Assembly: GCA_021513695.1 (NCBI GenBank)
Contig: CP084166.1
Location: 1,568,001-1,632,000, forward strand
Reading direction: 5' to 3'
DNA from: Candidatus Heimdallarchaeum aukensis
Lineage (GTDB): Archaea; Asgardarchaeota; Heimdallarchaeia; Heimdallarchaeales; Heimdallarchaeaceae
Length of the DNA stretch: 64,000 nucleotides
Made by a program: the position numbers and the translations under genes. This document shows positions 1-64,000 of this stretch, piece after piece; within the stretch, counting starts at the first letter, position 1; each line of letters opens with the position of its first letter. The notes beneath the pieces were generated by a model. The model was not told the origin of the DNA. It worked only from the letters and a program-made list of their open reading frames with translations, and did no database searches.

Positions 1-280
1 CTCCACCAGTTAAACCTAAGAATGCAAGATCAAAATCATATGTAACAGTAAGAGTACCTATAAAGACTATCCATTCTTCATTCTTTATATTAACTTTAAT
101 ACCTAATTTGTCCAAATATTGAGCAATGTAAAGACCATAATCAGGAAGATAACCACTACCACTAACTTTAAGGGTTAATACCGCAATTATATCAGCTTCA
201 GCTTTTGTATTTAAAGCATAAAATGAACTAGTTATCAAAAGAGTAGAGAGCAGAATTAGATTGTACAATTTTTTTTTCAT
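1..280 (-). CDS. Putative secreted protein, N-terminal part only (ORF runs off the left window edge)
   Basis: Reverse-strand ATG at 278-280. My translation MKKKLYNLILLSTLLITSSFYALNTKAEADIIAVLTLKVSGSGYLPDYGLYIAQYLDKLGIKVNIKNEEWIVFIGTLTVTYDFDLAFLGLTGG stays open to base 1, so it is absent from the ORF track because it is truncated. The basic n-region plus hydrophobic core looks like a signal peptide. There is a weak resemblance to family-5 solute-binding proteins. Confidence 0.4.
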   Translation of the reverse strand, partial: MKKKLYNLILLSTLLITSSFYALNTKAEADIIAVLTLKVSGSGYLPDYGLYIAQYLDKLGIKVNIKNEEWIVFIGTLTVTYDFDLAFLGLTGG

Positions 281-510
281 TTTTATACCTCTATTTTATT
301 TATCTATTGATGTAAGGTTAAAATTACTAATCAATAATTACAACCCTTCTTCTCTACAAAATATAGAATTTTAACCGATACATCGTCAACTTATATCCAA
401 AGACACTTATAATAATATCGACAAATAGGTATTTTTTGAAAAGAATCATTTTTTATGTAGAAAAAAATTAAATAAATTTTAACAAAGATAAGCAAACAAA
501 AATGATAGAA

Positions 511-759
511 CTAACCAACAATTTTTAGTTTGCCTTTAAAAATAAAAATACTACCTATTCCAGAGATTACCAGCATAAATAAAGCTCCGATAAACCAATC
601 AAAATTTGTTGTATCTTTTAGATATTGTAACAAGAAGATGACAAAAAGAGTACTAAATACTGCATCAAACAAGACCATATTCAAGAAGATGTTACTAAAA
701 CTAGGTTTCTGGGAATCGTTTCCTAATGAATCTTTCTTTAACTCATTCATAGTTTTCAC
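511..759 (-). CDS. Small hypothetical membrane protein (2 predicted TM helices)
   Basis: 82-aa ORF with two hydrophobic stretches (FLNMVLFDAVFSTLFVIFLLQYL, WFIGALFMLVISGIGSIFIF). The overlapping plus-strand ORF 530-766 looks like antisense noise. No family recognised. Confidence 0.3.
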   Translation of the reverse strand: MKTMNELKKDSLGNDSQKPSFSNIFLNMVLFDAVFSTLFVIFLLQYLKDTTNFDWFIGALFMLVISGIGSIFIFKGKLKIVG

Positions 760-945
760 TTCCTAAGGAAAGGTTTTTCGTCTCTTCTTCTATTGAAGCG
801 TAAAACTATTAATTATTTTCTGTGAAAATATTAATGAAAAATTAAATTATTGCTTGGTTTCATTAATTTCATGTTTGAGCGAGAAAAGTAATGGTAGTGG
901 TTTCTTCTTTATGTAAATTGTATCTCTAACAATAATTCTATGATT

Positions 946-2148
946 TCATTTTTTTAGTGTTTTAATAATTGTTACAGGAAGATGGTAGAGTACTTTTCTT
1001 AAAAACCTTCCATAGTCTAATATTCCCATTATCATCTTACCTACTAAGTCAGCTAATTTATCATCTTTAATAGCTAAATTGACAATTAGCTCCATTCTTC
1101 TCAAAGTTTTATATAGAAAGTTTTGGAGAAATAGCCCTGTTTTGCTTAAATCTTTACCAAAATCTTTCATCCACTTTTTCTGATAAGCTTTCAACGGTTT
1201 ACCATATTTTTTATTGTTGTATATAGCTTCTGCAGCAAATTTTCCTCCAGAAATACAATAATATAGTCCTTCACCTGTTACTGGACTAACAAATCCTGCA
1301 GCATCACCTACTAGCAAGAGTTTATGAAAAACGGATTTTTTTACAGGTTTCTTAAAAACTAGTGTATAGGACTTTGCTTTGGCTAATTTGATACCAGAGG
1401 GAATAAGATTCATTCCTTTTAACTGTTCAACAAATCGTTCATATACATTTTTTGGGCCAGTTTCTTTAATATCGACCCATGTAGCTCCAATACCGATGTT
1501 GATGTAACCTTTTTTGATGAAATACCACCCATACCCTCTGGGAACAACTCCAAAAAAGATTTGCAAGCTAGTCTTTTCTATACCTAAATCAGCTAATAAT
1601 TTCTGTTCGATTTCAGTTTCTGAATTAACACATATAGCGAGATAACCCTCTGGCCAGCGAGATCTAATACCCAGAGAACGAATTAACTTATTATTTTGAA
1701 CTCCTGTGGCAAGAATAACATAATTTGCAGTGATTATTCTTTTTGTGGTGACAATAGTGTATATATCATTATTGGAATCATGTTTTATTTCTAGAACTGC
1801 TTCACCATCAAAAATTATAACACCTTGTTCTTGAGCGTCACGAGCCATAGCTTCATCAAACTGTTCTCTAATAACAAAATAACCTTTGTTGCCCCTATTA
1901 ATGAAATGTTTAAGAGACGGTGAATAGATAGTAATATTGTCTATTGAACAATTAATAGACTGTTTGGCTTTTTCACCTAATAAGGATAAAGTTCTATAAG
2001 ATAAAGCTCCACCACAAGGTTTGTCTCTGGGATAAGCCTTTTTTTCAAATAAAATGGTTTTCAGGCCCATTTTTGCACAATAATAAGCTGATGAAGAACC
2101 AGCAGGCCCTCCTCCAATAATCGCAACATCATATAATTCGTTTGACAC
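946..2148 (-). CDS. Geranylgeranyl reductase family FAD-dependent oxidoreductase (archaeal lipid saturation type)
   Basis: N-terminal dinucleotide-binding motif VAIIGGGPAGSSSAYYCAKMG followed by FEKK...PRDKPCGGAL. The 400-aa length and motif order are typical of archaeal geranylgeranyl reductases. Confidence 0.85.
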   Translation of the reverse strand: MSNELYDVAIIGGGPAGSSSAYYCAKMGLKTILFEKKAYPRDKPCGGALSYRTLSLLGEKAKQSINCSIDNITIYSPSLKHFINRGNKGYFVIREQFDEAMARDAQEQGVIIFDGEAVLEIKHDSNNDIYTIVTTKRIITANYVILATGVQNNKLIRSLGIRSRWPEGYLAICVNSETEIEQKLLADLGIEKTSLQIFFGVVPRGYGWYFIKKGYINIGIGATWVDIKETGPKNVYERFVEQLKGMNLIPSGIKLAKAKSYTLVFKKPVKKSVFHKLLLVGDAAGFVSPVTGEGLYYCISGGKFAAEAIYNNKKYGKPLKAYQKKWMKDFGKDLSKTGLFLQNFLYKTLRRMELIVNLAIKDDKLADLVGKMIMGILDYGRFLRKVLYHLPVTIIKTLKK

Positions 2149-2592
2149 ACACTCAAAAAAAGCTAATATTTAAAAAAATTTGCTGTAACCAAAAGTAATT
2201 TCTAATTGATTATTGTTTCATGTTTTGTACAATAGATTAATCACTGTTGGGCAGGGTATTACAAAAACATTTACTTATACAGTTAAAATTAAGGTAAATG
2301 ATTATCTTGAATTGAAAGTTAAGCTTTCCTCTATCAGGGATTAAAATGGAATGCAGTTGCAAAGTTACATACGGAATTGTTTACTCTTATACAACTAAAT
2401 TATATATCAAAGACACTACACAAGACCTCGAATTCTATATTGAATCTGATGATATGCTGACATCCTCGTTTATCAATGACCCAATCTTCTGGTTTAGTCC
2501 AATGGAATAAAACAGCAGAGGTGATATAAATTAAGAAGAGATTAGAGTTCTTCATTTTTTTCTTTCTTTTATTATTTGCTTATAGTAGTAGT

Positions 2593-4575
2593 ATGAACAT
2601 GAGCAGAATTAATAGTCTTTATAAAATTGAAGGCAACAATTATAATAAATTAAAACATGAAAAGTATTCATTTATTACAGATAACAATTTTAGGGATAGT
2701 AATTATAAAGAAAAAATGAAACAAAAATTAAATAATAACCAGCTGAATAAAAAAATAAAATCAGAAATAAGTTTTGATGTGGTTTTTGATAAAGATTGGG
2801 TAATTAATGAATCAATTACAGTTGTAGGAAAAACTATATTACTAAAAGGAAATCTAATTGTAAACTCAACAGGGAATATCACAATAGAGAATTCAATTTT
2901 AATATTTAACTCTTCGTGGATAGTTAATAATGGAAATCTTGTAGAAGAAGCTTTACAGATTAGAATTCTTGGAGGTAAAACTATTTTTATTAATACTACA
3001 ATATCAGTTTTAGTTCCATTTGTAGAATTAAGTTATAATCAAATACGTAATAATTACTTTACGATAAGCGCAGAAAAATCTTCCCAGTTGTACTTTATAA
3101 ACAGCGAATTGAAACATTTAGGAATTATAGATAACATAAATAGTGGGATAAATGTTAACCAAATAAGTGAGTTAAAACTAGAAAATTGTAATATTAATGC
3201 ATTATGGGGAATTCTTTATGCTAATAATACAGACAGAATCGTAATCAATAATTGCAAATTAAACTCAAGCTTGAGGGGAGATATGAGATTTGGAACAAAT
3301 TATACCATGGTAACTCTAAATGGTGGAATTGAACATATAATTACACACAACAATTTCTTTAGAAATGAGGAAACAAAGTCTATAGAATATTCAGAAGAAA
3401 AAATAGACAGGCTTGTTATCTTGAATTCAAAGAACAGTATTATTTCAGAAAACACATTTAAACAAGCAAGATCTTATGATAATTCCTTTGGTCTAAATGT
3501 TAGAAACTGCACTTCAACGATAATTAATAACAATAAGGGACCATCAATGCACATGCATTTAAAAGATTCTAGAAATATTACAATAACACAAAATCACTTT
3601 GGGCAACTAATGGTTCATAATACCTGCGAATTGTTACTTAAATTCAACATAGCTGAAAATCTGGAACTCGCTAACTGTTCTTATATAAACGTCAATTACA
3701 ATATTTTTAATGCTACAAAGGAAAGAATCTATGATATAGGATCTTGCGTTTTTCTAATGGGTTCAAATGAATATATTAATATTTCATGTAACATTAATGC
3801 AGTACCTATTTTGGAAAGTTCATTTTATACAATAACAGCAGAAATAAAGAACAGTTTCTTTTATATGAATAATCAAGTTGGCCCCATATATATAAATGAT
3901 TATCCAGATTTCTATGAGAAAGTGTTTAATTTCTCAATAGAAAATAAAAGAGAAATAGTAATAGAATACCCAAAACTATCAGTAAATCAATATTACAGTT
4001 ATAACAGTCAAGGTAATTTCTATTCAGCCGATATACAAGCAAGTTTAGAAAATATATTAGAAGATTTTAACAACGATGGTATAGGAGATGCATCCTTTCC
4101 AGTATCGTCCGTTCCTATAATAATGGATGAAAATCCATTAATGTTCCCCATTACGTTTAATAATAATTTCGATCAAAAAGCCCCAACTCTTAATCATAAA
4201 AATTATTTTCCAGGGGGCGATAATTCTATTTATGATACCATCTATGCTAGTGTAACTGACAATTTTATGTTGGCTACAATTGTAGTAGCTTATGATTTAG
4301 GTTCATCTGGTTCATGGACTTTTAAGACTATGATAAAGGATGAATTTACAGGAGAATTTATTGCAAAAATTCCTAAATTGACACAAGGGATAAATCAATA
4401 CTACTTTATTGTATGTGATATTTTTGGTAACGAAGCGAAAAGCGAAATTTATACTTATAAGGTTCCAATTATTACTTCACAGATTTCATGGCAAATCTTG
4501 AATTCCTTTCTAGGAGTATTACTTTTGATTTTTTATCTGAAAAAAACTAAACTCAAAAGGGTTCAAAAATGTTAA
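2593..4575 (+). CDS. Cell-surface protein with parallel beta-helix (PbH1/NosD-like) repeats and a C-terminal TM anchor
   Basis: 660 aa, Asn-rich, with periodic short repeats (NxxIxN, IINNN, ITITQN) typical of right-handed beta-helix proteins. The C-terminal hydrophobic helix WQILNSFLGVLLLIFYL is followed by the basic tail KKTKLKR. A signal-peptide-like sequence lies in frame just upstream of the ATG (see findings). Confidence 0.6.
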   Translation: MNMSRINSLYKIEGNNYNKLKHEKYSFITDNNFRDSNYKEKMKQKLNNNQLNKKIKSEISFDVVFDKDWVINESITVVGKTILLKGNLIVNSTGNITIENSILIFNSSWIVNNGNLVEEALQIRILGGKTIFINTTISVLVPFVELSYNQIRNNYFTISAEKSSQLYFINSELKHLGIIDNINSGINVNQISELKLENCNINALWGILYANNTDRIVINNCKLNSSLRGDMRFGTNYTMVTLNGGIEHIITHNNFFRNEETKSIEYSEEKIDRLVILNSKNSIISENTFKQARSYDNSFGLNVRNCTSTIINNNKGPSMHMHLKDSRNITITQNHFGQLMVHNTCELLLKFNIAENLELANCSYINVNYNIFNATKERIYDIGSCVFLMGSNEYINISCNINAVPILESSFYTITAEIKNSFFYMNNQVGPIYINDYPDFYEKVFNFSIENKREIVIEYPKLSVNQYYSYNSQGNFYSADIQASLENILEDFNNDGIGDASFPVSSVPIIMDENPLMFPITFNNNFDQKAPTLNHKNYFPGGDNSIYDTIYASVTDNFMLATIVVAYDLGSSGSWTFKTMIKDEFTGEFIAKIPKLTQGINQYYFIVCDIFGNEAKSEIYTYKVPIITSQISWQILNSFLGVLLLIFYLKKTKLKRVQKC

Positions 4576-4825
4576 ACATTTTATTTTTTTCTCTTAGACA
4601 GAACAATAAGAAAGAAAACTCAAACTCTTCAAGGTTAAGATGAATTGCGTAGTAAGCATACTAAAAGATTCATATAATATAATAAAGAAACAGCAGACTC
4701 TCCACCAATAATCCAACATCTAATTCATTTGTCATAAACCCAAAAAAAGTTATGGAAAAATTGTTATAAATAAAAATTACTAGTTAATCATTGTTTCACA
4801 ATTTTATGTTATAGATTTTGTTAGA

Positions 4826-5425
4826 TTAAGTTAAATGATCGGTATTATTGAATTGGCTAATATAAAAGAGACCATTCTCATAAACTATCTTTGAGATTGA
4901 ACTTGGTTTAGGGTAAACTCGCCAAAAGTTGGATGGGTGAGTTCTAGTAATATAAACAAATATTAAATTTATTACTGCTCCGTGAGTAACGAGAACAACA
5001 ACTTTTTCGTCTTGTTTTTCAAGTCGCTTAAACAATCTGTGAATTCGATCTAAAACTGTGTAAAATGTTTCTCCATTAGGAATAATAAAATCGTGTGGAT
5101 TAGAAAACCATTTTTCTTTCTCTTCTCCTACAAAAATTTCATCAAAGGTTTTTCCTTCCCAATCACCAAAAGACATGTCTAACAAATAAGGCTCTTCCTT
5201 AAAAATAGCTTTAGGATGATGGACTTTTATTTTCTCTGCTGACACTCTTGTTCTAGAAAGTTTACTATAATAAATAGCTTCTACAGGAACTTTAGCAAGA
5301 GCTTGTCCTGTTTCTTCTGCATGTTTAATTCCTAATTCAGATAGTGGGATGTCTTTTCTCCCTCTAAATCTAATAGCACCGACATTATAATCTGTTTCCC
5401 CGTGTCTTACTACGTATATTTCCAT
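4826..5425 (-). CDS. Histidine phosphatase family protein (phosphoglycerate mutase-like)
   Basis: Catalytic RHG motif at the N-terminus (MEIYVVRHGETDYN) and a downstream LVTHGAVI motif. The 199-aa size fits histidine phosphatase superfamily branch 1. Confidence 0.8.
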   Translation of the reverse strand: MEIYVVRHGETDYNVGAIRFRGRKDIPLSELGIKHAEETGQALAKVPVEAIYYSKLSRTRVSAEKIKVHHPKAIFKEEPYLLDMSFGDWEGKTFDEIFVGEEKEKWFSNPHDFIIPNGETFYTVLDRIHRLFKRLEKQDEKVVVLVTHGAVINLIFVYITRTHPSNFWRVYPKPSSISKIVYENGLFYISQFNNTDHLT

Positions 5426-5530
5426 TTTTAACGCAATTATTCAGAATATGCAATAGAAAAATGTTTCTCACCGAGTATTAACCAAATGGTTAAAGCTAAG
5501 AAAAACCATATACCTTCTTATATATAGACC

Positions 5531-5556
5531 CATCTAATAACTTACATTATTAGATG
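5531..5556. promoter_or_regulatory. Perfect 10-bp inverted repeat (CATCTAATAA-N6-TTATTAGATG), candidate operator downstream of a TATA-like box
   Basis: 5531-5540 is the exact reverse complement of 5547-5556. TTATATATA at about 5517-5526 lies immediately upstream. The site sits in the divergent intergenic region about 60 nt upstream of the archease ATG. Confidence 0.35.
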
Positions 5557-5616
5557 ATAGGCGAACTTATGTCTACAACAATTAAGTTAAAATTATGAAG
5601 AGATAAAGAATTTCAC

Positions 5617-6045
5617 ATGGGAAAATATCGATTGCTTGAAGAGGAGACCACTGGTGATTTTGCATTTGAAGCATATGGTTCTTCTTTAGGAGAATTGTTT
5701 AAGTATGCAGGGTTAGCTACAATGAGTGCAATGGTCGACATTTCTCAACTTAAAGGAGACCAAGAATACTCATTCGAAATAGAATCGTCTAATCTTCAAA
5801 TGCTTCTTTATGAATTTCTCTCCGAAATAATCTTTGTTAAAGATGTGGAGATGGTATTTTTTACAGATTTTGAAATTGAGATAATAGAAAACAGTGGTTA
5901 TAAACTTCTTTGTAAAGCAAAAACAACGCCAATAGATAGTTTAAAACAAGACCACTTTACTGATGTAAAAGCTGCAACTATGCACCATTTAGTTGTAGAA
6001 AAACAGGGTACACAATGGTATTGTAAAGCAATTCTGGATCTCTAG
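5617..6045 (+). CDS. Archease (RtcB/tRNA-modification chaperone family)
   Basis: 142 aa. The N-terminal EETTGDFAFEAYGSSLGELF and C-terminal DVKAATMHHLVVE... match the archease pattern (H/T-x-D-x-x-x-x-A-x-G ... KA-T-H). Confidence 0.75.
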   Translation: MGKYRLLEEETTGDFAFEAYGSSLGELFKYAGLATMSAMVDISQLKGDQEYSFEIESSNLQMLLYEFLSEIIFVKDVEMVFFTDFEIEIIENSGYKLLCKAKTTPIDSLKQDHFTDVKAATMHHLVVEKQGTQWYCKAILDL

Positions 6046-6123
6046 TCTCAACTTTCTTATGAAATTTTATTATTTTTAAAAAATCTAGTTATTGGAACTA
6101 AAAAAGGGTAAAGAATAAGGATA

Positions 6124-6606
6124 TTACACTATCCTTTGTTTTCCTCCAGGAGGATTAATGAAAAATACTGTTAATAGTAATAGAAATATCCCTACAGATT
6201 CCTTAAATGTTACATTATTTACAATGTCTTGTGGTAATCCTTCTCTAAAGGCTGTAATTGCCTGGAAGCCAAAAAACACTATAAAGAGTTGTATAAAGAA
6301 ATATAGTATAACTGTGATAAATGCTCCTCTTATTAGATATCTCAAAAGTTTTCTATCTTCAGCTCTTCTTACTCTACTTAACAAATAATCTGTTACTAAT
6401 AATGATGAAGCTGTTAACACTATTGCACCAAATAGTGGAAAAGCAATTACTAAGCTAATATATCCTACCTGATTTAGTTGCACAATTTCACTGAGATAAT
6501 AATAGTGTGGTAATTGTGCAATCATGGATATTCCAAATAAGATTAAAATACTAGGTAAAGCTGCTTCTTTGTTCCAAAATCTTGATTGTTCACTCATAGC
6601 TTTCAT
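6124..6606 (-). CDS. Hypothetical integral membrane protein (about 4 TM helices)
   Basis: 160-aa ORF with four long hydrophobic segments. No family recognised. The antisense ORF 6158-6388 was rejected. Confidence 0.45.
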   Translation of the reverse strand: MKAMSEQSRFWNKEAALPSILILFGISMIAQLPHYYYLSEIVQLNQVGYISLVIAFPLFGAIVLTASSLLVTDYLLSRVRRAEDRKLLRYLIRGAFITVILYFFIQLFIVFFGFQAITAFREGLPQDIVNNVTFKESVGIFLLLLTVFFINPPGGKQRIV

Positions 6607-6679
6607 TCCTTAACATTAGGGATGCTTTTGCTATAATCAACAGTGTTTTTTTTAACTTTTCTGTTCAAGTTTCTATTAG

Positions 6680-8311
6680 TTAATGCATATCTTCCTCAAA
6701 AGAATAACCTTTTTCTATTCTAAATTCGCAGTAATTGTATCCTGTTCCATGACATTTTGTTTCTGTAACAATTGGTGGGTCTTTCAGCAGTAATGCTAGT
6801 CTTCCTGCAATGTATCCTGAAGTGAAGTCACACAGCGTTTCACCTTTGCTTTCTCCATCTTCGGTAAGATTTATTCCAGAGGAATAGGCATTTTCATAGA
6901 TTCTAATGTACATTTCATCTTCGTCCTCCCCATCTATGACTTCAACAAAAGAATACTCTCTTTTTAGGATATTTGTAGGATGAGTGAGATAAAGTTTCAA
7001 GATTTCAACTGCTTTTTTTAGCGATTCGATAGGTAAACTTTCTTCTTCTAGTACATCGTAAATTATTGTTTTACCTGGTCCAATTACACCCAACTCTCTT
7101 CCTGCAGAGTATAGTAGAGCTCCACAGAATTTATCTCTGAACTTAAGTGACATTATCTGTTGTTGTAAGATGCTTATATGCACGTAATCCACGTCATTTG
7201 GTCGTAAAGCGTTAGTCATAAGTAAAGATTCAAATCCATTTTGACTTGTTTCATGAATTAGTTCAAAAAACATTTGCTTACGATATTCTGATTTCGGAAG
7301 ATCTCCTAAGTACTGAATGTTCTTTTTACTTTCATCAATTTCTTTTACTTTATATGGAGCTTTTCCTGGTTCTTTTCCTATATATACCTCAATCTCAAAT
7401 TCACAGTAAGGATCGCCAAGCCCTTTGCACTTTGTTTCCACAACAGATGTAGCAGAACCAGTCATTGCTTCAACCGTACCTGCAATTTTTCCTGCAGTAA
7501 AGTGACACAAAGGTTCTCCTACGTTAATTACTCCAGAAACAGTACAAAGATCATGAATTCTAAGTGTAGCCTTATAATTTTCAATACTTGCTATATCACA
7601 GTGAGTAGCTTGATAAATTGGAACATCGCTATTATGACTATACAATTTGGCTAATGCGATTAGAACTTCTTGAAAACGTTCTTCTGGATTTACAGCTTGA
7701 ACATTAGGATTAAGCACTGTTAGATAGTAAGGGTCTGCACCATAAATCCCTAATTCTCTTCCACTTTGATAAAGTAATTGAGGTACTAATGGGTCTAAAG
7801 CGAGTAATGATAAAACAACTTGCTGATATACGCTGATATGGCAATAATCCCCGATAGTTTTTCGAACAATATTCTGAGAAATGAGAGAAGAGATGGTATT
7901 TTTTGTAAGAACCATCATACTTTCTTTTCTCTGAGTTTTTTTATCAGAAGCTACCATCAAAGGAAGAATATGACTCCACAATTTGTCTTTGATATCGTCT
8001 TCAGTTATCATCCCTTGTGCAATTACGCTGTCATTCATCATAATAACAGGTACTGACATTACATTATATTGAGAAGCAATCTCAGGTTCCTCTGTTATGT
8101 CTACTTTTGTTACACTCACAAGATTTTTTAGAGAGGTCCCTGCTACTTGCTCTACAACATGTTCTACAGATGGGCACGCAAAACATGTAGGGCTTGTAAA
8201 TAGTAATAATCGAACCTTAGATTGCATTTCTTCTTCTGACATAGTAACCGCATTTACAAATTTCTTAATACTTATTATTCGTTTATATTGAAAAAGATTT
8301 CTTCGATGCAA
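6680..8311 (-). CDS. Thioredoxin/glutaredoxin-like domain fused to two V4R (4-vinyl reductase / Bet3-TRAPP-related) domains
   Basis: N-terminal LLLFTSPTCFACPSVEHVV (CxxC thioredoxin fold). There are two copies of the V4R C-terminal signature: LCHFTAGKIAGTVEAMTG...ETKCKGLGDPYCEFEIEV and LCDFTSGYIAGRLALLL...ETKCHGTGYNYCEFRIEKG. A more likely start is the internal Met at 8242 (MSEEEMQ...). Confidence 0.7.
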   Translation of the reverse strand: MHRRNLFQYKRIISIKKFVNAVTMSEEEMQSKVRLLLFTSPTCFACPSVEHVVEQVAGTSLKNLVSVTKVDITEEPEIASQYNVMSVPVIMMNDSVIAQGMITEDDIKDKLWSHILPLMVASDKKTQRKESMMVLTKNTISSLISQNIVRKTIGDYCHISVYQQVVLSLLALDPLVPQLLYQSGRELGIYGADPYYLTVLNPNVQAVNPEERFQEVLIALAKLYSHNSDVPIYQATHCDIASIENYKATLRIHDLCTVSGVINVGEPLCHFTAGKIAGTVEAMTGSATSVVETKCKGLGDPYCEFEIEVYIGKEPGKAPYKVKEIDESKKNIQYLGDLPKSEYRKQMFFELIHETSQNGFESLLMTNALRPNDVDYVHISILQQQIMSLKFRDKFCGALLYSAGRELGVIGPGKTIIYDVLEEESLPIESLKKAVEILKLYLTHPTNILKREYSFVEVIDGEDEDEMYIRIYENAYSSGINLTEDGESKGETLCDFTSGYIAGRLALLLKDPPIVTETKCHGTGYNYCEFRIEKGYSFEEDMH

Positions 8312-8488
8312 AAAAATCGAAAAGAAAAATAACAGACTAATCGGTCAATAAAACAATTTTTTATTATAAATAAAAAAAGACATATTTAAAATAAACATTT
8401 ATCCAATATTAATTTTAGAAATTTGAACTTTTCAGATAAAATTTTATTAATGACTAAAAAAAATGCACAAATGATTTGGTGAAAAAAC

Positions 8489-9694
8489 GTGACAGATATA
8501 ACCAAAATTGAACGAGTTGCAAAGTTGTTAAAAAGAGAAAGAAAACTGCGTCTAGCAAGATTAAATGATGTATATATGAGGCCTATTGAGGGTCCGACTG
8601 ATCGTCTTGTAACTAGCGAAAAAAAAGATTATATAATGTTAGGTAGCTATTCATATCTAGGTCTAATTAATCACCCAGAAATCAAAAAAGCAGCAAAAGA
8701 AGCTATTGATAAATATGGAACAGGGGCTGGAGGAGTAAGATTACTTACAGGAACACTGGATTTACACAAAAAACTTGAAAGAAAAATAGCTGAATTCAAG
8801 AATGCAGAGGATGCTGTAGTGTATTCAAGTGGTTATGTTACCAACGAAGCTATTTTATCTAGTATTTTTGGGAAAGGAGATCTTATTATTATTGACCGAT
8901 TTGCTCACGCAAGTATTTACAGTGGATGTACTCTTTCAAAAGCTGAATGGACAAGATTCCAACATAATGACATGGAAGATCTAGAAAGAGTTTTGAAAGA
9001 GAATAGAGAAAAATACGATAACATCGTTATTGCCGTCGATGGTGTTTACTCAATGGATGGAGATGTAGCTCATATGCCTGAAATTATCGAACTAGCAAAA
9101 GAATATGATGCTTTTACGATGGTTGATGAAGCACATGCCATTGGTGTTTTAGGTGAAACAGGAAGAGGAGTCGAAGAATATTTTGGATTGAAAAAAGATG
9201 ATATTGATATAAAAATGGGAACATTAAGTAAAGCCATTCCTTCTGTTGGCGGTTATATTACTGGAAAAAAAGAACTAATGACATTTTTAAGATACAGTTC
9301 TAATCCTTTTATTTTCTCCGCTGCTTTACCTCCACCTAGTGCTGCTGCAGCTTTAAAAGCTTTTGAAATCATAGAAAATGAACCAGAGCGAATAAAGCAG
9401 GTTCAGCATAATGCTAAAGAGTTCATAAAAGGTGTAAAAGAATTAGGCTTTGATACTCTAAAAAGCAAAGATACTGCCATTATTCCTGTTATTATAGGCC
9501 CAGAAGTAAAGACATTTCGCTTTGCACGAAAATTAGAAAAAGAAGGAATAATTGTTCCACCAGTCGTATATCCTGCTGTCCCTAGAGATGGGGGAAGATT
9601 AAGGTGCTGTGTAATGGCTACACATACAGAAGAAGACATGCAGAAAATACTAGAAAAATTTGAAAAAGTAGGAAAAGAATTAGAAGTAATATAA
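8489..9694 (+). CDS. PLP-dependent alpha-oxoamine synthase (8-amino-7-oxononanoate synthase / 2-amino-3-ketobutyrate CoA ligase / serine palmitoyltransferase family)
   Basis: 401 aa with family motifs: LGSYSYLGL, SGYVTNE, DEAHAIGVLGETGRG, and GTLSKA (PLP lysine). GTG start preceded by GGTGA. Confidence 0.85.
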   Translation: MTDITKIERVAKLLKRERKLRLARLNDVYMRPIEGPTDRLVTSEKKDYIMLGSYSYLGLINHPEIKKAAKEAIDKYGTGAGGVRLLTGTLDLHKKLERKIAEFKNAEDAVVYSSGYVTNEAILSSIFGKGDLIIIDRFAHASIYSGCTLSKAEWTRFQHNDMEDLERVLKENREKYDNIVIAVDGVYSMDGDVAHMPEIIELAKEYDAFTMVDEAHAIGVLGETGRGVEEYFGLKKDDIDIKMGTLSKAIPSVGGYITGKKELMTFLRYSSNPFIFSAALPPPSAAAALKAFEIIENEPERIKQVQHNAKEFIKGVKELGFDTLKSKDTAIIPVIIGPEVKTFRFARKLEKEGIIVPPVVYPAVPRDGGRLRCCVMATHTEEDMQKILEKFEKVGKELEVI

Positions 9695-10271
9695 ACTAAC
9701 TTTTTCTTTTCTTTAGTAATAAGTTCAGTCTACGTAAAGGAGAAGAAAAATTATTCCATTTTTTAAAGAATATACTACTTTCACCTTTTTAATTCAGATT
9801 GTAACTATCTGAATAAGCAAATAAAACAACTCCAATTGTGTTTCTAATAATTCTTCACATCTCTTTAGGTGCTTTAACACCAGTATGTCAGACATAAAAT
9901 AGGTAACAATTACAATGTCATCAATTATTAATACAGAATGGTATTTGTTATATTTCGAATTTTGCATATTAAAAAGGATTAAGTACGAAAAAATACATTT
10001 ACAAAAGACCTAATATTGACAAATGTTTTAATTGTGAAATACTGGATAACTAAAGAAAAAATCATAGAAAAACAAGAACATAATGAACTTAGTTACAAAT
10101 ATTTTTTTTATTGTAGATAACATTAGTAACGATCTAGTTACTACACAACTGGTATTTCAATGTGAGAAAAAAGTGAAAAGTATCTTTGTTTCTGTTATTT
10201 CAATTATTGAATTTGTTATCTTCATTAAACTAACTTGTAAAAAGCTCGAATATTAGAAAAAACAATTTAGT

Positions 10272-11138
10272 TTACACAAAAACTGATCGTAATTTGTAAA
10301 CTATACTAGAAAATGAAAGAACTTTTTTTCTACGAAGAATAGCTTCTCTTGTAAAAAGATCTACATAAGCAAAAAAACCATTTACTAAAGGACCAGGATT
10401 AATAAGCATAATATTTTTTTCAGTTTGAATAGCTTGTATTTCATGAATGTGCCCACAAAAAACAAAATCAAACAATAATGATTCAAAAATAAAAGAGGTG
10501 ATTTCTTGATTTCCTGCGTGATAGTTTCTTGAAGGAATTAGATCAATATGTGTATTCTTGGGGGGTTCATGGAAAAGACCAATAAATAGTTTATTTTCAT
10601 TCTTCTTTTTAAGAAGAAGAGCTTGTTCTTTTAGTTTAAGTAAATCTTTTCTTATAATGCTTATGTCTCTATTTGTAGGTGTTTGAACAGATGAGTATTC
10701 AGCTTTTTGGCAATACCCATACCCTAAAACAATAAATTTGTCATGCTCAACAATGCTTGATTCGATAAAAATTAAATTCGAATTTTGTTCTGTTTGTTTT
10801 TTAATATATGTAATTACTTCAGGAATATCTGTATTTCCGTGTGTAAAGAACACAGGTTTATTTAATCCACGCAGAAAATTCAGAATTTTCTTGGTTGTTT
10901 GTAATTGAAAATCAACAAATTCCTTATATTTTTCTCCAAATACAAGTTCCATGTATTTTTTTCTACTAATTCTTTTATATTTGATAATTGATTGAAAAAT
11001 AAGAGGTATACAAATAGTTCCTGCTATGTCTCCAGCAATAAAAATCACATCAACCTCTTCTAGTTCCTTTCTTAATCGTCTTAATAACTTTAATGACCCA
11101 TGAATATCCGCTATAACGATAGCTTTCAACTTACTCAC
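10272..11138 (-). CDS. Calcineurin-like metallophosphoesterase
   Basis: Metallophosphoesterase motif series DIHGS, GDIAG, HGNTD and CGHIH. It overlaps the hutH 3' end by 8 nt, so it is probably co-transcribed. Confidence 0.7.
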   Translation of the reverse strand: MSKLKAIVIADIHGSLKLLRRLRKELEEVDVIFIAGDIAGTICIPLIFQSIIKYKRISRKKYMELVFGEKYKEFVDFQLQTTKKILNFLRGLNKPVFFTHGNTDIPEVITYIKKQTEQNSNLIFIESSIVEHDKFIVLGYGYCQKAEYSSVQTPTNRDISIIRKDLLKLKEQALLLKKKNENKLFIGLFHEPPKNTHIDLIPSRNYHAGNQEITSFIFESLLFDFVFCGHIHEIQAIQTEKNIMLINPGPLVNGFFAYVDLFTREAILRRKKVLSFSSIVYKLRSVFV

Positions 11139-12663
11139 CAGAAATTGAGAGTAATTCTTCTTCTGTAAATTTTAGTAGGCCCCCTGTCTTTACTTGTTCA
11201 ATAACCCAATATACATCCTCATCATATCGTCTATCATTAGCAATAGGCGGTATTTTTTTTCTGATGTGATTATAGATTTTCATGTTCACTGGTGAGAGTT
11301 TTCTCTCTCCTCGAAATTCCAAAGCTTGACATGCAGTAAAAATTTCTATCGCAATCATTTGTGAGACTATATCTCTTATTTTGTAAACTTTTTTACTAGA
11401 AGTTAACCCCATACTTACATGGTCTTCTTGATCAGCTGAAACAGGTGTATTATCTATCGATGCAGGAGTGCTTAAAATTTTATTTTCTGCTGATAAAGCA
11501 GCGTCAGCATATTGAAGAATCATCAATCCAGAATTTAATCCTGGTTTCCCTGTTAAAAAGGCTGGAAGACCAGAAAGCGCGGTATTTAATAATTGATTAA
11601 CTCTTCTTTCAGATATTGTTCCTAATTCGGTTAAAGCAATAGAAAGAAAATCCATGACTAAAGAAATTGGTTCTCCATGAAAATTTCCACCAGAGAAAGC
11701 ATGGTTATGGTTTACTGAAATTAAAGGATTGTCAGTAGCAGAATTCATTTCTACTTCTACTACACTCTTTACATATCTAATAGTATCGAGAACTGCCCCA
11801 TGAACTTGAGGAGAACAACGTATAGAATAGGGATCTTGTACTCTCGGAGCTTTAATGTGTTCAATATCACTTCCTTTTATAAGTTTTAACACTGTATCAG
11901 CAAAGTCAGATTGCCCCTTATGTTTTCTATTTTGCATGATGAAAGGAGAAAAAGCATCAGTATTTCCATGAAGTGCTTCTAAAACTAAAGCAACCGCTAT
12001 AGCTGAATGTTTCAAAATATTTAAAGAATCATAAATCGTATGAGCTGCAAAAGAAGTAAGAACATGAGTACCATTAACTAAGGAAAGACCTTCTTTTGAT
12101 ACAGGTGAGATAGGTTCTAGCCCCAACTTTGCTAGAATTTCTTTGCCTGTTAAAATTTGATCATTGTATTTTACTTTTCCTTCTCCTATTAACACACTAG
12201 CAATATAGGATAAAGGAGCGAGATCACCACTTGCGCCTAAAGAACCAATGCTAGGAACCAGAGGAATAACGTTATTATTTACTAAATCCACATAAAGCTC
12301 GACAGTGGATAAACGTATTCCACTGCTACCTTTACAATAAGAATTAATCGCAATAACCATAGCTCCTTTAACTATTTCATCAGGAAGAAACTCACCAAAA
12401 CTTATGCTATGAGAACGAATAATATTTTCTTGTAACTGTGATTGCTCATTAATTGAAATAAGTACATTTGCTAGTTTTCCAAAACCTGTTGAGACACCGT
12501 AGATGGGATCGTTTTCGGCGATTAAATTTTCAATTGCATTACGTGATTCTCTTATTCTTTCTTTACTGTCATCACTTAGTCGGATTTTATATCCTTGTCT
12601 TGTTATTTTGATTAAATCGTTTATATTTAGAGAGTTTCCATTAAGGACAATAAAATTGCTCAT
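11131..12663 (-). CDS. hutH: Histidine ammonia-lyase
   Basis: 510 aa with the MIO-forming Ala-Ser-Gly signature in GSLGASGDLAPLSYIA. Aromatic ammonia-lyase family motifs are present throughout. Confidence 0.93.
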   Translation of the reverse strand: MSNFIVLNGNSLNINDLIKITRQGYKIRLSDDSKERIRESRNAIENLIAENDPIYGVSTGFGKLANVLISINEQSQLQENIIRSHSISFGEFLPDEIVKGAMVIAINSYCKGSSGIRLSTVELYVDLVNNNVIPLVPSIGSLGASGDLAPLSYIASVLIGEGKVKYNDQILTGKEILAKLGLEPISPVSKEGLSLVNGTHVLTSFAAHTIYDSLNILKHSAIAVALVLEALHGNTDAFSPFIMQNRKHKGQSDFADTVLKLIKGSDIEHIKAPRVQDPYSIRCSPQVHGAVLDTIRYVKSVVEVEMNSATDNPLISVNHNHAFSGGNFHGEPISLVMDFLSIALTELGTISERRVNQLLNTALSGLPAFLTGKPGLNSGLMILQYADAALSAENKILSTPASIDNTPVSADQEDHVSMGLTSSKKVYKIRDIVSQMIAIEIFTACQALEFRGERKLSPVNMKIYNHIRKKIPPIANDRRYDEDVYWVIEQVKTGGLLKFTEEELLSISGE

Positions 12664-12753
12664 GGTAATTACTTTATCAAAATAAATTTAAGAATTTGGA
12701 TAGACGGATGAAATTTAAGCAAAGAAAAATTGTACGATAATCGAAGGTTCTGT

Positions 12754-12782
12754 AAAAATAAAAAATAGGGTATTACACCCTA
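12754..12782 (-). terminator. Hairpin (TAGGGT-attac-ACCCTA) followed on the minus strand by a T-run; candidate terminator
   Basis: A 6-bp perfect stem at 12766-12771 / 12777-12782. The minus-strand reading continues into TTTTTTATTTTT (plus 12754-12765). It lies downstream of the DUF1295 gene and GC island and upstream of the hutH promoter region. Confidence 0.3.
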
Positions 12783-13020
12783 CTTCTTTCTAACTGGTAG
12801 AGGAACTAATGAAGAAACTCTATGCTTATAATCTTTATATGCGCTGTATTTAGAAAGCAGTCTATTCTCCATAAGATACTTTTTTACGTAAAAAACTAAA
12901 TTTTTAGTTTGTGGAGTTATTAGACTAATAACAACCAGAAACACATTTGCATTAATAAAGAATATACAATATTATGGGTGTCACAACTTTTCCGCTGTCT
13001 TTATATATTCAATTATCATT

Positions 13021-13237
13021 TATCTAGTGTCTTGAGCTAGATGCTTAAAGACGTAGGTTTCATTCCTACGACACCCGGTCTTCCCTGTGGGAGTGATGAG
13101 TGCCCGGGATCAGGAGATGAACCCCTTAGAGAACTCACTTAAGACTGTGTCTTTCATGTTCTCTTAACCCAGTCTTCACAACTTTCGCTATGTTTGTTGA
13201 CTGGTTGGGTAGAGTCCTGAAGAAATTACGTAAAATT
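13021..13237. ncRNA. Candidate structured non-coding RNA of unknown class (GC-rich island)
   Basis: No ORF. Local GC is well above background (I counted 39 G+C in the 68 nt from 13071). Several perfect stems: CGTAGG/CCTACG (13052-57/13065-70), CCCGG/CCGGG (13074-78/13104-08) enclosing TCCC/GGGA (13082-85/13089-92), AGAGAAC/GTTCTCT (13128-34/13158-64), and CCAGTC/GACTGG (13169-74/13199-204). Strand and class are undetermined. Confidence 0.25.
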
Positions 13238-14049
13238 TCAACTCATAAGAGGGATGCTAATAAATATAAACAGCAGCGAAATAGAGATTGGCCCAATAAT
13301 CATCCACCAATTGCTTAAAGAAGAACCAAGTGCGAAGAAATATAATCCCCACCAGAAGGATATTTCTCCAAAATAGTTAGGATGGCGAGAATACTTCCAA
13401 AGTCCGATATAATTATTTCTCCTTCTCTTCTTCTTTTAGCAAAAACTCTTCGTTGTTCATCAGAGATTGCTTCAATCGCAATTGCAGCTATTGTGATAAC
13501 TATGCCTATGATATCTAGATAATTAAATTGTTCATTTTTAACGTTCACGGAAGGATAAATCGATAAACAACCTAGAAAAACTAGGACAGTGGGAAGCATC
13601 TGTAATCCTGAAAGATTAATCAATTCAAAAATAAACCTCGAGTGTTTTTTTCGATACAAAGTATATCTCCAATCTTCATCAGTTAAACCTTTCCATCCTC
13701 TTAACCAATTAACTGTTAATCTAATTCCCCAAATAGAAACAAGGATAGCAACAATTAACGGTTTTAAATAGATATCATTCGAGTTATTAATAAATAGCCA
13801 ATAAAAAGCGATAAATATAGGAATAACACTCCAGTAAGGGTCGTATACACTTGTATTTGCAAAGAGAACACTGAACAAGTAGACAATTATAGTAGCCAAT
13901 ACATCAGCAATAAAAGTTCTCCAAATAATGGAGATTGACCAATTAACATAATGAAGAAAACTCCAACCAGCAAAAATTGCTATGGCATAGACTAAAAAAA
14001 CACTCAATAATGAGGTCCAGTATTTAGTTTTAATAACCTTCAAACTCAT
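13238..14049 (-). pseudogene. DUF1295 / steroid-5-alpha-reductase-like membrane protein, interrupted by a 1-nt frameshift near 13405
   Basis: The track ORF (13315-14049) ends in an unrelated tail. Shifting frame at about 13405-13407 gives GLWKYSRHPNYFGEISFWWGLYFFALGSSLSNWWMIIGPISISLLFIFISIPLMS*, with its stop at 13238-13240. That tail contains the family signature RHPNYFGE. Confidence 0.7.
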
Positions 14050-14218
14050 AAATGGAAGAGATTTAAGGCAGTTTATAAAGATTTATTCAAAAATTTTGTA
14101 AATGGAAGTAAAAAAGAATAATGGTTAAAGTATTGGAAAATTCTATTTATCGGGATTAGAAATCAAAACAAGTTTTTTACAAAAAAAATAAATTAAAGTA
14201 CATAAAAGTTAAACTGAA

Positions 14219-15490
14219 ATGTTCCATGAAGAAAAAGAAGGAATTATTATTGCAAATATAGCTGAGCTTTTTTTAGGCGAAGTAAAAAAATATGAACCAT
14301 CTTATCCCAACGAGAAACCTGACGCTCTCGTTATAAAAAATGGAAAGATAGAAGCTATTGGTGAAACTGGGAGAATACTAGCTGACTACAATAGAACAGA
14401 TTATGAATATATTAATTGCAATAATGAACAGAGTGTTTGCCCAGGTTTTGTAGATTCCCACACACATCTTGTATTTGCTGGAAATAGATCCCATGAGCTA
14501 GAAATGAAAATTCAAGGAATAAGTTATAGTGAGATAGCTGCGAAAGGAGGAGGAATAAATTATACAGTTAGAGAGACTAGAAATGCATTAAAAAAAGAGT
14601 TGAAAGAAGCTGCATTAAAGGTATTAAATAAAATGTTATTACACGGAACAACAACTATTGAAGCAAAATCAGGATATGGATTAAACCACGAAAGTGAACT
14701 AAAAATATTGGAAGTAATTAATGAATTAAATGAAGAACATCCGATTGAGATAGTTCCAACATTTTTAGGCTGCCATATCAAACCTGAGGACTTCATGGGT
14801 AACACATATGAATACATCGAAACAATGATGTATTTGCTCCCTGAGATAAAGAGAAGAAATTTAGCTGAATATGTAGATATATGGACTGATTTAGGAGCAT
14901 TTACAGTAGAAGAATCAGAATTTTTCCTTAAAGAAGCAATAAAGCAGGGATTCAAAATAAGAGTTCATGCTGACGAAATGGACAATGTTGGAGCAGGAAT
15001 CATGGCTGCAAATCTGGGAGCAGTATCAGCAGATCATTTACTAAAATCGGAAGCTATAACTGCAGAAGCAATGGCAGAGAAAGAAGTTGTAGCAAATTTA
15101 TTACCAGGAACACCATTTGTTTTGATGAGTAAAAAATATGCTAATTATAGAATGTTTAGAGATGCAAATTGTACAGTTGCATTGAGCACCGATTTCAATC
15201 CCAATTGTTATATTCTAAACATGCAAACTATCCTAACACTGGGAACATATATGATGAAGATGACACCAAAAGAAGCTCTGAAAGCAGGAACATTTGGTGG
15301 AGCAAAAGCACTTAATAGAGAAAAAAGGATTGGATCTTTAGATCTAGGAATGCAAGCAGATGTCCTAATCTTAGACGTACCCTCAATAGACGATTTAGTT
15401 TATCAATTTGGAACAAATAATGTTTCAACAGTAATAAAGGAAGGAAAAATACTAGTAAAAGATAGAGAGATAGTTACAGAAACAAAATAA
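14219..15490 (+). CDS. hutI: Imidazolonepropionase
   Basis: 423 aa amidohydrolase fold. Metal-binding GFVDSHTHLVFAG, with later HADE and DH motifs. The overall pattern is typical of HutI. Confidence 0.88.
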   Translation: MFHEEKEGIIIANIAELFLGEVKKYEPSYPNEKPDALVIKNGKIEAIGETGRILADYNRTDYEYINCNNEQSVCPGFVDSHTHLVFAGNRSHELEMKIQGISYSEIAAKGGGINYTVRETRNALKKELKEAALKVLNKMLLHGTTTIEAKSGYGLNHESELKILEVINELNEEHPIEIVPTFLGCHIKPEDFMGNTYEYIETMMYLLPEIKRRNLAEYVDIWTDLGAFTVEESEFFLKEAIKQGFKIRVHADEMDNVGAGIMAANLGAVSADHLLKSEAITAEAMAEKEVVANLLPGTPFVLMSKKYANYRMFRDANCTVALSTDFNPNCYILNMQTILTLGTYMMKMTPKEALKAGTFGGAKALNREKRIGSLDLGMQADVLILDVPSIDDLVYQFGTNNVSTVIKEGKILVKDREIVTETK

Positions 15491-15520
15491 GAAAAAAAGT
15501 GCTGTAAACCTTAATTTGAT

Positions 15521-15542
15521 ATGTCGAGAAAAAACTCGACAT
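15521..15542 (+). terminator. Perfect 8-bp hairpin (ATGTCGAG-aaaaaa-CTCGACAT) about 30 nt after the hutI stop
   Basis: 15521-15528 is the reverse complement of 15535-15542. A T-rich sequence (gttttatt) follows shortly after. Confidence 0.35.
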
Positions 15543-15820
15543 CAACTTTCAATTGTCGAAGTTTTATTAGACACTAACAAAAGTAGAATACACAAGAGTT
15601 CTTAAACGAATATATTACAGATAGCCATTTTTCTCCCAGAATTTTTACAAAATTAAGTAAAGTTGACTGACCGTTAATTTTATATATCAGTCTAAGTCGA
15701 ATTTTTACGGAAATTGTTTCTCGTGTAATAAAAAACAAAGAAAAAAATACAATTAAAGCAATTATCAAGTAAGAAATTCTAAAAAATAATAAATTATAAC
15801 ACAGAGAAATAAAAAACTAA

Positions 15821-15826
15821 AGGTGA
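15821..15826 (+). promoter_or_regulatory. Shine-Dalgarno-like AGGTGA upstream of the thermosome gene
   Basis: AGGTGA lies 8 nt before the ATG at 15834. The same motif recurs before the actin gene (44855-44860), and GAGGTG before the second ESCRT-III gene (19457-19462). Confidence 0.5.
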
Positions 15827-15833
15827 AAAAAAA

Positions 15834-17498
15834 ATGTATGGGCAAGGCCAAGTACCAGTGATAGTCCTAAAAGAAGGAACAGAAAGGACAAAAGGAAAAG
15901 ATGCACAGAGAAATAACATAATGGCAGCACAAGTAGTAGCTGAAACAATTAAGACCACCCTAGGTCCAAAGGGTATGGATAAAATGCTCGTTGACGGGCT
16001 AGGAGATATTTTGATATCTAATGATGGTAAAACAATTCTTGACGAAATTGACGTCAAGCATCCTGCAGCAAAGATGATGGTTGAAGTAGCAAAAGCTCAA
16101 GACCAAGAAACAGGAGATGGTACCACTTCAAGTGTTACCCTTGCTGGAGAATTGCTAAAAAACGCTACTGATCTTTTAGACAAACAGATTCATCCTTCAA
16201 TAATTGTTGAAGGCTATAAAGCAGCTGCTGAAAAAGCTGAAGAGATCTTACAAGAATTAGCCAAGCAATTTGATCCTTTTGGCGATGAACAAATTCTGTT
16301 CAAGATTGCTAATACTTCATTAAACAGCAAATCTGTATCTGGCGCTAAAGAGCACATTGCTCAACTAGCAATTAACGCTGTAAAGAAGGTTGCAGATGAA
16401 GATAATGGCAATCATATCGTTGATCTTGATAACATTAAGATTTTACAAAAATCAGGTAAGAGTTTAGCCGAGTCTGAACTTATTGAAGGAGTAATTATTG
16501 ATAAAGAAGTTGTTCACCCTGGTATGCCAAAGCAAGTTAAAGAGGCAAAGATTCTTCTACTCAATCAAAACATTGAGATCGAAAAAGGAGAATTTGACAA
16601 AGAAATTAGAATTAGCGACCCTCTACAGATGCAAAGTTTCTTAGAAAATGAAGAAGCTATGTTAAGAGAGATGGTTGAGCAGATAGCTACTACAGGAGCC
16701 AATGTTTTAATCTGTCAGAAAGGAATCGATGACATGGCCCAATATTTCCTTGCAAAGAAGGGTATTATGGCTGTTCGTCGCGTTAAAAAATCTGACATGG
16801 AGAAACTTTCACGTGCTACAGGAGGAAAAGTAATTAGTAATTACAAAGACGCTAAAGCTGAGGATCTTGGCTATGCTGGACTAGTTGAAGAAGTCAAAAT
16901 TGGTGATGATGATCACGTTTTTGTTCGTGAATGTAAGAATCCTAAAAGCGTTTCTATTATTCTCCGTGGAGCTACAAAATACGTTACTGATGAAGCTGAA
17001 CGTGCTCTTCATGATGCTCTATGTGTAGCTCGTAATGCTGTTGAAGACAAAACCTATTTACCTGGTGGAGGAGCTACTTATCTTGAGCTTGCTAAACAGC
17101 TAAATGTTTTCGCTGAAGAGTTCAAAGACAAACGTCAAATGGCAGTTAAGGCTTTTGCTCAAGCTCTTGAGGTTATTCCTACCACTTTAATTGAAAATGC
17201 AGGTTTAGATCCTATTTCAATCATGAACGAATTAAAAGCTGCACATGCTTCTGAAAACGGTGTTTCTATGGGTCTAAATCTTTTTAAGAATGGTCAAGTT
17301 CTTGACATGTTTGCTGAAGGAATAATTGAACCTCTTCGAGTAGTTAGTCAAGCTGTTAAGTCAGCTTCTGAATCAGCTATAATGATTCTAAGAATCGATG
17401 ATGTAATTGTCGCTAAGGCTTCCTCTCCACAAGGTCCACCTGGCGGTGGTGGAATGGGCGGCATGGGCGGCATGGGCGGCATGCCTGGTATGATGTAA
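15834..17498 (+). CDS. ths: Thermosome subunit (group II chaperonin)
   Basis: 554 aa. Motifs: [11 protein letters not shown], the [11 protein letters not shown]-binding motif, and VPGGGA-type [10 protein letters not shown]. The C-terminal tail is [18 protein letters not shown]. Confidence 0.95.
17454..17480 (+). repeat. Tandem 9-bp repeat (ATGGGCGGC x3) encoding the chaperonin Gly-Gly-Met tail
   Basis: Three exact consecutive ATGGGCGGC units, flanked by degenerate copies, inside the thermosome 3' end. Confidence 0.9.
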
Positions 17499-17522
17499 TT
17501 TTTTTCTTATCAATTTTTTTTA
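17499..17522 (+). terminator. Oligo-T tracts directly after the thermosome stop codon
   Basis: A T7 run at 17499-17505 and a T8 run at about 17514-17521. Archaeal termination typically occurs at oligo-T. Confidence 0.5.
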
Positions 17523-17577
17523 TTAACTTTGATTTTTCATTTTCTTACTTTGTTTATTCTTTGGGAAAATACTTTTA

Positions 17578-17904
17578 TTGTTCCTCTCTCACAATGTAGA
17601 TATGACCAAGCAAAATAAATCAAAATTTGATCGCATTACTTGGATTGTCACAGAGTTGATTATTGGCTTTGCTGCCGCAGGTTATGGAGTTTATGGTTTA
17701 TTTAAAGGTTTACCAGAACAAAAGATTGTCCACATAATTATTGCTTCTATTGGTGGGGTTCTATTATTACTTGCTTTTAGTCAGATTCTTATATTAAGAG
17801 GTAAAAAGAAAAGAACTAAAGAAATCAAGCATTGCCCCAAATGTGGAGCTGAAGTCCAAAAAGGAGATGAACACTGCAGAAAATGTGGAGAAAAATTAAA
17901 ATAA
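17578..17904 (+). CDS. Small membrane protein with C-terminal zinc ribbon
   Basis: Two TM helices, then CPKCGAEVQKGDEHCRKCGEKL (CxxC-N9-CxxC). The likely true start is the ATG at 17602 (MTKQNKS...). Confidence 0.5.
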   Translation: MFLSHNVDMTKQNKSKFDRITWIVTELIIGFAAAGYGVYGLFKGLPEQKIVHIIIASIGGVLLLLAFSQILILRGKKKRTKEIKHCPKCGAEVQKGDEHCRKCGEKLK

Positions 17905-17922
17905 TAATTATTTGCTCTTTTC

Positions 17923-18309
17923 TTATTTCCAAACTTTTAGAAACTCTGGCATTTCTTCGAAGTTTACAATTGGTATTGATACGGGCCATCTAGCATCACT
18001 TACTTCATCAGCGAATTCGAACTCTTCCTTTGGACTTGTTCTATATCTTATAAATGATCCTGCAGGAGGTTCATCATTTTCTATCCAGACCACTATTGGA
18101 AGAGCTCTTAAGTTATAGTATCCTAAGCTAGTGTTGAACATGAAAAAAATATTCCTATTCGCTTCTTTTTCATAAAAATATCCAATATAACCAGTCACTC
18201 TATCTGATAAAGTTGAAGCAATGAGTTTTATTATATCTGATAATCCCTTAAGTTTTATTGACGCAGCTTTTTTTATATTATCTACTATTTCATCCATATT
18301 AACCACCAA
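17923..18309 (-). CDS. Hypothetical protein (128 aa) immediately downstream of atpK
   Basis: Clean ORF 19 nt after the atpK stop on the same strand. No motif recognised. Confidence 0.45.
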   Translation of the reverse strand: MVVNMDEIVDNIKKAASIKLKGLSDIIKLIASTLSDRVTGYIGYFYEKEANRNIFFMFNTSLGYYNLRALPIVVWIENDEPPAGSFIRYRTSPKEEFEFADEVSDARWPVSIPIVNFEEMPEFLKVWK

Positions 18310-18328
18310 AAATAAAAAAATAAGAAGT

Positions 18329-18634
18329 TTAGAAGATTAATAGAATAGCTACAAGTAGACCATAAATTGCTACTGCTTCAATAAGCACGATGAACAAGAA
18401 GATTTTACCAAAAATCTCTGGTTTTTCAACTAATGCGCCTATACCAGCCGAACCAGCTGAACCCATTCCGAGTGCACTACCGATTCCTGCTAGACCTATT
18501 GCTAGAGCAGCGCCTATAGGTCTCATATCTCCTTCTTCACCTAGAGGAATTTCTGCAGCGAATGTACCTTTTGCGGTTATAATGATAAGCGCAACAATTG
18601 CTAGTAGTCCAATAATCAGATCATTTTTTTTCAT
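18329..18634 (-). CDS. atpK: A/V-type ATPase proteolipid subunit K (c subunit)
   Basis: Gly-rich helix GAALAIGLAGIGSALGMGSAGSAGIG and a second helix with the conserved carboxylate (FIVLIEAVAIYGLL). The track ORF extends to 18730, but the Met at 18634 (MKKNDLIIG...) is the plausible start. Confidence 0.8.
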   Translation of the reverse strand: MKKNDLIIGLLAIVALIIITAKGTFAAEIPLGEEGDMRPIGAALAIGLAGIGSALGMGSAGSAGIGALVEKPEIFGKIFLFIVLIEAVAIYGLLVAILLIF

Positions 18635-18834
18635 AATACGTCCCTTTTTCACGTGTTTAAAATTACAAATCATCGTTTCTTTATTAGTTTTTTGTATTGG
18701 ATACTTTTTAATATTGAATACTTTTTTCAATAAAAAAGTTTTAAGAATAACATATTTTATATTTCATGTATAAGTAAGAAAGCAAACCTATAATAAATGG
18801 GAAAACTTTATGATTATTAAGAAAAGATTCTATC

Positions 18835-19452
18835 GTGAGTAAAATGTTTGGAAACTTTATGAGATGGTTATTAGGAACTCAAAAATCAAGTAGAGACCAT
18901 ATAGTAAACCTTAAACTAACTATTCGCAGACTAGAAAGAGCTCAAAGGAAACTGGAGAGAGATGAATCAAGAATACAACTAAAAATGCGAACAGCTATTC
19001 AGCGTGGTGATTTAGAAGGTGCCCGTCTTTATGCTACAGATATTGTTCGTTCTCGTAAGTGGGTTTTAGGTTACCAGCGTTTAGTTTCTCGTATTAATGG
19101 TCTTATTTTTAAACTAGAACGAGCTGATTCTGCTGCTAACTTGGCAGCTGAAATGCATTCTATTGCAGGAGCTCTTCGACAAGCTAACGCTCAATTAAAT
19201 GTTCCTGATTTAGATCATGTTATTCAAGACATGGAACGTAGTATTGATGGAATTGAGGATTCAACTGAAACAATTGAAGATGGAATTGATGATCTTCTTA
19301 TTGCTGATACCGACCCAGCTGAAGTCGATAGGTTAATTGACCAAACAGCTACAGAGATGGGTGTTAGTGTAGGAGGAGAACTCCCTTCAGTAAGCGCTGT
19401 TGCAACAGACGATCTCGAGGAAGAGATTCAAAAATTAAGGAAAAAAGAGTAA
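18835..19452 (+). CDS. ESCRT-III, Vps2/24/46 (CHMP1-3)-like Snf7-family protein
   Basis: By-eye alignment to CHMP2: ARLYATDIVRSRKWV vs VRIMAKDLVRTRRYV, and MGVSVGGELPSVS vs LGLSLTDELSNLPS. The C-terminal MIM-like DLEEEIQKLRKKE matches DLEERLKNLRRD. Confidence 0.85.
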   Translation: MSKMFGNFMRWLLGTQKSSRDHIVNLKLTIRRLERAQRKLERDESRIQLKMRTAIQRGDLEGARLYATDIVRSRKWVLGYQRLVSRINGLIFKLERADSAANLAAEMHSIAGALRQANAQLNVPDLDHVIQDMERSIDGIEDSTETIEDGIDDLLIADTDPAEVDRLIDQTATEMGVSVGGELPSVSAVATDDLEEEIQKLRKKE

Positions 19453-19456
19453 ATAT

Positions 19457-19462
19457 GAGGTG
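19457..19462 (+). promoter_or_regulatory. Shine-Dalgarno-like GAGGTG before the second ESCRT-III gene
   Basis: GAGGTG lies 5 nt upstream of the ATG at 19468, and only 15 nt separate the two ESCRT-III genes. Confidence 0.45.
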
Positions 19463-19467
19463 TTTAT

Positions 19468-20127
19468 ATGGGTATGAAAAACTGGTTATTTGGAACCAAA
19501 CGCAAGGATGATGCTGAAGCTTTAGCTACACTCAAAGCTCAGATCAATCGATATGAGCACGAGTCCCGCAATTTAGAACGTCAAGCTGATGAACAAAAAT
19601 CTTTAGCTGCTAAGATGTTAAAGTCGGGTAATAAAGCTGGAGCTAAACAAGCTCTTAAGCGTCGAGCTATTTATATGAAACGTTTAAATCAGGTTCAAAA
19701 TATGCTAATGAACCTTCAGAGTCAGATTGATAGTATTCAAACTGCAACCTCTACTGTTGAAACAGTAAAGGCAATGGAGTTAGGTACGAAAGTTGTCAAG
19801 ACGAAGATGCAAGAAGTTGATGTAGAGAAAACTGAACGTGTAATGGATGAAGTTATGAGTCAACGTGATGAAATTGAAATGATGACAGAAGCTTTATCTG
19901 ATACTGCACTAAGTGAGAGCATTTTAGATTACGAAGATGATGTCGCAATTGATGATCAACTTGCTCAATTAGAAGCCGAGATGAATCTTGGTAAAACAGA
20001 AGAATTACCAGATCTTTCAGATCTTCCTTCAACTCCATCAGAAAAACCGACTGAAAAAGAAGAAGATACTTCTGACCTTGAAGCCGAATTAGCTTCTCTT
20101 AAGAAGAAGTTAAGTGATGACAAATAA
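19468..20127 (+). CDS. ESCRT-III, Vps20/32/60 (Snf7/CHMP4)-like protein
   Basis: AKQALKRRAIYMKRLNQVQNMLMNLQSQIDSIQTA aligns by eye with CHMP4 ALQALKRKKRYEKQLAQIDGTLSTIEFQREALENA. The C-terminus is acidic with a terminal amphipathic helix (DLEAELASLKKKL). Confidence 0.85.
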   Translation: MGMKNWLFGTKRKDDAEALATLKAQINRYEHESRNLERQADEQKSLAAKMLKSGNKAGAKQALKRRAIYMKRLNQVQNMLMNLQSQIDSIQTATSTVETVKAMELGTKVVKTKMQEVDVEKTERVMDEVMSQRDEIEMMTEALSDTALSESILDYEDDVAIDDQLAQLEAEMNLGKTEELPDLSDLPSTPSEKPTEKEEDTSDLEAELASLKKKLSDDK

Positions 20128-20254
20128 TAATAATCAAATTCTTTTTTCAATTCTTTTTTTCATCATTTTAGAAACGAACAGTTTTTTAACGATAATGATG
20201 TTACTAGTTTAGTAATTCAATTAATAGGATTATTCAGTTAGAGAGGTTAAAGAA

Positions 20255-21400
20255 TTGAGCGCGCAAGGACTGATTGAACACGCACGTAAATTTGCAAAAA
20301 AAGCTTATGAACTTGATAAGGCAAAACAATACAATGAGGCAATACCACTTTATCTCGACGCTGCAGAAGCTCTAATGAAAGCAATAAAATTTGAAAGAAA
20401 TCCACAAGTGGGAAAGACATTAAAGAAAAAAGCAGAGATGTACATTGAACGAGCAAAAGATCTAAAAGAAATTATTGAGAAAAAAGCTGAAAAGGGGGCA
20501 GAAACAGGGTCAGACGAAGAATCTGATAAATTAGAAGGAGCAATTAGCGATATCATAGTTACAGAAAAGCCATCAGTTACTTTGGATGATATTGCAGGAC
20601 TAGAAGAAGCAAAACGGAATCTTCGAGAAGCAATAGTGTTACCTCTTGTAAGACCAGACTTATTTAGTGGTGCAAGAAGACCATGGAAAGGGATTTTACT
20701 TTTTGGCCCCCCAGGATGTGGAAAAACTCTTTTAGCAAAAGCAACAGCTGCAGAAGTAGAAGCTACGTTTTTTAATGTTAGTGCGTCCGCGGTTATATCC
20801 AAATGGTTAGGAGAATCTGAAAAATTAGTTAATACATTATTTAAAATTGCTCGTGAAAGGCAACCAAGTATAATTTTCATAGATGAAGTAGATGCTCTTA
20901 CCGGAGCACGTGGTGGCGAGCATGATGCTATGCGCAGAGTTAAAACTGAATTATTAACTTCTATGGATGGTTTATCTAGCTCTGCTCAAGATCGTCTTGT
21001 AGTTATTGGGGCTACTAACCTTCCTGAGTCTATTGATGGAGCTTTTCGCCGTCGTTTTGAGCGTCGTATTTACATTAAGCTTCCAGATTTTGAAGCGCGT
21101 AAAGCTATCTTTCAACTAAATGTCAAAGGAGTGGACTTAGCTCCCGATGTTGATTTTGAATCTTTAGCAGAGATTACAGAAGGTTATTCTGGAGCAGATA
21201 TTGCTATGGTTTGTCGCGATGCTATTATGACTCCTATTCGTGAACTTGATTTATCAGGAGACATTCATGACCCCAATATTAAAGCCAGACCAGTTACACA
21301 AAAAGATTTTCTTGAGTCTATTCAGTCAGTTAATCCTTCTGTAAGTGCAGAAGAAATCGAGAAATATGAGAAATGGAATGAAGAATTTGGTTCAGCGTAA
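20255..21400 (+). CDS. vps4: Vps4-like AAA+ ATPase with N-terminal MIT domain
   Basis: MIT-like helices AKKAYELDKAKQYNEAIPLYLDAAEALMKAIKFERNP. Walker A GPPGCGKT and Walker B IIFIDEVD. The C-terminal helix EEIEKYEKWNEEFG matches the Vps4 pattern. TTG start preceded by GAGAGGT. Confidence 0.95.
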   Translation: MSAQGLIEHARKFAKKAYELDKAKQYNEAIPLYLDAAEALMKAIKFERNPQVGKTLKKKAEMYIERAKDLKEIIEKKAEKGAETGSDEESDKLEGAISDIIVTEKPSVTLDDIAGLEEAKRNLREAIVLPLVRPDLFSGARRPWKGILLFGPPGCGKTLLAKATAAEVEATFFNVSASAVISKWLGESEKLVNTLFKIARERQPSIIFIDEVDALTGARGGEHDAMRRVKTELLTSMDGLSSSAQDRLVVIGATNLPESIDGAFRRRFERRIYIKLPDFEARKAIFQLNVKGVDLAPDVDFESLAEITEGYSGADIAMVCRDAIMTPIRELDLSGDIHDPNIKARPVTQKDFLESIQSVNPSVSAEEIEKYEKWNEEFGSA

Positions 21401-21412
21401 AAGGGTGTTTTT

Positions 21413-21433
21413 ATGATTTACCTTTTTACGTAA
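21413..21433. repeat. Left terminal inverted repeat of element B
   Basis: ATGATTTACCTTTTTACGTAA. The reverse complement of 23311-23331 is ATGATTTACTATTTTACATAA. Confidence 0.7.
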
Positions 21434-21707
21434 GTTTTTCGCACTCGGTCTTTCAAGGGAGAAAACAGGAGTTTCATCACTTGATAACTCAACCACAACA
21501 TACAATGAAAGGAAACGTGGTTAAGACAGACGTCATACACGAATCGTGGGAATCATAAAGAAGGAAAAGAAAAAAGTAAGAAAGGAGAAAAGAAAGGAGG
21601 TTATCTCCTTCTTTATTCTACTTTCTTTTCTTTCCTTCACTCCACGAGAGACGAAAAAACAAACAAATAATCCTCTAACAAGAGAGAATGTAAGTTTATA
21701 TTTTCAT
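21413..21707 (-). ncRNA. Candidate omega-RNA/reRNA scaffold of element B (decayed copy)
   Basis: The non-coding stretch between the tnpB stop and the element end shares conserved blocks with copy A. The CTTAACC/GGTTGAG helix at 21488-94/21519-25 stays paired only in the tnpB-sense RNA, through a U-G wobble. Confidence 0.3.
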
Positions 21708-23161
21708 CTACTGGGGCTGCAACCAATGGCTGAGCCCTTGGCAAACAGTGAAATGAGTGAGACTAAATTTACGACCAGTGAGTAGATCAGTAATAGTTGT
21801 TGCACGGGGGCGGAAAAGAGAACTAAGGAGCAGACGAGCGATATTCATTGCTCCTGTTAGATCAGAGTGGAAGGTGTAATTGCAAGAGGGACAATAAACT
21901 AACCCTCTAACGGGGCGGGTAACTTTTTTTCCGCAACGGGCACAGTGAGATGATGTTCCTCTTTCCTCTATCGTCAGAATTCGGTGAGAGGGAAAACCTC
22001 TAAGTATTAGTGCACGACGGATAAAAGAAAGAACAAGAGCATAGTTCCACTGGTGAAGTTTTCTTCGTGACTTGCGATTAGTTACTCCCTTATTTTTTTC
22101 TCGTCGAATGTATTTAGGATAACCTATAACAACGAAAAGATTATAGATCCGAGCATAAACCTCTATTGTCCACACGATAGCACTTACAAATTGATTGATA
22201 TACGCTCGTCTGACGTTTCTATACCTCCGACGGAGACGTTTGAGAAAACGGTAAACTTGGTGTTTTTTACCCGATTGGTCGTTTAAAGCTGCTTTCCTCT
22301 GAAGACGGGAAAGTTTGAGTTTATATCGATGATTAACTTTATTCCACTGTTTGGTATACTAGAACTTTATTTCTTTACTTGTTACCTTCTTTTTCGGGGT
22401 CAGTAGCACTTCTACCGCAGGAATGTTTATCCCTAGATCTATTCCCAGCACAGCTGGGGGAAGAAAAGAAGAGTCAGAAGAAAGATTATCTCCCTGAAGG
22501 AAAGAAGAAGGAAGAACTTTTGAATGAAAATATATCCACCATTCACGTGTAGAACGTTTGTATCTTATTTCTAAACTTTTTACTCTTTCTTTAATTCTTT
22601 TTGATGAAACTCGCTCATCTCTAAAGGTAACCACAATCGCTGATGAAAACGTGTTTTTCTTTTCCACCTATCTAACGAGTCTCGTATTCCTACCCACCAA
22701 CGAGAAAGAGTGTTATTCTTATCTTTTGGTAGATGGACGAGGATGAACCTTTTTTTATTAATTAATTGTCTTCTTGCTCTCTTTCTTGGAGGACGAGTAT
22801 TGTTAGGTCTATATCCTTGCTCATATAGTTGCACAGCTATATCTCTACATTCTTGAAACTCATCGTGAGAACAATAGGGAAACATTTTCTTCATATCGTG
22901 AGGAACAGTCGTTCTTCTTTCTTCCTCTTTTTTTACTCTCGAGGTCGTTAATGTCAATTCGTCTAATTTTCCTTTATGTACTTTTATTTTCCCTTCTTTT
23001 GCTTTAATACCTATTTTTTTTCTGTTATGGTGTATAATTCTCACATACTTTTCTATTATTCTAGTATCTCTCCCCGTTATTCTCCTTAACTTTTCTTTTT
23101 TTCTCGTCGTCAATACTTCATTCTTCACTCTCACCTTTAACGTTTTGACGACGTCCTCCAT
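21708..23161 (-). pseudogene. tnpB: tnpB pseudogene (frameshift plus premature stop)
   Basis: Three track ORFs (22580-23161, 22359-22667, 21708-22175) together reproduce the 484-aa copy-A protein. There is an indel near 22585-22595 relative to copy A. TGG became TAG at 22359-22361 (KFWYTKQ in A, KF*YTKQ here). Confidence 0.85.
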
Positions 23162-23310
23162 CCTTTTTTTCTCCTCTTATTTTACTCTCTCTTTTTTTCT
23201 ATTTTTTTCTCTTCTTTTACTTCTTCTCTTCCTCATTATACTTTTTTTCCCTATAAAAAGTCCTTTCTTTTCTTTTTTTCTCATTATTCTTCCTCAATTT
23301 TTATATAAAG

Positions 23311-23331
23311 TTATGTAAAATAGTAAATCAT
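23311..23331. repeat. Right terminal inverted repeat of element B
   Basis: See 21413-21433. The terminal ..TCAT abuts a G, so the first ATG of the next ORF (23330) is built from the element end. Confidence 0.7.
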
Positions 23332-24130
23332 GGCTACAATGGAAAAACAAAAAGATAATGAATTTGAGCAAATTGATCTTGAAAAATTGAAAGAAGAAAA
23401 GAAAATATCAGAAGATAAGCTTAAGCTTATTGAAGCCAGTATTAAGGGATTAAAAGTTTCAGAAGAAGAACTGAAGTCCACGAAACCTATTGTTAGAGAA
23501 GAAGCAAGATTAGAACTAACAGAAGACACAAAGACGAAGCTAATTAAAGAATTTGAGCAAAGTTTACCTGATTGGGTTAACAAGCCTTGGATGTATGTCA
23601 CCCCAAAAAAGGCAAATCAAGTTGAGTCTTGGTTAGACAGTTGGTCATCAGTCATGCTTGATTATACAAAGAAATTTGTTATTCATATTGTTAATGTCAA
23701 TTCTCTTAGAGAAACTTATCCTTTTTGTAATAAGAAAATAAGAAAAGAACTTACCATCGATCAAATTCGTGATATCATCGATTTTCTTGAAACAAAGGGT
23801 TTTGCTCTTTGGATAAATGATAGGACAAAATTCTTTGAGAAACTTTTTGCAAAGATACTTGGAAAACCTTTAACAAAAAAGATCCGTGCAAAGATAGAAT
23901 GGAAAACAAAAGAAGAATTTGCTGAAGATTTACTTAAATGGATGATTGAAACCGGTAGAGTAGTTGAAGTTCACTCTTTATATGATTTAACAAAATATGA
24001 ACAACCCTGGTCTTCTTTACCTTCAGATGATTTAATCCATGTATGCAATTTACTCGTAGAAAAAGGTTCTGCTAGATGGTTAAATAGAGAAAGAACTATA
24101 ATTTCCTTTGAAGCAACAAAGGTATTCTAA
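23330..24130 (+). CDS. Vps25-like ESCRT-II subunit (two winged-helix domains) with a charged N-terminal extension
   Basis: The C-terminal 170 aa align by eye with human EAP20/Vps25: VESWLDSWSSVMLDYTKKF vs QLAAWCSLVLSFCRLH, DIIDFLETKGFALWIND vs VLEELRKKGNLEWLDK, and WKTKEEFAEDLLKWMIETGRVVEVHSLYDL vs WRRPEEWGKLIYQWVSRSGQNNSVFTLYEL. The native start may be the ATG at 23339. Confidence 0.7.
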   Translation: MATMEKQKDNEFEQIDLEKLKEEKKISEDKLKLIEASIKGLKVSEEELKSTKPIVREEARLELTEDTKTKLIKEFEQSLPDWVNKPWMYVTPKKANQVESWLDSWSSVMLDYTKKFVIHIVNVNSLRETYPFCNKKIRKELTIDQIRDIIDFLETKGFALWINDRTKFFEKLFAKILGKPLTKKIRAKIEWKTKEEFAEDLLKWMIETGRVVEVHSLYDLTKYEQPWSSLPSDDLIHVCNLLVEKGSARWLNRERTIISFEATKVF

Positions 24131-24183
24131 CTTTAATTTTTATTTTAATTTTATTTATTTACTATTTTTTGTGATGTAATGCT

Positions 24184-24621
24184 ATGTTTAAAAATTATAT
24201 ATTGAATAGACTTTTGAGATTTATGTCTTTAGACGATGAAGAATTACAAAGGATTCGAGAAAAAAAGGCACAACAACTTAGGCAAATTTTAGAACAGAGA
24301 AAATCAAAAATGGAACAACTTAAACAAGAGGAAACAGCGCCAAAAAGCATTACAAAAGAGGACAAGTATCGTTTAATGAATTATTTTCTAACTGATGACG
24401 CTTTTTCTTATTGGAAGAGTCTATATGAAAATCCACAAAAGCATAATACAGCAGAAACAATTTTCATTAATTTGCTCTATCTGATTAAGATTGGTTTTAT
24501 GGAAGGAAAACTTATCTCTCTTCTAGGAATTAAAAAATTAGAAAGAAAAATAGATAATATTCCTTCTAAAATCACAATAAAGAGAAAAGGAGAAAAAGAA
24601 AGATCCAAAGTTTTGGATTAA
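24184..24621 (+). CDS. PDCD5/TFAR19-like double-stranded-DNA-binding family protein
   Basis: DDEELQRIREKKAQQLRQ..., then a helical core (LMNYFLTDDAFSYWKSLYENPQKHNTAETIFINLLYLIKIGFMEGKLIS...KITIKRKG). These parallel PDCD5 (ELEALRRQRLAELQ ... [41 protein letters not shown] ... VKFNRR). The start may be Met14. Confidence 0.6.
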   Translation: MFKNYILNRLLRFMSLDDEELQRIREKKAQQLRQILEQRKSKMEQLKQEETAPKSITKEDKYRLMNYFLTDDAFSYWKSLYENPQKHNTAETIFINLLYLIKIGFMEGKLISLLGIKKLERKIDNIPSKITIKRKGEKERSKVLD

Positions 24622-24697
24622 TAATTGACTTTTACTTATTAGGTTACATTTATTTAGGATAATGAAAATAAAGTATTAGAAAGGAGCTGATGGATAA

Positions 24698-24934
24698 ATG
24701 AAGTTGAGTATTGTTACCGCAATAGGAGGAGGTCTTTTAGAATTAGATGTTGATAGCCATCAAACAATTGCACAACTTAAAAGAGAAGTTTCAAGAATTA
24801 AAAAGATACCTGCAAATACAGTTATTTTGGTTCATCATGGTCAACAGTTAGATGATGGTGAAACAATTAAGAGTTGCGGATTACAAGAAGGAGATAAACT
24901 CTATCTAATTGCAAGAACAAAAGGTGGACTTTAG
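24698..24934 (+). CDS. Ubiquitin-like beta-grasp protein ending ...RTKGG-L
   Basis: 78 aa. The pattern matches ubiquitin (TIAQLKREVSRIKKIPANTVILVHHGQQLDDGETIKSCGLQEGDKLYLIARTKGGL vs [55 protein letters not shown]). AGGAG lies upstream of the ATG. Confidence 0.85.
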   Translation: MKLSIVTAIGGGLLELDVDSHQTIAQLKREVSRIKKIPANTVILVHHGQQLDDGETIKSCGLQEGDKLYLIARTKGGL

Positions 24935-25009
24935 CTTTTCTATTTCAAAATTTTTTTAGAAGAATAGAAACTGTTTTATTACTTCTAAAAGATATTTTTG
25001 TGAAAGTGG

Positions 25010-26014
25010 ATGTCTAAAGAAGGTAGATATGCGAGACAGACTCTCATACCTGGTTGGAATCAGAAGAAACTCAACAAATCAACAGTTATTATTGTTGGTG
25101 TGGGAGCAATTGGATCATATGTATCAACGATTTTAGCTTCTTCAGGAGTAAAAAATCTCATTCTAATTGATTTTGATACTATTGAAATCTCTAATCTTAA
25201 TCGTCAATTACTATTTCGGGATGGAGATATTGGAAAATCCAAATCTGAAATTGCAGCTATGCGATTATCGGAACTAAATCCAGATATTAACATTACCTTT
25301 CATCATAAGAAGATGCAAGATTTACCTATTTCTATTTACAAAAAAGCAGATGTCATTGTGGCTTGTCTTGATACCTTCATTGGAAGAAGATGGATAAATT
25401 CACTTGCTGTAAAAATAAACAAACCTTTAATTTTAGGTGGAATGTTTGCTTTTCTAGGAGATGTTCAAGTTGTTTTACCAAAAAAAACTGCTTGCTTTGA
25501 TTGTCAACCTTTAGTTGCAGAAAGAGAACTTGCGCAAGCTTGTACTCCATTCGGAGAAGAAAGGAAGAAAAACAGAGAAGAAAAAGAGGATGAAGCGAAA
25601 TTACCATCTGTAGCCACATTGTCTGCGATTATCGGAGGAATTATGGCACAAGAAGCCTTAAAACTTCTTTTAGACATAGGTGAACCAATCAAGAATTATC
25701 TTTTCTATGATGGATTACATAATGCAACAACAATAATTGAACTTGCAAGAAGAAAAAAAGATTGTCCAACTTGTGGAGAACTATATGAGTTGGAACAAGT
25801 CGAATTTGTGGTAAATAAAGATAATACCGTCAAAGAACTATTAATCCAATTAGGTTTACAATTCGGACTTGAGAGCCCAGACATTATGATTAAAGGGAGG
25901 ATACTCCCTCACGATTCAAAAATCCAAGAACTAGGTATAAAAAATAACATGAAGGTTTTTGTAATGGACAAAAATTTAGCTTCACCAATCAAGTTAAAGT
26001 TAAAGATTGAGTGA
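25010..26014 (+). CDS. E1-like ubiquitin-activating enzyme (ThiF/MoeB fold) with C-terminal beta-grasp/UFD-like domain
   Basis: Rossmann motif VGVGAIGSYV, then DFDTIEISNLNRQLLF. Zinc-type cysteine pairs CFDC and CPTC. A charged crossover-loop insert (EERKKNREEKEDEAK) follows ACTPF. The last ~70 aa (VKELLIQLGLQFGL...MKVFVMDK) look like a beta-grasp domain. Confidence 0.85.
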   Translation: MSKEGRYARQTLIPGWNQKKLNKSTVIIVGVGAIGSYVSTILASSGVKNLILIDFDTIEISNLNRQLLFRDGDIGKSKSEIAAMRLSELNPDINITFHHKKMQDLPISIYKKADVIVACLDTFIGRRWINSLAVKINKPLILGGMFAFLGDVQVVLPKKTACFDCQPLVAERELAQACTPFGEERKKNREEKEDEAKLPSVATLSAIIGGIMAQEALKLLLDIGEPIKNYLFYDGLHNATTIIELARRKKDCPTCGELYELEQVEFVVNKDNTVKELLIQLGLQFGLESPDIMIKGRILPHDSKIQELGIKNNMKVFVMDKNLASPIKLKLKIE

Positions 26015-26025
26015 AAAAAGAAAAT

Positions 26026-26751
26026 TTAGGTGTGTGACAGTCCAGGGAAATAATATTTAGTTCCTTCAGCATAGGAACTATCTACTCTTGCTATACCATT
26101 TTCTTCAAAAAATGATAAGCAACGATTAATTCTTTCCTCTGCCCACCCTGTTCTAAGTAATAGATCTTCTTTTGTTACAAATCCTGTTCTTGAAGCAATG
26201 TTTAATATTACATCATGGTCGGGACTGAATTCAACAGGAGCAAATTCTACTAGTTTCACTCCAGATTCTAAAACTTTGAAAGGTGGAATTAATTTTGAAT
26301 TTATGAGTTTCTCTAATGAACGATACAAGTCATCAATTGTAACTAGTTTTCCAGGTCTAGTTTTATTTAATTGGGTAAACAATTCACCTACAGACATTAT
26401 ACCTCCATTTTCTTCTATAAGTTTTTGACCCAAATCCATGATTTCGTTTGCTAAAACATCATAGAAACCTTTTCCTGTTAATCTATCTTTTAGAGTTGGA
26501 GCTTCTTTCCATTCATATCTCCCTATTTCTGTAGGTAAGCCTAGTTCTTCTCGCAGGCCAGCAAGTTTTTCATAATATTCTTTATTTTCAACTATTTTAT
26601 CACCATATTTCTTTTCAAATTTCTTTAGTTGCTTTTTAACTTGTTTAATATTTTCCAACATTTGTTCTAATTCTTTTATCATTAATTCGGCTTCTTTAAC
26701 TTGGAAAGCTGACTTCACTTTTAATTTCTTTTCAATATCTCTTAAGCCCAA
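26026..26751 (-). CDS. EAP30-domain ESCRT-II subunit (Vps22/Vps36-like)
   Basis: By-eye alignment to SNF8/EAP30: FYDVLANEIMDLGQKLIEENGGIMSVGELFTQL vs [33 protein letters not shown], and DHDVILNIASRTGFVTKEDL...W..ER....L..FEENGIARVD vs DHTVVLQLAEKNGYVTVSEI...W..ER....L..LLKEGLAWLD. An N-terminal coiled coil is present. Confidence 0.8.
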   Translation of the reverse strand: MGLRDIEKKLKVKSAFQVKEAELMIKELEQMLENIKQVKKQLKKFEKKYGDKIVENKEYYEKLAGLREELGLPTEIGRYEWKEAPTLKDRLTGKGFYDVLANEIMDLGQKLIEENGGIMSVGELFTQLNKTRPGKLVTIDDLYRSLEKLINSKLIPPFKVLESGVKLVEFAPVEFSPDHDVILNIASRTGFVTKEDLLLRTGWAEERINRCLSFFEENGIARVDSSYAEGTKYYFPGLSHT

Positions 26752-26823
26752 CTTTAATCACTATTTTTTATTTGTCAGTGAGATATAAAAAATATACTAT
26801 TTAATTTCGCAATTAGCTTAGAG

Positions 26824-27132
26824 TTAAAAAAGGAGAGGAAGTCTTCTAATCCACTCTTTAATTGAATTCATAAGCTTTTTAGATTCATTTGGAGGAAGAA
26901 AAGCTGCTAGTTTGTCTTTATAGTTTTTGTATAGTTTTTGATAAACGCTGTCCATTTCATCAACAATTGAATCATTTACCAAATTGATTTTTTTAACAAG
27001 ATGTTTTATCTCTTCCAACTCTTCTAAGATGTATGAACAGTCAATTTTTATTTCTAAGAGATCCATCAACTCGAATAAACTATCTTTTGCTTTATTATAG
27101 GTATTTTCTAAAGATTTTCTCCTAGAAATCAT
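26824..27132 (-). CDS. Small all-helical protein (102 aa) between the ESCRT-I-like and ESCRT-II genes
   Basis: Heptad-like, charged helical sequence. It has its own SD-like GAGGAG 6 nt upstream of the ATG. No family recognised. Confidence 0.5.
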   Translation of the reverse strand: MISRRKSLENTYNKAKDSLFELMDLLEIKIDCSYILEELEEIKHLVKKINLVNDSIVDEMDSVYQKLYKNYKDKLAAFLPPNESKKLMNSIKEWIRRLPLLF

Positions 27133-27168
27133 GTTTACTCCTCTAAAAAGGCTGGATAAAAGATAGGA

Positions 27169-28638
27169 CTACATATCTTTTAAAATTCGTCTAAATTCGT
27201 TTAACCATCTTGATGCTTGGAATTCTAGTTTTTCACAATCGTCTTCATTTATTATTTCACTTGGTTTATAATTTGAAAGAATGTCTTTCCAGTTTTTCAT
27301 ATCGCTGAGCATCCAATGATCTTGCGGAATAGATGGAAACGAGTGCAAAACATGAATTAGCTCTTCTACGTCAGCCAACAGCAAATCAGCTCGTGCGACT
27401 GATTTAAGCCTTGTTAGATCAATTAATTCAATTGCAGCTGAAACAAAATCAGCTGTTTTTACAGGCATTTTCTTTAAGGATTCAAATGGTATCATTTCAA
27501 CATCTTTAGTTCCAGTTCCTTCAGCCATTTGTAGCAATCTCATTCCTTTGTCAAATCTATTTAGCAGATTTTCTTGCTCTATAAACGAATCGAGATCAAA
27601 TCCACCTAATTGTTCCAGTTTCATTCTTGTTTTGAAAACTGTTCTTATTAGTGATCTTAACTGCTTTTTATATGCAACTTGCTCAATCTCACCATTTTCA
27701 TACCCTCTCGCTAAATTATCTAATGTCACTATTGCTGCATATAAATCAGCTTCAAAATCTAATCTTTTATCTAAATCACTAGGCATTACTTGTCCTCCAA
27801 CATTTTCTAAATAAGCTAATTTTTTATTTGTCTTATAACTTTCCACTGAATATTTTCTATAAAGTTTCAAGTAATCAACACTTGAAAGATCTCCATCATC
27901 AAATTTCTCATTTAATAGCTCTAATAAGTCATTAGATGCTCTTGAACTTGCTTTTAAATCATCGGTTACAGAAATTGTAAGTTCTTTTAATGAATGTGAA
28001 GGCTCAGCTTTCTTGATTAGAGCAGCTCTTTTTTCCTCAATTTGTTTATTTAGTTCGTTTATCTGCTGCTGATACGCTTCTATCTCTGCTTCAATAGTAC
28101 TTTTTTCTATCGATGTTTGACTCCGTTCATTAAAGGATGGTACACTTTGCTTACGTACAGTGTGACGTGAAACTGTTCTTGGTTTCATCGGTTGAACTAC
28201 AGATCTAGACACACTCCTAGCTGTAGACATATGCTTTGTTCTTAATGGTCTTGCAGGAACATTAGCAAATAATCGCCGAATATCATTTATAACTTGATAA
28301 ATATGATAGCGTGGTTTCCATTGAGCGAGTATTTGCAAACTAAGAAAGTCATTGTCGTCAACATTAGGATGATTTACTTTAGGAGTAATTTCAACTTGAG
28401 GAGGAATTCTTGGGAACTCTGGAGAGATATATATTGTAGCATAAACAGTTATCTTCGTTCCTTGAATTATCCCTACAGGGCCTTTCCACTTTCTTAAATT
28501 GCCTCCTACTGGCTCAAATCCTTCAACATTATTATAAATTAATTGCATCTCATTAGCAAGAATCTGATCTAGAGAAATTTGTCTCACCTTTACTCTTCTA
28601 TTATTGTTATAAACTTCAAAGTTTAAAAAATATTGCAT
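27169..28638 (-). CDS. ESCRT-I-like fusion: UEV/E2-variant domain + coiled-coil stalk + Vps28-like domains
   Basis: Residues ~45-125 have a UBC fold (KWKGPV..GT...V...I....FP..PP.V.....V.HPNV) with Ser100 where E2s carry the catalytic Cys (DFLSLQIL vs GSICLDIL). A coiled coil spans ~170-205. The C-terminal ~200 aa align by eye to Vps28 (DLYAAIVTLDNLARGYENGEI...Y vs ELYSLIITLDHLEKAYLKD.I...Y, plus a C-terminal helical bundle). Confidence 0.75.
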   Translation of the reverse strand: MQYFLNFEVYNNNRRVKVRQISLDQILANEMQLIYNNVEGFEPVGGNLRKWKGPVGIIQGTKITVYATIYISPEFPRIPPQVEITPKVNHPNVDDNDFLSLQILAQWKPRYHIYQVINDIRRLFANVPARPLRTKHMSTARSVSRSVVQPMKPRTVSRHTVRKQSVPSFNERSQTSIEKSTIEAEIEAYQQQINELNKQIEEKRAALIKKAEPSHSLKELTISVTDDLKASSRASNDLLELLNEKFDDGDLSSVDYLKLYRKYSVESYKTNKKLAYLENVGGQVMPSDLDKRLDFEADLYAAIVTLDNLARGYENGEIEQVAYKKQLRSLIRTVFKTRMKLEQLGGFDLDSFIEQENLLNRFDKGMRLLQMAEGTGTKDVEMIPFESLKKMPVKTADFVSAAIELIDLTRLKSVARADLLLADVEELIHVLHSFPSIPQDHWMLSDMKNWKDILSNYKPSEIINEDDCEKLEFQASRWLNEFRRILKDM

Positions 28639-28729
28639 TCAAAAAAAAGAGTCTTTTCTTGAGAAAAAAATATATGAAAAAAAATTGATTATAATTCTAA
28701 ATTACAATAGAACCTAGGAATAAACTCTT

Positions 28730-29272
28730 TTACTTTCTATTTTTGACTAAAAGTGTAGCTAGTTTCACAAATGCTTCTTGAACATGTTCTCCTGTAAGTG
28801 CACTTGTTTTTATGAAATCCAAACTATTGATTTTGTTTTGTAATGATTTACATTCATCATCTGATACAGCAATTTTATCTTCTAAATCATTTTTATTTCC
28901 AACTAAGATGGTAAGGGTGTTCTTTCCACAGTTTTTAACAAGTTCAGAGTTCCATTTCTCTAGATCAGTTAGTGTTGAATTCCTGGTTAAATCGAAAACC
29001 ATCAGTGCTGCTTTTGCTCCTTTAAAGAAAGTATGTCTTATAAACCTAAATCTATCTTGTCCTGCTAGATCCCAAATTGAAAGAGCTACAACTGTATTGT
29101 CCTCTAATGTAACAAATTTCTCACTCGGTTCCATACCTATTGTCATCAGATAACTTTGTTCAAAACGATTATGAACAAAACGTTGTACAAGAGATGTCTT
29201 TCCTACAGCGGCGGCACCTAATAGAAGTATTTTGAAATTGAAATCAGGACGAATTGAACGCATTATTCTCAA
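28730..29272 (-). CDS. Rab/Ras-like small GTPase
   Basis: G1 GAAAVGKTS, G3 WDLAGQD, G4 GNKND and G5 TSAL. By eye it aligns end to end with Rab-type GTPases. There is no C-terminal Cys prenylation motif. The likely start is the ATG at 29263 (MRSIRPDF...). Confidence 0.9.
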   Translation of the reverse strand: MRIMRSIRPDFNFKILLLGAAAVGKTSLVQRFVHNRFEQSYLMTIGMEPSEKFVTLEDNTVVALSIWDLAGQDRFRFIRHTFFKGAKAALMVFDLTRNSTLTDLEKWNSELVKNCGKNTLTILVGNKNDLEDKIAVSDDECKSLQNKINSLDFIKTSALTGEHVQEAFVKLATLLVKNRK

Positions 29273-29275
29273 CTT

Positions 29276-29572
29276 TTACATTTTTTTTGCTTTTACAAGC
29301 TCTTCTTTTAAACTTTTAAGATAGTATGTTTCAAAATTTTCTTCTGCGCGTTTAATAGTAGTAAGAGAAATACAGAGATCTAATATGAATTCATATTGTT
29401 CTTTTTTCTCTTTCTGTGGTTTGAATGCTTTAAATTTTTTTAATAAATACTCGGCTAACTTTGACGCTTCTTTTTTTGTTAATGTTCCTTGCTCATATAA
29501 ATTAATAATTAACTCCATTTTCTCTATAGTAATATCATTGTTAATCTCTTTTAACGACAAAATTTTACTCAT
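29276..29572 (-). CDS. Small helical hypothetical protein (98 aa), first gene of the GTPase/ESCRT-I/II strand
   Basis: Clean ORF ending a few nt before the GTPase start. Lys/Glu-rich helices. No family recognised. Confidence 0.5.
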   Translation of the reverse strand: MSKILSLKEINNDITIEKMELIINLYEQGTLTKKEASKLAEYLLKKFKAFKPQKEKKEQYEFILDLCISLTTIKRAEENFETYYLKSLKEELVKAKKM

Positions 29573-29791
29573 ATGCTATCTATTCATTTTTTTCGGTTAA
29601 TATATGTTTTGCTGTTAAACTGGTTAGAAAATTGCTATCAGGGACTTATAATTAGATCAATAAATCAGATATTATATTTAAAATTGAGTAAGAAATTTCA
29701 ACAAGGATAACCTTTAGAAAAAGATAAAATAACCAAATAACTATTTTTGGGAGAAATATAAATTTAAAAATGGAAAAAAAAAATAATTTTA

Positions 29792-30499
29792 ATGACAAAA
29801 AAAACAATACTTGCTTGTTTTGCCCATCCTGATGATGAATTGGGTTGTGTTGGAACATTAGCAAACCATGCAAAAAATGGAGATAGAGTTGTAATTGCAT
29901 GGACTACTAGTGGTGAGATGGCTTCTTTTTTTGAAGGGATGAGTTTTGAAGAAGTAAAAGATATTAGAGAAAAACAAGGAAGAGAAATCGGTAAAATCAT
30001 AGGAAGTAATGTAGAAACTATTTTCTTAGGTTATGGTGACACAGAAGTCATTCCTACTAGGGAAAATGCTATTAAAATGGCAAAAATAATTGCTAAAATT
30101 AAGCCAGATGCCGTTATTAGTTGGGGATTTAATAATCGACACCCAGATCATAGAGGAACAGTACAATTATTGTATGATGCTATGACATATGCTAGAATCC
30201 CAAGAATAACAAGTCCTGACCCTCCTCACAGACCTCCATTTCATATACCCATGTTCTTATATTATGAGAAAATCAGCCCTTTACGAACAGTTTACGTAGA
30301 TATTAGTGAAACTTATCCTCAGGTAGAAAAAGCGTTTAGACTTTACGCTGATTTCTATGGATGGTCGGTAAGTGATTGGATTCATGTAAGAAGAAGAACA
30401 GATGGAATGGATTGCGGAGTAAAATTCGCAGAGAAATTTAATGTTTTTTCAAGATATGAGCCATATTCATCTTTATTACCAATAAATAATGATGCATAG
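29792..30499 (+). CDS. PIG-L/LmbE family N-acetylglucosaminyl deacetylase
   Basis: Signature AHPDDE (LACFAHPDDELG) and a later HPDH (NRHPDHRGT). 235 aa. Confidence 0.85.
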   Translation: MTKKTILACFAHPDDELGCVGTLANHAKNGDRVVIAWTTSGEMASFFEGMSFEEVKDIREKQGREIGKIIGSNVETIFLGYGDTEVIPTRENAIKMAKIIAKIKPDAVISWGFNNRHPDHRGTVQLLYDAMTYARIPRITSPDPPHRPPFHIPMFLYYEKISPLRTVYVDISETYPQVEKAFRLYADFYGWSVSDWIHVRRRTDGMDCGVKFAEKFNVFSRYEPYSSLLPINNDA

Positions 30500-30538
30500 A
30501 AAAATCTAGAAAAAATCCAGTGCTGATTTACTTTTTTA

Positions 30539-31162
30539 TTATTTTTCATCATCAGTTTGCTTCTCTTCTTTTTCTTCTTCATTTTCTTCTTCAAAGAAGT
30601 CATCATCAAACATTAATACACTGTCTAAAACAGAGTCAAGGGAAGGTCTTTCAGGAGGAGTTAATGGTATATCTGCTTTATCTGCAACAGAAATATCTAA
30701 AGATGAAAGATCTGCTCTCGCTCTTCTTCTCGTTGTTGGAGTCGTACTAACATATTGAATATTCTTTAACATTGATTTAACAGAACTGATTTCTTCTTTC
30801 AAATCTTTCAGAGAACTGAGTGCATTAATTTTTTCTAAAAGCTCATCTACTTTCTCTAACTCTCTTTTGGTTTTCTCTTCAAACTTTTTACTTGTTTCAG
30901 TTATCTTTGCAAACTGGCCTTCAGTTATGTTTATTCTTCTAGGAATTGAGGGTTCAGTGGGTGGAAAAAACAATGCAGGAGATGCTTTTAATTCTTCAAG
31001 AGAACCAAATTTTTCACTATGGTGTGCCTTGATTGACGCAAGAATTGCAGTTATAGGGTTTCCATATTCCGTCATTAAATCTTCAATCATATCCCATATT
31101 GCTATAGGAATTGGTACTTCTATTATTCTAGCTATCCTTTGCTTCTTTTTTTGAGAATACAT
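30539..31162 (-). CDS. Hypothetical protein with central coiled coil and strongly acidic C-terminal tail
   Basis: 207 aa. The N-terminal region could be ribbon-helix-helix-like (RIARIIEVPIPIAIWDMIEDLM), which is a weak call. The tail is FDDDFFEEENEEEKEEKQTDDEK. Confidence 0.5.
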   Translation of the reverse strand: MYSQKKKQRIARIIEVPIPIAIWDMIEDLMTEYGNPITAILASIKAHHSEKFGSLEELKASPALFFPPTEPSIPRRINITEGQFAKITETSKKFEEKTKRELEKVDELLEKINALSSLKDLKEEISSVKSMLKNIQYVSTTPTTRRRARADLSSLDISVADKADIPLTPPERPSLDSVLDSVLMFDDDFFEEENEEEKEEKQTDDEK

Positions 31163-31397
31163 TATTTTCTACCAGATTAATTAGTAATTTGAGTATTTAA
31201 TTAAAGACCACTACTTTACACATCTCTGATAATACTTCTCTGTATATAAATATACTTTTTAATCTACTAAAATCAAAGAATGATAAATATTAGACAATAA
31301 TAGGAATTTTAACCTAATTAAAAAACAAACTGTTAAAATAAGAAGATAAGGTAGAAAGGAAAGATCCTTTCTCTCTCTCCCTTTTAATAGAATTTTC

Positions 31398-31670
31398 TTA
31401 TGCAGTGTCTGTTACTTTGCTTTCTTCTTGTAGGAACTCAAAAGTTTCACGTAACTCAGGAGCTAAGTAATAATAGACCGACCGCATATCTGATAGATTA
31501 GACATTTTCTTTAAAATGCCTTTTTCTAGAAGGCGTCTAATACCATAACGAACTGTTCGTTCTGGTTGTTCTACAGATGCTAAGATCTGTTTCTGTGTCA
31601 TTGGTCCTTTTTCGTCCAATACTTTTATTATATCTTCTCCGCCTCGGGGTAATTTTCGTCTTTTCATCAT
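31398..31670 (-). CDS. Small winged helix-turn-helix DNA-binding protein
   Basis: 90 aa. DIIKVLDEKGPMTQKQILASVEQPERTVRYGIRRLLEKGILKK is a typical wHTH (MarR/TrmB-like) core. AGGTGA lies 3 nt upstream of the ATG. Confidence 0.65.
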   Translation of the reverse strand: MMKRRKLPRGGEDIIKVLDEKGPMTQKQILASVEQPERTVRYGIRRLLEKGILKKMSNLSDMRSVYYYLAPELRETFEFLQEESKVTDTA

Positions 31671-31692
31671 GATTCACCTTTTTTTTGTTCAT

Positions 31693-31709
31693 CTAGTGTT
31701 TTACACTAG
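31693..31709. promoter_or_regulatory. 7-bp perfect palindrome (CTAGTGT-ttt-ACACTAG) 22 nt upstream of the wHTH gene start
   Basis: 31693-31699 is the reverse complement of 31703-31709. Its position in the 5' region of a DNA-binding protein gene suggests an autoregulatory operator. Confidence 0.3.
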
Positions 31710-31767
31710 CTTTAACACATGCATATTGAGCGTAACTCAATCAAACTACTGGGTTTATAAACTTTTG

Positions 31768-31851
31768 CCTAGTCCGAGAGCATCTCTGCTAATGCAATGA
31801 ATACGTATCATTGTTGCGTATGTTTATCCATACACACAACGCGGACTTAGG
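31768..31851. ncRNA. Cloverleaf-like 84-nt element of unknown nature (not a canonical tRNA)
   Basis: The closing stem is CCT-AGTCCG / CGGACT-(T)-AGG. It encloses three hairpins: AGAG-cat-CTCT, CAATGA-atacgta-TCATTG, and GTATG-tttatc-CATAC. GC is above local background. There is no T-loop GTTCRA, no D-loop and no proper spacers. Confidence 0.15.
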
Positions 31852-31964
31852 AATTCGCCCAAACCCCAAATTTATTGAAGTTACTGTTACTCAGTATTTA
31901 CTATTCTCATCTAAGTATATAATGATTTCTATGTAACAAAATAAAAAAATTATATATATTTAAC

Positions 31965-32867
31965 CTATAAATTATTTAAAAAATCTCTTATTCTTTGAAG
32001 AGCAAGTCTACTTTCTGGCAACATTTTTCCAAAGAGAGTGAAACAGTGTGTCATTTCTTCCCAAATATCTAGCTCCACATTTACACCTTGTTCTAGTGCT
32101 TTTTTTGCGAATCTTATTGAATCATCGAGTAAAATTTCAGAGGTTCCAACTTGGATAAATATTGAAGGTAGACCACGAAGGTCACCAAACAAAGGGGACA
32201 CTAAGGGGTTTCTAGGATTTTGTCCTTGTAGATACATTTCGGCGGCAAATTCTAGATTCTTTTTTGATAACTGGGGATCTTCATCTTCTTTAGTAAGAAC
32301 TGATTCACCAGATAAGGTTAAGTCAGTCCAGGGAGAGATACATATTCCTGCCCTAGGAAGAGGTTTTCTTAATGATTTCAAGTTGAGCATTGTAGATAGT
32401 GTCAATCCTCCTCCTGCAGAGTCACCCATTATGATTACTTTTTTTGGGTTAAGTTCCAGATCGCCTATCAAGTTCAAATATGCTTTTGTTGCATCTTCAA
32501 GAGCTGCAGGAAAAGGAAATTCTGGAGCTAAACGATAATCAAGAAGTAGTACTTGCGTTTCAGTTATCAGTGAAAATCTTCCTGCAAAAGCTCTATGCGT
32601 TTTTGGAGATCCAATTACATATGCTCCCCCATGTAAATATAAAATAGTATATTCAGATTTCATGTAACCGATCTTTGTTGGATATAACCATTCTGCATTT
32701 AAATTATTTATTTCAGTTTTTTCAACAGTTATTGCTTTTGGTACTTTTAAAATAGAAAGAGTTCTCTCTAAAATGTGCCTTTTTCTTTCTACACTCCTGT
32801 CTCCAGTAGATTTTACGGGCAGAGAACGTAAAAGATTTAACAAAATTTTTGCTTTACGACTAACCAC
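31965..32867 (-). CDS. Alpha/beta-hydrolase fold-3 esterase/lipase (HSL family)
   Basis: Oxyanion-hole box YLHGGAY (an HGG motif) and nucleophile elbow GDSAGG. A late acidic residue and His (EEMTHCF) are also present. 300 aa. Confidence 0.85.
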   Translation of the reverse strand: MVSRKAKILLNLLRSLPVKSTGDRSVERKRHILERTLSILKVPKAITVEKTEINNLNAEWLYPTKIGYMKSEYTILYLHGGAYVIGSPKTHRAFAGRFSLITETQVLLLDYRLAPEFPFPAALEDATKAYLNLIGDLELNPKKVIIMGDSAGGGLTLSTMLNLKSLRKPLPRAGICISPWTDLTLSGESVLTKEDEDPQLSKKNLEFAAEMYLQGQNPRNPLVSPLFGDLRGLPSIFIQVGTSEILLDDSIRFAKKALEQGVNVELDIWEEMTHCFTLFGKMLPESRLALQRIRDFLNNL

Positions 32868-32912
32868 AATAACAAAGAATTACTACATAAAACATAAATG
32901 TTTTCTTTGGAC

Positions 32913-32935
32913 ATGATTTACTTTTTTCCGTAAGT
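32913..32935. repeat. Left terminal inverted repeat of element A
   Basis: See the mobile_element entry; 20/23 match to the inverted right end. Confidence 0.75.
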
Positions 32936-33173
32936 TTTTCGCACTCGGTCTTTCAAGAGAGAAAAACAATAAAATAGCTTAATCGCTTGGTAACTCAACC
33001 TAAACATACAATGAATGGGAGTGGTTGAGACAGACATCATACACGAATCGTGGGAATCATAAAGAAGAAAGGAAGAAAAAAGTAAAACCTTTTTTCTTTT
33101 TTCCTTCACTCCACGAGAGACAAAAAAGAAAGACTAACTCTAACACAAGAGGATAGAATTAGTTTCTTTTCGT
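32913..33173 (-). ncRNA. Candidate omega-RNA/reRNA scaffold of element A
   Basis: A 261-nt non-coding stretch between the tnpB stop and the element end. Its blocks are conserved with copy B (CGCACTCGGTCTTTCAAG, CATACACGAATCGTGGGAATCATAAAGAAG, CCTTCACTCCACGAGAGA). Conserved hairpins: CTCAACC/GGTTGAG (32994-33000 / 33023-33029) and a purine/pyrimidine hairpin at ~33066-33106. Confidence 0.4.
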
Positions 33174-34628
33174 CTACTGGGGCTGCAACCAATGGCTGAG
33201 CCCTCGGCAAACAGTGAAATGAGTGAGACTGAATTTCTGACCAGTGAGGTAATCAGTAATGGTGTTACATCGAGGACGGAAAAGATATCCAAGGAACTTA
33301 CGAGCGATATTCATTCCCCTTGTTAGATCAGAATGAAAAGTGTAGTTACAGGAAGAACAATGAACTAACCCTCTAACGGGACGGGAAACTTTCCTCCCGC
33401 AACGAGCACAGTGAGAAGATGTCCCTCTTTCCTCTATTGTTAATATTCGGTGAGATTCAAAGCCTCGAAGTATAAGTGCCCGACGGAGAAGAGAGAGAAC
33501 AAGAGAAAAATTCCACTGATGAAGTTTTCTGCGAAACTTACGATTACTTTTTTCTTTTTCTTTTCCTTCTCGAACATGTTTGGGGTAACCTACAACAACG
33601 AAAAGGTCATACACTTGTGCATAACTCTCTATCGTCTGCACAACATCGCTTATAAATTGGTGAATATACGCGCGTTTAACGTTTCTATACCTCCGACGAA
33701 GAAGACCAAGAAAACGGTAAACTTGGTGCTTTTTACCTAACTGGTCGTTTAAAGCTGCTTTCCTCTGAAGACGGGAAAGTTTGAGTTTATATCTATGATT
33801 GATTCTATTCCACTGTTTAGTATACCAGAATTTTATCTCTTTTTTTGTTAACTTCTTTTTAGGAGTCAGTAACACTCCTGCAGCAGGAATGTTTATCCCT
33901 AGATCTATTCCCAGCACAGCTGGGGGAAGAGAAGAAGAATTATCTCCTTGACTTGTGAGATAAAAGGAAGAAGGAGGAAGAACTTTTAATTGGAAATACA
34001 CCCACCATTCACGTGTAGAACGTTTGTATCTTAGTTCTAGACTTTTCACCCTCCCTTTCTTTAACTCTTTCTGGTGAAAATCGCTCATCTCTAAAGGTAA
34101 CCACAACTTCTGATGATAAGGTGTCTTTCTCTTCCAGGTATCTAACGAGTCTCTTATTCCTACCCACCAACGAGTAAGTGTATTATTCTTCTCTTTTGGT
34201 AGATGGACAAGAATGAACCTTTTTCCATTAATTAATTGCCTTCTTGCTCTCTTTATTGGAGGACGAGTAGGACGGGGTCTATACCCTTGTTCATATAATT
34301 GTACAGCTATATCTCTACACTCTTGGAATTCATTGTGAGAACAATAGGGAAACATTTTCTTCAAGTCGTGAGGAACAGTCTTTCTCCTCTCTTCTTCTTT
34401 TACTCTTGAAGTAGTCAGTGTCAACTCGTCTAATTTTCCTCTATGTACTCTTATTTTCCCTTTTTTTGTTCTTATACTTATTTTTCTTCTGTTGTGGTGT
34501 ATAATTCTCACATATTTTTCTATTATTCTCGTGTCTCTCCCCGTTATTCTCCTTAATCTTTCCTTTTTTCTCGTCGTCAATACCTCATTCTTTATTCTCA
34601 CTTTTAATGTTTTGACGACGTCCTCCAT
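33174..34628 (-). CDS. tnpB: TnpB-like RNA-guided endonuclease family protein (OrfB, RuvC + zinc ribbon)
   Basis: 484 aa. RuvC-I is LGIDLGINIP. The zinc ribbon is CARCGRKVSRPVRGLVHCSSCNYTFHSD. RuvC-III is HSDLTRGMNIA. The N-terminal KTLKVRIKN... is typical of TnpB. Confidence 0.9.
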   Translation of the reverse strand: MEDVVKTLKVRIKNEVLTTRKKERLRRITGRDTRIIEKYVRIIHHNRRKISIRTKKGKIRVHRGKLDELTLTTSRVKEEERRKTVPHDLKKMFPYCSHNEFQECRDIAVQLYEQGYRPRPTRPPIKRARRQLINGKRFILVHLPKEKNNTLTRWWVGIRDSLDTWKRKTPYHQKLWLPLEMSDFHQKELKKGRVKSLELRYKRSTREWWVYFQLKVLPPSSFYLTSQGDNSSSLPPAVLGIDLGINIPAAGVLLTPKKKLTKKEIKFWYTKQWNRINHRYKLKLSRLQRKAALNDQLGKKHQVYRFLGLLRRRYRNVKRAYIHQFISDVVQTIESYAQVYDLFVVVGYPKHVREGKEKEKSNRKFRRKLHQWNFSLVLSLLRRALILRGFESHRILTIEERGTSSHCARCGRKVSRPVRGLVHCSSCNYTFHSDLTRGMNIARKFLGYLFRPRCNTITDYLTGQKFSLTHFTVCRGLSHWLQPQ

Positions 34629-34780
34629 CTTTCTTTCCTCTTTTCTTATTCTAAACTTTTTTCTTCTCCTTTAATTATACTTTTTTTCCCTATAAAAATT
34701 CCTCACTTTTTCTTCTCTCCCTCCCTCTTCCTTCCTTCTTTCCTTTCTTTTTTCGTTGCACTCTTCCTCAATTTTTATAA

Positions 34781-34803
34781 ATTTACGTAAAAAAGTAAGT
34801 CAT
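34781..34803. repeat. Right terminal inverted repeat of element A
   Basis: ATTTACGTAAAAAAGTAAGTCAT, the inverted match to 32913-32935. Confidence 0.75.
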
Positions 34804-34947
34804 TTATTATGCTTTTCTTTAAAGTTTTTACAGTAAGTGCTGAATGTTTCTATTTCATTTATCCCTGAAAGAGGACAATAGTATAAAAAAGTGTAAAAAA
34901 CAATAATTAAGAAAATATTTATAGTTTAACAAAAATAAAAAACATCA

Positions 34948-35895
34948 ATGTGCTGCAAGATAAAAGAAGTTCATGCAAAAATAAGACAATATATCAACAA
35001 AACTCCAGTGATGACTTCAACTACACTAAATAAACTAACTAAAGCGGAATGCTACTTAAAGTGTGAAAACTTCCAAAAAATGGGTGCATTTAAGATTAGG
35101 GGAGCAGTTAATGCCATACTAAATCTAACTGAAGAACAAAAAAAGAAAGGAGTAATAACGCACAGTTCAGGAAATCATGCTCAGGCCTTATCTCTTGCAG
35201 CTTCTTTTTTTAATGTTAAAGCCACAATTGTTATGCCTGAAAATGCACCAAAGGTTAAAATTGAAGCAACCAGAAATTACGGCGGAGAAGTTATTTTTTG
35301 TGGAAACAAACCCTTGGATAGAGAAAAGAAAACAGAAGAATTAATTAAGCAACACGATTATACATTAATTCATCCTTCAAATAATTGGGACATTATTCGT
35401 GGAGCGGGAACAGCAGCCTATGAATTGATACATGAGATCCAAGATCTAGATTATGTTTTTGCTCCTGTTGGAGGAGGAGGGCTATTAAGTGGAACATCTT
35501 TAGCAGTTAAAGAATTATCACCAAAAACAAAAGTGATTGGTGTTGAACCTGAAAAAGCAGATGATGCTTTTAGATCTATAAGAGACAATAAGATTTACCC
35601 CTCAATTAATCCAGACACAATAGCAGATGGCCTTAGAACTTCATTAGGAAATATTACTTTTTCTGTAATAAGAGACAATGTTGATAAAATCATTTTGGTA
35701 ACAGAAGAAGAAATAGTAAAAGCAATGGAATTTCTGTGGTCTCGTATGAAATTAGTTGTTGAACCCTCTGGTGCTGTTTCATTAGCTGGATTATTAAAAC
35801 AAAAAGAAAGTATAAAAAACAAACGAGTAGGAGCAATCATTTCAGGCGGAAATATTGATTTGACCGATTTCTTTGCAAAATTTAAGGGATTGTAA
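34948..35895 (+). CDS. PLP-dependent threonine ammonia-lyase / serine racemase family enzyme (fold type II)
   Basis: CENFQKMGAFKIRGA (PLP lysine), HSSGNHAQAL, and the Gly-rich phosphate loop PVGGGGLLSG. 315 aa with no regulatory ACT domain. Confidence 0.85.
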   Translation: MCCKIKEVHAKIRQYINKTPVMTSTTLNKLTKAECYLKCENFQKMGAFKIRGAVNAILNLTEEQKKKGVITHSSGNHAQALSLAASFFNVKATIVMPENAPKVKIEATRNYGGEVIFCGNKPLDREKKTEELIKQHDYTLIHPSNNWDIIRGAGTAAYELIHEIQDLDYVFAPVGGGGLLSGTSLAVKELSPKTKVIGVEPEKADDAFRSIRDNKIYPSINPDTIADGLRTSLGNITFSVIRDNVDKIILVTEEEIVKAMEFLWSRMKLVVEPSGAVSLAGLLKQKESIKNKRVGAIISGGNIDLTDFFAKFKGL

Positions 35896-35909
35896 AACTA
35901 TTCAAAACA

Positions 35910-37439
35910 GTGAAAGTTATGGAAGAATCTTCAAAAAAGCCAATCGCATTTATACCTACACCAAAAGAGATAGCTTCTCTAATGGTTTCTTTGATAACAA
36001 AATCTAAAACTGACAGTATATTAGATCCGGGTTGTGGAAAAGGTATTTTCATTGAATGTTTAAAGGAACAGAACTTCACTAACATAACAGGAGTAGAATT
36101 AAACAAAGAATTGTACAATTATTGTAAAAATAAATTCTCTCAAAATAATATAGTTAACCACGATTTTCTTGATTTGAGCGAAGATAACAAATTTGATGTA
36201 ATCATCGGTAACCCACCCTATACCCATTATAATTCTCTTCCTACAAGTATGAGAGAAAAAGTTTATTCAATTACAAAAACAAGAGAAACAGATATTTATT
36301 ATGCTTTTATCATAAAAGCTGTAAAATTATTGAAGGATGAAGGCGAACTTATTTTTATTGTACCATACAGTTTTTTTTATAATACATTTGCAAAAACAGT
36401 AAGAGAGATTCTTGCAGAAAATGGTTTTTTTGAGATAATAATAGATTTAGATGAAGTAAATTTATTTGAAGGAGAGTTACCAGAAACAATAATTTTTAAG
36501 TTTAAGAAGGTAAAGGAGAAAAGAGATACAGTTGTTCTAAAGATTAAAACAAGGTTAACAAAACCAGCACAAGTTGCTGAAAGAGCACTAGAGAGTTTAG
36601 AAAAAAGAAGAGAAAATGAACTTTTTTCCTATTTCATAAAAAAATTTGATTATAAAGCAGAAACATGGTCAACTTTTCCAGATATTGAAGTCAGTTTTTT
36701 TAACAGACTATCAGAATTAGCTTTTGTTGGAGTTGGAATGGTTTCAGGCTATGATAAAGTCTTTAGACTAGAAGAAAAAACAATTAAATTACTAAACGAT
36801 GAAGAACAAAAAAGAGTTTTTCCATTTGTAAAAGGGGAAAACTGTAAGGGATATTTTATTCAAGGTTGCGTATATTATTTCCTACTAGATAATAACATAA
36901 AATCAGAGGAAGAACTATGTAAAAAATACCCCAATTTTTATTCTATGATTTTGTCTTCTAAAGAAAAAATGATTAAAAGGTATTTACCAAAAAACGGCAA
37001 ATGGTTTCATTGGCAAGCTCTTAGAAATTATGAAACATACAGAAAGAGGTTAGATGCTCCCAAGATTTTTGTTCCTACATTGGATAGAAGTAAGATAAAC
37101 CGTTTCAGCCTTACCTATGAAAAATTGTTTCCTTCAGGAGATGTTATTACAATCATTCCTTACAAAGATGTTGATCCCTTCTTCCTTCTAGGTTATTTGA
37201 ATAGTGACTTCTTTAGGAGATATTATTTTTCATATGGAGGAAAAAGAGGAAACAGAGTTTCGTATACACAACGATTATTATCTAACGCTAAAATACCCAA
37301 ATTTTCTGAGAAAATAAAAAAAATAATTTCATCTGAAGCCAAAAAGATCTTTAATCAAAAGTCATTTCAAAATTGTAGGGAAAAGATAGAAAGAACCATA
37401 CTCAAATCTTTCGAGGAAAATCTTTTTGATTCAGTATAG
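35910..37439 (+). CDS. N6-adenine DNA methyltransferase (gamma-class, TaqI/Eco57I-like) with C-terminal target-recognition region
   Basis: Motif I ILDPGCGKGIF and motif IV IIGNPPYTHY (NPPY), followed by a ~300-aa C-terminal region. The likely start is the ATG at 35919. No adjacent endonuclease gene was recognised. Confidence 0.8.
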   Translation: MKVMEESSKKPIAFIPTPKEIASLMVSLITKSKTDSILDPGCGKGIFIECLKEQNFTNITGVELNKELYNYCKNKFSQNNIVNHDFLDLSEDNKFDVIIGNPPYTHYNSLPTSMREKVYSITKTRETDIYYAFIIKAVKLLKDEGELIFIVPYSFFYNTFAKTVREILAENGFFEIIIDLDEVNLFEGELPETIIFKFKKVKEKRDTVVLKIKTRLTKPAQVAERALESLEKRRENELFSYFIKKFDYKAETWSTFPDIEVSFFNRLSELAFVGVGMVSGYDKVFRLEEKTIKLLNDEEQKRVFPFVKGENCKGYFIQGCVYYFLLDNNIKSEEELCKKYPNFYSMILSSKEKMIKRYLPKNGKWFHWQALRNYETYRKRLDAPKIFVPTLDRSKINRFSLTYEKLFPSGDVITIIPYKDVDPFFLLGYLNSDFFRRYYFSYGGKRGNRVSYTQRLLSNAKIPKFSEKIKKIISSEAKKIFNQKSFQNCREKIERTILKSFEENLFDSV

Positions 37440-37472
37440 TAATTATTTTAAATAAAAACACATTGTGCCTAT

Positions 37473-38114
37473 ATGACCTCTAGAACTTCAACGAACGGTC
37501 TATTTTTAGTTATTGAAGGAATCGATGGTGTAGGTAAAACTACTCAAGCAAAGAAGCTAGTTGAGTTCCTAAAGTCCAAGAAGATAAAAGCTGAATATAC
37601 AACTGAGCCTACTCACTGGAGCATTTATGGAAAAAAGTTGAGAGAGAGTTTTTTTGCCCCAGAAAGACTATCTGTTGAAGAAGAATTTAGACTTTTTTTA
37701 GAAGATAGAAAGGAACATATTGCAAAAGAAGTACTACCACTTATAGAGCAAGAGACAATAGTTGTATGTGATAGATATTACTTTTCATCTGCTGCATATC
37801 AGGGATCTAGAGGACTAGATTGGAAATATATTCTAGAAGAAAATATGAAGGTTGTTCCACCTCCAGATATTACATTTTTAATTGACATTCCTGTAGAAAA
37901 AGCAATAGATAGAATATCTAATGGAAGAGCGGGAAAAATCAATACCTTTGAGAAAAGAGAGAATCTCATCAAAGTAAGGAAAATTTACCATAAGATTGCT
38001 CAAGAGTTCAGTGATTTAATAGTCGTAATAGATGGAACAGATAGTATAGAAGCAGTTCATGAGTTAATAATTAAGAACTTAAAACCTAAACTTTTGGAAA
38101 AAAACTTAATTTAA
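37473..38114 (+). CDS. tmk: Thymidylate kinase
   Basis: P-loop FLVIEGIDGVGKTTQ and the DRY-type motif VCDRYYFSSAAYQG. 213 aa. Confidence 0.9.
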   Translation: MTSRTSTNGLFLVIEGIDGVGKTTQAKKLVEFLKSKKIKAEYTTEPTHWSIYGKKLRESFFAPERLSVEEEFRLFLEDRKEHIAKEVLPLIEQETIVVCDRYYFSSAAYQGSRGLDWKYILEENMKVVPPPDITFLIDIPVEKAIDRISNGRAGKINTFEKRENLIKVRKIYHKIAQEFSDLIVVIDGTDSIEAVHELIIKNLKPKLLEKNLI

Positions 38115-38311
38115 ATTGTTTTAGTATCACTTTAAATTTCTTAAAAAGTTTCAAAAACAAAGCATTTTTAAATAAAAAGAAATGATGCTATTTGAGGACT
38201 AATGAGTATAGGTGAATTTGTTCCGAACTTGCAGTAGCAACATTGTTTTACTTAGGAGTAGGAACAACACCTTGAAGAGTCTTTTTTCTATGAAAAAAAA
38301 TATGAGAGGAT

Positions 38312-39757
38312 GTGAAACAGTTGTCAGTTTTTACAAAGAAAAAGGATGAGCAATTCATGGCATGGTATCTTGATGTCATTCGAAGAGCAGAAATTGTAGA
38401 CACTCGAACAGGGGTAAAAGGAGCTAACGTACTTATGAGCAACGGATATGAAATCTGGAAAAGGATGCAAAACATCTTAGATGAGAAATTCTATGGAACT
38501 AATCACAAGACCATGATATTTCCTTTATTAATTCCTGAAAAGTTCTTAATGATGGAAAAAGAACACTTTGAGGGATTTGTTCCAGAAGTAGCACTCGTTA
38601 CTCACGCTGGTGAAAAAAAATTAGAAGAAAATTACGCTTTGAGACCAACATCTGAAACTATAATGTATCACTTATATAGTCAATGGATTAGAAGTTATAC
38701 GGATCTACCTTTAAAAGTAAATCAATGGTGCAACATTATTAGAATTGACACAAAGGATACTCGACCTTTACTTCGTGACAGAGAGTTTCACTGGACAGAG
38801 GCCCATACATGTCATGAAACAGCAGAAGAAGCAGAAGAACAAGTGAAAGAATCGATGTGGATTTATTCAACATTCTTTGATGAATGCTGTTTACCTTATT
38901 TAGTACTTAAACGTCCAAAACATGACACTTTTCCTGGAGCAGAATATAGCGTAGCTTATGATTGCCCTCTTCCTGATGGAAAAAGTTTACAAATTGGGAC
39001 TACACACAATCTTGCACAAGGATTTAGCAAAGTATTTAAAATCAAGTTCCAGAAAGCAGATGGTTCACATGATTTTGCTTATCAAACATGTTACGGACTA
39101 TCCACAAGAGTCATAGCTGCCGTTATTGGAGTACATGGTGATGATCGAGGACTAATCTTACCTCCATATCTAGCACCCACACAAATAGCCATTATCCCTA
39201 TTATATTCAAAGGCAAAGAAGAAAAAGTGAAAAAAACTAGTAAAGAAATATATGAGAAAATCAAGTCGTCTGGTATAAGAGTAATATTAGATGACGGTCC
39301 TAAAACTAGTGGCTGGAAGTTTAATGAATATGAACTTCGAGGGGTACCACTAAGAATAGAAGTAGGTCCAAGAGATGTAGAAAAAGGATCAGTGATTATT
39401 GTTCGTCGTGATACAAAGGAAAAGATCGAAGTCAAAAATGAAGATATAATAGAAGAGATACAAAAATTGTTTGAAGCAATTACTACAGAATTAAAACAAA
39501 GAGCCAAAACCTTATTGGAAAAATCTGTTTCCACAATAGAAACTTTAGAAGAAATTGAAGAGAAATTCAACACAAAAAAACCTGGTTTCATCAGAACAAA
39601 CTGGTGCGGAAATAAGAAATGTGCTGAATATATAAAAGAAAACTTCCGAGCTAATATTCTAGGCACAAAGTATGGTGAAGTAGAGCAAGTTTTTGGAGAT
39701 TGCCCAGTTTGCGGTGAAAAAGCTAAACATGTTGTGTATCTTTCAAGAACCTACTAG
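38312..39757 (+). CDS. proS: Prolyl-tRNA synthetase, archaeal/eukaryotic type
   Basis: Class II aaRS core (LRPTSET, REFHWTEAHT) and an anticodon-binding domain. The C-terminal zinc-type module is WCGNKKC...CPVCGEK, ending in the conserved terminal Tyr (..SRTY). GTG start after GAGAGGAT. Confidence 0.9.
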   Translation: MKQLSVFTKKKDEQFMAWYLDVIRRAEIVDTRTGVKGANVLMSNGYEIWKRMQNILDEKFYGTNHKTMIFPLLIPEKFLMMEKEHFEGFVPEVALVTHAGEKKLEENYALRPTSETIMYHLYSQWIRSYTDLPLKVNQWCNIIRIDTKDTRPLLRDREFHWTEAHTCHETAEEAEEQVKESMWIYSTFFDECCLPYLVLKRPKHDTFPGAEYSVAYDCPLPDGKSLQIGTTHNLAQGFSKVFKIKFQKADGSHDFAYQTCYGLSTRVIAAVIGVHGDDRGLILPPYLAPTQIAIIPIIFKGKEEKVKKTSKEIYEKIKSSGIRVILDDGPKTSGWKFNEYELRGVPLRIEVGPRDVEKGSVIIVRRDTKEKIEVKNEDIIEEIQKLFEAITTELKQRAKTLLEKSVSTIETLEEIEEKFNTKKPGFIRTNWCGNKKCAEYIKENFRANILGTKYGEVEQVFGDCPVCGEKAKHVVYLSRTY

Positions 39758-39866
39758 TTTTTCACTTTCTTATTTTATTTTTTAAAATCTGTGACAAACG
39801 ATAGATTTTTTTGTTTGAAAGATAGTTTTTTAATATTAATACAGTAATTAAGAAAGGAAGAGTAAA

Positions 39867-40247
39867 ATGTCAATAAGTTTACCACCAGAAAAGAAAAAAG
39901 AATTAATTAAAATATTAAAACAAATTTCACAAGGTTGTGAATTGGAAGCTTTAGCAGTTGTAACAGATGAGGGAATTAAAGTAGCTTTTTTTGCCGAGAA
40001 AAGTGCAGACCCTGATTTACTCAGCGCTGTAAGCTCGGCTGTTCTTTCCACCGGAGAGATGGTTACAAAACAGCTTTCTCACGGTTTTTTGGAACAAGTT
40101 TTAATCCGCGGTGCTAAAGGATTTACTATCTTATCTAATTTAGATCACTATCTTTTAATTGGAGCTTCTAAGGATTTACACAGCGTTGGTTTAGCTATAC
40201 AAGTAATAAGAAGGCATAGCCCCACAATTGCAGAATTGTTAAACTAA
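39867..40247 (+). CDS. Roadblock/LC7/MglB-family protein
   Basis: 126 aa. ALAVVTDEGIKVAFF...AVLSTGEMVTKQLSHGFLEQVLIRGAKGFTILSNLDHYLLIGASKD follows the Roadblock/LC7 alpha-beta-alpha pattern. Confidence 0.8.
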   Translation: MSISLPPEKKKELIKILKQISQGCELEALAVVTDEGIKVAFFAEKSADPDLLSAVSSAVLSTGEMVTKQLSHGFLEQVLIRGAKGFTILSNLDHYLLIGASKDLHSVGLAIQVIRRHSPTIAELLN

Positions 40248-40289
40248 AAAAGAATTAAAAAAAAGAACTAACTGATTAGTAAGAGAGAG

Positions 40290-41291
40290 TTAATAAAAGA
40301 GGAAACTCTTCTCTATTTCCTCTTGGCTAAAGCCAGCATTAATTCCAACAATTATTCTAATAAGATCAGAGATTTCTGCGTATTTCATTTCAAAAAAGGC
40401 AATCAATATTTTAAGATCAGTTGAAGATTTTTGACGAAATATTTTTTTCCATTTTTTGATTTGGAAACGCTCAACAGCAAATTCTATATCATGTAGAGGA
40501 ATATCATCTTTTCCCATGTAGTCAGCGAAGATTCTTTTGTATATTCCAAAATTGTACATGCTTAGGACTTCAGGAATGGAATTTGATTCTAATGCTTTTG
40601 CAATAAATGTTGTTGGTTTAATATAACGATAGGGAGCAATCCCAAGATTAATACATCTACACACCCAAATTATGTTCTTTAAGTTAACGTAGACATCAAA
40701 CTCACGAGAAATTACAGGGAGAATATAATATTCAAATTGATCTATTGCTGCGTCAACTGGTACAAAACGTCCTGTTTTCTGAAATTCAGAATAGCCTTGT
40801 TCTAATAATTGTTTGAAAGTCTGAATTTTTTCTGACTTAATGATATCAGCAATTGATGAGGAGGAAGAAAGAACTTTTTCATAATATTCATAACTGTATC
40901 TTCCAACTGGAGAAATTCTTTCTATTATTTCTTCATGAGGTTGCTTCATAAACAGTCCACGAAGAATATATCGGATATTCTCTGCATGAAATCGTTGGGA
41001 ATGAAGATCAATTATCTTTTTTGCTCTACTTGATCCCTGTTTATAAAAAGTGCTCACAGTTTGAGCAAAATGGTTCTTTAATTGTTTTGCAACTTCTGGC
41101 ATCTCTGTAACAAAATTAATATCTTGAACAATTGGACCATATTGCGTTTGCCGAAAAGCAGCTTGTAGTTCTTTAAGATTAGAAGAGGATAGAAGAAAAT
41201 TTATCTGACTTCGACTAAGTACTTTGCCTATTATTCCATGAGCTCTTCCATATAAATATCCATCTCCTGAGAACATTTCATTCACCAGCAA
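40290..41291 (-). CDS. atpC: A/V-type ATPase subunit C (eukaryotic V0-d / AC39 family)
   Basis: 333 aa helical protein. YLYGRAHGIIGKVLSRSQINFLL at the N-terminus, AENIRYILRG in the middle, and EISDLIRIIVGINAGFSQEEI near the C-terminus fit the triple-repeat AC39 pattern. It overlaps atpI by 14 nt. Confidence 0.75.
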   Translation of the reverse strand: MLVNEMFSGDGYLYGRAHGIIGKVLSRSQINFLLSSSNLKELQAAFRQTQYGPIVQDINFVTEMPEVAKQLKNHFAQTVSTFYKQGSSRAKKIIDLHSQRFHAENIRYILRGLFMKQPHEEIIERISPVGRYSYEYYEKVLSSSSSIADIIKSEKIQTFKQLLEQGYSEFQKTGRFVPVDAAIDQFEYYILPVISREFDVYVNLKNIIWVCRCINLGIAPYRYIKPTTFIAKALESNSIPEVLSMYNFGIYKRIFADYMGKDDIPLHDIEFAVERFQIKKWKKIFRQKSSTDLKILIAFFEMKYAEISDLIRIIVGINAGFSQEEIEKSFLFY

Positions 41292-44200
41292 TAGTTGTGT
41301 ATTGAATAAATTTGGTTTTCTCTAGTAATGGAGTATATTGGACACCTTCCCCTTTGTAGAACTTGGAGAAAAATTCTACCCAATGCAACCTCAGTGTCTG
41401 TAAGAATGAGAACATTCCTTCAATAGGTACAATCACAACAAGTCCCCAAACAATGCCAACAATCCAATAAATCCAAGAGGTAGCTAAAGCAGAGACGTTA
41501 TGGGTATCAACACCAGCTAAAATATATGGAAGACCACTCAAAATTGCATGGACTAGTAACATAGCTAAGATACGGCTAAAGGATAGTGTGTTAGAGAATA
41601 GAGCAATAAGATGATCTATAGCTTCCATAATCCCCTCTGTTCCTTCATGGAGATATTCGAATAGGAAAACTAGAGGAATTGAAACTAAGGCAATAATTGT
41701 AAATATTGTAGAATAGGGTTTTGGAATACTAGGAAGTGCATTTCCACCGATAAGTCGTGAAGTAGCACCAGCACCCATTAAATTATACAATACTGCAAAA
41801 AGTCCTACGTAAAAAATGGAAAGTATAATTGGAGAAATCCATGAAGCTACACCGTGACCGTATTTTTTGTTTTGTATAAATCTTAACCAGATCCCAAGTT
41901 GTATAATTACAAAACCAATAGAAATGGAAAACAATAAGAACAATGGTACTTCTTTTGTAGGCTCAATCAAAGGCAACCATTCAATATGCAAAACGTTTTC
42001 ATAAATATCAGGTAGAAATACTTCATCACCTAGAAGTGCTCCAAATAGGAAACCAAAGATAATTGAAGAAAAACCAGAAAGAGCAAGTAACTCAGAACCT
42101 TTATACAGAAATCCAGACATTGATTCATCAGGTTCAATATTCTTTTTGTTTTTCTTATAAGTTAGAAACAATCCAATCAAGAAGAGAAGTATTCCATGTC
42201 CCACATCAGCGAACATTATACCAAATATCAAGGGAAAAGTAAATTGTATAATTTTGAAGGGGTCTACTTCATGAGTTGAAGGGATACCCATTCCATCAAC
42301 TATTCCTCGAAAAACTTTAGTAACCTTATTCCCATGTTTTGTCATTGAAGGATTCGTTAATGGTACTTTTTGTTTTTCAGACATAGTTATTGGAAAATCC
42401 AATTTTTCGGTTTCTTTCTTTAAGTCTTCAACCCTATCTTTAGGAACCCAACCCCAAATTGTTGTAGTGGTTTCATCAGTTTTACATTTTTCTTCTGTTT
42501 CCAACCTTTTAATTTCTGTTTCTATTAACTCTTCTAGTGCGAAGATTTTGTCTTCTACTTTCTCCCTAATTTCATCCAATTCATGTTCTTTATGTTCTAT
42601 TTCAGTTTGAAGATTCGTGAGCTGACTTTCAATAGATTCTGAAGATATCATGCTATAGTCAATAGATAACAGCTCAAAGGAATATTCTTCTAGAACTTGT
42701 TGTATAGACTTCTTATAATCTATTAGAGACAATATGTAGACAAAGACTGTGTCACTTTTTTCTGGTTGCTCAACCTCAATGAAAATTAATTGCCCATCAG
42801 AAACTTCATTTAGGAAAAACTTTACAGCCTTAACATTCTTTTTTGGGATATTCCCCAAAAAGGTACAAGTTTCAAAATCTGGATCATCCAAGTATGGTTT
42901 AACATCAGAGCTTAAATAGGAATAAATAGGGATATATGCTTCTAATTCTGTTTTCTTCGCTTTTAATTCTTTAAGTTCGGAACTAAGATTTTCTATTTTT
43001 TCTCCATAATCTGCAATAAATTGCTCAACAAAAGATATAGCTTCATCATAGTTATCTTTTACAGCAATCTTAGAATCAGATATTGCTGGAGGAATAGATA
43101 ATCCAAGGGCTTGTTTGTATCTGCTAATTTTGGAAGATAGTAAAGTAAAATTCTGTCTTTTTTGTTTTATGTCGTTTAAAATATCTTCTGACTGTCTTCC
43201 TATCTTTTCTTGATGAAGGATACCAGTGTTATGAATAAAGGAGATTAACTTACGTGTGTGCTCCTTTGGGACTTCCATTTTAACAAACTCTACATCCTTC
43301 GGAAATAAAGCTCCTCCCTTACTGTCACCTAAATGATGATAAGGAGGAATTTCTTTTTCAATTGTTTTTTCTTCTTTCAAAGTCAAAGAACCACGATCCT
43401 TGGAAATTTTTTTAGATTTTTTATATTTCAGAGGAACATCCCTCAATTGAGTGAGTTTAACAGGAAAAGGAAGCTCTTTGAGTTCCTTTTCGAGATTAAG
43501 ATAATCATTAGGTTTAATCCAACCCCAAAGGGTGAAATTAGTTTGAGTTGTTCGACCCTGTTCTAGAATATCAAATAACTCAAGCATGAGATTAATAAAA
43601 GTGAGAAAATGCAAAAGAGTTTCACGATGTTCATCACGCAATTCTGAAATTTGAGATAAAATTTCATCGTGCTTTTCGTGCAGAAAATCATGTACATTAG
43701 CTACTGTAAGCTTGCTAGTTTCTTCATCACTGAACATATCGGCAAAAACAGACAGTTCAAAATCTATTGAAGAAAAATAGAAATTTTCTAGAATAGTCAA
43801 AACTTCATCTTGATATTCCTGGGGGGTGAGAATAAAAACCAAACGAAAATCAGGGTTAGATGATTCAATACTCCAGAAGTAATAAAGACCTTTAGTTATC
43901 TCATCAATATAAAAGGAGATAACTTTCTTATACGAATGATGGATTTCTCCAACGATAGAAAAGGTGGAAGGCCCAGAAGAAAGTAAATCTAAAGGGATAT
44001 CACCAGTCTCAAACTTATGCCGAAAATAATGAAGTTTGTCGGCAATTAGATGCTTCTTTGTTAAAGAATGATTTTCTTCAAAAAGAGAGATAAGAGAAGT
44101 TTCATGTGTATCTAAGAAAGATTTTAGTTCGGAAAGAAATCTAGAAGCATCAAAAACATCAGAGTAGTTTTTTTCTGAATATGAATAAACATCAGAAAGA

Positions 44201-44406
44201 TCTAGACCTAGTTCTTGTGATATGGTAGTAAAACGCTTTAACAAATCAGAAAAAAGCTGGCGATTATCTTCAATTTTAGCCAATTCTGAAGGAGATTGAG
44301 TATCAATTTGAACAAAATCAAAACAATCTAAATAATGTAATTTGGATACAAGAGGAAGGGAGTCGGAGGGTGACACCTGAACCTTTGAAAGTACTCTTTT
44401 TGCCAT
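41278..44406 (-). CDS. atpI: A/V-type ATPase subunit I (a-subunit), unusually long, with duplicated N-terminal cytoplasmic domain
   Basis: The C-terminal ~330 aa form the membrane domain (EVDPFKIIQFTFPLIFGIMFADVGHG ... SFSRILAMLLVHA ... LRLHWVEFFSKFY). Two successive N-terminal-domain-like units each end in a GW-x-P/K motif (FTLWGWIKPNDY..., TTIWGWVPKDRV...). Confidence 0.85.
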   Translation of the reverse strand: MAKRVLSKVQVSPSDSLPLVSKLHYLDCFDFVQIDTQSPSELAKIEDNRQLFSDLLKRFTTISQELGLDLSDVYSYSEKNYSDVFDASRFLSELKSFLDTHETSLISLFEENHSLTKKHLIADKLHYFRHKFETGDIPLDLLSSGPSTFSIVGEIHHSYKKVISFYIDEITKGLYYFWSIESSNPDFRLVFILTPQEYQDEVLTILENFYFSSIDFELSVFADMFSDEETSKLTVANVHDFLHEKHDEILSQISELRDEHRETLLHFLTFINLMLELFDILEQGRTTQTNFTLWGWIKPNDYLNLEKELKELPFPVKLTQLRDVPLKYKKSKKISKDRGSLTLKEEKTIEKEIPPYHHLGDSKGGALFPKDVEFVKMEVPKEHTRKLISFIHNTGILHQEKIGRQSEDILNDIKQKRQNFTLLSSKISRYKQALGLSIPPAISDSKIAVKDNYDEAISFVEQFIADYGEKIENLSSELKELKAKKTELEAYIPIYSYLSSDVKPYLDDPDFETCTFLGNIPKKNVKAVKFFLNEVSDGQLIFIEVEQPEKSDTVFVYILSLIDYKKSIQQVLEEYSFELLSIDYSMISSESIESQLTNLQTEIEHKEHELDEIREKVEDKIFALEELIETEIKRLETEEKCKTDETTTTIWGWVPKDRVEDLKKETEKLDFPITMSEKQKVPLTNPSMTKHGNKVTKVFRGIVDGMGIPSTHEVDPFKIIQFTFPLIFGIMFADVGHGILLFLIGLFLTYKKNKKNIEPDESMSGFLYKGSELLALSGFSSIIFGFLFGALLGDEVFLPDIYENVLHIEWLPLIEPTKEVPLFLLFSISIGFVIIQLGIWLRFIQNKKYGHGVASWISPIILSIFYVGLFAVLYNLMGAGATSRLIGGNALPSIPKPYSTIFTIIALVSIPLVFLFEYLHEGTEGIMEAIDHLIALFSNTLSFSRILAMLLVHAILSGLPYILAGVDTHNVSALATSWIYWIVGIVWGLVVIVPIEGMFSFLQTLRLHWVEFFSKFYKGEGVQYTPLLEKTKFIQYTTIAGE

Positions 44407-44854
44407 TAATTTCTCACCAGAATAGTAAGCAAGAACAATTTTAAAATCTTCCTACTGAACATAAGACAAAAAAAATAGTGAGCTTGTTACTAAAAAATAT
44501 GAGAAAATATTGGAGAAGAAACAAGAAAGAGAAGAATGAACTACAAAAACAAAGAAGAGAGTTAAAAAATTAAAAAAGAGATTTGAAAAAAGAATTGTTT
44601 GGTTTAAAAACCAGTGAAATTTTTCAATTTTATTCGAGAATAATTATTTTCAAATGGAAAAACAGTAAAAAAGAGAAACAATAACAGATATGCAAATAAT
44701 CAAAAAACAAAAGATGGAAGAAGGATTCATTTAAAAAGAATGACCTAAGAATAACAAAAAGTTTAATAACTTTCTAAAGGTAACTAAGGTCAGTAACCAA
44801 ATAGGTTAGATTTGTAAAAACAAGTCGAAAAAAATTTGAAAAAAACCAAACAAT

Positions 44855-44860
44855 AGGTGA
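44855..44860 (+). promoter_or_regulatory. Shine-Dalgarno-like AGGTGA upstream of the actin gene
   Basis: AGGTGA lies 7 nt before the ATG at 44868. Confidence 0.5.
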
Positions 44861-44867
44861 AAAATTT

Positions 44868-46004
44868 ATGGAAGAAATAGTATCTGATAAACCGTTGGTA
44901 ATAGACAACGGAACAGGATTCACAAAAAATGGATTCGCAGGAGAAGATCAACCAAGAAGTGTGTTCCCAACGCTAATAGGTTATCCAAAATACCAAATAA
45001 TAATGACTGATGTTGAACATTACGTAAGAGAATACTATATAGGAGAAGAAGCACTAAACTTGAGAGGAGTGCTCAAACTAGTATACCCAATAGAACATGG
45101 TCAAATAGGTGACTGGGACGCCATGGAAAGAATCTGGCATTACACCTTCTATAACGACCTTAGAGTTAATCCTAACGAGCATCCTATTTTGCTCACCGAA
45201 CCTCCTCTTAACAAGAATGTCAACAAGGAAAAGATGGCCGAATTAATGTTTGATACCTTTAATGTTCCTGCTATGTATATTAGCATGCAAGCTATTCTTT
45301 CGCTTTATGCTTCTGGTCGTACTACAGGTATTGTAGTCGACAGTGGTGATGGTGTTACACACATCGTTCCTGTTTACGAAGGTTTTGCAATTAGTCATGC
45401 TATTCGCAGAGCTGATATTGGTGGTCGTGATATTACTGACTATCTACGTCGTCTATTAAGACAAAGAGGATATTCCTTAACCAGCAGTGCAGAACGAGAA
45501 ATTGTTCGTGACATTAAGGAACGTCTTTGTTACGTAGCTTTAGATCCTGAAAAAGAACTCAAACTTGCTGAGAAAGTTTCTGGTATGGAAAAGACTTACA
45601 CCTTGCCAGATGGTGAAACTCTAAGCATTGGCGCTGAGCGCTTTATGGCTCCTGAATTGTTCTTCAATCCTGGTGCCATCGGTTCTGAAGAACTTCCTTT
45701 GGATGAACAGATCTATCAAGCTATCACTGATTGTGATGTCGATCTTCGTAGAGATCTTTATTCCAACATTGTTCTTTCTGGTGGATCCACCATGTTCCCA
45801 GGTTTGAAGGAGAGATTACACAAGGAACTTACTGAACTAGTCCCCGAAACTATGGAGGTTAAGATTATCGCTCCACCAGAACGTCGTTACAGTGTTTGGA
45901 TAGGAGGAAGCATCCTCAGTAGTCTTAAGACCTTTACCAAACTTTGGGTGACTAAGAAAGAGTATAAAGAAACTGGTCCTACCGCAGTTTATCGTTGTAT
46001 CTAA
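44868..46004 (+). CDS. Eukaryote-like actin (Asgard 'lokiactin' type)
   Basis: [28 protein letters not shown] vs eukaryotic [94 protein letters not shown] is nearly identical to actin. The C-terminus [12 protein letters not shown]...W..K.EY.E.GP..V.R.C also matches. Confidence 0.95.
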
Positions 46005-46185
46005 TTTAACTTGATTGAAATTTATTTAATTCAATCTTTTTTCTTCATTTTTGTGTTTTTCTGTTTTTCTTTTTTCCTATTGGTAAAGTCTTTTCTTCAA
46101 TATTCTCAAATTTTTTTCATTAATTTTTATCGGGTTGAGAAAACTTTATTTTATTCTTTGAGTATACATTCTTTTAGGGGGTATA

Positions 46186-47124
46186 TTGTTGGACGTCAAT
46201 TTACTCAGATCTTATTTATCTGAGCCTAACTATCGCGCTGTTTTATCGGAGATTATACATTCCCATCGTAGCCGTTCTATTGACGAACTTTCTTCTCTTT
46301 TTCCTTCTTTAACTAGTAACTACTCTTTAACTAAAATTTTGAAGAAGTTTGTAGATATAGGTATTATTAAAAGCAAGAAAATTTCCCTTGGTTCTCAAGA
46401 GCGTGAATTTTATTTTCCCAATCGGGAACTTTTACGAAGTAATTTTTATCAAGATTTGCTTTTAGAATATGAAGATCTAAATTATCCAGCCAAACTAGAT
46501 CTGGAATTTACTTATCTTTGGGAAGATTGGCCTCAGTGCCTTGTTGATAATGGTTCTTTAACCCTGTATATTGTCACCAGTACTTATTTACCTGAAAATG
46601 TAGATATTTCACACCTAACAAAGCTTCTTACTGTTTGGGCTTTAAAATATGCAAAACTATCTATTGAAAACATTCATATTTCTAATATTGTTGATATTAA
46701 AGCAACACCAGTTAAAACTAATAATCTAATAGTTATTGGTTCTGGAGAAGTCAACAAGGTTACTGCCGATATTTTATCTCTTTATGGTGACTCTTTACCT
46801 ATTCGTTTTCAATCTAAATCAATATATAGTTCCTTGACTTCCAAAAATTATTCTTCTACAAAAGGTTCTATTGTAGGTTTACTTCCAAATCCCTGGAATC
46901 CTAGCAAAATTGCTTTAATCTGTTCTAGTATGAGTTATTTTGGAACTAATATTTCACTTAAAGCTTTAATTGATGATCTTGATTCAATTATCCATCAAGA
47001 ACCCAGAATTTTATCTAATCACTCTGTTTATTCTGAAATCCCCATTCGTGTTCTTGCATCAGAAGAAAACAACAAGAATAAAGAAAAACTTGAAGGACTG
47101 AAATCTTACACTTTCAAAGAATGA
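46186..47124 (+). CDS. Hypothetical protein with probable N-terminal winged-helix domain, downstream of actin
   Basis: 312 aa with a TTG start. The N-terminal ~80 aa (YRAVLSEIIHSHRSRSIDELSSLF...LTKILKKFVDIGIIKSKK) are wHTH-like. The remainder was not recognised. Confidence 0.5.
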   Translation: MLDVNLLRSYLSEPNYRAVLSEIIHSHRSRSIDELSSLFPSLTSNYSLTKILKKFVDIGIIKSKKISLGSQEREFYFPNRELLRSNFYQDLLLEYEDLNYPAKLDLEFTYLWEDWPQCLVDNGSLTLYIVTSTYLPENVDISHLTKLLTVWALKYAKLSIENIHISNIVDIKATPVKTNNLIVIGSGEVNKVTADILSLYGDSLPIRFQSKSIYSSLTSKNYSSTKGSIVGLLPNPWNPSKIALICSSMSYFGTNISLKALIDDLDSIIHQEPRILSNHSVYSEIPIRVLASEENNKNKEKLEGLKSYTFKE

Positions 47125-47269
47125 CTTCTATGATACTGTTCAAATATACCCCCCTTTTTTTACTATTTCTGCTTTCTTCTTCATATTTTAATTTTCTATT
47201 AAATAATGTAAATCTTAAAGAGGGTTTATAAAAAAAGAGAAACTGAAGTTAACATTTTTAGTTATTTGT

Positions 47270-48058
47270 TCATTTTCCTACATTAACTTCCAGCTTTGGT
47301 AGTTCACCTATTTTCAGTGAAACTATATCCCCCAAATTTATTTTTCCTACTCCCTCAGGTGTTCCTGTTGCAATAATATCTCCTGGCTCTAAAGTCATCA
47401 CTTCTGAGACATATTCTATCATTCTTTCTGGTGGAAAAATCATTTTCTTCGTGTTACTATTTTGTTTTAATTCTCCGTTTACAAATGTTTGAATACTTAA
47501 GTTTTTTACTCGAGTAGTCAAGTCTATCCACGGGCCTAAAGGTCCAAAGGTGTCGAACCCTTTCGCTCTTGTCCACAATCTATCTTTTTTCTGTAAATCT
47601 CTAGCAGTTATATCCAAAAAACCAGTCCAAGCATAATAATCTTCTGGCCATTGTGCTATATCTTCTGCTTTTTCACCTCTTATTTTTCTTCTTATTACTA
47701 GAGCTAGCTCCCCTTCAAAATCCACATGGTTTGACAAAGAAGGATAAATTATTCTTCCCTTGTGAGGAAGTAGAGAACTTGGAGGTTTTAAAAAGATTAT
47801 TGGCTCTTCTGGTACTTCATTACCCAATTCTTTTGCGTGTTCACTATAATTTCTTCCTACACAAACAATTTTTGTTGGAGTTATTGGAATATCAATTTTT
47901 ACCTTTTCTATCTCAATGCCTATTGGATCAAGGTCTATCTCTTCGTGATTTTTTAAGACTTCCTCAATAGGAGATAATATTTCATACACTTTTTCCTCTT
48001 TTTGATCAAATAGCACGTTAAATTTTCTATTTTTATAAATGACCTTTCCTATTAACAA
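47270..48058 (-). CDS. Fumarylacetoacetate hydrolase (FAH) family protein
   Basis: CVGRNYSEHAKELGNEVPEEPIIFLKPPSSL, VDFEGELALVI, and TGTPEGVG near the C-terminus. These are typical FAH / 2-keto-4-pentenoate hydratase family motifs. Confidence 0.85.
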   Translation of the reverse strand: MLIGKVIYKNRKFNVLFDQKEEKVYEILSPIEEVLKNHEEIDLDPIGIEIEKVKIDIPITPTKIVCVGRNYSEHAKELGNEVPEEPIIFLKPPSSLLPHKGRIIYPSLSNHVDFEGELALVIRRKIRGEKAEDIAQWPEDYYAWTGFLDITARDLQKKDRLWTRAKGFDTFGPLGPWIDLTTRVKNLSIQTFVNGELKQNSNTKKMIFPPERMIEYVSEVMTLEPGDIIATGTPEGVGKINLGDIVSLKIGELPKLEVNVGK

Positions 48059-48079
48059 AATAATCCCTTTTTTACTTTT

Positions 48080-49636
48080 TCATTTTTTATGTTTTGTTTT
48101 CTCTTTATTTTTTGTTTTAAATAATTCAAACTTTTCTGGTCGTAATAACATATAAGTTAGCATTCCAATTACTATCATTAATGCTGCAATATAAAAGGTT
48201 ACTCTGTATGAATAAGCATCAGAATTTCCCCCTGAACTTATCCAGTTAGCTATTTTTTGTGAGAACAGAAAGGCAACAATTACAGAAAACACAAAAGAGA
48301 TACTAAAGGATGACATCTGAATACCTTTTGTTTTATTTAACTTGAAATAAGAAATAAAGAATGTAGCTAACCACATACATACGCTTACAATGAAGAATCC
48401 AACATATATTGAAAGAGTCACTAGATTTACGTCAACTATGCTATCTGCAACTGGGCCAGTTATTAATGTCCCCCCTAATCCCCATGACAAATAAAAAGCG
48501 GCATTATAGTAGCCCATCATTTTCCCTCTTATTTCAAGTGGGATAATCTTCGTTATCATTGAATAAGAGATAGTCTGTATCCACACCCTAGATAATCCTA
48601 AAAGAGCCATATAAACAAAGATAAGTACAATAGACGGTGCAAAAGGTAGAATTAATGTTCCAATAAACAAAAAACTAAATCCAACTAACAATAGTGTATG
48701 ATCACTGAAATGTTTAGTTAAAAAACCAACAAGTAATCCACCAATTATTATTGCAATACTACTTGTATTTCTTAATTGAGCAACAATTACATCTGAAGCA
48801 GCAAAAGTTGACGGTAATCTTATGTAAATACTTACCATTTGATTAATGCTATTTCCTCCAATATTTACAATTCCAAGAACTACTAAAATCCACACAAATA
48901 ATTGCCATTCCCAACGTATTTTTTGAGGATTCTCGACAGTGTTATTTTTTCCTTTATTCTCCATACCCTCTTCATTTTTATTCAAAATCGCGTTGTTAAT
49001 TGGCACTACACCACTATCTTCCAGTTCAGCATAAGATTCAGGTATAAGGAACAAGGCTATAATACTGAAAACCATTATTCCTGAAGAAATAAAAAACAGA
49101 TTTCCATTGGAAAATCCCTCTCCACCTAAGTATAAAAATCCACTCGCTGTAACGCCCAATATATTTCCTATTCCTCCAATAAATTGGAGTCTACCCATTA
49201 TTTTTCCTCTTTCAGTTTCTTTTGTTAGATCTGCAATTAATGCAGTCCACCCTAGGTTACTACTACTCCATCCAGCTTCTATTATTGTGAAACCTATGAT
49301 TATTGTATAAGCTGCTGCATGAAGACTCTTGTTTATGGCCATGTTCTTGTGAATGAAATAAACTACAATATAGCCCACAGCGGCGTATAATTCTCCAAAA
49401 ATAATTAATAATCTCCTTTTTTGGAATTTGTCAGAGATTCTCCCCCAAACTGCTGATTGAGTTAAAATGTTAGCAACCATTGGCAATGTTGCATAAAGTG
49501 TCATTTCTGTGTTACTTACACCCAGATTCTCTTTCAAATATATACTTAGAAAAAAATAGAAGATTCCTCTCCTAAACATAGCCATTATCTGAAATATAGA
49601 CAAGCTTACAAAATGCTTATTTCTCAAAGGTTTCAC
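48080..49636 (-). CDS. Major facilitator superfamily transporter
   Basis: 518 aa with about 12-14 hydrophobic segments in two halves separated by a hydrophilic loop. The MFS-like GRISDKFQKRR motif sits after TM2. Confidence 0.8.
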   Translation of the reverse strand: MKPLRNKHFVSLSIFQIMAMFRRGIFYFFLSIYLKENLGVSNTEMTLYATLPMVANILTQSAVWGRISDKFQKRRLLIIFGELYAAVGYIVVYFIHKNMAINKSLHAAAYTIIIGFTIIEAGWSSSNLGWTALIADLTKETERGKIMGRLQFIGGIGNILGVTASGFLYLGGEGFSNGNLFFISSGIMVFSIIALFLIPESYAELEDSGVVPINNAILNKNEEGMENKGKNNTVENPQKIRWEWQLFVWILVVLGIVNIGGNSINQMVSIYIRLPSTFAASDVIVAQLRNTSSIAIIIGGLLVGFLTKHFSDHTLLLVGFSFLFIGTLILPFAPSIVLIFVYMALLGLSRVWIQTISYSMITKIIPLEIRGKMMGYYNAAFYLSWGLGGTLITGPVADSIVDVNLVTLSIYVGFFIVSVCMWLATFFISYFKLNKTKGIQMSSFSISFVFSVIVAFLFSQKIANWISSGGNSDAYSYRVTFYIAALMIVIGMLTYMLLRPEKFELFKTKNKEKTKHKK

Positions 49637-49875
49637 TCCAAGGAATAATTTACTTTTCGTCGTTTTGCTTTTTTTTGTAACGAATAAATAGTTTGTGTTT
49701 TGCCTATTTTTGTAATAAAAAAATTAAGTTAAAGTAAACTTTTTTATATCGGTGCAATTTTCCTCTTTTGAGGACAATGAATCCTGGTGAATATGAAACA
49801 ATACAGTAAAATGCTTTCTTTTGGTTTAGTAGTTTATCTTTGTCCTCTTGGGAAAAAATGTTTTAAGGTGGAAAG

Positions 49876-51801
49876 ATGGTAGAAGTAAAAGTAAAATTAC
49901 CTGATAACAACGAGATTACCATTGAAAAGGGTAAAACAGTATTGGATTTAGCCAATAAAATAAGCCCTAATTTAGCAAAAGCATCTTTAGCAGCAAAAGT
50001 AGATGATAAATTAGTGGATCTTACTTACCCAATTGAACAAGATTGCAAAGTAGAATTAATTACAGCCAGATCAGATGAAGCTTTTCATATTCTAAATCAC
50101 AGTGCGGCTCACGTATTAGCTAGTGCTGTCGTCGAATTGTTTCCTGAAGCGAAGCCAACTATTGGACCCTCTGTTGATGAGGGATTTTATTACGATTTCG
50201 AGGTAAAAAAGCCCTTTTCTCAAGAGGATTTGGAAAAAATAGAAAAGAAAATGATAGAGATAATAGAAGAAGATACTCCGTTTATTAGAGAAGAAGTTCC
50301 AATTCAAGAAGCCATTAAGTACTATAAAACAGTTGAAAAAAACAAATTCAAAGTAGAAATATTGGAAGAGATGCCAGATGTTGGCACCGTTTCTTTTTAC
50401 TCTCATCGAAACGGTAAATTCAAAGATCTTTGTAGAGGACCACATGTTCCATCAACGAAAAAAATTAAAGCTGTAAAAGTGTTAAACGCTTCTTCTGCAT
50501 TCTGGAGAGGAGATGCAAAAAGAGAATCTCTTCAACGAGTATATGGTATTGCTTTTACTGACGCTAAAAAACTAAAGAAGCACTTGAAAATGCTTGAAGA
50601 AGCAAAGAAACGTGATCATAGAATTTTAGGTCCTCAACTTGACCTATTCGATACTGCAGATGAATGGGGGCCTGGGATGCCATTAATCTATCCTAAAGGC
50701 ACAATCCTTCTAGATACAATCAAAGAGTTTTGGAAAAAAGAACACAAAAAAGCAGGGTATAAGGTTGTTCAAACTCCTCATCTGTTCAAAGAGATAGTTT
50801 GGAAAACGAGTGGGCATCTAGACTACTACATTGAAAACATGTATCCAGTTGACGCTAGAGGTGAACGTTGGTATGTTAAACCTATGAATTGTCCAGGACA
50901 TATGATGATCTTTAATAGAAAAACATATTCCTACAGAGAATTACCTGAAAAAATTGCAGAAATGGGTACTGTATATAGATACGAACTTTCAGGAGTACTT
51001 CATGGTTTATTCAGAATTCGAGGTTTTACCCAAGATGATAGTCACATTTTCATGCTTCCGGAGCAACTAGAAGACGAGATAGTAAAGATTATTGAAATGG
51101 TTAATCATTTTTATAAAGTGTTTGGATTCAAAGAGTGGGAATTTTTCATTAGTACAAGACCAGAGAAGTCTATTGGAACTGACGAAGGCTGGGAACACGC
51201 CACCAAATCTTTAATGAATGCTATAGAAAGAGTTGGAATCAAATACAAGGTTAAGCAAGGAGATGGAGCTTTCTATGGACCAAAGATTGATGTTGATGTT
51301 AAAGATGCAATTGGAAGACGTTGGCAATTAGCAACTATACAAGTAGATTTTAACTTACCTGAGAGATTTGATATAAATTACATAGGAGAAGATGGTCAAA
51401 AACATAGACCATTTGTTATTCACAGAGTCATATACGGTGCCTTAGAACGGTTTTTAGCTATATTAGTCGAGCATTATGCAGGAAAATTGCCAATATGGTT
51501 GAGCCCTGTACAAGCAATTGTTATTCCTATTACTGATGAACATATAGAATATGCAAAAATGGTTGCAACGGCACTTGATAATGAAGGAATTAGAGCAGAA
51601 GCTGATCTTTCTGGAGAGCGAATGGAGTACAAAATAAGACAAGCTACTCTTCAAAAAATACCTTACATTATTAACGTTGGTGGAAAAGAAATAGAGAACA
51701 ACACTATAGCTGTTCGTGATCGAACAAATAAAGTAAGATTTGGCGTTAAGATTGAAGAATTCGTTAAAGAAGTCAAAGAAAAAATAGCAAATTATGAATA
51801 A
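49876..51801 (+). CDS. thrS: Threonyl-tRNA synthetase
   Basis: N-terminal TGS domain (VKVKLPDNNEITIEKGKTVLDLA), the HSAAHVLA second-additional-domain motif, a class II core (FRIRGFTQDDSHIF, GAFYGPKID), and a C-terminal anticodon-binding domain. Confidence 0.95.
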   Translation: MVEVKVKLPDNNEITIEKGKTVLDLANKISPNLAKASLAAKVDDKLVDLTYPIEQDCKVELITARSDEAFHILNHSAAHVLASAVVELFPEAKPTIGPSVDEGFYYDFEVKKPFSQEDLEKIEKKMIEIIEEDTPFIREEVPIQEAIKYYKTVEKNKFKVEILEEMPDVGTVSFYSHRNGKFKDLCRGPHVPSTKKIKAVKVLNASSAFWRGDAKRESLQRVYGIAFTDAKKLKKHLKMLEEAKKRDHRILGPQLDLFDTADEWGPGMPLIYPKGTILLDTIKEFWKKEHKKAGYKVVQTPHLFKEIVWKTSGHLDYYIENMYPVDARGERWYVKPMNCPGHMMIFNRKTYSYRELPEKIAEMGTVYRYELSGVLHGLFRIRGFTQDDSHIFMLPEQLEDEIVKIIEMVNHFYKVFGFKEWEFFISTRPEKSIGTDEGWEHATKSLMNAIERVGIKYKVKQGDGAFYGPKIDVDVKDAIGRRWQLATIQVDFNLPERFDINYIGEDGQKHRPFVIHRVIYGALERFLAILVEHYAGKLPIWLSPVQAIVIPITDEHIEYAKMVATALDNEGIRAEADLSGERMEYKIRQATLQKIPYIINVGGKEIENNTIAVRDRTNKVRFGVKIEEFVKEVKEKIANYE

Positions 51802-51814
51802 TTTTTTATATTTT

Positions 51815-52960
51815 TTATTTTTCTTTAAATAGTTCAACAATTGTTTTGAACAACAAATTTGAATAAGTCACGACCTCATCCTTTAATGTATATTCATCAG
51901 TCACATGTAATTTATCCAATCTACCAGGACCAAAAATCACAAAATCAGTATTGTTAGGTGGAACCAATACTGCACCATCTGTACCGTAGGTAACACCTAT
52001 TACTTCCAAAATGCCTTTTTCTTTGAGTTTTTCTTTTAATTTGTCTAAAAATGCTATTTCTGAATTTGATTCAATTGGAGGAATAACATGTACTTCTTCA
52101 AACTCTGCTCGTGCATCCTCTTTAGAATTAAACTGATCTAATACTCTATTTATTTTCATTCTTATTTCATTATAATCGACAGAAGGAACAACTCTATAGT
52201 CTAGAGTAAATTCACAATATTCAGGAACAACGTTGAAAGAAGTCCCCCCGCTTATTTTACCAATATTAAGAGTTGAGTTGTTTAAAAGAGGATGCTTAGT
52301 TGATGGTATAGTTTTCTTAATTTTGGCTATTAATTCAGCAGCTTTCTCTATAGCATTAACTCCCAACTCAGGAGTTGAGCCATGAGCTGACTTGCCGTAT
52401 ACCTTTATTTTTGCCCAATATACACCTTTTTGAGCTATTGAAAGTTTTAATTCTGTTGGCTCACCTATTATAAGAAAGTGAGTCGAATCCATTATATCAG
52501 TGTTTAAAGCAGCTTTAGCACCCCCCATTCCTACTTCTTCATCACTTGTTATTAACAACTTAATTTTTTTTGTTAACTTTATGTTCTTTTCTTTTAATTT
52601 TAACAAAATTGCTATATATGACGCAATAGAGCCTTTCATGTCTGTTGCTCCTCGCCCATATATTCGTCCATTATGCTCAATCCCTTCAAAAGGATTAAAA
52701 GTCCATTTTTCTTCATCTCCAGGGGGAACAACATCAATATGTCCACATAGTACTATGCTTTCTTTACCAGATCCATATTCCGCAAAAAGATTGGCTCGAT
52801 CTTCTGAATACTTTTGAATTTCACATTGTATGCCTTTTTCAGAAAGAATTTTTTTCACATAATTAATCGCGTTTATTGTTTTTCCAGGAGGATTTACTGT
52901 TTTAAACTGGATGAGTTTTTGCAATATTGGAATTACTTCTTTTTCTTTTATTTCATTCAT
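51815..52960 (-). CDS. M20-family metallopeptidase/deacylase (ArgE/DapE type)
   Basis: CGHIDVVPPG, GRGATDMKG and TSDEEVG metal-ligand motifs, plus a dimerisation-domain insert. 381 aa. Confidence 0.85.
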   Translation of the reverse strand: MNEIKEKEVIPILQKLIQFKTVNPPGKTINAINYVKKILSEKGIQCEIQKYSEDRANLFAEYGSGKESIVLCGHIDVVPPGDEEKWTFNPFEGIEHNGRIYGRGATDMKGSIASYIAILLKLKEKNIKLTKKIKLLITSDEEVGMGGAKAALNTDIMDSTHFLIIGEPTELKLSIAQKGVYWAKIKVYGKSAHGSTPELGVNAIEKAAELIAKIKKTIPSTKHPLLNNSTLNIGKISGGTSFNVVPEYCEFTLDYRVVPSVDYNEIRMKINRVLDQFNSKEDARAEFEEVHVIPPIESNSEIAFLDKLKEKLKEKGILEVIGVTYGTDGAVLVPPNNTDFVIFGPGRLDKLHVTDEYTLKDEVVTYSNLLFKTIVELFKEK

Positions 52961-53139
52961 TATTGTTCTTGAGGAATTGAAGCCCCTTCTATAAAATTTT
53001 TTTCTATTGATGTTCTTTAGATTCTCAATGTTTTAAAAACGAAAATTTGCACCTAAAAATAAGATACTTGTAATCAAATTTTCCAGATATTACATTCATT
53101 TTAAAAACCCCTCATAATTGTGTTGTTGGTTGAACCATC

Positions 53140-54558
53140 TTGTTAGTATTATCAAGTTGTCAATATTGTGGTAATAAAGCTCAATATTATTGTACAAATT
53201 GTGGAAAATTACTATGTTCAGAACATGCGACTGAAGCCCACACAGTCTACTATTGTAAAAACTGTGATTTAGAAGTGTATGAAAAGCAATGTCACAAGTG
53301 TGGAAACAAAACAGAATTTTCTAGAAATGATAATGTTCTCCTGTGCGAATGGTGCAAAACTCCTACAGTAGTAGATGGCTATGCCTATCATCAACAATTA
53401 CCTGAAAAAATATTTAGTTCAATACTTAGAATAAATAAAAAGATAGCTGATTTGCTTTACCTAACAGATAGATATCACAAATTAGTTGACGAAATTCTAA
53501 AAGTGCGATATGCTAAAATAAAATTATTTCCAGAAATTGAAGATGATCTCTCCATTCTAAGAACAAAAATAGACAACTTAATCAAAAAACTAAGAATCAT
53601 CAGTGATAGCTTATTTTTGAAAATAAACAAAAAGTTACAATCATTAAACTACCTTAGATCCCCAAACTTAAACAACCTTGAACCAGCTGAAGAATTAATC
53701 AATTATTTAGACAAAAACTATGAATCTTTAGGATATAGCTTACATTTAAAAATTGAGCAAATAGAAGAATACTTTGCCTCCATTGGCAAAAAAGTTGATT
53801 TTCTGAATTATCAATATACTCTTTTGAAGATAATATACCGACTTATTCCTGAAGTTGAAGGAGAGGAATTAATTGCTATCATTCCTAGAATGTGGATAAA
53901 AAAAAGTTATAAGCTCCCTAAGCGTCATGTTTTTGTTTTAACAAACAAGAACATCTACCTCTTAAGAGAAAAAGGCCTATTTCGTACAATGTTAAAATTA
54001 AAAGAGAAAATCGATCTCTCTAATGTAAGATTAGTTTCAGAATCCCAAACATTATTGAAAGGAAAGGTTGTAAAAATTTCAACATTACTTTCACAATATT
54101 CATTGTTTGGTAGAGATATAGCTATTTCAGAGTTATCAAAATATTTCAGTATCTATTATGAATACTTCAAATATTCTACAAGTGACCTCACAGTAATTAA
54201 TGAATTTAAATATTATAATTTATCTGTAAAAGATTTACGAGAAGCAATAAATAAATACCTCAACAACCTCCGTGTTTCTCTTCTTAAAAAGAGAGAAATA
54301 AAAAGAGAAATAATGTATAAAAATAGTTTAGTAGCAAGACGACAGCAGATATTACAACGATTAGCAAATATAAGACGTAAAATCCAAGAAATAACGCAAT
54401 CTAGAACAGGAAGATATCAAAGTCCTAAAGTTTTCAACAACCTGTTACAGAGACTTATGGAAGAGCAATCTCGTTTAGAAAAAGAAATAAGAATAAATGA
54501 CGCAAAAATCAGAGAGATAGATGAATTGTGGGGTGTTTTTTATGATCAAGTTTCTTAA
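53140..54558 (+). CDS. Multi-zinc-finger protein (B-box-like N-terminus) with PH/GRAM-like middle region and C-terminal coiled coil
   Basis: CQYCGNKAQYYCTNCGKLLCSEHATEAH has C-x2-C-x7-C-x2-C-x4-C-x2-H-x4-H spacing. Further pairs are CKNC, CHKC and CEWC. The segment HVFVLTNKNIYLLREKG... suggests a beta-sandwich. The C-terminus is heptad-rich. TTG start. Confidence 0.55.
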   Translation: MLVLSSCQYCGNKAQYYCTNCGKLLCSEHATEAHTVYYCKNCDLEVYEKQCHKCGNKTEFSRNDNVLLCEWCKTPTVVDGYAYHQQLPEKIFSSILRINKKIADLLYLTDRYHKLVDEILKVRYAKIKLFPEIEDDLSILRTKIDNLIKKLRIISDSLFLKINKKLQSLNYLRSPNLNNLEPAEELINYLDKNYESLGYSLHLKIEQIEEYFASIGKKVDFLNYQYTLLKIIYRLIPEVEGEELIAIIPRMWIKKSYKLPKRHVFVLTNKNIYLLREKGLFRTMLKLKEKIDLSNVRLVSESQTLLKGKVVKISTLLSQYSLFGRDIAISELSKYFSIYYEYFKYSTSDLTVINEFKYYNLSVKDLREAINKYLNNLRVSLLKKREIKREIMYKNSLVARRQQILQRLANIRRKIQEITQSRTGRYQSPKVFNNLLQRLMEEQSRLEKEIRINDAKIREIDELWGVFYDQVS

Positions 54559-54641
54559 CCCCCTTTTCCTTTCCTATTACTATAGAAAAACTAATAAGGA
54601 CTGTAATTAACTCTATTTTAGTTAATTCAAGAGTTGAAAAA

Positions 54642-55790
54642 ATGAATCCAATTCCTGTTGTAGATGTGAATATTAATGAAAAAGAGTTAGAAGCGGTAAA
54701 AAAAGTAATTGAAAGCAAGTATCTTGTAGAAGGTAAGAACGCGAGAGAATTTGAAAAGAAATTTGCTAAATTCACTGGTGCTAAATATGTTACTACTGTT
54801 GTAAACGGTACAGCCGCGCTTCATCTTGCAATGACCGCTTTGGATATTGGTCCTGGAGATGAAGTTATAACTACACCATTTACTTTTATTGCTTCTTCAA
54901 ATGCTATCCTATTTAATGGTGGAGTACCGATTTTTGTTGATGTTGATAAAGAGACTTTTAACATAGACCCAGAGAAAATTGAAGAAGCAATTACTGAAAA
55001 AACAAAAGCTATTCTTCCCGTACATATTTTCGGAAACCCGTGTGACATGAAAGCAATATCTGATATCGCTGAAGATCACAATTTAATAGTAATTGAAGAT
55101 TGTGCTCAAGCACATGATGCGCGAATAGATGGTGTTCATACTGGAAATTTTGGACAGATTGGTTCATTCTCTTTCTATGGAACGAAGAACCTTATTGGTG
55201 GAGAAGGTGGGGCAGTAATCTGTAATGATGAAGAACTTTTCGAAAAAATAAAAAGTATAAAAAATCACGGAAGAAGTCCAAAAGGAGGGTATTATCACTA
55301 TAGAATAGGGTTTAACTATCGAACAACAGATATATCTGCTGCCATCATGAATGTACAAATGGATAGAGCTCAAGAAATTTTAGAAAGAAGGCATAAGAAT
55401 GGAGAACTTTATAGAAAATTACTTTCTGAACAAGAAAATTTAATGATACAAAAAGTTCTTCCAGGCCATCAGCATAGTGACTATATAATGACACCAATAA
55501 TACTAAATGAAAAAGTGAAAACTGAAGAAATTATTAGTTACCTTAAGAAGAATGGCATCTCATCAAGAACAATTTACTCAATACTTTCTTACGAACAACC
55601 ATCTTATACTGATCTTTCAAATTGGCACATGTCTCGTGTTGTTAACTATCCAGATTATTCGAAAGTTTCTTGCCCTAATGCAGAATTTTTAGCAAGAAAC
55701 CACTTCGAAATACCTATGGTATCCACACTTTCAGATGAAGAAATTACTTTCATTGTAGAAAAAATAAATGATTTCTTCAAAAAAAAGTAA
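54642..55790 (+). CDS. DegT/DnrJ/EryC1/StrS-family sugar aminotransferase
   Basis: VVNGTAALHLAM, EDCAQAHDA, and SFSFYGTKNLIGGEGG (PLP lysine). 382 aa. Confidence 0.9.
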   Translation: MNPIPVVDVNINEKELEAVKKVIESKYLVEGKNAREFEKKFAKFTGAKYVTTVVNGTAALHLAMTALDIGPGDEVITTPFTFIASSNAILFNGGVPIFVDVDKETFNIDPEKIEEAITEKTKAILPVHIFGNPCDMKAISDIAEDHNLIVIEDCAQAHDARIDGVHTGNFGQIGSFSFYGTKNLIGGEGGAVICNDEELFEKIKSIKNHGRSPKGGYYHYRIGFNYRTTDISAAIMNVQMDRAQEILERRHKNGELYRKLLSEQENLMIQKVLPGHQHSDYIMTPIILNEKVKTEEIISYLKKNGISSRTIYSILSYEQPSYTDLSNWHMSRVVNYPDYSKVSCPNAEFLARNHFEIPMVSTLSDEEITFIVEKINDFFKKK

Positions 55791-55913
55791 TATAGACTTA
55801 AAAAAAATCTTTTTCTTTTCTTATAGATTCTATCATTTTACTTGGAACTTAAAAAAATGAATATTCAATCTTTTTCCAAAACATTTTTTTGCTCTTACTG
55901 ACAAGAATAAACA

Positions 55914-56846
55914 ATGAGTAACTTACCATTAGAATTTCCTTTGTATCTTAGTAATATTTCAGTAAAAGAAAAAGACACTCCAGAATTAGTTTTAACTTAT
56001 GAGGGAGATGAAACCCTTGTTGATAAATTGCTTCTAATTGGGAAGAATAATGGCTTACCTGACAACATTAATGCGGCCTTACCTTTTGAGCAAAAGAAAG
56101 TAAAAGGGAGAGTAGTTTTTGAGATTACTATCCCTATTTATGAGGACGGAGAATTTCAAGCTGTTGTGGAGTATGAAGACGAATATATTTATGAACCAGG
56201 GCAAGCTCATAATATAGTCTTTAGAGGTAAAGGTATTTTTTTGGATTTCAGAAAAATATTCCATCTTCAAAAAGAAGTTGTAAGACCAAAAGGAGCACCT
56301 AAACCTACCAAAAAAGAAACAGAACTCGAGGAAAAAATTGAAATTAAGAAAGAAGAGGATAAGCTTACTCCGTCTATTGAAAAGAAGAAAGATTTGACTC
56401 CTATTGCGGATAAAGATAACCTGCTAAAGGTTCAGCCTAAGGATTTTAGAAACTTTGATGAAAACCTTAAAACAAAACTTCTTCAGATATTGGATTATTT
56501 AGCAAATGAAAAAAGTAAAAAACTTGTTCTTGACACCATTATTCTGCCAGATATCTCTAGAACACTCAAAAGGCTAATTCTAGAAGAAATGAGGAAAAGC
56601 GTCTACGAAGCATGTTTTCCTGTAATTGTGTTGATCGAGAAGGCTCTGATATTAGGTGGTATGGTTTTTCAAGCTGTTTTTACTGATGAAACATTTGAAG
56701 AATATAAAAAAGAGGTTGTAGAAAAAATCCCAAAAATAAAAGAAAAAATCAATAGAATTGAGTTTGAACCCACAAATACTATGATAAAAGTAAAATACGA
56801 TAAAGACAAGCATTCATTTAAGAAAATGTTATATCATCAGATATAA
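55914..56846 (+). CDS. Hypothetical protein (310 aa) with central Lys/Glu-rich linker
   Basis: Clean ORF. No motif recognised. Confidence 0.45.
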   Translation: MSNLPLEFPLYLSNISVKEKDTPELVLTYEGDETLVDKLLLIGKNNGLPDNINAALPFEQKKVKGRVVFEITIPIYEDGEFQAVVEYEDEYIYEPGQAHNIVFRGKGIFLDFRKIFHLQKEVVRPKGAPKPTKKETELEEKIEIKKEEDKLTPSIEKKKDLTPIADKDNLLKVQPKDFRNFDENLKTKLLQILDYLANEKSKKLVLDTIILPDISRTLKRLILEEMRKSVYEACFPVIVLIEKALILGGMVFQAVFTDETFEEYKKEVVEKIPKIKEKINRIEFEPTNTMIKVKYDKDKHSFKKMLYHQI

Positions 56847-56882
56847 TTTTACTTTTTAATTATTGAAAAAATAAAAAAATGA

Positions 56883-57998
56883 TTAGGATTTATCTAGTTT
56901 TACTTTTTTTACTTTGTACTGGTGGTAAGCTGTTAACACTCTAATGAAACCATTATTTAATTCAGGAATATTCACTTCACCGTTTAAGTCAATTTTTATG
57001 CTTTCAATTGTTTGAACCTTTGAACTTGTTGAGACAACAATAAGATCAACTTTTTTACAACCATTGATTACTCTTGCGCTTATTTGTTGATTTCCTCTAC
57101 CTAATAGAAATCCTTGGCCCCCTATTGGTGAAAGAAGAATTTTAACTTCTTTATCTTTCGCTAGATTATATAATGTCTCTTCGTCAACATCCTCTGCAAT
57201 AATTTTTCCATTTTCCATAAAGTCTACGCCTAAAAGAGTTTTGTTAAAACCCAAATATTTCATCACTTGATAAACTGTACTCCCTGTACCTAAGATAACG
57301 GATCCATTCAATATATCATAACTAAATTTCAGATCCTCTGCAATAGATTCATACTCAATTTCATCACTATGTCCAGTGGGAATTTTTCCTCCTTGCATTA
57401 AGCCACCCTTTACTGGAGTTAAAACAGAGCCAAAATAATTTGCTGAAACTTGCCCATTTCTGAAGAGTTCTTCGTCAACGTCAAGAACATCTTCTAAAGT
57501 ATATTGAATCTCACCACTTTCTATTGCCTTGATTATCTCACCAAGATAAGTAGGATATTGCAGGAAACATCCACTGAACATTTTCACTCCAGAGGGTATA
57601 CCTACAATAGGAACTTCTTGGTTAACCACTGTTAATATATCTCTAGCTGTTCCATCTCCTCCAACAAAAACAATTAAATCAACTTTTTTATCTAGGAACA
57701 ATTTACATGCATTTTTCGTGTCTTCAGCTGTCGTTTGATCTTTTGCAAATGAATACACTAATTCTTTTTTAAAAGGATAGTTTTGTAGAATCGATTCACC
57801 CATTGGATCTGAACAATAATAGAAGAAAAGTGATTTTGAGTCAGAAATTGAAGATAGAGCTTTTTCAACTCTTTCATATGCATATTTCTCTTTTTCGAAA
57901 ATAGTCCAAGCTTCTTCTATTCCATCAGTTCCCTTCCAAGCTCTTTTTCCTCCAATTCCTGCAATTGGATTAACAATAAAACCAATTTTAATCGTCAT
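56883..57998 (-). CDS. ATP-NAD kinase-like protein (COG3199-type)
   Basis: FIVNPIAGIGG at the N-terminus and the diacylglycerol/NAD-kinase GGDGT motif (FVGGDGTARDIL). The track ORF extends to 58073, but the Met at 57998 (MTIKIGFIVNP) is the plausible start. Confidence 0.7.
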   Translation of the reverse strand: MTIKIGFIVNPIAGIGGKRAWKGTDGIEEAWTIFEKEKYAYERVEKALSSISDSKSLFFYYCSDPMGESILQNYPFKKELVYSFAKDQTTAEDTKNACKLFLDKKVDLIVFVGGDGTARDILTVVNQEVPIVGIPSGVKMFSGCFLQYPTYLGEIIKAIESGEIQYTLEDVLDVDEELFRNGQVSANYFGSVLTPVKGGLMQGGKIPTGHSDEIEYESIAEDLKFSYDILNGSVILGTGSTVYQVMKYLGFNKTLLGVDFMENGKIIAEDVDEETLYNLAKDKEVKILLSPIGGQGFLLGRGNQQISARVINGCKKVDLIVVSTSSKVQTIESIKIDLNGEVNIPELNNGFIRVLTAYHQYKVKKVKLDKS

Positions 57999-58134
57999 TG
58001 AAAAGGAATAAAGTATAAGAAATTTTAATTTTCCGCATAAGCAAAAAATAGAAAAAAGTAGACAATTGAACAAGTTATTTTATTTGAAAGTTACACATTA
58101 AAAAAACTTAAAACAATATCAAAAAAGTTATCTT

Positions 58135-58506
58135 GTGATTACCTTAAAGAAAAAAGACTTGTTGAAATATTATGGAGGAGCTTATTTATTAGTTGCCATC
58201 CTTGAAACATTATTATTTACCGCTATTCACGGAGATTGGAGCTTTAGGAGTATAATACTTAGCTTTAGCATTTGGGGAATTATCTGGTTAATATCAATGT
58301 TCGCATACCCTTCACTGATTACTGATGCAAACTATGAAATGCTAGCATTATCGCCATATCTATCACTTCTAGGATATGTAATAATCATTTTAGTTTTCTA
58401 TATTGTTTTCCGAGTTCATAAGCAAAAGGTAGAAAAAAAATTAGGAAAAAAATTAACTTTTGGGAAACTAATGGATTTATACTTTCCAATCAAAGAAGAA
58501 ACTTGA
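58135..58506 (+). CDS. Small hypothetical membrane protein (about 4 TM)
   Basis: 123-aa ORF with a GTG start and hydrophobic segments. No family recognised. Confidence 0.4.
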   Translation: MITLKKKDLLKYYGGAYLLVAILETLLFTAIHGDWSFRSIILSFSIWGIIWLISMFAYPSLITDANYEMLALSPYLSLLGYVIIILVFYIVFRVHKQKVEKKLGKKLTFGKLMDLYFPIKEET

Positions 58507-58730
58507 ACCCTTCTTTATATTGTTCAGAACAAAATTTCTTTCTTTTTGAATTAAAATATAGCAATAATGTTATTCAAGTTAGTATCTTTGATCTTACTCT
58601 TATTGCTTTTTCTAATCTTTCTTTACTCCCTTTCACACCTATTACTTGAATTTTTCTTTTTTTTCTATAAAATTCTCAATTATTTTTCTTCTTTCCTAAA
58701 CTTTATAAAAATTATACAAAAAATTCAATC

Positions 58731-59936
58731 ATGAAAATATCAAGTCGAGCTTCTAGTTTTAGTTATGCAATCAGAGACATTCTATCGGTAGCTAAAGAAG
58801 TGGAAGAAAAAGGTCATAAATTAATAAAATTAAATATCGGAGACCCTATTAAGTATGACTTTAAAACTCCTGATATCTTAACTGAACAATTAAAATTTGC
58901 AAAAACAGAAAATTATAATTTTTATGCTGATTCTCAGGGTTTGCTTGAATTTAGAGAGCAAATTGCGAATTATGAAAATAGAAAACATGGATTAAATGTT
59001 TCAGAAGAAAACGTGTTAGCTACTTCAGGGGTAAGTGAAGGCATTGCTTTTACATTTATGGCCTTCACAAATGAGGGAGATGATGTTTTAATTCCAGGAA
59101 TACATTATCCTAGTTATTCTGGAAATTCTTCAATCTATGGCACTAATTCAATATTTTATAAGACGGTAGTTGAAGAAAACTTTTATCCTGACCCAGATGA
59201 GATTCGTTCTCTCATGACAGAAAAAACGAAATTGGTATTTCTTAATACGCCTAATAATCCTACTGGAAGTGTTTATCCTGAAAAAGTAATTAAAGAGATT
59301 GTTGATATAGTTGGAGAATATGACGCGTGTATCGTCTCTGACGAAACTTACGATCAACTAATCTTAGATGATGGACTCAAACACATTCCAACTGCAAAAG
59401 TGGCAAAAGATGTTCCAGTAATAGCTTACAATGGTTTTAGCAAAGTTTTTTTGGCTCCAGGATGGAGATTGGGGTATCTTTACGTTCATGACCCAGAAGG
59501 AAAGATAGAAGAACCTTGGGAAGGAATAAATAAGTTAGCTAGAATTCGTTTATGTGCTTCAACCCCCTTGCAAAAAGCAGGAGCAGAGGCCTTAAAAATT
59601 GACCAAAGCGTTTACTTACCAGAAGTCATCCAAGATTTAAGAAAAAGAAGAGATTTAATGTATAATCGATTAAAAGAAATGGATGGTGTTTCTGTTTATA
59701 AACCCCAAGCAGCGTTTTACATCTTTCCTGTACTTGATATGGAACAATTCACATGGAAAAATGATAAAGAGTTTGTAATAGATTTTCTAAAAAAGAAACA
59801 TGTGTTAACAGTCTTTGGAACTGGTTTTGGTCCTTATGGAAAAAATGGTTTCCGTATGGTCTTTTTGCCTACACCAGAAGAGATAGACGAATCAATGAAC
59901 AGGCTTGAGGAATTGTTAAAAGAAAATAGAAAATAA
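58731..59936 (+). CDS. Class I/II PLP aminotransferase (alanine/aspartate aminotransferase type)
   Basis: LNIGDP, NTPNNPTG, SDETYD, and NGFSKVFLAPGWRLGY (PLP lysine). 401 aa. Confidence 0.9.
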   Translation: MKISSRASSFSYAIRDILSVAKEVEEKGHKLIKLNIGDPIKYDFKTPDILTEQLKFAKTENYNFYADSQGLLEFREQIANYENRKHGLNVSEENVLATSGVSEGIAFTFMAFTNEGDDVLIPGIHYPSYSGNSSIYGTNSIFYKTVVEENFYPDPDEIRSLMTEKTKLVFLNTPNNPTGSVYPEKVIKEIVDIVGEYDACIVSDETYDQLILDDGLKHIPTAKVAKDVPVIAYNGFSKVFLAPGWRLGYLYVHDPEGKIEEPWEGINKLARIRLCASTPLQKAGAEALKIDQSVYLPEVIQDLRKRRDLMYNRLKEMDGVSVYKPQAAFYIFPVLDMEQFTWKNDKEFVIDFLKKKHVLTVFGTGFGPYGKNGFRMVFLPTPEEIDESMNRLEELLKENRK

Positions 59937-59946
59937 GAGAATACCT

Positions 59947-60903
59947 TTATTCTTTATCTACTTCTTCTTTTGTTTTTTTCAAATTTTGTGAAACAGATGT
60001 TAAACCGATACCTATTATCACAATTAGAGCATAAGCAAGTGTGATTATTTCTGGAATTTGATCTAGAAAAATTATGCCTAATATAGTAGCTCCAATAGGT
60101 TCTGCAACTATAACAGTTCCTACAATAAAAGCGGGGATTTTTCTAAGAGAATAGTTATATGTAGCATGACCAATAAGTGATGGTCCTAAAGCCATTAGGA
60201 CTATAAATAAAAATGCTTTTCCTGAAAAAACAAAACTATTACGTTGAATTAGATTATAAATCATTAACGCGACTGCAGAAACGATGTTTACAACTCCAAA
60301 ATAAGCCCATAGCGGAGAATCTTTTAATATTTTTTTTCCTATTAAGAAATAAAAACTTACAGTGATTGCTCCTATTATAGCTAAAATTCCACCTAATAAA
60401 GGGTTAAGCAAATCAGAAGACTGAGATGTTGAGAGTGTTAGTAAAACACTACCAACAATTGCTATAACAATCCCGGTAACACCTATCCAGTTAACCCTTT
60501 CTCGAAAGAATAAATAGCCAAAAATAGCCATAAAAATTGGTACAGTGTCGACCAATGTTGTGGAGATTGCAACAGAGATAAATCGTAGGGATAAGAACCA
60601 AGTTGCGAAATGAATAGCTAATAGTATACCAGAGAGAATTATCCAGTGATATCTCCTTCTAGTTTTTTCTGATTTTAGCCATTTAACATCTTTATTAATC
60701 GTTGAAATAGTGAGAGCACCAATTCCAGCAAAGAAGGTTCGATACATTGCCACAATTTCAGAAGAAACATTGTATTCTTGAATTAAAACAACGAGAGGAG
60801 CAGCAAATGAAACGGCAATTATTGCTATGAATAAAAGAATAAAAGGGGTGTATTTTTTTATCCACGAGTTATTTCTAATTTTTTTCATTTGCACCAATTC
60901 CAA
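59947..60903 (-). CDS. EamA/DMT-family transporter
   Basis: 318 aa with about 10 TM segments arranged as two similar halves, typical of the drug/metabolite transporter superfamily. Confidence 0.8.
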   Translation of the reverse strand: MELVQMKKIRNNSWIKKYTPFILLFIAIIAVSFAAPLVVLIQEYNVSSEIVAMYRTFFAGIGALTISTINKDVKWLKSEKTRRRYHWIILSGILLAIHFATWFLSLRFISVAISTTLVDTVPIFMAIFGYLFFRERVNWIGVTGIVIAIVGSVLLTLSTSQSSDLLNPLLGGILAIIGAITVSFYFLIGKKILKDSPLWAYFGVVNIVSAVALMIYNLIQRNSFVFSGKAFLFIVLMALGPSLIGHATYNYSLRKIPAFIVGTVIVAEPIGATILGIIFLDQIPEIITLAYALIVIIGIGLTSVSQNLKKTKEEVDKE

Positions 60904-60936
60904 TACTCCTCACTGTCAATAAAGTAATATAGTGTT

Positions 60937-62172
60937 TTAAGCTCCAAACTTTTCTACCAAGTGCAACTCATTTAATAACACTTTCATTAGATGTTTTCCT
61001 TTAATTCTTCCTAATCCACCATTATACGCATAACGTTCTCCAAAATACTTAACATTATCTTTTACGCAAGTTGGAGAATAAACAATTAGTGGAACTGGAT
61101 CAGCAGAGTGGTCTTTAAAGGAACAAGGAGTACTATGATCCCCAGAAATCATTACAACTAATTCTTCATCAAAGTTTTCAGGAAGAAATCTGTAAAGCTC
61201 TTTGTCAACTTTTTCAATGAATTCGACTTTTCCGTTATAATTTCCATCGTGCCCATAATTATCTGTTCCCTTAAAATGTAAAAATATGAAATCATGAGTT
61301 TTTAGAAGGTTAAAAGCAGTTTCAGCTTTTAAACGTACATCAGTGTTTGTTCCTCCTGTCATTCCATCTTTTTCAACTATTTCCATTCCGAGCATTCGAG
61401 CAACACCTTTGTAAAGACCTCCACCCGCTACACATGCTGTTTGCAACCCATATTCTTTTTCAAAGTTTGGCAATTTAGGGACTCTTCCAGCACCTCTGAT
61501 TAGCAAGTAATTTGCAGGTAATTTACCGGCTTCAATTCTTTGTTCATTTAGGGGGGAATGAGACAAAATTTCGTGAGATTTCCTTGCAAACTCAGATAAC
61601 ACCCTAGCAGTTTTTTGTGCTGATTCTGAATCATCTAAAGCTTTAAACGAATAAGGAGCTTTTCCTTCTACTTTAGGATCATTTGCTGAAACTTTATCTG
61701 ATAGATTTTCACCACGAAGAACTAGCGCAGCCCTATGTTCAGTACCTGCTTTCATGAGAAATTGAACATCTTCTATCTTCATTCCATTTAATTGCTTAAT
61801 GAACTCTTCTGTTCCTTCTTTTATACGCCCAGCACGACGATCAATAATAATTCCTTTTTCATCCATCGTGGCAAAATTCACTCTAAAAGCAATATCTCCC
61901 TCTTTTACAGTCAAACCAACACCTGAAGCTTCAAAAGGTCCGCGTCCTGTATAATACTGAAAAGGATCAACTCCAAATAGTGCAAGATGAGCAGTATCAC
62001 TTCCTGGCGTCTGTCCAGTTTCAATTACGTCCATGATTCCAGTTACACCCAGTTCAGCAAACTTATCCATATTTGGTGTTTTTGCATACTCTAAGGGAGT
62101 TTTACCGTCTAATTCAGGAATTGGACGATCACCTAATCCATCAAGGATAATAAATAATAATTTTCCAGTCAT
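60937..62172 (-). CDS. apgM: 2,3-bisphosphoglycerate-independent phosphoglycerate mutase, archaeal type
   Basis: [12 protein letters not shown] at the N-terminus, [14 protein letters not shown], and ISGDHSTP. 411 aa, the archaeal ApgM pattern. Confidence 0.9.
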
Positions 62173-63637
62173 TAATCAACTTGATTTTTGTACAAAAATA
62201 AATTTTGTGCAAGAATCTTGCTCTCGGAAAGCACTAAAAGAAACTATCACGAAGGAGAGTTTAGATTAGGCGAACCGGTCATAGAGCCAGAGGAGAGAGT
62301 TGATAAACCCTCGACCACGGAAACTGGAAAAAAGAACTTTTTCCGCTCACGTGGGACAGGAAAATAAGAAAAAAAGGAAGAAGAGAGAGGGAGAGGAAGA
62401 GAACCAAAAAAGAGAAGAGAAAGGTTGCGAGAGGCGTTGCGGTCAGAGTGAACTTCAAAACCACAAGAAACGCAACGAAAAAGGTCACGAGTGACACGGG
62501 AGGAAGGAGAAACGTGACCGCAACGAGAGCAACGTTGACTGGTATAATGAGGGGGGACAGGAAGAACAGGAATATGCTTTTCTTCAGCAAGAGAGGTCAA
62601 GAAAGAGAGGAAAAAGCGATAAGACCAGCGGTTGAGAGAGCGACGAATACGTTCTCTTCCTCTAAAATTCTTTTTAGTCCATTTTTTTCTTATTTTACTA
62701 ATTTCTTCAATTACTATCGCAGAGCGTGTAACTACTGCTAAATCTACAATCTCGTGAGCTATTTGCTCACATCGGGTTTTGTTATAATTTTTTTCTTTAT
62801 TTTTCAATCTTTTTAACGCACGCCGTGCTTTTTCACTTCCTTTATCAGCATACGATTGTAGCTTTCTTCTTCTTTCATTAAACTTATGTTGTTTCCAGGC
62901 AAGATCTTTTCCGAGGTAACGTTCAATTAGAGTAAAAGAGGGATGATTAAGTGTTATTGCGGCAGCTATCTTTCTACCTACGTCTACTCCTATCGTTCCT
63001 TCTACTTGTTGAGGAGGAAAAAGGTTAAGTTCTTTACGTAAAATTATGTGCTCTACCCACTTTCTTTCCCGTTTAAAGACTTTACAACTATGCTCTTTCC
63101 ATCCTTCTCTGCGGTATGCTTCTACTCTTCTCCATCCTCCATCTAGTTTGATAGGTATAGCTATCCTTTCTTTCATCGGAGAAATAGCTAAAACAGGGTT
63201 CCCTCTCTCTGTTTCTTTTATTCCTCCACTCCTGGGAAAGTTGAACTCCAACGGTAAATTATCGAACTTTTTCACTTTCCTTGCCGCATAAACTCTTCTC
63301 TGTACCGCTTCTTGCACTTGACTGTGTAACTTCACATATTTGAACCTCTTATATACTAAATGATGGAACTCTTTTCCTGATTTCGCTTTTTCCTTGAACA
63401 CTATTATTTTATTTGCCATCTCTGTCGCTTTTTTCTGTGCTCTCTGCATGTATGCTCTTTTTCTTCTACTCGGGAGAATATTCACTTTTACTGTTTTTTC
63501 TTTCCACTTCCTTTTCTTTCCTTTTCTTCTCCCTTTCGTTTTCATTCCTTCTTCTTACTTTTTTTTCCTATATAAACCCCTCTCCTCTCTCTTTCCTTTT
63601 CTTTTCTTTCCTCTTTTTTTACAAAAAACTTGTTCAT
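62171..63637 (-). mobile_element. Third TnpB-only element (copy C, different subfamily); boundaries approximate
   Basis: The tnpB ORF is flanked by a pyrimidine-rich leader region and by ends resembling those of copies A/B (..TTTACAAAAAACTTGTTCAT at 63618-63637; ATTAATCAACTTGATTTTTGTA from 62171). The alignment of the ends needs indels, so the limits are uncertain. Confidence 0.5.
62247..63545 (-). CDS. tnpB: TnpB-like protein (OrfB, RuvC + zinc ribbon), second subfamily
   Basis: RuvC-I is IGVDVGRKIAAA. NRWSYRFFLSFLTSLAEEKHIPVLPVPPHYTSQRCSRCGH...CVSCGFEVHSDRNASRNL carries the zinc ribbon and RuvC-III. The last ~55 aa are low-complexity and may be read-through of the RNA-coding 3' region. Confidence 0.85.
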   Translation of the reverse strand: MKTKGRRKGKKRKWKEKTVKVNILPSRRKRAYMQRAQKKATEMANKIIVFKEKAKSGKEFHHLVYKRFKYVKLHSQVQEAVQRRVYAARKVKKFDNLPLEFNFPRSGGIKETERGNPVLAISPMKERIAIPIKLDGGWRRVEAYRREGWKEHSCKVFKRERKWVEHIILRKELNLFPPQQVEGTIGVDVGRKIAAAITLNHPSFTLIERYLGKDLAWKQHKFNERRRKLQSYADKGSEKARRALKRLKNKEKNYNKTRCEQIAHEIVDLAVVTRSAIVIEEISKIRKKWTKKNFRGRERIRRSLNRWSYRFFLSFLTSLAEEKHIPVLPVPPHYTSQRCSRCGHVSPSSRVTRDLFRCVSCGFEVHSDRNASRNLSLLFFGSLPLPLSSSFFSYFPVPRERKKFFFPVSVVEGLSTLSSGSMTGSPNLNSPS

Positions 63638-63789
63638 GAGAAAAATTAGTGAATACAAATAAATGTTGCTTTAAATCAATAATTCTTTTTGAAACTACTT
63701 TATTTTTCTTATTAAGAATTTAAAAACGGAGAATCTGCTCTGTTTAATATTAAGCTGAAAAATTTTGCTTGGTGTTAAATCAGATTATT

Positions 63790-64000
63790 CTAAAAGAAAT
63801 AAAATGAAAGAACACAAATAGCTATCGAAACAGATGAGATAAAGAAATCTTTTATTCTAAATCTCCTACTGATGCTATATTTTCGTTTGATGGAGGGGTT
63901 ATATCCTTTTATAACTAAAGTTTCGGCAAATAGGATACTATTATTGATAGCTCTAATAAATACTGTTTTCAACATTTTTTTTAGGATGGAAAATTGATTT
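63790..64000 (-). CDS. C-terminal part of an ECF-transporter T component (EcfT/CbiQ-like); 5' end outside the window
   Basis: The frame stays open upstream of the track Met to base 64000 (NQFSILKKMLKTVFIRAINNSILFAETLVIKGYNP...). The pattern A..NS...AE.L..KGY, followed by a final TM helix, resembles EcfT/CbiQ C-termini. Confidence 0.4.
   Translation of the reverse strand, partial: NQFSILKKMLKTVFIRAINNSILFAETLVIKGYNPSIKRKYSISRRFRIKDFFISSVSIAICVLSFYFF

Follow-up and report, generated by a model that had tools for sequence, protein, structure and literature searches.

The 64,000-nucleotide stretch of Candidatus Heimdallarchaeum aukensis DNA analysed here (the window) carries a gene that joins a thioredoxin-fold domain to two V4R domains in one chain. 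An earlier note, which had recognised the three domains, associated the gene with the eukaryotic-signature proteins of the Asgard archaea, V4R being related to the Bet3-family subunits of TRAPP. The locus raises the question of whether the protein belongs to vesicle trafficking or to redox metabolism, and of what the domains might do together. A role in thiol-redox or peroxide defence is most likely, rather than one in vesicle trafficking.

The gene and all of its features described below lie on the minus strand. Counted from a TTG codon, the open reading frame runs without interruption over 6680–8311. This TTG start at 8311 was dropped in favour of the ATG at 8240–8242, to which the N-termini of the homologues all align (MSEEEMQSK...). 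A putative TATA-like box is found 40–47 nt upstream of the ATG (8282–8289), where the coding strand reads AATATAAA; it falls within the TTG-extended frame and agrees with the homologue N-termini. From these two observations the coding sequence is taken to be 6680–8242, with its stop codon at 6680–6682 and a product of 520 amino acids.

The N-terminal domain (residues ca. 8–90, 7973–8221) has a thioredoxin fold of the MJ0307/PDO type. Residues 17–86 match Pfam Thioredoxin_3 (PF13192; 42.1 bits against a cut-off of 24.8, E 9e-11), and the Thioredoxin family proper (PF00085) is also above its cut-off of 23.5, at 33.9 bits. The structures closest to the family profile in the PDB are those of MJ0307 thioredoxin (1fo5, E 1.8e-14) and PDO, and the score of 54.9 bits against the MJ0307 equivalog model TIGR00411, below its cut-off of 92.75, marks the domain as related but not an equivalog. 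The active site CFAC occupies residues 20–23 (8174–8185), and the cis-proline is P65. In all 67 members whose sequence extends over the N-terminus both cysteines are kept, and 68 of 70 have P65; the two positions that the cysteines enclose vary freely (27 CxxC variants in the family). Judged by this conservation, the domain is apparently catalytically competent. A helical tether (residues ca. 91–120, 7883–7972) leads from it to the first V4R unit; in the AF2 model the tether helices, 81–98 and 103–120, have a pLDDT of 62–72, and where the thioredoxin domain sits with respect to the V4R pair is predicted with lower confidence.

Both V4R units have the alpha/beta V4R/Bet3 fold. Pfam V4R (PF02830) matches the protein in two stretches with a total of 95 bits, and when the halves were scanned separately each was above the cut-off of 31 bits – 54.7 for unit 1 (residues ca. 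103–290, 7373–7936) and 45.2 for unit 2 (residues ca. 317–513, 6704–7294) – so that profile annotation bears out the three-domain call of the earlier note. The signatures that it described in each unit also read as stated, C246-HFTAG...C272-KGLGDPY-C280-EF in unit 1 and C471-DFTSG...C497-HGTGYNY-C505-EF in unit 2. Further motifs recur in both: R127-x3-GDY-x-H135-x4-Q140 in unit 1 and R347...H355-x4-Q360-Q361 in unit 2, together with a pair of Gly-x3-Gly motifs for helix packing in each unit (Podar 2008; G161/G165 and G251/G255, G381/G385 and G476/G480), each kept in 66–69 of 70 members. An hhalign comparison of unit 1 with unit 2 covers 180 columns (probability 100, E 1e-44), and by this similarity the two units are products of an internal duplication. 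The linker between them (residues ca. 291–316, 7295–7372) is flexible, with a pLDDT of ca. 60, and varies in length across the family. Even so, the AF2 pTM is 0.82 for the full-length protein and 0.88 for the tandem alone, and in the model the units likely pack as an intramolecular pseudo-dimer. Among PDB chains none covers the two units together, the highest query-normalised TM-score being 0.29. By homology, each unit would enclose a cavity able to take up a small and probably hydrophobic ligand.

The relatives of these units were found among prokaryotic proteins. In PDB searches the half-profiles match MJ1460, PoxR and MopR (unit 2 to MJ1460, E 1.6e-6); neither half gives a match at E ≤ 10 to Pfam TRAPP (PF04051) or, in the PDB profile searches, to chains of TRAPPC3/Bet3 or Thor-TRAPPC3. 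By these profiles the units are of the prokaryotic type, and orthology to TRAPPC3 was rejected on the same grounds. V4R occurs widely among bacteria and archaea, so the protein is, strictly speaking, no eukaryotic signature protein, and the framing of the gene in those terms was overstated.

Far from being a one-off, the architecture defines a conserved family. There are 49 full-length homologues with the same order of domains and 53 loci in GTDB species genomes, one of them on the closed chromosome CP084167.1. It occurs in about 50 Heimdallarchaeial species, usually at a single locus per genome across the Heimdallarchaeia, and in one distant protein from Hydrothermarchaeota. Searches of the literature on V4R with thioredoxin and on V4R with Asgard archaea gave no description of it, in agreement with the earlier note, which did not recognise it as a described one.

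Each V4R unit carries four potential metal ligands, C246/E269/C272/C280 in unit 1 (7403–7507) and C471/E494/C497/C505 in unit 2 (6728–6832), with the spacing C-x22-E-x2-C-x7-C in both. The ligands align to those of PoxR and MopR in the profile searches. The same spacing is found in XylR (C149/E172/C175/C183; bioRxiv 10.1101/2021.01.17.427014) and in the cysteines C155, C181 and C189 of MopR (PMC9556785), to which our profile alignment adds E178. E269 and C272 are present in all 70 members; C246 is replaced seven times and C280 once, always by aspartate, which fits metal ligands. In unit 2 all three cysteines are kept in 64–65 of 68–70 members. It is probable from this pattern that each unit carries a zinc site of the XylR/MopR/PoxR type. 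The earlier note had suggested that the cysteines are regulated by ligand or redox state; they are first of all zinc ligands by this comparison, and the redox part of the suggestion stands as a hypothesis with a precedent in MsvR. In the Methanosarcina acetivorans protein, C206/C232/C240 have the spacing of the V4R cysteines here and control redox-dependent DNA binding (PMC3729527), and the thioredoxin system of that organism reduces MsvR (PMC7278568).

The genes around the locus differ between clades. In clade A, to which the window belongs, the next gene downstream on the same strand (6124–6606) encodes an orphan membrane protein of 160 amino acids with ca. 4 transmembrane segments and no cysteine; it adjoins the fusion gene in all 27 clade-A loci that have downstream flank, has no significant Pfam match, and gave three homologues only in the indexed search. 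A BRE/TATA-like element is conserved in the gap before it, and in 22 of the 27 loci the stop codon of the fusion gene is followed by T-runs. The membrane gene therefore probably has its own promoter, and an operon of the two genes was considered but co-transcription is doubtful. No peroxiredoxin gene adjoins the locus in this clade and none is present within the 64-kb window; this, together with the cysteine-free neighbour and its probable separate promoter, was counted against a role in peroxide defence. A thermosome gene, divergent and adjacent in 25 clade-A loci, was counted as a stress-gene neighbour in favour of that role.

In clade B, all 13 loci have a gene for a PrxQ/BCP peroxiredoxin (AhpC-TSA, E 2e-32) that begins 10–45 nt past the stop codon of the fusion gene, with a GGAG motif ahead of it. 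We read this tight spacing as co-transcription. The operon goes on with phosphatidylserine synthase and, at some loci, phosphatidylserine decarboxylase. In the remaining clades the neighbouring genes are not conserved, and none near the fusion gene was found to encode a thioredoxin reductase.

A general linkage to ESCRT genes was also considered and rejected. The gene is 248 bp from a Snf7 pair at one locus (L001) and ca. 1.4 kb from a Snf7x2-Vps4-ESCRT-II cluster in a distant lineage (L048), and the same cluster lies ca. 10.6 kb away in the window, but ESCRT genes are absent within ±10 kb of typical clade-A loci and within 6 kb in clade B. A Roadblock/LC7 gene is divergent and adjacent in four clade-C loci, a small GTPase gene adjoins the fusion gene at one locus (L007), and no longin gene was next to it in the loci inspected. 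An RNA scan found no tRNA; its sole Rfam match, a borderline SNORD36 (E 0.38) inside a Snf7 gene, is probably due to chance.

Taken in its specific form, the reading that we prefer is that of a soluble cytoplasmic thiol-redox protein in which a V4R sensor pair is combined with a thioredoxin effector for peroxide or oxidative-stress defence in the Heimdallarchaeia, and we consider its chances about even. A thioredoxin of the MJ0307 type would be tethered by the helical linker to a single-chain V4R pseudo-dimer. The V4R pair would serve as a sensing or regulatory module that answers to ligand occupancy, to oxidation of the zinc-thiolate sites, or to both, and the thioredoxin domain would hand reducing equivalents to client proteins. 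The clearest candidate client is the PrxQ/BCP peroxiredoxin of clade B, to which electrons would pass from the thioredoxin. That the V4R pair would regulate the thioredoxin is suggested by analogy – the A-domain of XylR and DmpR gates a fused ATPase, and the V4R cysteines of MsvR gate a fused HTH.

The conserved cysteines also fit a somewhat different mechanism, that of a self-resetting zinc-thiolate switch in the manner of MsvR, Hsp33 and RsrA. The V4R cysteines would sense oxidant, release zinc and form disulfides, which the fused thioredoxin would re-reduce in cis, and the output would be a conformational change read by a partner, not electron transfer to clients. The positional equivalence to the redox-active cysteines of MaMsvR, themselves reduced by thioredoxin, points this way, as does the near-complete conservation of the three cysteines in unit 2, and an enzyme fused to its own substrate domain is a classic Rosetta-stone pattern. 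Against this, the tolerance of aspartate for cysteine in unit 1 in several clades fits a structural metal better than obligatory disulfides, the site in PoxR, MopR and DmpR is described as structural, the clade-B operon with PrxQ suggests an external client, and the switch would have no known output domain or conserved partner. We regard it as unlikely, though worth keeping in mind.

The lipid genes of the clade-B operon and the membrane protein of clade A bring up another function, that of a carrier of hydrophobic ligands in membrane homeostasis, in which the V4R cavities would hold a lipid or lipid hydroperoxide and the thioredoxin, with PrxQ where present, would reduce or repair it. BCP/PrxQ enzymes take organic and lipid hydroperoxides, and V4R/Bet3 cavities take hydrophobic ligands, phenols in PoxR and palmitate in TRAPPC3. 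But the phosphatidylserine genes may be plain adjacent housekeeping genes, and the fusion protein has no membrane anchor; a lipid carrier seems to us rather improbable. A reading that combines several of these elements is very improbable: a redox-gated, single-chain, Bet3-like pseudo-heterodimer, ancestral in the Heimdallarchaeia, which would couple the state of a membrane-derived hydrophobic ligand, bound inside the cavities of the V4R units, with either peroxide defence or ESCRT-linked membrane remodelling. If true, the archaeal lineage that is nearest to eukaryotes would contain a prokaryotic protein related to the TRAPP core dimer.

A scaffold for TRAPP-like trafficking or for ESCRT, in which a Bet3-like pseudo-heterodimer would act together with small GTPases, Roadblock proteins or ESCRT to remodel membranes, is very improbable indeed. 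It would account for the three instances of ESCRT proximity and for the neighbouring Roadblock/LC7 and small GTPase genes, yet the adjacency of the latter two is weak evidence because such genes are very numerous in Asgard genomes, and ESCRT genes are missing from the vicinity of typical clade-A loci and from that of the clade-B loci. The TRAPP/Bet3 profiles and chains do not match where prokaryotic V4Rs do, there is no linked longin or TRAPPC1–4 partner, and the scaffold leaves the thioredoxin domain unexplained. That separate genes for thioredoxin and V4R were wrongly joined in annotation or, a risk that the earlier note had named, in assembly is rejected as having a negligible chance, given the continuous reading frame, the 49 independent homologues of the same architecture with conserved linker helices, and the 53 genome loci from many samples and one closed chromosome.

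If the reading of a thiol-redox protein in oxidative-stress defence is true, the family would be a lineage-specific stress protein whose recognition helps annotation but is not transformative. As a Rosetta-stone clue, the fusion suggests that thioredoxin may work together with the cysteine/zinc site of V4R, a link that previously rested only on in vitro work with MsvR of methanogens. It would also offer a compact system for V4R sensing, with two units per chain and a redox partner already attached, joined in one clade by a peroxiredoxin that appears to be co-transcribed. As the family is conserved in the Heimdallarchaeia, closest to eukaryotes, and the V4R fold is common to the TRAPP core subunits, it may bear on how Bet3-type heterodimers arose from a duplicated V4R.

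Several known systems resemble parts of this protein. MsvR has cysteines of equal spacing to C246/C272/C280, but it consists of an N-terminal HTH and a single V4R, forms a homodimer and is served by thioredoxin in trans, whereas the protein here has no DNA-binding domain, a tandem V4R and a fused thioredoxin. The NCBIfam model for MsvR (NF053755) gives 56.4 bits, over the V4R part only and with no HTH, and as this is far below the cut-off of 220 the protein is not a member of that family. The A-domains of XylR, DmpR, MopR and PoxR belong to sigma-54 activators of bacteria, which also carry AAA+ and HTH domains and respond as homodimers to phenols or xylenes; here the homodimer is replaced by a covalent tandem, and thioredoxin would be the fused effector. 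Thor-TRAPPC3 (7YH2/7YH3) and the Bet3-Trs33 (TRAPPC3/C6) dimers have no detectable sequence relationship to the units described. Thor-TRAPPC3 uses four cysteines, and Bet3 is without the zinc site and works in the TRAPP complex with longin subunits, while here both units are in one chain together with a thioredoxin.

On the thioredoxin side, MJ0307 thioredoxin, PDO and the N-terminal domain of AhpF share the small thioredoxin fold with CxxC and cis-proline, and the AhpF/AhpC pair is also similar in that a larger protein with a thioredoxin-fold domain has its gene beside that of a peroxiredoxin, as in clade B. The present protein has no flavoprotein reductase module, and its V4R pair is unprecedented as a partner for thioredoxin. 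Tandem V4R proteins elsewhere in archaea – the pair alone in Aenigmarchaeota, with a Zn-ribbon in Altiarchaeales, and with a KaiC-like ATPase in metagenomes – have a colinear core that includes the R..GDY.H motif, and one of them (P0103) aligns over positions 106–490 of the family profile. These siblings come from different lineages and carry, at the N-terminus, another module or none at all, and the recurrence of the same tandem core on different partners favours the view that the V4R pair is a portable module, here joined to a thioredoxin.

A single unbroken ORF on the minus strand spans 6680–8311 of the window, with the upper coordinate, taken from the earlier note, marking the earliest TTG in the longest possible reading frame. 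Because in every homologue the start aligns with the ATG at 8242 (MSEEEMQSKVRLLLFTSPTCFACP...), and because a TATA-like AATATAAA is found 40–47 nt upstream of this ATG, within the TTG extension, the true CDS of the gene (Trx-V4R2) is taken to be 6680–8242, encoding 520 aa. The GC content near the gene (ca. 0.33) is similar to that of the remainder of the window, and the gene is 99% identical to its counterpart in Candidatus Heimdallarchaeum endolithica PR6, whose chromosome is closed (CP084167.1).

The protein matches Pfam Thioredoxin_3 at residues 17–86, with 42.1 bits against a cut-off of 24.8. Its V4R match falls into two stretches that together score 95 bits. When scanned separately, residues 100–292 (54.7 bits) and 318–513 (45.2 bits) are each above the V4R cut-off. 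The two V4R halves are internal duplicates across their full ca. 180 residues (hhalign probability 100, E 1e-44), a duplication that reaches beyond the 60-residue Pfam core. Among solved structures, the family profile matched the MJ0307 thioredoxin at E 1.8e-14 (1fo5) as well as two protein disulfide oxidoreductases (1j08 and 1a8l), and each V4R half-profile matched MJ1460 (2osd/2oso), PoxR and MopR. A thioredoxin-like domain and tandem V4R domains had been read in this polypeptide from sequence by eye; Pfam, with both domain types passing their cut-offs and V4R doing so in each half, hhalign and AlphaFold2 bore this out in every particular.

The Trx-V4R2 family has few members and is lineage-restricted. 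Among 5.8 billion proteins covered by an indexed search, 49 full-length ones had the same architecture, at 99% to 30% identity; those with a name all come from Heimdallarchaeota or Asgard MAGs. When 1.84 billion cluster representatives were searched exhaustively with an HMM, no more than 43 reached E<=1e-30, of which ca. 30 are full length. With each GTDB species represented by one genome, 53 loci were found, essentially all in Heimdall-type Asgard archaea, with other submitter labels on a few records. An assembly fusion of separate genes, which the earlier note had named as a possible artefact, is ruled out by these 49 homologues and 53 loci. One far more distant full-length relative is found outside the Asgard archaea, in a MAG labelled Hydrothermarchaeota (P0219; hhalign probability 99.2 over 437 columns, ca. 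23% identity) – it has a thioredoxin domain with CVYC and two V4R units, with Asp in place of Cys as the third zinc ligand of unit 1, and may stem from horizontal transfer or mean that the architecture arose earlier.

None of the domains is new in itself, and V4R pairs also occur in other proteins. Cores lacking a thioredoxin domain were common in other archaea in the search of cluster representatives, among them uncharacterised proteins with a KaiC-like ATPase (ca. 585 aa), with a Zn-ribbon in Altiarchaeales (ca. 417 aa), or with the V4R pair alone in Aenigmarchaeota (366 aa); examples are among proteins P0050–P0053, P0161, P0090 and P0093. Since the pair occurs alone or with these different partners, it is a portable module, and the thioredoxin fusion is the defining trait of the Trx-V4R2 family. 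Full-text literature searches found no paper on a thioredoxin–V4R fusion, and the word "thioredoxin" is absent from the available portion of a structural study dealing with TRAPPC3/V4R proteins of Asgard archaea. Database labels for the family are generic: "V4R domain-containing protein", "thioredoxin family protein" and "predicted hydrocarbon binding protein". The suggestion that the three-domain architecture is undescribed agrees with these results.

A full-length AlphaFold2 model, built on a family alignment of 28 sequences, had a mean pLDDT of 81.6 and a pTM of 0.82. The tandem V4R run alone gave a pTM of 0.88 despite a pLDDT of ca. 60 in the 25-residue linker, so the packing of unit 1 against unit 2 is confidently predicted. 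The two helices joining the thioredoxin domain to the V4R pair have pLDDT 62–72, which suggests that the tether is flexible. In the model, both units show a long N-terminal helix together with a short strand and a further helix. A near-invariant, family-specific motif lies in these elements, in unit 1 as R-x3-G-D-Y-x-H-x4-Q and in unit 2 as R ... H-x4-Q-Q. V4R/Bet3 proteins, including PoxR, Thor-TRAPPC3 and Bet3–Trs33, form two-fold dimers via N-terminal helices (PMC10933270; bioRxiv 10.1101/2021.01.17.427014). Fold comparison against the PDB gave a best query-normalised TM-score of 0.29, and none of the PDB chains covers two units.

Conservation was counted in 70 full-length family members. 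The thioredoxin CxxC (67/67) and cis-Pro (68/70) are essentially invariant, and the two residues inside the CxxC vary freely. Both V4R units have the pattern Cys-x22-Glu-x2-Cys-x7-Cys (C246/E269/C272/C280 and C471/E494/C497/C505), residue-for-residue equal to the zinc site of XylR (C149/E172/C175/C183), at which zinc binding is stated as shown for PoxR, MopR and DmpR (bioRxiv 10.1101/2021.01.17.427014). The cysteines of the MopR site are C155/C181/C189 (PMC9556785); with E178, taken from the profile alignment, MopR also matches, and in profile searches of both halves the four ligands line up with known sites. Thor-TRAPPC3 likewise has zinc at the equivalent position, bound by four cysteines (PMC10933270). 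E269 and C272 are kept in all 70 members, while C246 is replaced in seven, always by Asp, and C280 once, also by Asp – a substitution pattern that supports metal ligation. The earlier note had proposed that the conserved cysteines are ligand- or redox-regulated. Their first role is very probably the predicted zinc binding; redox regulation is a reasonable hypothesis with precedent in Methanosarcina MsvR, in which C206/C232/C240 are the same three cysteines at the same spacing. Their mutation changes redox-dependent DNA binding (PMC3729527), and oxidised MsvR is re-reduced by the M. acetivorans thioredoxin system, as a review reports (PMC7278568, citing Sheehan 2015).

ORFs of all fetched loci were clustered to compare neighbours. 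In clade A, to which the window belongs (ca. 70% identity), the next gene on the same strand encodes a 160-aa, roughly 4-TM, cysteine-free orphan membrane protein in all 27 loci with downstream flank (6124–6606 (-) in the window, after a 73-nt gap). For this orphan, no Pfam family matched significantly and the indexed search turned up hardly any homologues. Its gene probably has its own promoter, judging from a conserved BRE/TATA-like element (…AAAAAGTTATAACTTAAC…) in the gap and from runs of T5+ after the Trx-V4R2 stop codon (22 of 27 loci). A thermosome gene (Cpn60/TCP-1, with a C-terminal GGM-repeat tail) divergently adjoins Trx-V4R2 in 25 loci of clade A; in the window a rearrangement has placed it 7.6 kb away (15834–17498 (+)). 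Two histidine-utilisation genes border this region and, across clade A, are syntenic with Trx-V4R2: a histidine ammonia-lyase-type member of the aromatic amino-acid lyases (11131–12663 (-)) and an amidohydrolase (14219–15490 (+)) that matches only the general Amidohydro_1/3 families in Pfam and is read as imidazolonepropionase-like. One homologous locus (L007) has a urocanase nearby.

In clade B (about 40% identity), a PrxQ/BCP-type peroxiredoxin (AhpC-TSA at E 2e-32, GCTAEAC motif; 9540–10022 in locus L003) starts 10–45 nt past the Trx-V4R2 stop, behind a GGAG motif, in 13 of 13 loci. The pair looks like a bicistronic operon. It is followed by genes for phosphatidylserine synthase, in some loci phosphatidylserine decarboxylase, and a KaiC-like ATPase. 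Loci inspected from other clades had no common neighbour; a Roadblock/LC7 gene is divergently adjacent in four loci of clade C. The clade-B arrangement points to PrxQ as the most concrete thioredoxin client, which makes peroxide defence the most likely physiological role. No peroxiredoxin was found in the whole 64-kb window, and its orthologue would share this role by orthology only.

An Asgard ESCRT cluster (18835–24130) is ca. 10.6 kb from Trx-V4R2 in the window: two Snf7/ESCRT-III genes (18835–19452 and 19468–20127), a Vps4 with MIT, AAA and Vps4_C domains (20255–21400) and an ESCRT-II/Vps25-like gene (23330–24130), with a 155-aa TnpB/Cas12f-like TNB domain fragment (21708–22175 (-)) between the last two. 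A borderline SNORD36 C/D-box match inside the first Snf7 CDS (19239–19313 (+); Rfam, 31.9 bits, E 0.38) is probably due to chance. In one homologous locus (L001, 80% identity; 6457–7753), 248 bp separate Trx-V4R2 from the Snf7 pair upstream of it, and Snf7x2-Vps4-ESCRT-II begins ca. 1.4 kb downstream in another (L048, 37% identity; 8574–12010). Typical clade-A loci have no ESCRT genes within ±10 kb; in clade B none lie within 6 kb. The recurrence near ESCRT genes reads as synteny of the region that has, at most, a weak bearing on function. The window also encodes a Ras/Arf/RagA-like small GTPase (28730–29272 (-)) and a Roadblock/LC7 protein (39867–40247 (+)), both typical Asgard eukaryote-like genes, and a 660-aa Asn/Ile-rich protein (2593–4575 (+)) with a hydrophobic C-terminal segment and no Pfam hit, which may be a surface protein.

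The best-supported reading of the Trx-V4R2 protein is a redox-linked sensor/effector, in which a tether would link an active thioredoxin to two V4R units that form a zinc-stabilised pseudo-dimer within one chain. Rival readings are a cis-acting zinc-thiolate switch and the handling of lipids or hydrophobic ligands. A TRAPP/ESCRT-type role is disfavoured: the V4R units are prokaryotic-type by sequence, and the thioredoxin would be left without a job. As a sensor/effector, the V4R pair may sense a small ligand, an oxidant or both, and so control the thioredoxin. This step is proposed by analogy with two known systems – XylR/DmpR, in which V4R gates a fused ATPase, and MsvR, in which V4R cysteines, themselves serviced by thioredoxin, gate the HTH fused to them.

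Follow-up and report, generated by a model that had tools for sequence, protein, structure and literature searches.

Positions 18835-29572 of the window (the whole 64-kb stretch of DNA that was analysed) hold a eukaryote-like ubiquitin/ESCRT membrane-remodelling gene cluster of Candidatus Heimdallarchaeum aukensis, which a check of the open reading frames resolved into 12 intact genes and one decayed insertion element. An earlier note on this DNA had counted eleven adjacent genes with one insertion element between them; all its reading frames are present at the coordinates it gave, but the genes number twelve. The source lineage is Heimdallarchaeaceae rather than Lokiarchaeal, and two of the encoded proteins match H. 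aukensis entries with 100% identity. Its by-eye assignments were upheld throughout by Pfam, PDB, fold and orthology tests, and in profile-HMM searches the Snf7, MIT, AAA, Vps4_C, ESCRT-II, EAP30, VPS28, UQ_con, ubiquitin and ThiF families all scored above the curated Pfam cut-offs against which matches were judged. The system as such has already been described, as that note correctly held. The closest characterised counterpart is the Ub-ESCRT locus of the Heimdallarchaeote AB_125, comprising HeimAB125_14040 to 14070 and adjacent genes (Hatano et al. 2022, PMC9192718; PDB 9ftl), orthologous gene for gene with the same 12 families and with protein identities of 40% to 78%. The window stands out by a reshuffled gene order specific to the genus, by a decayed mobile element before vps25 and by three small accessory genes that are conserved.

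The plus strand opens with two ESCRT-III genes. ESCRT-IIIA (18835..19452, 205 aa) belongs to the Vps2/24/46 (CHMP1-3) class, with a Pfam Snf7 match of 71 bits (1.2e-19) and CHMP1B as best PDB match (6.7e-18), followed by CHMP1A, CHMP2A, Vps24 and CHMP3; it is 76% identical to its AB_125 orthologue and 99% to that of H. endolithica PR6. After a 15-nt spacer containing GAGGTG comes ESCRT-IIIB (19468..20127, plus strand, 219 aa), of the Vps20/32/60 (Snf7) class, which matches Snf7 with 93.8 bits (1.2e-26), carries the proline-rich stretch LPDLSDLPSTP and finds HeimAB125 ESCRT-IIIB itself in the PDB (9ftl, 3.2e-93), yeast Snf7 being next at about 1e-14. The MIM-like C-terminal helix noticed earlier in the first protein is indeed there (MIM1-like, DDLEEEIQKLRKK) and is kept in 22 aligned orthologues, but it is not restricted to that protein: a conserved LxxxLxxL(K/R) helix closes both ESCRT-IIIs, that of ESCRT-IIIB being LEAELASLKKKL, within a tail conserved in the orthologue alignment. 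The Vps4 AAA ATPase (20255..21400, plus strand, 381 aa) has all four Pfam domains above cut-off (MIT, AAA, AAA_lid_3 and Vps4_C), with Walker A GPPGCGKT, Walker B IIFIDEVD and pore loop KWLGESE intact in the translation, and is 77% identical to AB_125 Vps4 and 96% to that of PR6.

The insertion sequence reported to follow vps4 is a decayed TnpB-type element of about 1.92 kb on the minus strand (21413..23331), bounded by 25-nt terminal inverted repeats (21413-21437 and 23307-23331) with AT at each flank. It shows a Cas12f1-like_TNB domain match, and its tnpB-like gene no longer reads through: it contains one frameshift and one in-frame stop, and the tblastn match is split over two frames. Across 1959 nt the element is 80.5% identical to an intact copy at 32913-34803. 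The element sits exactly between the ribosome-binding site (GGTG) and the ATG of vps25, a junction also found in an independent Logan assembly. The orthologous site in PR6 is empty, which indicates recent entry: the element inserted in H. aukensis alone, after the genus-level reshuffling, and then decayed. Vps25 itself (23330..24130, plus strand, 266 aa) matches the Pfam ESCRT-II/Vps25 family over residues 87-224 (59 bits, 6.6e-16), behind a charged N-terminal extension of some 86 residues, and shares 54% identity with HeimAB125_14040 and 95% with the PR6 protein.

Downstream on the plus strand, a PDCD5-like gene (24223..24621, 132 aa) precedes ubiquitin and E1, and it opens this block in all family members. 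Its reading frame opens at 24184 and would give 145 aa, but the true start is most likely the 14th codon, which yields the 132 aa of all orthologues. The PDCD5-like call is weak by sequence (Pfam dsDNA_bind in 2 of 12 family members, E 0.004); by fold it stands, as the six best Foldseek matches of the AF2 model (pLDDT 75.8) against the PDB are all PDCD5 (6iqo at probability 0.99, 2fh0 at TM 0.66). The protein is 100% identical to H. aukensis K9W45_06815, and several orthologues carry the IMG name 'TFAR19-related (PDSD5 family)'. The gene lies upstream of ubiquitin in those Heimdallarchaeaceae loci that reach that far, on the opposite strand to ubiquitin in two of them (L011 and L013). Ubiquitin (24698..24934, plus strand, 78 aa; Pfam ubiquitin 51 bits, 1.1e-13) conserves Val45 of the hydrophobic patch and ends in RTKGG plus one extra residue (L), in line with an alignment in which the orthologues show GG followed by 0-2 variable residues. 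The E1-like ubiquitin-activating enzyme (25010..26014, plus strand, 334 aa; Pfam ThiF 218 bits, 1.3e-64) combines a ThiF-fold adenylation domain with a weak C-terminal beta-grasp-like domain, residues 256-321 giving weak Pfam matches to Ubiquitin_5, ubiquitin and ThiS. Its top PDB matches are UBA3 (4e-38) and UBA1 (2e-34), with ThiF and MoeB behind, and Cys162/165/252/255 as well as Cys178 (QACTPFG) are invariant across 28 orthologues.

Two convergent units meet here as previously described, the E1 stop ending at 26014 and the Vps22 stop starting at 26026, with an 11-nt spacer. The minus-strand unit includes the Vps22-like ESCRT-II subunit (26026..26751, 241 aa; Pfam EAP30 81 bits, 1.4e-22, residues 2-224), which is 78% identical to HeimAB125_14050, a protein known to homodimerise (PMC9192718), and the ESCRT-I fusion gene (27169..28638, minus strand), whose real start is probably a GTG at about 28584. 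The fusion joins a UEV domain (Pfam UQ_con 45.5 bits, 7e-12), a coiled-coil stalk, the Vps23 core/steadiness box (Vps23_core 24.7 against a cut-off of 26.8, just under it; 2.3e-5) and a complete Vps28 (VPS28 45 bits, 1.4e-11), and it is the orthologue (51% identical) of the experimentally tested HeimAB125_14070 (PMC9192718). The UEV keeps the HPN motif and has Ser100 in place of the E2 catalytic cysteine, a column holding Ser, Asn or Ala and in none of the 15 aligned orthologues Cys. With UQ_con, VPS28, ESCRT-II and EAP30 over their cut-offs and biochemically characterised HeimAB125 orthologues, the calls made by eye for ESCRT-I and for ESCRT-II hold up.

Of the three small genes, two have an assignment: the PDCD5-like 132-aa gene and a 102-aa gene (26824..27132, minus strand; NCBI name 'YtzH-like') that encodes a free-standing four-helix bundle resembling the Vps28 C-terminal domain. 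The latter protein has an ESCRT-I-domain fold with weak sequence similarity to the C-terminal domain of the fusion, and in every locus its gene separates the fusion gene from vps22. The third gene, of 98 aa (29276..29572, minus strand), offers weak leads to the Vps28 N-terminal domain: the protein matches the yeast Vps28 N-terminal hairpin weakly (E 0.13), and the Vps28-N profile of the fusion has one of its orthologues as top non-self match (E 0.0055), while no consistent Pfam match was found and hhalign gave insignificant results. It is this gene, and not the adjacent GTPase as first thought, that heads the minus-strand unit. The Rab-like GTPase (28730..29263 within an ORF at 28730-29272, minus strand, 177 aa; Pfam Ras 154 bits, 3.6e-45) has intact G1-G5 motifs and lacks a C-terminal prenylation cysteine; its top PDB matches are a Thorarchaeota Rab (3.7e-37), Rab4B and Rab11. 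For the PDCD5-like, 102-aa and 98-aa proteins, roles are suggested by conserved position and fold only.

In a synteny comparison of 29 Heimdallarchaeaceae loci (GTDB species), one canonical gene order recurs and is strongly conserved, and the arrangement of the window is a genus-level variant of it, found only in H. aukensis and its sister species H. endolithica PR6 (L001 and L008). At least four inversions separate it from the family order, and on this evidence the locus was reshuffled within the genus Heimdallarchaeum by at least that number of reversals. The outcome is that PDCD5-like, ubiquitin and E1 follow vps25 in one common direction, with the 98-aa/Rab-like pair directly upstream of the ESCRT-I gene. 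According to a published gene-order rule, vps25 groups with ESCRT-III and vps4, and vps22 groups with vps23/28 (PMC11188069). AB_125 shares with the window a fused UEV-Vps23-Vps28 gene, a small gene placed between it and vps22, PDCD5-like before ubiquitin, a 98-aa/GTPase pair nearby and a locus lacking E2 and E3. There, however, one block of PDCD5-like, ubiquitin, E1, fusion, small gene and Vps22, all read in the same direction, runs convergently towards Vps25, Vps4 and both ESCRT-III genes, with the GTPase pair about 3.5 kb upstream, past PIG-L. In the window, on the other hand, the ubiquitin block is inverted and lies between vps25 and vps22, the GTPase pair is immediately next to the fusion gene, and the insertion element separates vps4 from vps25. 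PR6 (CP084167.1; Wu et al. 2022, PMC8813620) has the identical rearranged order; its DNA is collinear and 88-94% identical (proteins 91-99%), matching the published ANI of 88% between the two species (PMC8813620). It differs in lacking both TnpB-type copies, and its vps4 and vps25 are 12 nt apart, the spacer containing a ribosome-binding site. PR6 also has a different insertion, of 1.2 kb, which lies between ESCRT-IIIA and the gene for the ATPase c-subunit.

We consider that the locus encodes an AB_125-like ubiquitin-ESCRT pathway, with a probability of roughly 0.9 based on orthology and intact motifs. Mechanistically, ubiquitin would first carry one surplus residue at its C-terminus, which must be trimmed off, and would then be adenylated by the E1-like enzyme, which would form a thioester (candidate Cys178) and hand the ubiquitin to E2/E3 enzymes encoded elsewhere in the genome. 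The catalytically dead UEV of the single-chain ESCRT-I would bind ubiquitylated targets, and the Vps28 C-terminal bundle would recruit ESCRT-II as a Vps22 homodimer plus Vps25, probably aided or modulated by the 102-aa protein. Vps25 would in turn nucleate the Snf7-like ESCRT-IIIB, which may co-polymerise with ESCRT-IIIA on membranes, and Vps4 would disassemble the polymer after its MIT domain binds the MIM-like helices of the ESCRT-IIIs, a contact suggested by the motifs. For the AB_125 orthologues, Ub-UEV binding, Vps22 dimerisation and ESCRT-IIIB filaments have been shown, together with two-hybrid links between ESCRT-I and II, Vps25 and ESCRT-IIIB, and ESCRT-III and Vps4 (PMC9192718).

Compared with the eukaryotic pathway, the window shares the UEV ubiquitin receptor, both the N- and C-terminal Vps28 domains, winged-helix Vps22 and Vps25, two ESCRT-III classes, Vps4 with MIT and Vps4_C, a ubiquitin whose GG is followed by a trailing residue, and an E1 whose nearest matches are UBA3 and UBA1. 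Unlike eukaryotes, ESCRT-I is one polypeptide with no recognisable Vps37/Mvb12, ESCRT-II lacks Vps36 (AB_125 uses a Vps22 homodimer), there are only two ESCRT-III paralogues, ESCRT-0 is absent, E1 is a small single chain, and a free-standing Vps28-CTD-like protein is added. A small helical ESCRT-I-related gene between the vps28-like and vps22-like genes also occurs in Lokiarchaeal and Thorarchaeal clusters (a free-standing steadiness-box protein) and in Asgards with a separate Vps28 C-terminal domain (PMC9192718; PMC11188069). In the window, however, the protein is a four-helix Vps28-CTD-like bundle and not the steadiness-box hairpin of the Lokiarchaeal and Thorarchaeal clusters, and unlike in either group this 102-aa bundle comes in addition to a complete Vps28 within the fusion.

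The genes could also be read as two systems linked only in the genome, with ESCRT serving mainly cell division or membrane abscission (Cdv-like) and Ub/E1 forming a separate protein-modification or sulfur-carrier (SAMP/ThiS-MoeB-like) module. A small single-domain ThiF-fold E1 of 334 aa with a MoeB-like tetracysteine would suit this, as would a Ub/E1 block that shifts position and orientation between lineages (the window and PR6; L006, where E1 is inverted) and the lack of E2 or E3 in the cluster. That lack, already remarked upon in the note together with the absence of JAB, extends to the full 64-kb window, where a search found no E2, RING or JAB gene, which counts against the pathway reading as far as conjugation is concerned; in AB_125 the locus is likewise without them, and the E2 candidates (07740, 09840) lie elsewhere. 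Still, the ESCRT-I gene bears a UEV whose AB_125 orthologue binds ubiquitin (PMC9192718), E1 scores higher against UBA3/UBA1 than against ThiF/MoeB, the small protein matches Pfam ubiquitin with a GG and variable trailing residue as in eukaryotic ubiquitin precursors, and Ub and E1 directly adjoin ESCRT-I/ESCRT-II genes in every compared locus that contains them, all of which makes two separate systems very improbable. A somewhat better case, though an unlikely one, can be made that the PDCD5-like, 102-aa, 98-aa and GTPase genes have no part in the pathway and are kept nearby only by slow rearrangement within one family. All the synteny evidence indeed comes from Heimdallarchaeaceae, the 102-aa family has 10 representatives among 1.84 billion proteins, and the GTPase pair is 3-6 kb distant in most members. 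Yet these members are deeply diverged (40-60% identity in these proteins) and positions hold amid surrounding insertions and inversions; the ESCRT-I fold of the 102-aa protein and its weak sequence similarity to the fusion domain also speak for a connection. Both in the window and in the 16 compared Heimdallarchaeaceae species loci with both genes, the GTPase gene lies directly 3' of its 98-aa partner. The two overlap or lie 12-13 nt apart, with an overlap in AB_125 and a 12-nt spacer in the window.

Returning to the insertion, the element parts vps25 from the operon promoter and from its ribosome-binding site, which may upset the stoichiometry of ESCRT-II. It also places 1.9 kb of sequence on the opposite strand behind vps4. 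One might go further and propose that vps25 has been uncoupled from expression and the locus is heading to decay in this strain, the more so as mobile elements are found within the cluster in other family members too. We find this hard to credit, as all 12 reading frames are intact with 91-99% protein identity to PR6, and the element has itself decayed (one frameshift, one stop), which means that the host has tolerated it for some time. A TTTATATA box at the end of the element, 22 nt 5' of the vps25 ATG, could drive a leaderless vps25 transcript.

The ubiquitin-ESCRT cluster of Ca. Heimdallarchaeum aukensis is real, and the interpretation given to it in the earlier note is correct. An ORF listing of the window combined with Pfam scans bears out a dense block of eukaryote-type genes at 18835-29572, with 12 genes in place of the eleven adjacent genes first counted. 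On the plus strand, two ESCRT-III genes (205 aa, Snf7 1.2e-19; 219 aa, Snf7 1.2e-26) are followed by Vps4 (MIT, AAA, AAA_lid_3 and Vps4_C), Vps25 (ESCRT-II, 6.6e-16), a 145/132-aa ORF located between Vps25 and ubiquitin, ubiquitin itself (1.1e-13) and a ThiF-type E1 (1.3e-64). A tnpB-like gene in three fragments lies between Vps4 and Vps25, on the strand opposite to both. The minus strand carries Vps22/EAP30 (EAP30, 1.4e-22), a 102-aa ORF situated between it and a 489-aa fusion protein with UQ_con, Vps23_core and VPS28 matches, a Ras-family GTPase (3.6e-45) and, beside the GTPase, a 98-aa ORF. It is this 98-aa gene that heads the minus-strand unit, and not the GTPase, as had been proposed. The two units are convergent and meet at 26014/26026 as described, E1 facing Vps22 across a spacer of 11 nt.

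The Asgard ubiquitin-ESCRT system is central to ideas on the origin of eukaryotic membrane trafficking. As the earlier note had recognised, the system as such is not new: the H. aukensis locus is the orthologue of a biochemically dissected cluster, lies in a published complete genome and adds no new principle. The points worth keeping are a genus-specific reshuffling of the genes, an insertion before vps25 and three invariant accessory genes, and the added value lies in a synteny map of 29 species across the family that shows which neighbours are invariant.

Both ESCRT-III proteins contain the Snf7-family core (PF03357, 71 and 93.8 bits; cut-off 27.3), and their PDB matches support the predicted pairing of a CHMP1-3-like with a Snf7-like protein. 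The 205-aa protein (ESCRT-IIIA) matches best CHMP1B, CHMP1A, CHMP2A, Vps24 and CHMP3 (Vps2/24/46 class), while the 219-aa protein (ESCRT-IIIB) matches best the ESCRT-IIIB of Heimdallarchaeote AB_125 (PDB 9ftl, 3.2e-93), followed by Snf7 (Vps20/32/60 class). For this AB_125 protein, 74% identical to its counterpart here, membrane-bound polymerisation has been shown (PDB 9ftl; PMC11791191). The MIM-like helix attributed to the first ESCRT-III is indeed present, although not in that protein only, as the tail of the second has one too: the C-terminal helices of both, DDLEEEIQKLRK and DLEAELASLKKKL, are conserved in the family with MIM1-like spacing. Each tail forms an LxxxLxxL(K/R) helix that lacks the central arginine and the -3 acidic residue of MIM1, and ESCRT-IIIB has an additional proline-rich LPDxSxLPSTP stretch. 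In the adjacent Vps4, all four Pfam domains score above cut-off, the expected MIT domain included (MIT 52.3, AAA 144.6, AAA_lid_3 54.3 and Vps4_C 48.4 bits), and the translation shows Walker A, Walker B and the pore loop. The two ESCRT-II subunits, originally called by eye, are also above cut-off in profile searches, with 59.2 bits for the Vps25 winged-helix protein (PF05871, cut-off 27) and 80.9 bits for the Vps22/Vps36 (EAP30) subunit (PF04157, cut-off 26.8), which covers profile positions 2-218 of 219. The locus has a single EAP30 gene; a separate Vps36 with a GLUE/PH domain was not found, with no PH/GLUE match in the window. The Vps22 of AB_125 is a homodimer (PMC9192718).

The ESCRT-I fusion (27169-28638, minus strand) joins a UEV, a Vps23 core and Vps28 in one chain, in line with the UEV-Vps28 reading of the earlier note. 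Its UEV matches UQ_con at 45.5 bits with an invariant HPN motif, and the position of the catalytic cysteine is taken by Ser100, and by Ser, Asn or Ala in 15 aligned orthologues. The UEV of the AB_125 fusion, HeimAB125_14070, likewise lacks the catalytic cysteine, and it binds ubiquitin (PMC9192718). The Vps23 core or steadiness box scores 24.7 bits (PF09454), just under the cut-off of 26.8, and precomputed Vps23 core matches exist for many orthologues of the fusion. The N- and C-terminal domains of Vps28 are covered from profile position 2 to 188 of 188 (PF03997, 45 bits). Among the 48 homologues of the fusion is HeimAB125_14070, at 51% identity, and all named ones belong to Heimdallarchaeota/Heimdallarchaeaceae except for two stray labels ('Bathyarchaeota' and 'Thorarchaeota'). 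A lokiarchaeal origin is rejected, the best relatives being Heimdallarchaeaceae throughout, and Ca. H. aukensis entries at NCBI match the 132-aa and 102-aa proteins with 100% identity. No Mod_r or Mvb12 match, which would indicate Vps37 or Mvb12, appeared in the Pfam scan of the cluster ORFs.

The ubiquitin-like protein (24698-24934; PF00240, 51.2 bits) ends in RTKGG plus a leucine, and the ubiquitins of the family continue after the GG with 0-2 variable residues (L, N, F, Y, S, YC or none). As these residues vary across species, the pattern is that of a trimmed precursor, implying C-terminal processing by a protease that would be encoded outside the cluster. The E1-like enzyme reaches 218 bits with ThiF, and in the PDB search UBA3 and UBA1 outscore ThiF and MoeB. 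Six of its cysteines are invariant (a CxxC...CxxC set, and Cys178, the putative catalytic residue, in a QACTPFG loop). The GTPase (28730-29263, minus strand) is Rab/Ras-like as proposed (Ras, 153.9 bits), with a Thorarchaeota Rab, Rab4B and Rab11 as its best PDB matches; it has no C-terminal cysteine and is therefore not prenylated as eukaryotic Rabs are. The reported lack of a catalytic E2, RING E3 or JAB deubiquitinase in the cluster extends to the whole 64 kb, since no catalytic E2, E3/RING or JAB was returned by Pfam scans of the window ORFs from 90 aa upwards and of the shorter cluster ORFs. Catalytic E2 candidates of AB_125 are also encoded far from its locus (PMC9192718), and by analogy E2, E3 and deubiquitinase genes are expected elsewhere in the H. 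aukensis genome. The only RING-related signal in the window is a pair of weak N-terminal B-box and ANCHR-like B-box zinc-finger matches (E ~3e-4, below cut-off) in a 472-aa protein at 53140-54558.

Orthology to AB_125 leads to a mechanism in which ubiquitin, once trimmed C-terminally, would be activated by E1 and conjugated to targets by distant E2 and E3 enzymes. The UEV of the one-chain ESCRT-I would read the ubiquitylated targets, and the Vps28 C-terminal domain (CTD) would recruit Vps22(2)-Vps25, with either help or competition from the 102-aa paralogue. Vps25 would then seed ESCRT-IIIB, ESCRT-IIIA would join the polymer, and Vps4 would recycle it through MIT-to-tail contacts, which we infer from the motifs. 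Ubiquitin-UEV binding, Vps22 dimerisation, two-hybrid links from ESCRT-I to ESCRT-II, from Vps25 to ESCRT-IIIB and from ESCRT-III to Vps4 (PMC9192718), and ESCRT-IIIB filaments (PMC9192718; PDB 9ftl) were all established on AB_125 proteins only, and the rest of the mechanism would hold in H. aukensis by orthology.

The synteny comparison suggested earlier was carried out by mapping the window proteins onto 36 loci, 29 of which are GTDB species loci. It revealed one canonical order from which the window departs at the level of the genus. The first half of this order runs wHTH (90 aa, +), 98-aa (+), GTPase (+), 207-aa (-), PIG-L (+) and, after a gap, PDCD5-like (+), ubiquitin (+) and E1 (+); the second half runs fusion (+), 102-aa (+), Vps22 (+), Vps25 (-), Vps4 (-), ESCRT-IIIB (-), ESCRT-IIIA (-), ATPase-c (+) and 128-aa (+). 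It agrees with a rule from the literature by which vps25 is linked to vps4 and ESCRT-III, and vps22 to vps23/28 (PMC11188069). The only departures are the window, its twin in a Logan assembly and the sister species Ca. H. endolithica PR6 (CP084167.1), so that the junction at 26014/26026 and the GTPase beside ESCRT-I are genus-level novelties. In all three, two blocks are inverted: PDCD5-like/ubiquitin/E1, now between vps25 and vps22, and 207-aa/PIG-L, now on the far side of the GTPase pair. By breadth-first search, getting from the canonical to the window order takes at least 4 reversals. PR6, found by a GTDB scan, is collinear with the window at 88-94% DNA identity, in accord with the 88% ANI of the two Heimdallarchaeum species (PMC8813620). 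This order is already present in a public complete genome; ESCRT and ubiquitin are not mentioned in PMC8813620.

Several genes flanking the cluster also recur in the family. The 207-aa protein (30539-31162; a region of coiled coil plus an acidic tail, with no Pfam match) and the 90-aa winged-helix protein (31398-31670) are conserved neighbours of the GTPase pair. On the other side, an ATP-synthase c (proteolipid) subunit gene (18329-18730) and a 128-aa gene without a Pfam match (17923-18309) adjoin ESCRT-IIIA, on the strand opposite to it, in nearly all of the family loci long enough to include them; other A/V-ATPase genes lie at a distance of 20 kb. About 10 kb from the cluster, a Roadblock/LC7 gene (39867-40247) neighbours the one for prolyl-tRNA synthetase, and in a 65%-identity relative (locus L006, 6720-7100) this pair directly abuts the 207-aa/PDCD5-like/ubiquitin block.

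The IS insertion noted after vps4 is a decayed TnpB-type element (21413-23331, minus strand), 80.5% identical to a copy at 32913-34803 that retains an intact 484-aa TnpB-like ORF (33174-34628, minus strand). In the copy after vps4, the gene is broken by a single frameshift and a single in-frame stop. Both copies have 25-nt terminal inverted repeats with AT on each flank, and the element is TnpB-only, with no recognisable transposase encoded. Both sites are empty in PR6, where the 12 nt from the vps4 stop to the vps25 ATG include a GAGGTG ribosome-binding site; the window has the element exactly between this site and the ATG. At 100% identity, an independent Logan assembly (SRR15988954) covers window 23030-32958; its breaks fall within the two copies. 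The insertion is recent and datable, and it provides a natural experiment: of two sister species sharing the rearranged locus, one has vps25 severed from its operon and its ribosome-binding site by a mobile element. The end of the element contributes a TTTATATA box, 22 nt upstream of the vps25 ATG, that could serve as an outward-facing promoter, giving a leaderless vps25 mRNA. Independent mobile elements occupy other intergenic positions of the cluster in PR6 and three further loci (L014, L017 and L009), indicating that its interruption is recurrent and evidently tolerated.

TnpB-like genes are found in these other insertions (L014, 13133-14701; L017, 11941-13176 and 16398-19077; L009, 3750-6293; L008, the PR6 locus, 18005-19200), as is an IS607-like serine recombinase accompanied by a large TnpB-like gene. 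The ESCRT-III/Vps4/Vps25 half has lost its adjacency in L014. The window holds a third, unrelated TnpB-like gene (62247-63545, minus strand, 432 aa; Cas12f1-like_TNB 7.5e-19, weak OrfB_IS605).

The invariant neighbours are the PDCD5-like gene ahead of ubiquitin, the Vps28-CTD-like gene between ESCRT-I and vps22, and the 98-aa/Rab-like pair, all of them concrete candidates for interaction tests. For the 132-aa protein (24223-24621, plus strand), an AF2 model (pLDDT 75.8) has as its six best PDB fold matches only PDCD5 structures (probability 0.91-0.99, TM up to 0.66, E 0.04-0.3), including Sulfolobus 6iqo/6iqc (probability 0.99), human 2cru and yeast 2jxn/2fh0 (TM 0.66). PF01984 (dsDNA_bind) matches 2 of 12 family members at E 0.004, below cut-off, and several orthologues carry the IMG name 'PDSD5 family'; a profile search with the family did not find PDCD5 among PDB sequences. 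The fold search and the weak Pfam matches support a PDCD5-like protein resembling the COG2118/TFAR19 family, the assignment made in the earlier note for a gene inside the ubiquitin operon. It precedes ubiquitin in the family loci reaching that far, on the opposite strand in two of them (L011 and L013), and none of the literature searched joins PDCD5, Asgard and ubiquitin.

The 102-aa protein (26824-27132, minus strand) is modelled with high confidence (AF2, pLDDT 94.3) as four helices, and its four best Foldseek matches are Vps28 C-terminal domains (TM 0.72-0.78) with a superimposable four-helix bundle. When 1717 ORF segments were searched with the CTD profile of the fusion, orthologues of the 102-aa protein were the top 11 non-self matches (E 3.7e-4 to 0.8). 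It has no Pfam VPS28 match, and hhalign to the fusion is insignificant. From the fold, the profile ranking and the fixed place between the fusion and vps22, it is best read as a free-standing Vps28-CTD paralogue. A steadiness-box hairpin of the Loki/Thor type is rejected, as hhalign aligned no more than 12 columns with the Vps23 core of the fusion and the model forms a four-helix bundle. The NCBI name 'YtzH-like', which 2 of 13 members match below cut-off, is probably spurious. Makarova et al. describe Vps28-C as separately encoded in some Asgard genomes (PMC11188069). An exhaustive search of 1.84 billion proteins yielded only 10 representatives of this tiny family, and a word-indexed homologue search returned only the query.

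The 98-aa gene (29276-29572, minus strand) is always directly upstream of the GTPase gene, overlapping it or 12-13 nt apart. Weak but mutually consistent leads point to the N-terminal hairpin of Vps28 (yeast Vps28 at E 0.13; E 0.0055 for one orthologue with the Vps28-N profile of the fusion), too weak for an assignment; Pfam gave nothing consistent, and hhalign to the fusion and to the 102-aa protein was insignificant.

Taken jointly, the three proteins might be genuine, as yet undescribed components of the Heimdallarchaeaceae ubiquitin-ESCRT pathway, a reading that we consider unlikely. If it held, the 98-aa protein, as a free-standing Vps28-N/steadiness-box-like hairpin, would complete a three-hairpin ESCRT-I headpiece, the role of Vps37 in eukaryotes, and tether the Rab-like GTPase to ESCRT-I. 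The 102-aa bundle would gate the hand-over from ESCRT-I to ESCRT-II, the PDCD5-like protein would serve the ubiquitin/E1 module as a dedicated cofactor, and the rearrangement in Heimdallarchaeum would have fused the units into two functional operons.

Elsewhere in the window, a V-ATPase subunit I/a homologue (41278-44406) is unusually long at 1042 aa, its Pfam model matching residues 487-791 only, and adjoins the gene for subunit d (AC39; 40290-41291). A 660-aa ORF at 2593-4575 (plus strand) has no Pfam match at E <=0.001, and a 378-aa actin homologue at 44868-46004 (Pfam Actin, 3.3e-132) is of the known Asgard actin type.

Follow-up and report, generated by a model that had tools for sequence, protein, structure and literature searches.

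In all relatives examined, the ESCRT gene vps4 adjoins vps25 across a spacer of 11-16 nt, and in Candidatus Heimdallarchaeum aukensis the two genes are found on either side of a 1.9-kb TnpB element. What kind of element this is, when it arrived and how vps25 is read behind it are the questions that we address here, using the window (the whole stretch of 64,000 nucleotides that was analysed) together with sequences from related strains and species. In the account that we favour, and consider fairly probable, a TnpB-only element inserted into a C-AT-G target on the start codon of vps25; the account includes the proposals on the vps25 promoter and on mobilisation that are made below.

Anatomy of the inserted element

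The insertion, element B, runs from an AT at 21413-21414 through an AT at 23330-23331. Its left start, ATGATTTAC at 21413, follows the vps4 stop codon (TAA, 21398-21400) after a 12-nt spacer, and its right terminus, ...GTAAATCAT, lies at 23331. We set these limits by aligning B with a second copy, element A (21413-23331 vs 32913-34803), and by comparison with empty sites in relatives; the full-length match to A and the empty sites bear out the preliminary description of a TnpB element inserted between vps4 and a Vps25-like gene. The coordinates given there for the stop codon, the element ends, the first in-frame ATG and a TATA-like box are all correct. It had further composed the ATG at 23330 of two element bases plus one host base; the position stands, and the boundary so drawn is only one of two equivalent ones, because the empty site has a single AT and the filled site one at each junction. 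Read in either orientation, the element has the ends 5'-GATTTAC...GTAAATC-3'. An assembly artefact as the source of the insertion is ruled out by two independent short-read contigs from SRR15988954, one of which (L047) spans the vps4/element junction and the other (L003) the element/vps25 junction. The features of the locus, and element A, are as follows:

20255-21400, plus strand: vps4, AAA ATPase (Pfam AAA, MIT and Vps4_C), upstream partner in the conserved vps4-vps25 pair
21401-21412, plus strand: original vps4-vps25 spacer AAGGGTGTTTTT, 12 nt, from the sequence and the empty-site alleles
21413-21414, no strand: left copy of the AT common to both junctions, from the comparison of empty and filled sites for B and A
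21415-23329, minus strand: element B proper, a TnpB-only, non-autonomous insertion sequence, 80.5% identical to A over the full length
21413-21437, no strand: terminal inverted repeat (RE in tnpB orientation), pairing with 23307-23331 (25 nt, 84% complementary)
21415-21707, minus strand: 3' non-coding region past tnpB, candidate omega-RNA scaffold, strongly conserved in 16 copies
21708-23161, minus strand: tnpB pseudogene, with a 4-nt deletion near 22587 and TGG-to-TAG at 22359-22361
23250-23260, minus strand: inner TATA-like block, CTTTTTATAGG then GAAAAAAAGTA, invariant in all copies
23298-23309, plus strand: outward-facing TATA-like box TTTTTATATAAA, core TTTATATA at -30 to -23 of ATG 23330
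23307-23331, no strand: terminal inverted repeat (LE in tnpB orientation), including the right AT copy at 23330-23331
23330-24130, plus strand: Vps25-like ESCRT-II gene (Pfam ESCRT-II), intact, with its native start at ATG 23330
32913-34803, minus strand: element A, with an intact 484-aa TnpB (33174-34628)

The Vps25-like ORF matches Pfam ESCRT-II (PF05871) with E = 6.6e-16, and by its winged-helix domain and its ESCRT gene neighbourhood (two Snf7 genes, vps4, Vps22/36-like (EAP30) and UEV-Vps28 genes) it qualifies as an ESCRT-II Vps25. The Shine-Dalgarno-like GGGTG of AAGGGTGTTTTT (21403-21407) is now apart from the vps25 ATG and precedes a 6-codon mini-ORF, ATG ATT TAC CTT TTT ACG TAA (21413-21433), which arises from the left AT and the terminal G of the element.

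The tnpB of B is split into three ORF pieces on the minus strand, and a codon-level alignment to the intact copy A (484 aa) locates two lesions in B, the 4-nt deletion and the TGG-to-TAG change. Since the terminal inverted repeats (TIRs) are intact, this agrees with the earlier view of a dead tnpB with retained termini. The dN/dS of tnpB between A and B is 0.215. A near-identical intact source copy, sought in order to tell whether B was dead on arrival, was not present among the proteins found, all matches being at most 84% identical at the amino acid level, and the ORF fragments of the B tnpB are not on record elsewhere.

At the protein level, the Cas12f1-like TNB domain (PF07282) is recognised both in the C-terminal piece of B (E = 4.1e-10) and in intact A (3.6e-6); it lies between RuvC-II and RuvC-III with all four zinc-ribbon cysteines invariant, as expected of a zinc-ribbon TnpB. 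The NCBIfam model guided_TnpB matches residues 145-444 (E = 8.4e-21) with 74.7 bits, below its curated cut-off of 100, and Pfam OrfB_IS605 gives no match. Invariant across 12 homologues are D242 (in IDLG) and D434. At the end of the usual RuvC-II strand stands G347, an invariant glycine at the position of the canonical glutamate, and another invariant glutamate, E400, precedes the zinc ribbon, an arrangement which in a sequence-level comparison fits the 'RuvC-II rearranged' branches of TnpB (PMC10691335).

Between the 3' end of tnpB and the element end, the regions of 280-320 nt from 16 copies are highly conserved, and their consensus fold has 59 pairs, 8 of them with compensatory changes, as would be expected of a structured guide-RNA scaffold; we regard the region as a candidate omega-RNA. 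In B it is retained, with a variable hairpin expanded by 35 nt (about 21584-21618) in the alignment to copy A. No Rfam family matches the scaffold region, and an E-value scan of 20000-36000 against Rfam returned only chance miRNA/snoRNA-like matches on the hairpin 21548-21644, which led us to reject the idea that self-splicing as an intron, or a known RNA family, renders the insertion harmless. At the other end of the element, the alignment of 10 left ends has the invariant columns TTTTTATAG..AAAAAA, and the inner TATA-like block at 23250-23260 is probably the tnpB promoter.

Age of the insertion and the start codon of vps25

The site of B is empty in L001, L002, L004 and L020-L023. The general form of the empty site is the vps4 TAA, 11-12 nt with a Shine-Dalgarno (SD) motif, and ATGGC(G/T)ACAATGG; it reads ...TAA-AAGGTGTTTTT-ATGGCGACAATGG in the ~98%-identical strains and ...TAA-AGAGGTGATTAT-ATGGCTACAATGG in H. 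endolithica, from all of which B is absent. In relatives at 55-57% the site is empty too, with 16-nt spacers and the SD motif GAGGT. Both A and B have empty sites in L001, and the filled allele is the sole one at 100% identity in two sequencing runs. The comparison proposed in the preliminary description, which anticipated an empty site between vps4 and vps25 in relatives, has thus been made with that outcome, and the converse case of a relative with the same sequence but no similarity to other copies is excluded among the relatives examined.

The insertion of B is younger than the split from the ~98%-identical strains. The earlier notion of an old, tolerated insertion conflicts with the dN/dS and with a site that is empty in these strains, H. 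endolithica and more distant relatives alike, and nothing in the sequences appears to indicate great age. The 80% identity between A and B reflects subfamily divergence under purifying selection and not decay in place, and the inactivation of the B tnpB seems recent, with two lesions only after what the dN/dS suggests was long purifying selection. It is extremely improbable that the insertion is instead ancient and that the empty sites result from precise excision: elements of the IS605/IS607 kind do excise seamlessly, but independent excisions would be needed in the ~98% strains and in H. endolithica, and distant relatives have the same tight SD-ATG junction. An ancient origin would suit the lack of an intact or near-identical sibling of B among the proteins found, and the abrupt shift, some 150 nt rightward of the insertion, in how far the sequence diverges from the empty-site strain, yet it sits poorly with a tnpB that has only two lesions and a dN/dS of 0.215, and with the intact state of both AT copies and the TIRs.

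The recent insertion left the vps25 product unchanged. ATG 23330 is already present in the empty-site alleles, 5-6 nt past the SD motif, and the same 266-aa product is encoded there, the empty-site strains differing by 4 synonymous and 0 non-synonymous changes. The N-terminus M-[A/S]-T-x-E-K is common to nine of the ten retrieved homologues, some of them just 52-65% identical, whose remaining member begins with M-T-M-E-S-E-K; a conserved Met at position 4 is lacking. By this comparison, ATG 23330 is the native, conserved start of vps25 and should be retained in annotation. Two earlier claims fall with it, namely that the element end forms the first ATG, which the empty sites also carry, and that the native ATG is at 23339, which corresponds to the unconserved Met 4 and not to the N-terminus shared from 23330. 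The codon is restored, beside the left end of the element in tnpB orientation, because AT is repeated at both junctions.

The element family, its target and its classification

Element A lies in a divergent intergenic region with AT on both flanks; its empty site, GGAC-AT-TTATT, is seen in L001, and UJG39587.1 of Ca. H. aukensis matches its protein exactly. Across the family the TIRs measure 23-34 nt at 82-88% (88% in A) and are also found in the H. endolithica copies, and a 43%-identity relative has a different TIR sequence. AT stands at both junctions in every copy keeping both ends, including those of H. endolithica, and once in two empty sites. The left AT is preceded by C in 15 of 16 copies, and the right AT is followed by G in 13 of 16 or 13 of 17, depending on whether L044 is counted; tail probabilities calculated on a subset of these counts are ~1e-9 (C, 13/14) and 2e-8 (G, 13/16). 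Because the G constrains the right flank as well, the target is palindromic: it is C-AT-G across 16-17 copies. The family has multiplied in Heimdallarchaeum, with B as a non-autonomous, TnpB-only insertion sequence, which landed on T-AT-G, the vps25 start codon, in the Ca. H. aukensis lineage. Start codons were hit in 2 of 16 insertions (vps25 here and an Rce1-like gene in L016), and with P ~0.04-0.08 under a naive model that ignores selection against intragenic insertions, an enrichment at start codons is suggestive only. Other copies of the family disrupt genes, as in L012.

A second ORF was absent from 14 H. endolithica copies, 2 distant relatives and 3 metagenomic copies, and searches of 18 loci, of metagenomes by means of the end sequence and of viral contigs yielded no transposase. 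Besides tnpB copies, the metagenome scan, which used ATGATTTACYTTTTTNCGTAA, picked up nothing but solo right-end fragments and chance matches to unrelated sequence, a local scan gave no further element ends, the viral contig collection held no relative, and the supplements of Wu et al. 2022 contained nothing searchable on transposase families. By class, no Y1 HUH TnpA was adjacent to the 18 copies and relatives, no serine-recombinase TnpA was seen in the loci examined and no DDE gene in or near any copy. Nor did both ends of four copies share subterminal ssDNA hairpins (7 of 8 z-scores from -1.2 to +1.1). The AT at the junctions could be a target duplication or a crossover dinucleotide, both of which fit the data, and we infer that B was moved in trans by a recombinase or transposase that acts on double-stranded DNA and produces or swaps an AT stagger of 2 nt, for which a serine recombinase of the IS607 type or a DDE enzyme would be candidates.

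Judged by its ends, the family seems to fit neither IS200/IS605 nor IS607 cleanly. With the tnpB-only IS1341 group of IS200/IS605, which is abundant in archaea, B shares a single TnpB/Cas12f-type tnpB with zinc-ribbon TNB, a structured, conserved, omega-RNA-like 3' region up to the right end, seamless empty sites, the short motif C-A-T directly 5' of the left end and many diverged copies per genome, and the homologues carry database names such as 'IS605 OrfB family transposase'. One could thus also take it for an ordinary IS200/IS605 element of the IS1341 type, moved as ssDNA by a Y1 TnpA, with CAT as left-flank target/TAM and the CAT at RE present by chance. We find this quite improbable. Elements of the IS1341 group have asymmetric ends with subterminal hairpins, whereas the family here has 23-34-nt TIRs, no stable or conserved subterminal hairpins, AT at both junctions, glycine for the RuvC-II glutamate and no Y1 gene beside 18 copies and relatives; and whereas IS200/IS605 elements insert 3' of a left-end motif without duplication, the target here, with C-A-T in 15/16, is constrained on the right flank too (the G in 13/16 or 13/17, tail probability ~2e-8 for 13/16), making it a palindrome.

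IS607 combines a serine-recombinase TnpA with TnpB and has an overlap dinucleotide, GG in IS607 (Boocock and Rice 2013, PMC4058570). As in the family here, one dinucleotide stands at both junctions and once in the target, matching a 2-nt serine-recombinase crossover, with little other target specificity and with TnpB as cargo, and archaeal members exist (ISC1904). IS607 elements are, however, described without terminal inverted repeats and with asymmetric ends (PMC6188088, PMC10691335), whereas here TIRs are present, the circle junction GTAAATC-AT-GATTTAC is predicted to be a perfect palindrome, and the loci contain no serine recombinase gene. Symmetrical ends are known from DDE-transposase-associated TnpBs, e.g. 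the IS630-linked DDE-6 branch (Altae-Tran et al. 2023, PMC10691335). Like these, the family has inverted terminal repeats and a 2-nt junction repeat within a 4-nt palindromic target. The target of IS630 is TA within CTAG; here the dinucleotide is AT (in CATG), there is no DDE gene and the empty sites are seamless and footprint-free, unlike the combination of TIR, TA duplication and DDE gene in IS630/Tc1-mariner-type TnpB carriers. The family shows that TnpB moves around in Asgard archaea within elements that match neither the IS605 nor the IS607 description in their ends and target; with TIRs, C-AT-G and a shared AT, these elements bear on the coupling of TnpB and its guide RNA to different transposition chemistries.

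Expression of vps25 behind the element

A distance of 1.9 kb now separates vps25 from the SD motif, the vps4 stop codon and the vps4 promoter upstream; the gene has lost its SD motif and would also have lost its co-transcription with vps4. No SD-like motif lies within 16 nt of ATG 23330; about a quarter of the predicted genes of the genus have one, as vps25 had before the insertion. The statement that the insertion splits vps4 from the downstream genes and removes their promoter holds for the separation only, since the spacer of 11-16 nt contained no promoter. In archaea, transcription terminates at oligo-T tracts, and the plus strand of B has 20 T-runs of 5 or more, 11 of these 7 or longer, a density of 10.4 per kb vs 0-2.5 per kb in the operon genes.

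Ahead of predicted start codons in Heimdallarchaeum, the frequency of TATA-like hexamers is highest at a distance of 21-30 nt. A match to TTTAWATA of at least 7/8, starting at -32 to -28, precedes 12.8% of 148 predicted starts vs 1.4% of all ATGs, and a perfect 8/8 match at -30, as at the vps25 junction, 1.4% of starts and 0.1% of ATGs. The geometry of TTTATATA is that of the leaderless-type promoters of the genus, enriched ~9-fold at predicted gene starts, with an 8-bp TATA box ~26-27 nt upstream of a purine at the start codon, and the C-A at -1/+1 offers a potential pyrimidine-purine start site at the A of ATG. The canonical archaeal spacing of the box from ATG 23330, pointed out earlier, is hence confirmed. 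Upstream of the box, BRE-like sequence is weak in both orientations; both element B and the sequence around it are rich in A and T, and the box came to attention post hoc. The TTTTTATATAAA box is found only in the H. aukensis copies A and B and in 0 of 8 other copies, among them L044, the closest relative of A (TnpB 94% identical), so it is not a family feature. Copy A has the box although no gene begins beside its end there, so it is not an adaptation to the vps25 site.

In bacteria, it is classical for genes next to an IS to be driven by outward or hybrid promoters at its ends (IS1, IS2, IS10 pOUT). As in those, B has a putative promoter element in its terminus, facing outward at the right distance from the flanking gene; it differs in that the promoter is predicted to be of the archaeal TATA/TFB type, the mRNA would be leaderless, the first codon was rebuilt by the insertion, and the box is found in 2 of ~10 copies compared. 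We consider it plausible as the vps25 promoter. Transcripts from vps4 would mostly be terminated at the 20 oligo-T tracts on the intervening strand, and the vps25 mRNA would then be leaderless, with the element's TATA box, 20 nt inside the left terminus, setting its start at the ATG or directly beside it; the two steps jointly we put forward tentatively, as possible and somewhat short of probable.

It is also feasible, if rather unlikely, that the insertion is a tolerated polar, hypomorphic or null mutation of vps25, with the TATA-like box inactive or serving the element and the gene poorly or not expressed. The displacement of SD motif and upstream promoter by 1.9 kb with many oligo-T tracts between would agree with this, the family does not conserve the TATA variant, which in copy A abuts no gene, and other copies disrupt genes (L012); the intact vps25 ORF says little here, because the insertion is recent. 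Yet the vps4-vps25 adjacency with its SD spacer is kept to 55% identity, which suggests that vps25 matters, a perfect TTTATATA at exactly -30 is found at just 0.1% of ATGs, and the filled allele is the sole one at 100% identity in the two sequencing runs. Expression of vps25 from the vps4 promoter, by read-through across B (antisense to tnpB) and an SD-less internal start at ATG 23330, would be permitted by the orientation, since the plus strand of B codes nothing, and oligo-T termination in archaea is often leaky; with the T-runs counted above on that strand and no SD-like motif within 16 nt of the ATG, we nevertheless think it distinctly unlikely.

If the promoter proposal is combined with that on transposition, Heimdallarchaeum would host an undescribed type of TnpB transposon with TIRs, a C-AT-G target and a 2-nt AT exchange or duplication, carrying a portable leaderless promoter that converted the SD-led, operon-internal vps25; the whole of this is unlikely to hold. 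If true, the C-AT-G target lets the element land exactly on start codons with the ATG always rebuilt, and the H. aukensis left end has gained, 20 nt in from its terminus, a canonical TATA box, so that an archaeon closely related to eukaryotes would have a leaderless promoter able to move with the element. The insertion at vps25 is an ordinary kind of event, with unusually clean anatomy and a testable side-effect. It amounts to a natural experiment in which vps25, an ESCRT-II gene, is detached from vps4; only two Heimdallarchaeum genomes are closed, of which this is one, and the near-isogenic empty alleles of related strains provide the comparison for whether vps25 is needed and whether the IS TATA box replaces the operon promoter and SD motif.

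Further downstream, the ORF at 24184/24223-24621, previously labelled PDCD5, has no Pfam match at E of 0.01 or better. The genes from 24184 onward have their own T-rich spacers of 53-76 nt with TATA-like sequence, so that a polar effect is probably confined to vps25.

Element B and its empty sites

The ESCRT cluster of this Asgard archaeal chromosome lies in a window of low GC content (32.6%) and comprises two Snf7 genes, vps4, a Vps25-like ESCRT-II gene, and ubiquitin and E1-like genes, with the Vps22/36-like and UEV-Vps28 genes on the opposite strand. The vps4 stop codon and the ATG of the Vps25-like gene are separated by 1,929 bases, filled by a minus-strand tnpB in three ORF pieces, the C-terminal of which carries a Cas12f1-like TNB zinc ribbon. 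Comparing the window with itself returned one other copy of this element (B), element A, which aligns with it over its full length at 80.5% identity. The insertion between vps4 and vps25 is not mentioned in the H. aukensis genome paper (Wu et al. 2022, PMC8813620).

Features discussed in the text
20255-21400, plus strand: vps4, stop codon TAA at 21398-21400
21413-23331: element B, tnpB on the minus strand
23330-24130, plus strand: Vps25-like ESCRT-II gene, ATG at 23330, product of 266 aa
24184-24621: ORF called PDCD5 in the preliminary description, 145-aa form or 132-aa form (start 24223)
31965-32867, minus strand: alpha/beta-hydrolase gene
32913-34803: element A, in the divergent intergenic region between the alpha/beta-hydrolase and PALP-domain genes, its right end 46 nt upstream of the hydrolase start
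33174-34628, minus strand: TnpB of element A, intact, 484 aa
34948-35895, plus strand: PALP-domain gene
62247-63545, minus strand: third tnpB, 432 aa

A search for exact matches to the 266-aa Vps25-like protein gave contigs of two groups. In one, from the same strain, the contigs break within the repeats and show the element/vps25 junction again (L003, 100% identical, and L005); in the other, from strains about 98% identical (L001, L002, L004), the same vps25 gene follows 11 nt after vps4. Element A, too, is missing from L001. The B site is likewise empty in H. endolithica (TAA-AGAGGTGATTAT-ATGGCTACAATGG), and relatives with a Vps25 only 55-57% identical have a 16-nt spacer with GAGGT inside. 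Since relatives are empty and the junctions recur in independent contigs (the vps4/element junction in L047), B was genuinely inserted in the lineage of H. aukensis, as the preliminary description had anticipated in expecting an empty site in relatives. The insertion site is a gene junction conserved across the family. The event itself is of an ordinary kind, an IS insertion in an operon, for which the comparative evidence is unusually clean.

Empty and filled sites of the two elements
B, empty: ...GCATAA-AAGGTGTTTTT-AT-GGCGACAATGG
B, filled: ...TTTTT-AT-[GATTTAC...GTAAATC]-AT-GGC
A, empty (L001): GGAC-AT-TTATT
A, filled: GGAC-AT-[GATTTAC...GTAAGTC]-AT-TTATT

Both elements end in 25-nt terminal inverted repeats (ATGATTTAC.../...GTAAATCAT). 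The TnpB of A, identical to UJG39587.1 (Candidatus Heimdallarchaeum aukensis), has a Pfam TNB domain and matches NCBIfam guided_TnpB at E = 8e-21 with a score under the curated cut-off. Codon-level alignment of the tnpB of B to that of A bore out the two lesions by which the gene had been called dead, a frameshift (near 22587, through loss of 4 nt) and a TGG-to-TAG change (22359-22361), and showed no lesion beyond them. With dN/dS = 0.215 at a dS of about 0.5 between A and B, the tnpB of B was under purifying selection through nearly all its history, and the 20% by which the two copies differ reflects the divergence of subfamilies rather than decay in place. Known proteins are at most 84% identical to a repaired TnpB of B. 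Every relative examined has an empty site, B retains both AT copies and both inverted repeats intact, and its tnpB carries no more than two lesions; the insertion therefore postdates the split from the strains about 98% identical, and the old age once attributed to it is not supported.

The surrounding sequence is itself a mosaic. In a divergence profile against L001/L002 (21000-21412 and 23332-31500), vps4 differs from the empty-site strain by about 5% in its final 400 nt and vps25 by 2.4% in its initial 170 nt (four synonymous changes); beyond that point divergence is 0-1% as far as about 31 kb (some 8 kb) and 3-5% once more from about 31.5 kb. The left breakpoint of the low-divergence stretch lies about 150 nt inside vps25. 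This pattern suggests a recent homologous exchange whose tract ends near the heterologous insertion. Separately, the Snf7-vps4 intergenic region (20128-20254, versus 7275-7368 of L001) is highly divergent or rearranged between strains, with 18.8% mismatches and gaps and a break in the BLAST alignment, between flanking genes 98-99% identical.

Start codon and expression of vps25

It had been proposed that the end of the element creates the first ATG of vps25, at 23330, and that the native start is probably the ATG at 23339. Neither holds: ATG 23330 is present in every empty allele, 5-6 nt 3' of a Shine-Dalgarno motif, and the Vps25 N-terminus reads M-[A/S]-T-x-E-K in nine of ten retrieved homologues (M-T-M-E-S-E-K in the tenth), whereas Met 4, encoded by ATG 23339, is variable. 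ATG 23330 is therefore the native start, regenerated after insertion because AT stands at both junctions. As a mirror image of this junction, the orphaned Shine-Dalgarno motif GGGTG (21403-21407) now precedes the left AT, which with the terminal G of B opens a six-codon ORF (21413-21433).

With the insertion, vps25 has lost its Shine-Dalgarno motif and is no longer physically coupled to vps4. The plus strand of B contains 20 T-runs of at least 5, 11 of them of at least 7, a density of 10.4 per kb versus 0-2.5 per kb in neighbouring genes, and since oligo-T tracts terminate archaeal RNA polymerase, transcription across B should be inefficient; that vps25 is expressed by such read-through is accordingly improbable. 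What B does supply is a TATA-like box (core TTTATATA) at -30 to -23 of ATG 23330, with C/A at -1/+1. Among 148 predicted gene starts in about 190 kb of Heimdallarchaeum sequence (the window and L006-L020), TATA-like hexamers form a distinct peak at 21-30 nt before the start codon, which would imply many leaderless genes, and about 24% have a Shine-Dalgarno-like motif at -16 to -4, so that the lineage appears to use both start architectures. Of the predicted starts, 12.8% have a TTTAWATA match of at least 7/8 at -32 to -28, versus 1.4% of all ATGs, and 1.4% have a perfect match, versus 0.1%; given these frequencies, the geometry at vps25 is of the native leaderless type and unlikely by chance.

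Eight other copies, including the closest relative of A, have TTTACA(A/G)(T/C)TG where A and B have the box (TTTACAGCTG in the H. endolithica version), and A carries the same outward box with no gene start adjoining. An inner TTTTTATAGGGAAAAAAA block, distinct from this box and common to all copies, is likely the tnpB promoter. Our tentative preference is that vps25 is made as a leaderless transcript driven by the IS-borne TATA; a tolerated knock-down of the gene strikes us as somewhat unlikely. The original observation is confirmed and its interpretation partly supported; the reading of the vps25 start codon is corrected, and the promoter is putative. The effect of the insertion probably does not extend beyond vps25, since the genes downstream of it are preceded by T-rich, TATA-like spacers of their own. 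The next ORF (24184-24621) has no Pfam match at E <= 0.01 in either form; gene callers choose the 132-aa start in related contigs, and a TATA-like box lies about 25 nt upstream of it.

Target and type of the element family

Across 14 H. endolithica copies and further metagenomic ones, AT again stands at both junctions, preceded on the left by C in 15/16 copies and followed on the right by G in 13/16 (13/17 if the metagenomic copy L044 is counted); for subsets of these counts the tail probabilities are about 1e-9 (C, 13/14) and 2e-8 (G, 13/16). On this comparison the target is the palindrome C-AT-G, and ATG therefore reads outward from one flank or both. Of 16 insertions, two coincide precisely with the start codon of a real gene, that of vps25 and that of an Rce1-like gene, which is not clearly above chance plus selection.

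In the latter case (L016, 5687-6481, H. endolithica) the gene hit exactly at its ATG encodes an Rce1-like CAAX protease and adjoins the right (omega-RNA) end of the copy; the native TATA (AAATAAATATAAAG) has moved 1.8 kb upstream, and expression would require read-through from tnpB. Another H. endolithica copy (L012, about 3869-5691; target C-AT-A) splits an ORF whose reading frame is maintained on either side, so the family also disrupts genes. A metagenomic copy (L046, 1-2016) lies between an apparent tRNA-gene 3' end and an rpoD-L18e-L13-S9 operon, its right end truncated where the scaffold ends after GTTTTCTCTC. Right-end fragments also occur alone, without tnpB (L027, 2110-2273 and 2869-2921; L010, 132-184); they comprise the terminus and 50-165 nt of omega-RNA-like sequence, and may be either remnants of copies or guide-RNA modules in their own right.

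The family resembles IS1341-type tnpB-only elements, and its highly conserved 3' region, with eight covarying base pairs, is as expected of an omega-RNA scaffold. In two defining features it departs from IS200/IS605 elements: it has terminal inverted repeats, and it lacks shared subterminal hairpins. Its target is also constrained on both sides. IS607-family serine transposases likewise leave a shared dinucleotide (GG in IS607; PMC4058570), but the ends of IS607 are reported to be asymmetric and to have no inverted repeats (PMC6188088, PMC10691335). The element type thus fits neither described anatomy. Symmetrical ends are reported for DDE-linked TnpBs (PMC10691335), but no DDE gene or other transposase was found in the family loci, a metagenome end-sequence scan, a local end scan or viral contigs. 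A 43%-identical relative also has inverted repeats, of different sequence. We infer mobilisation in trans by a putative enzyme that acts on double-stranded ends with a 2-nt AT stagger or crossover. In this TnpB clade an invariant Gly (G347) occupies the usual RuvC-II Glu position and an invariant Glu (E400) follows just before the zinc ribbon, a pattern that looks similar to the 'RuvC-II rearranged' branches of Altae-Tran et al. 2023 (PMC10691335). The third tnpB of the window is a member of another, more typical family (PF07282, E = 7.5e-19, with a weak OrfB_IS605 match) and has a similar purine-rich block plus TATA upstream (GGGGTTTATATAGGAAAAAAAAGTA).
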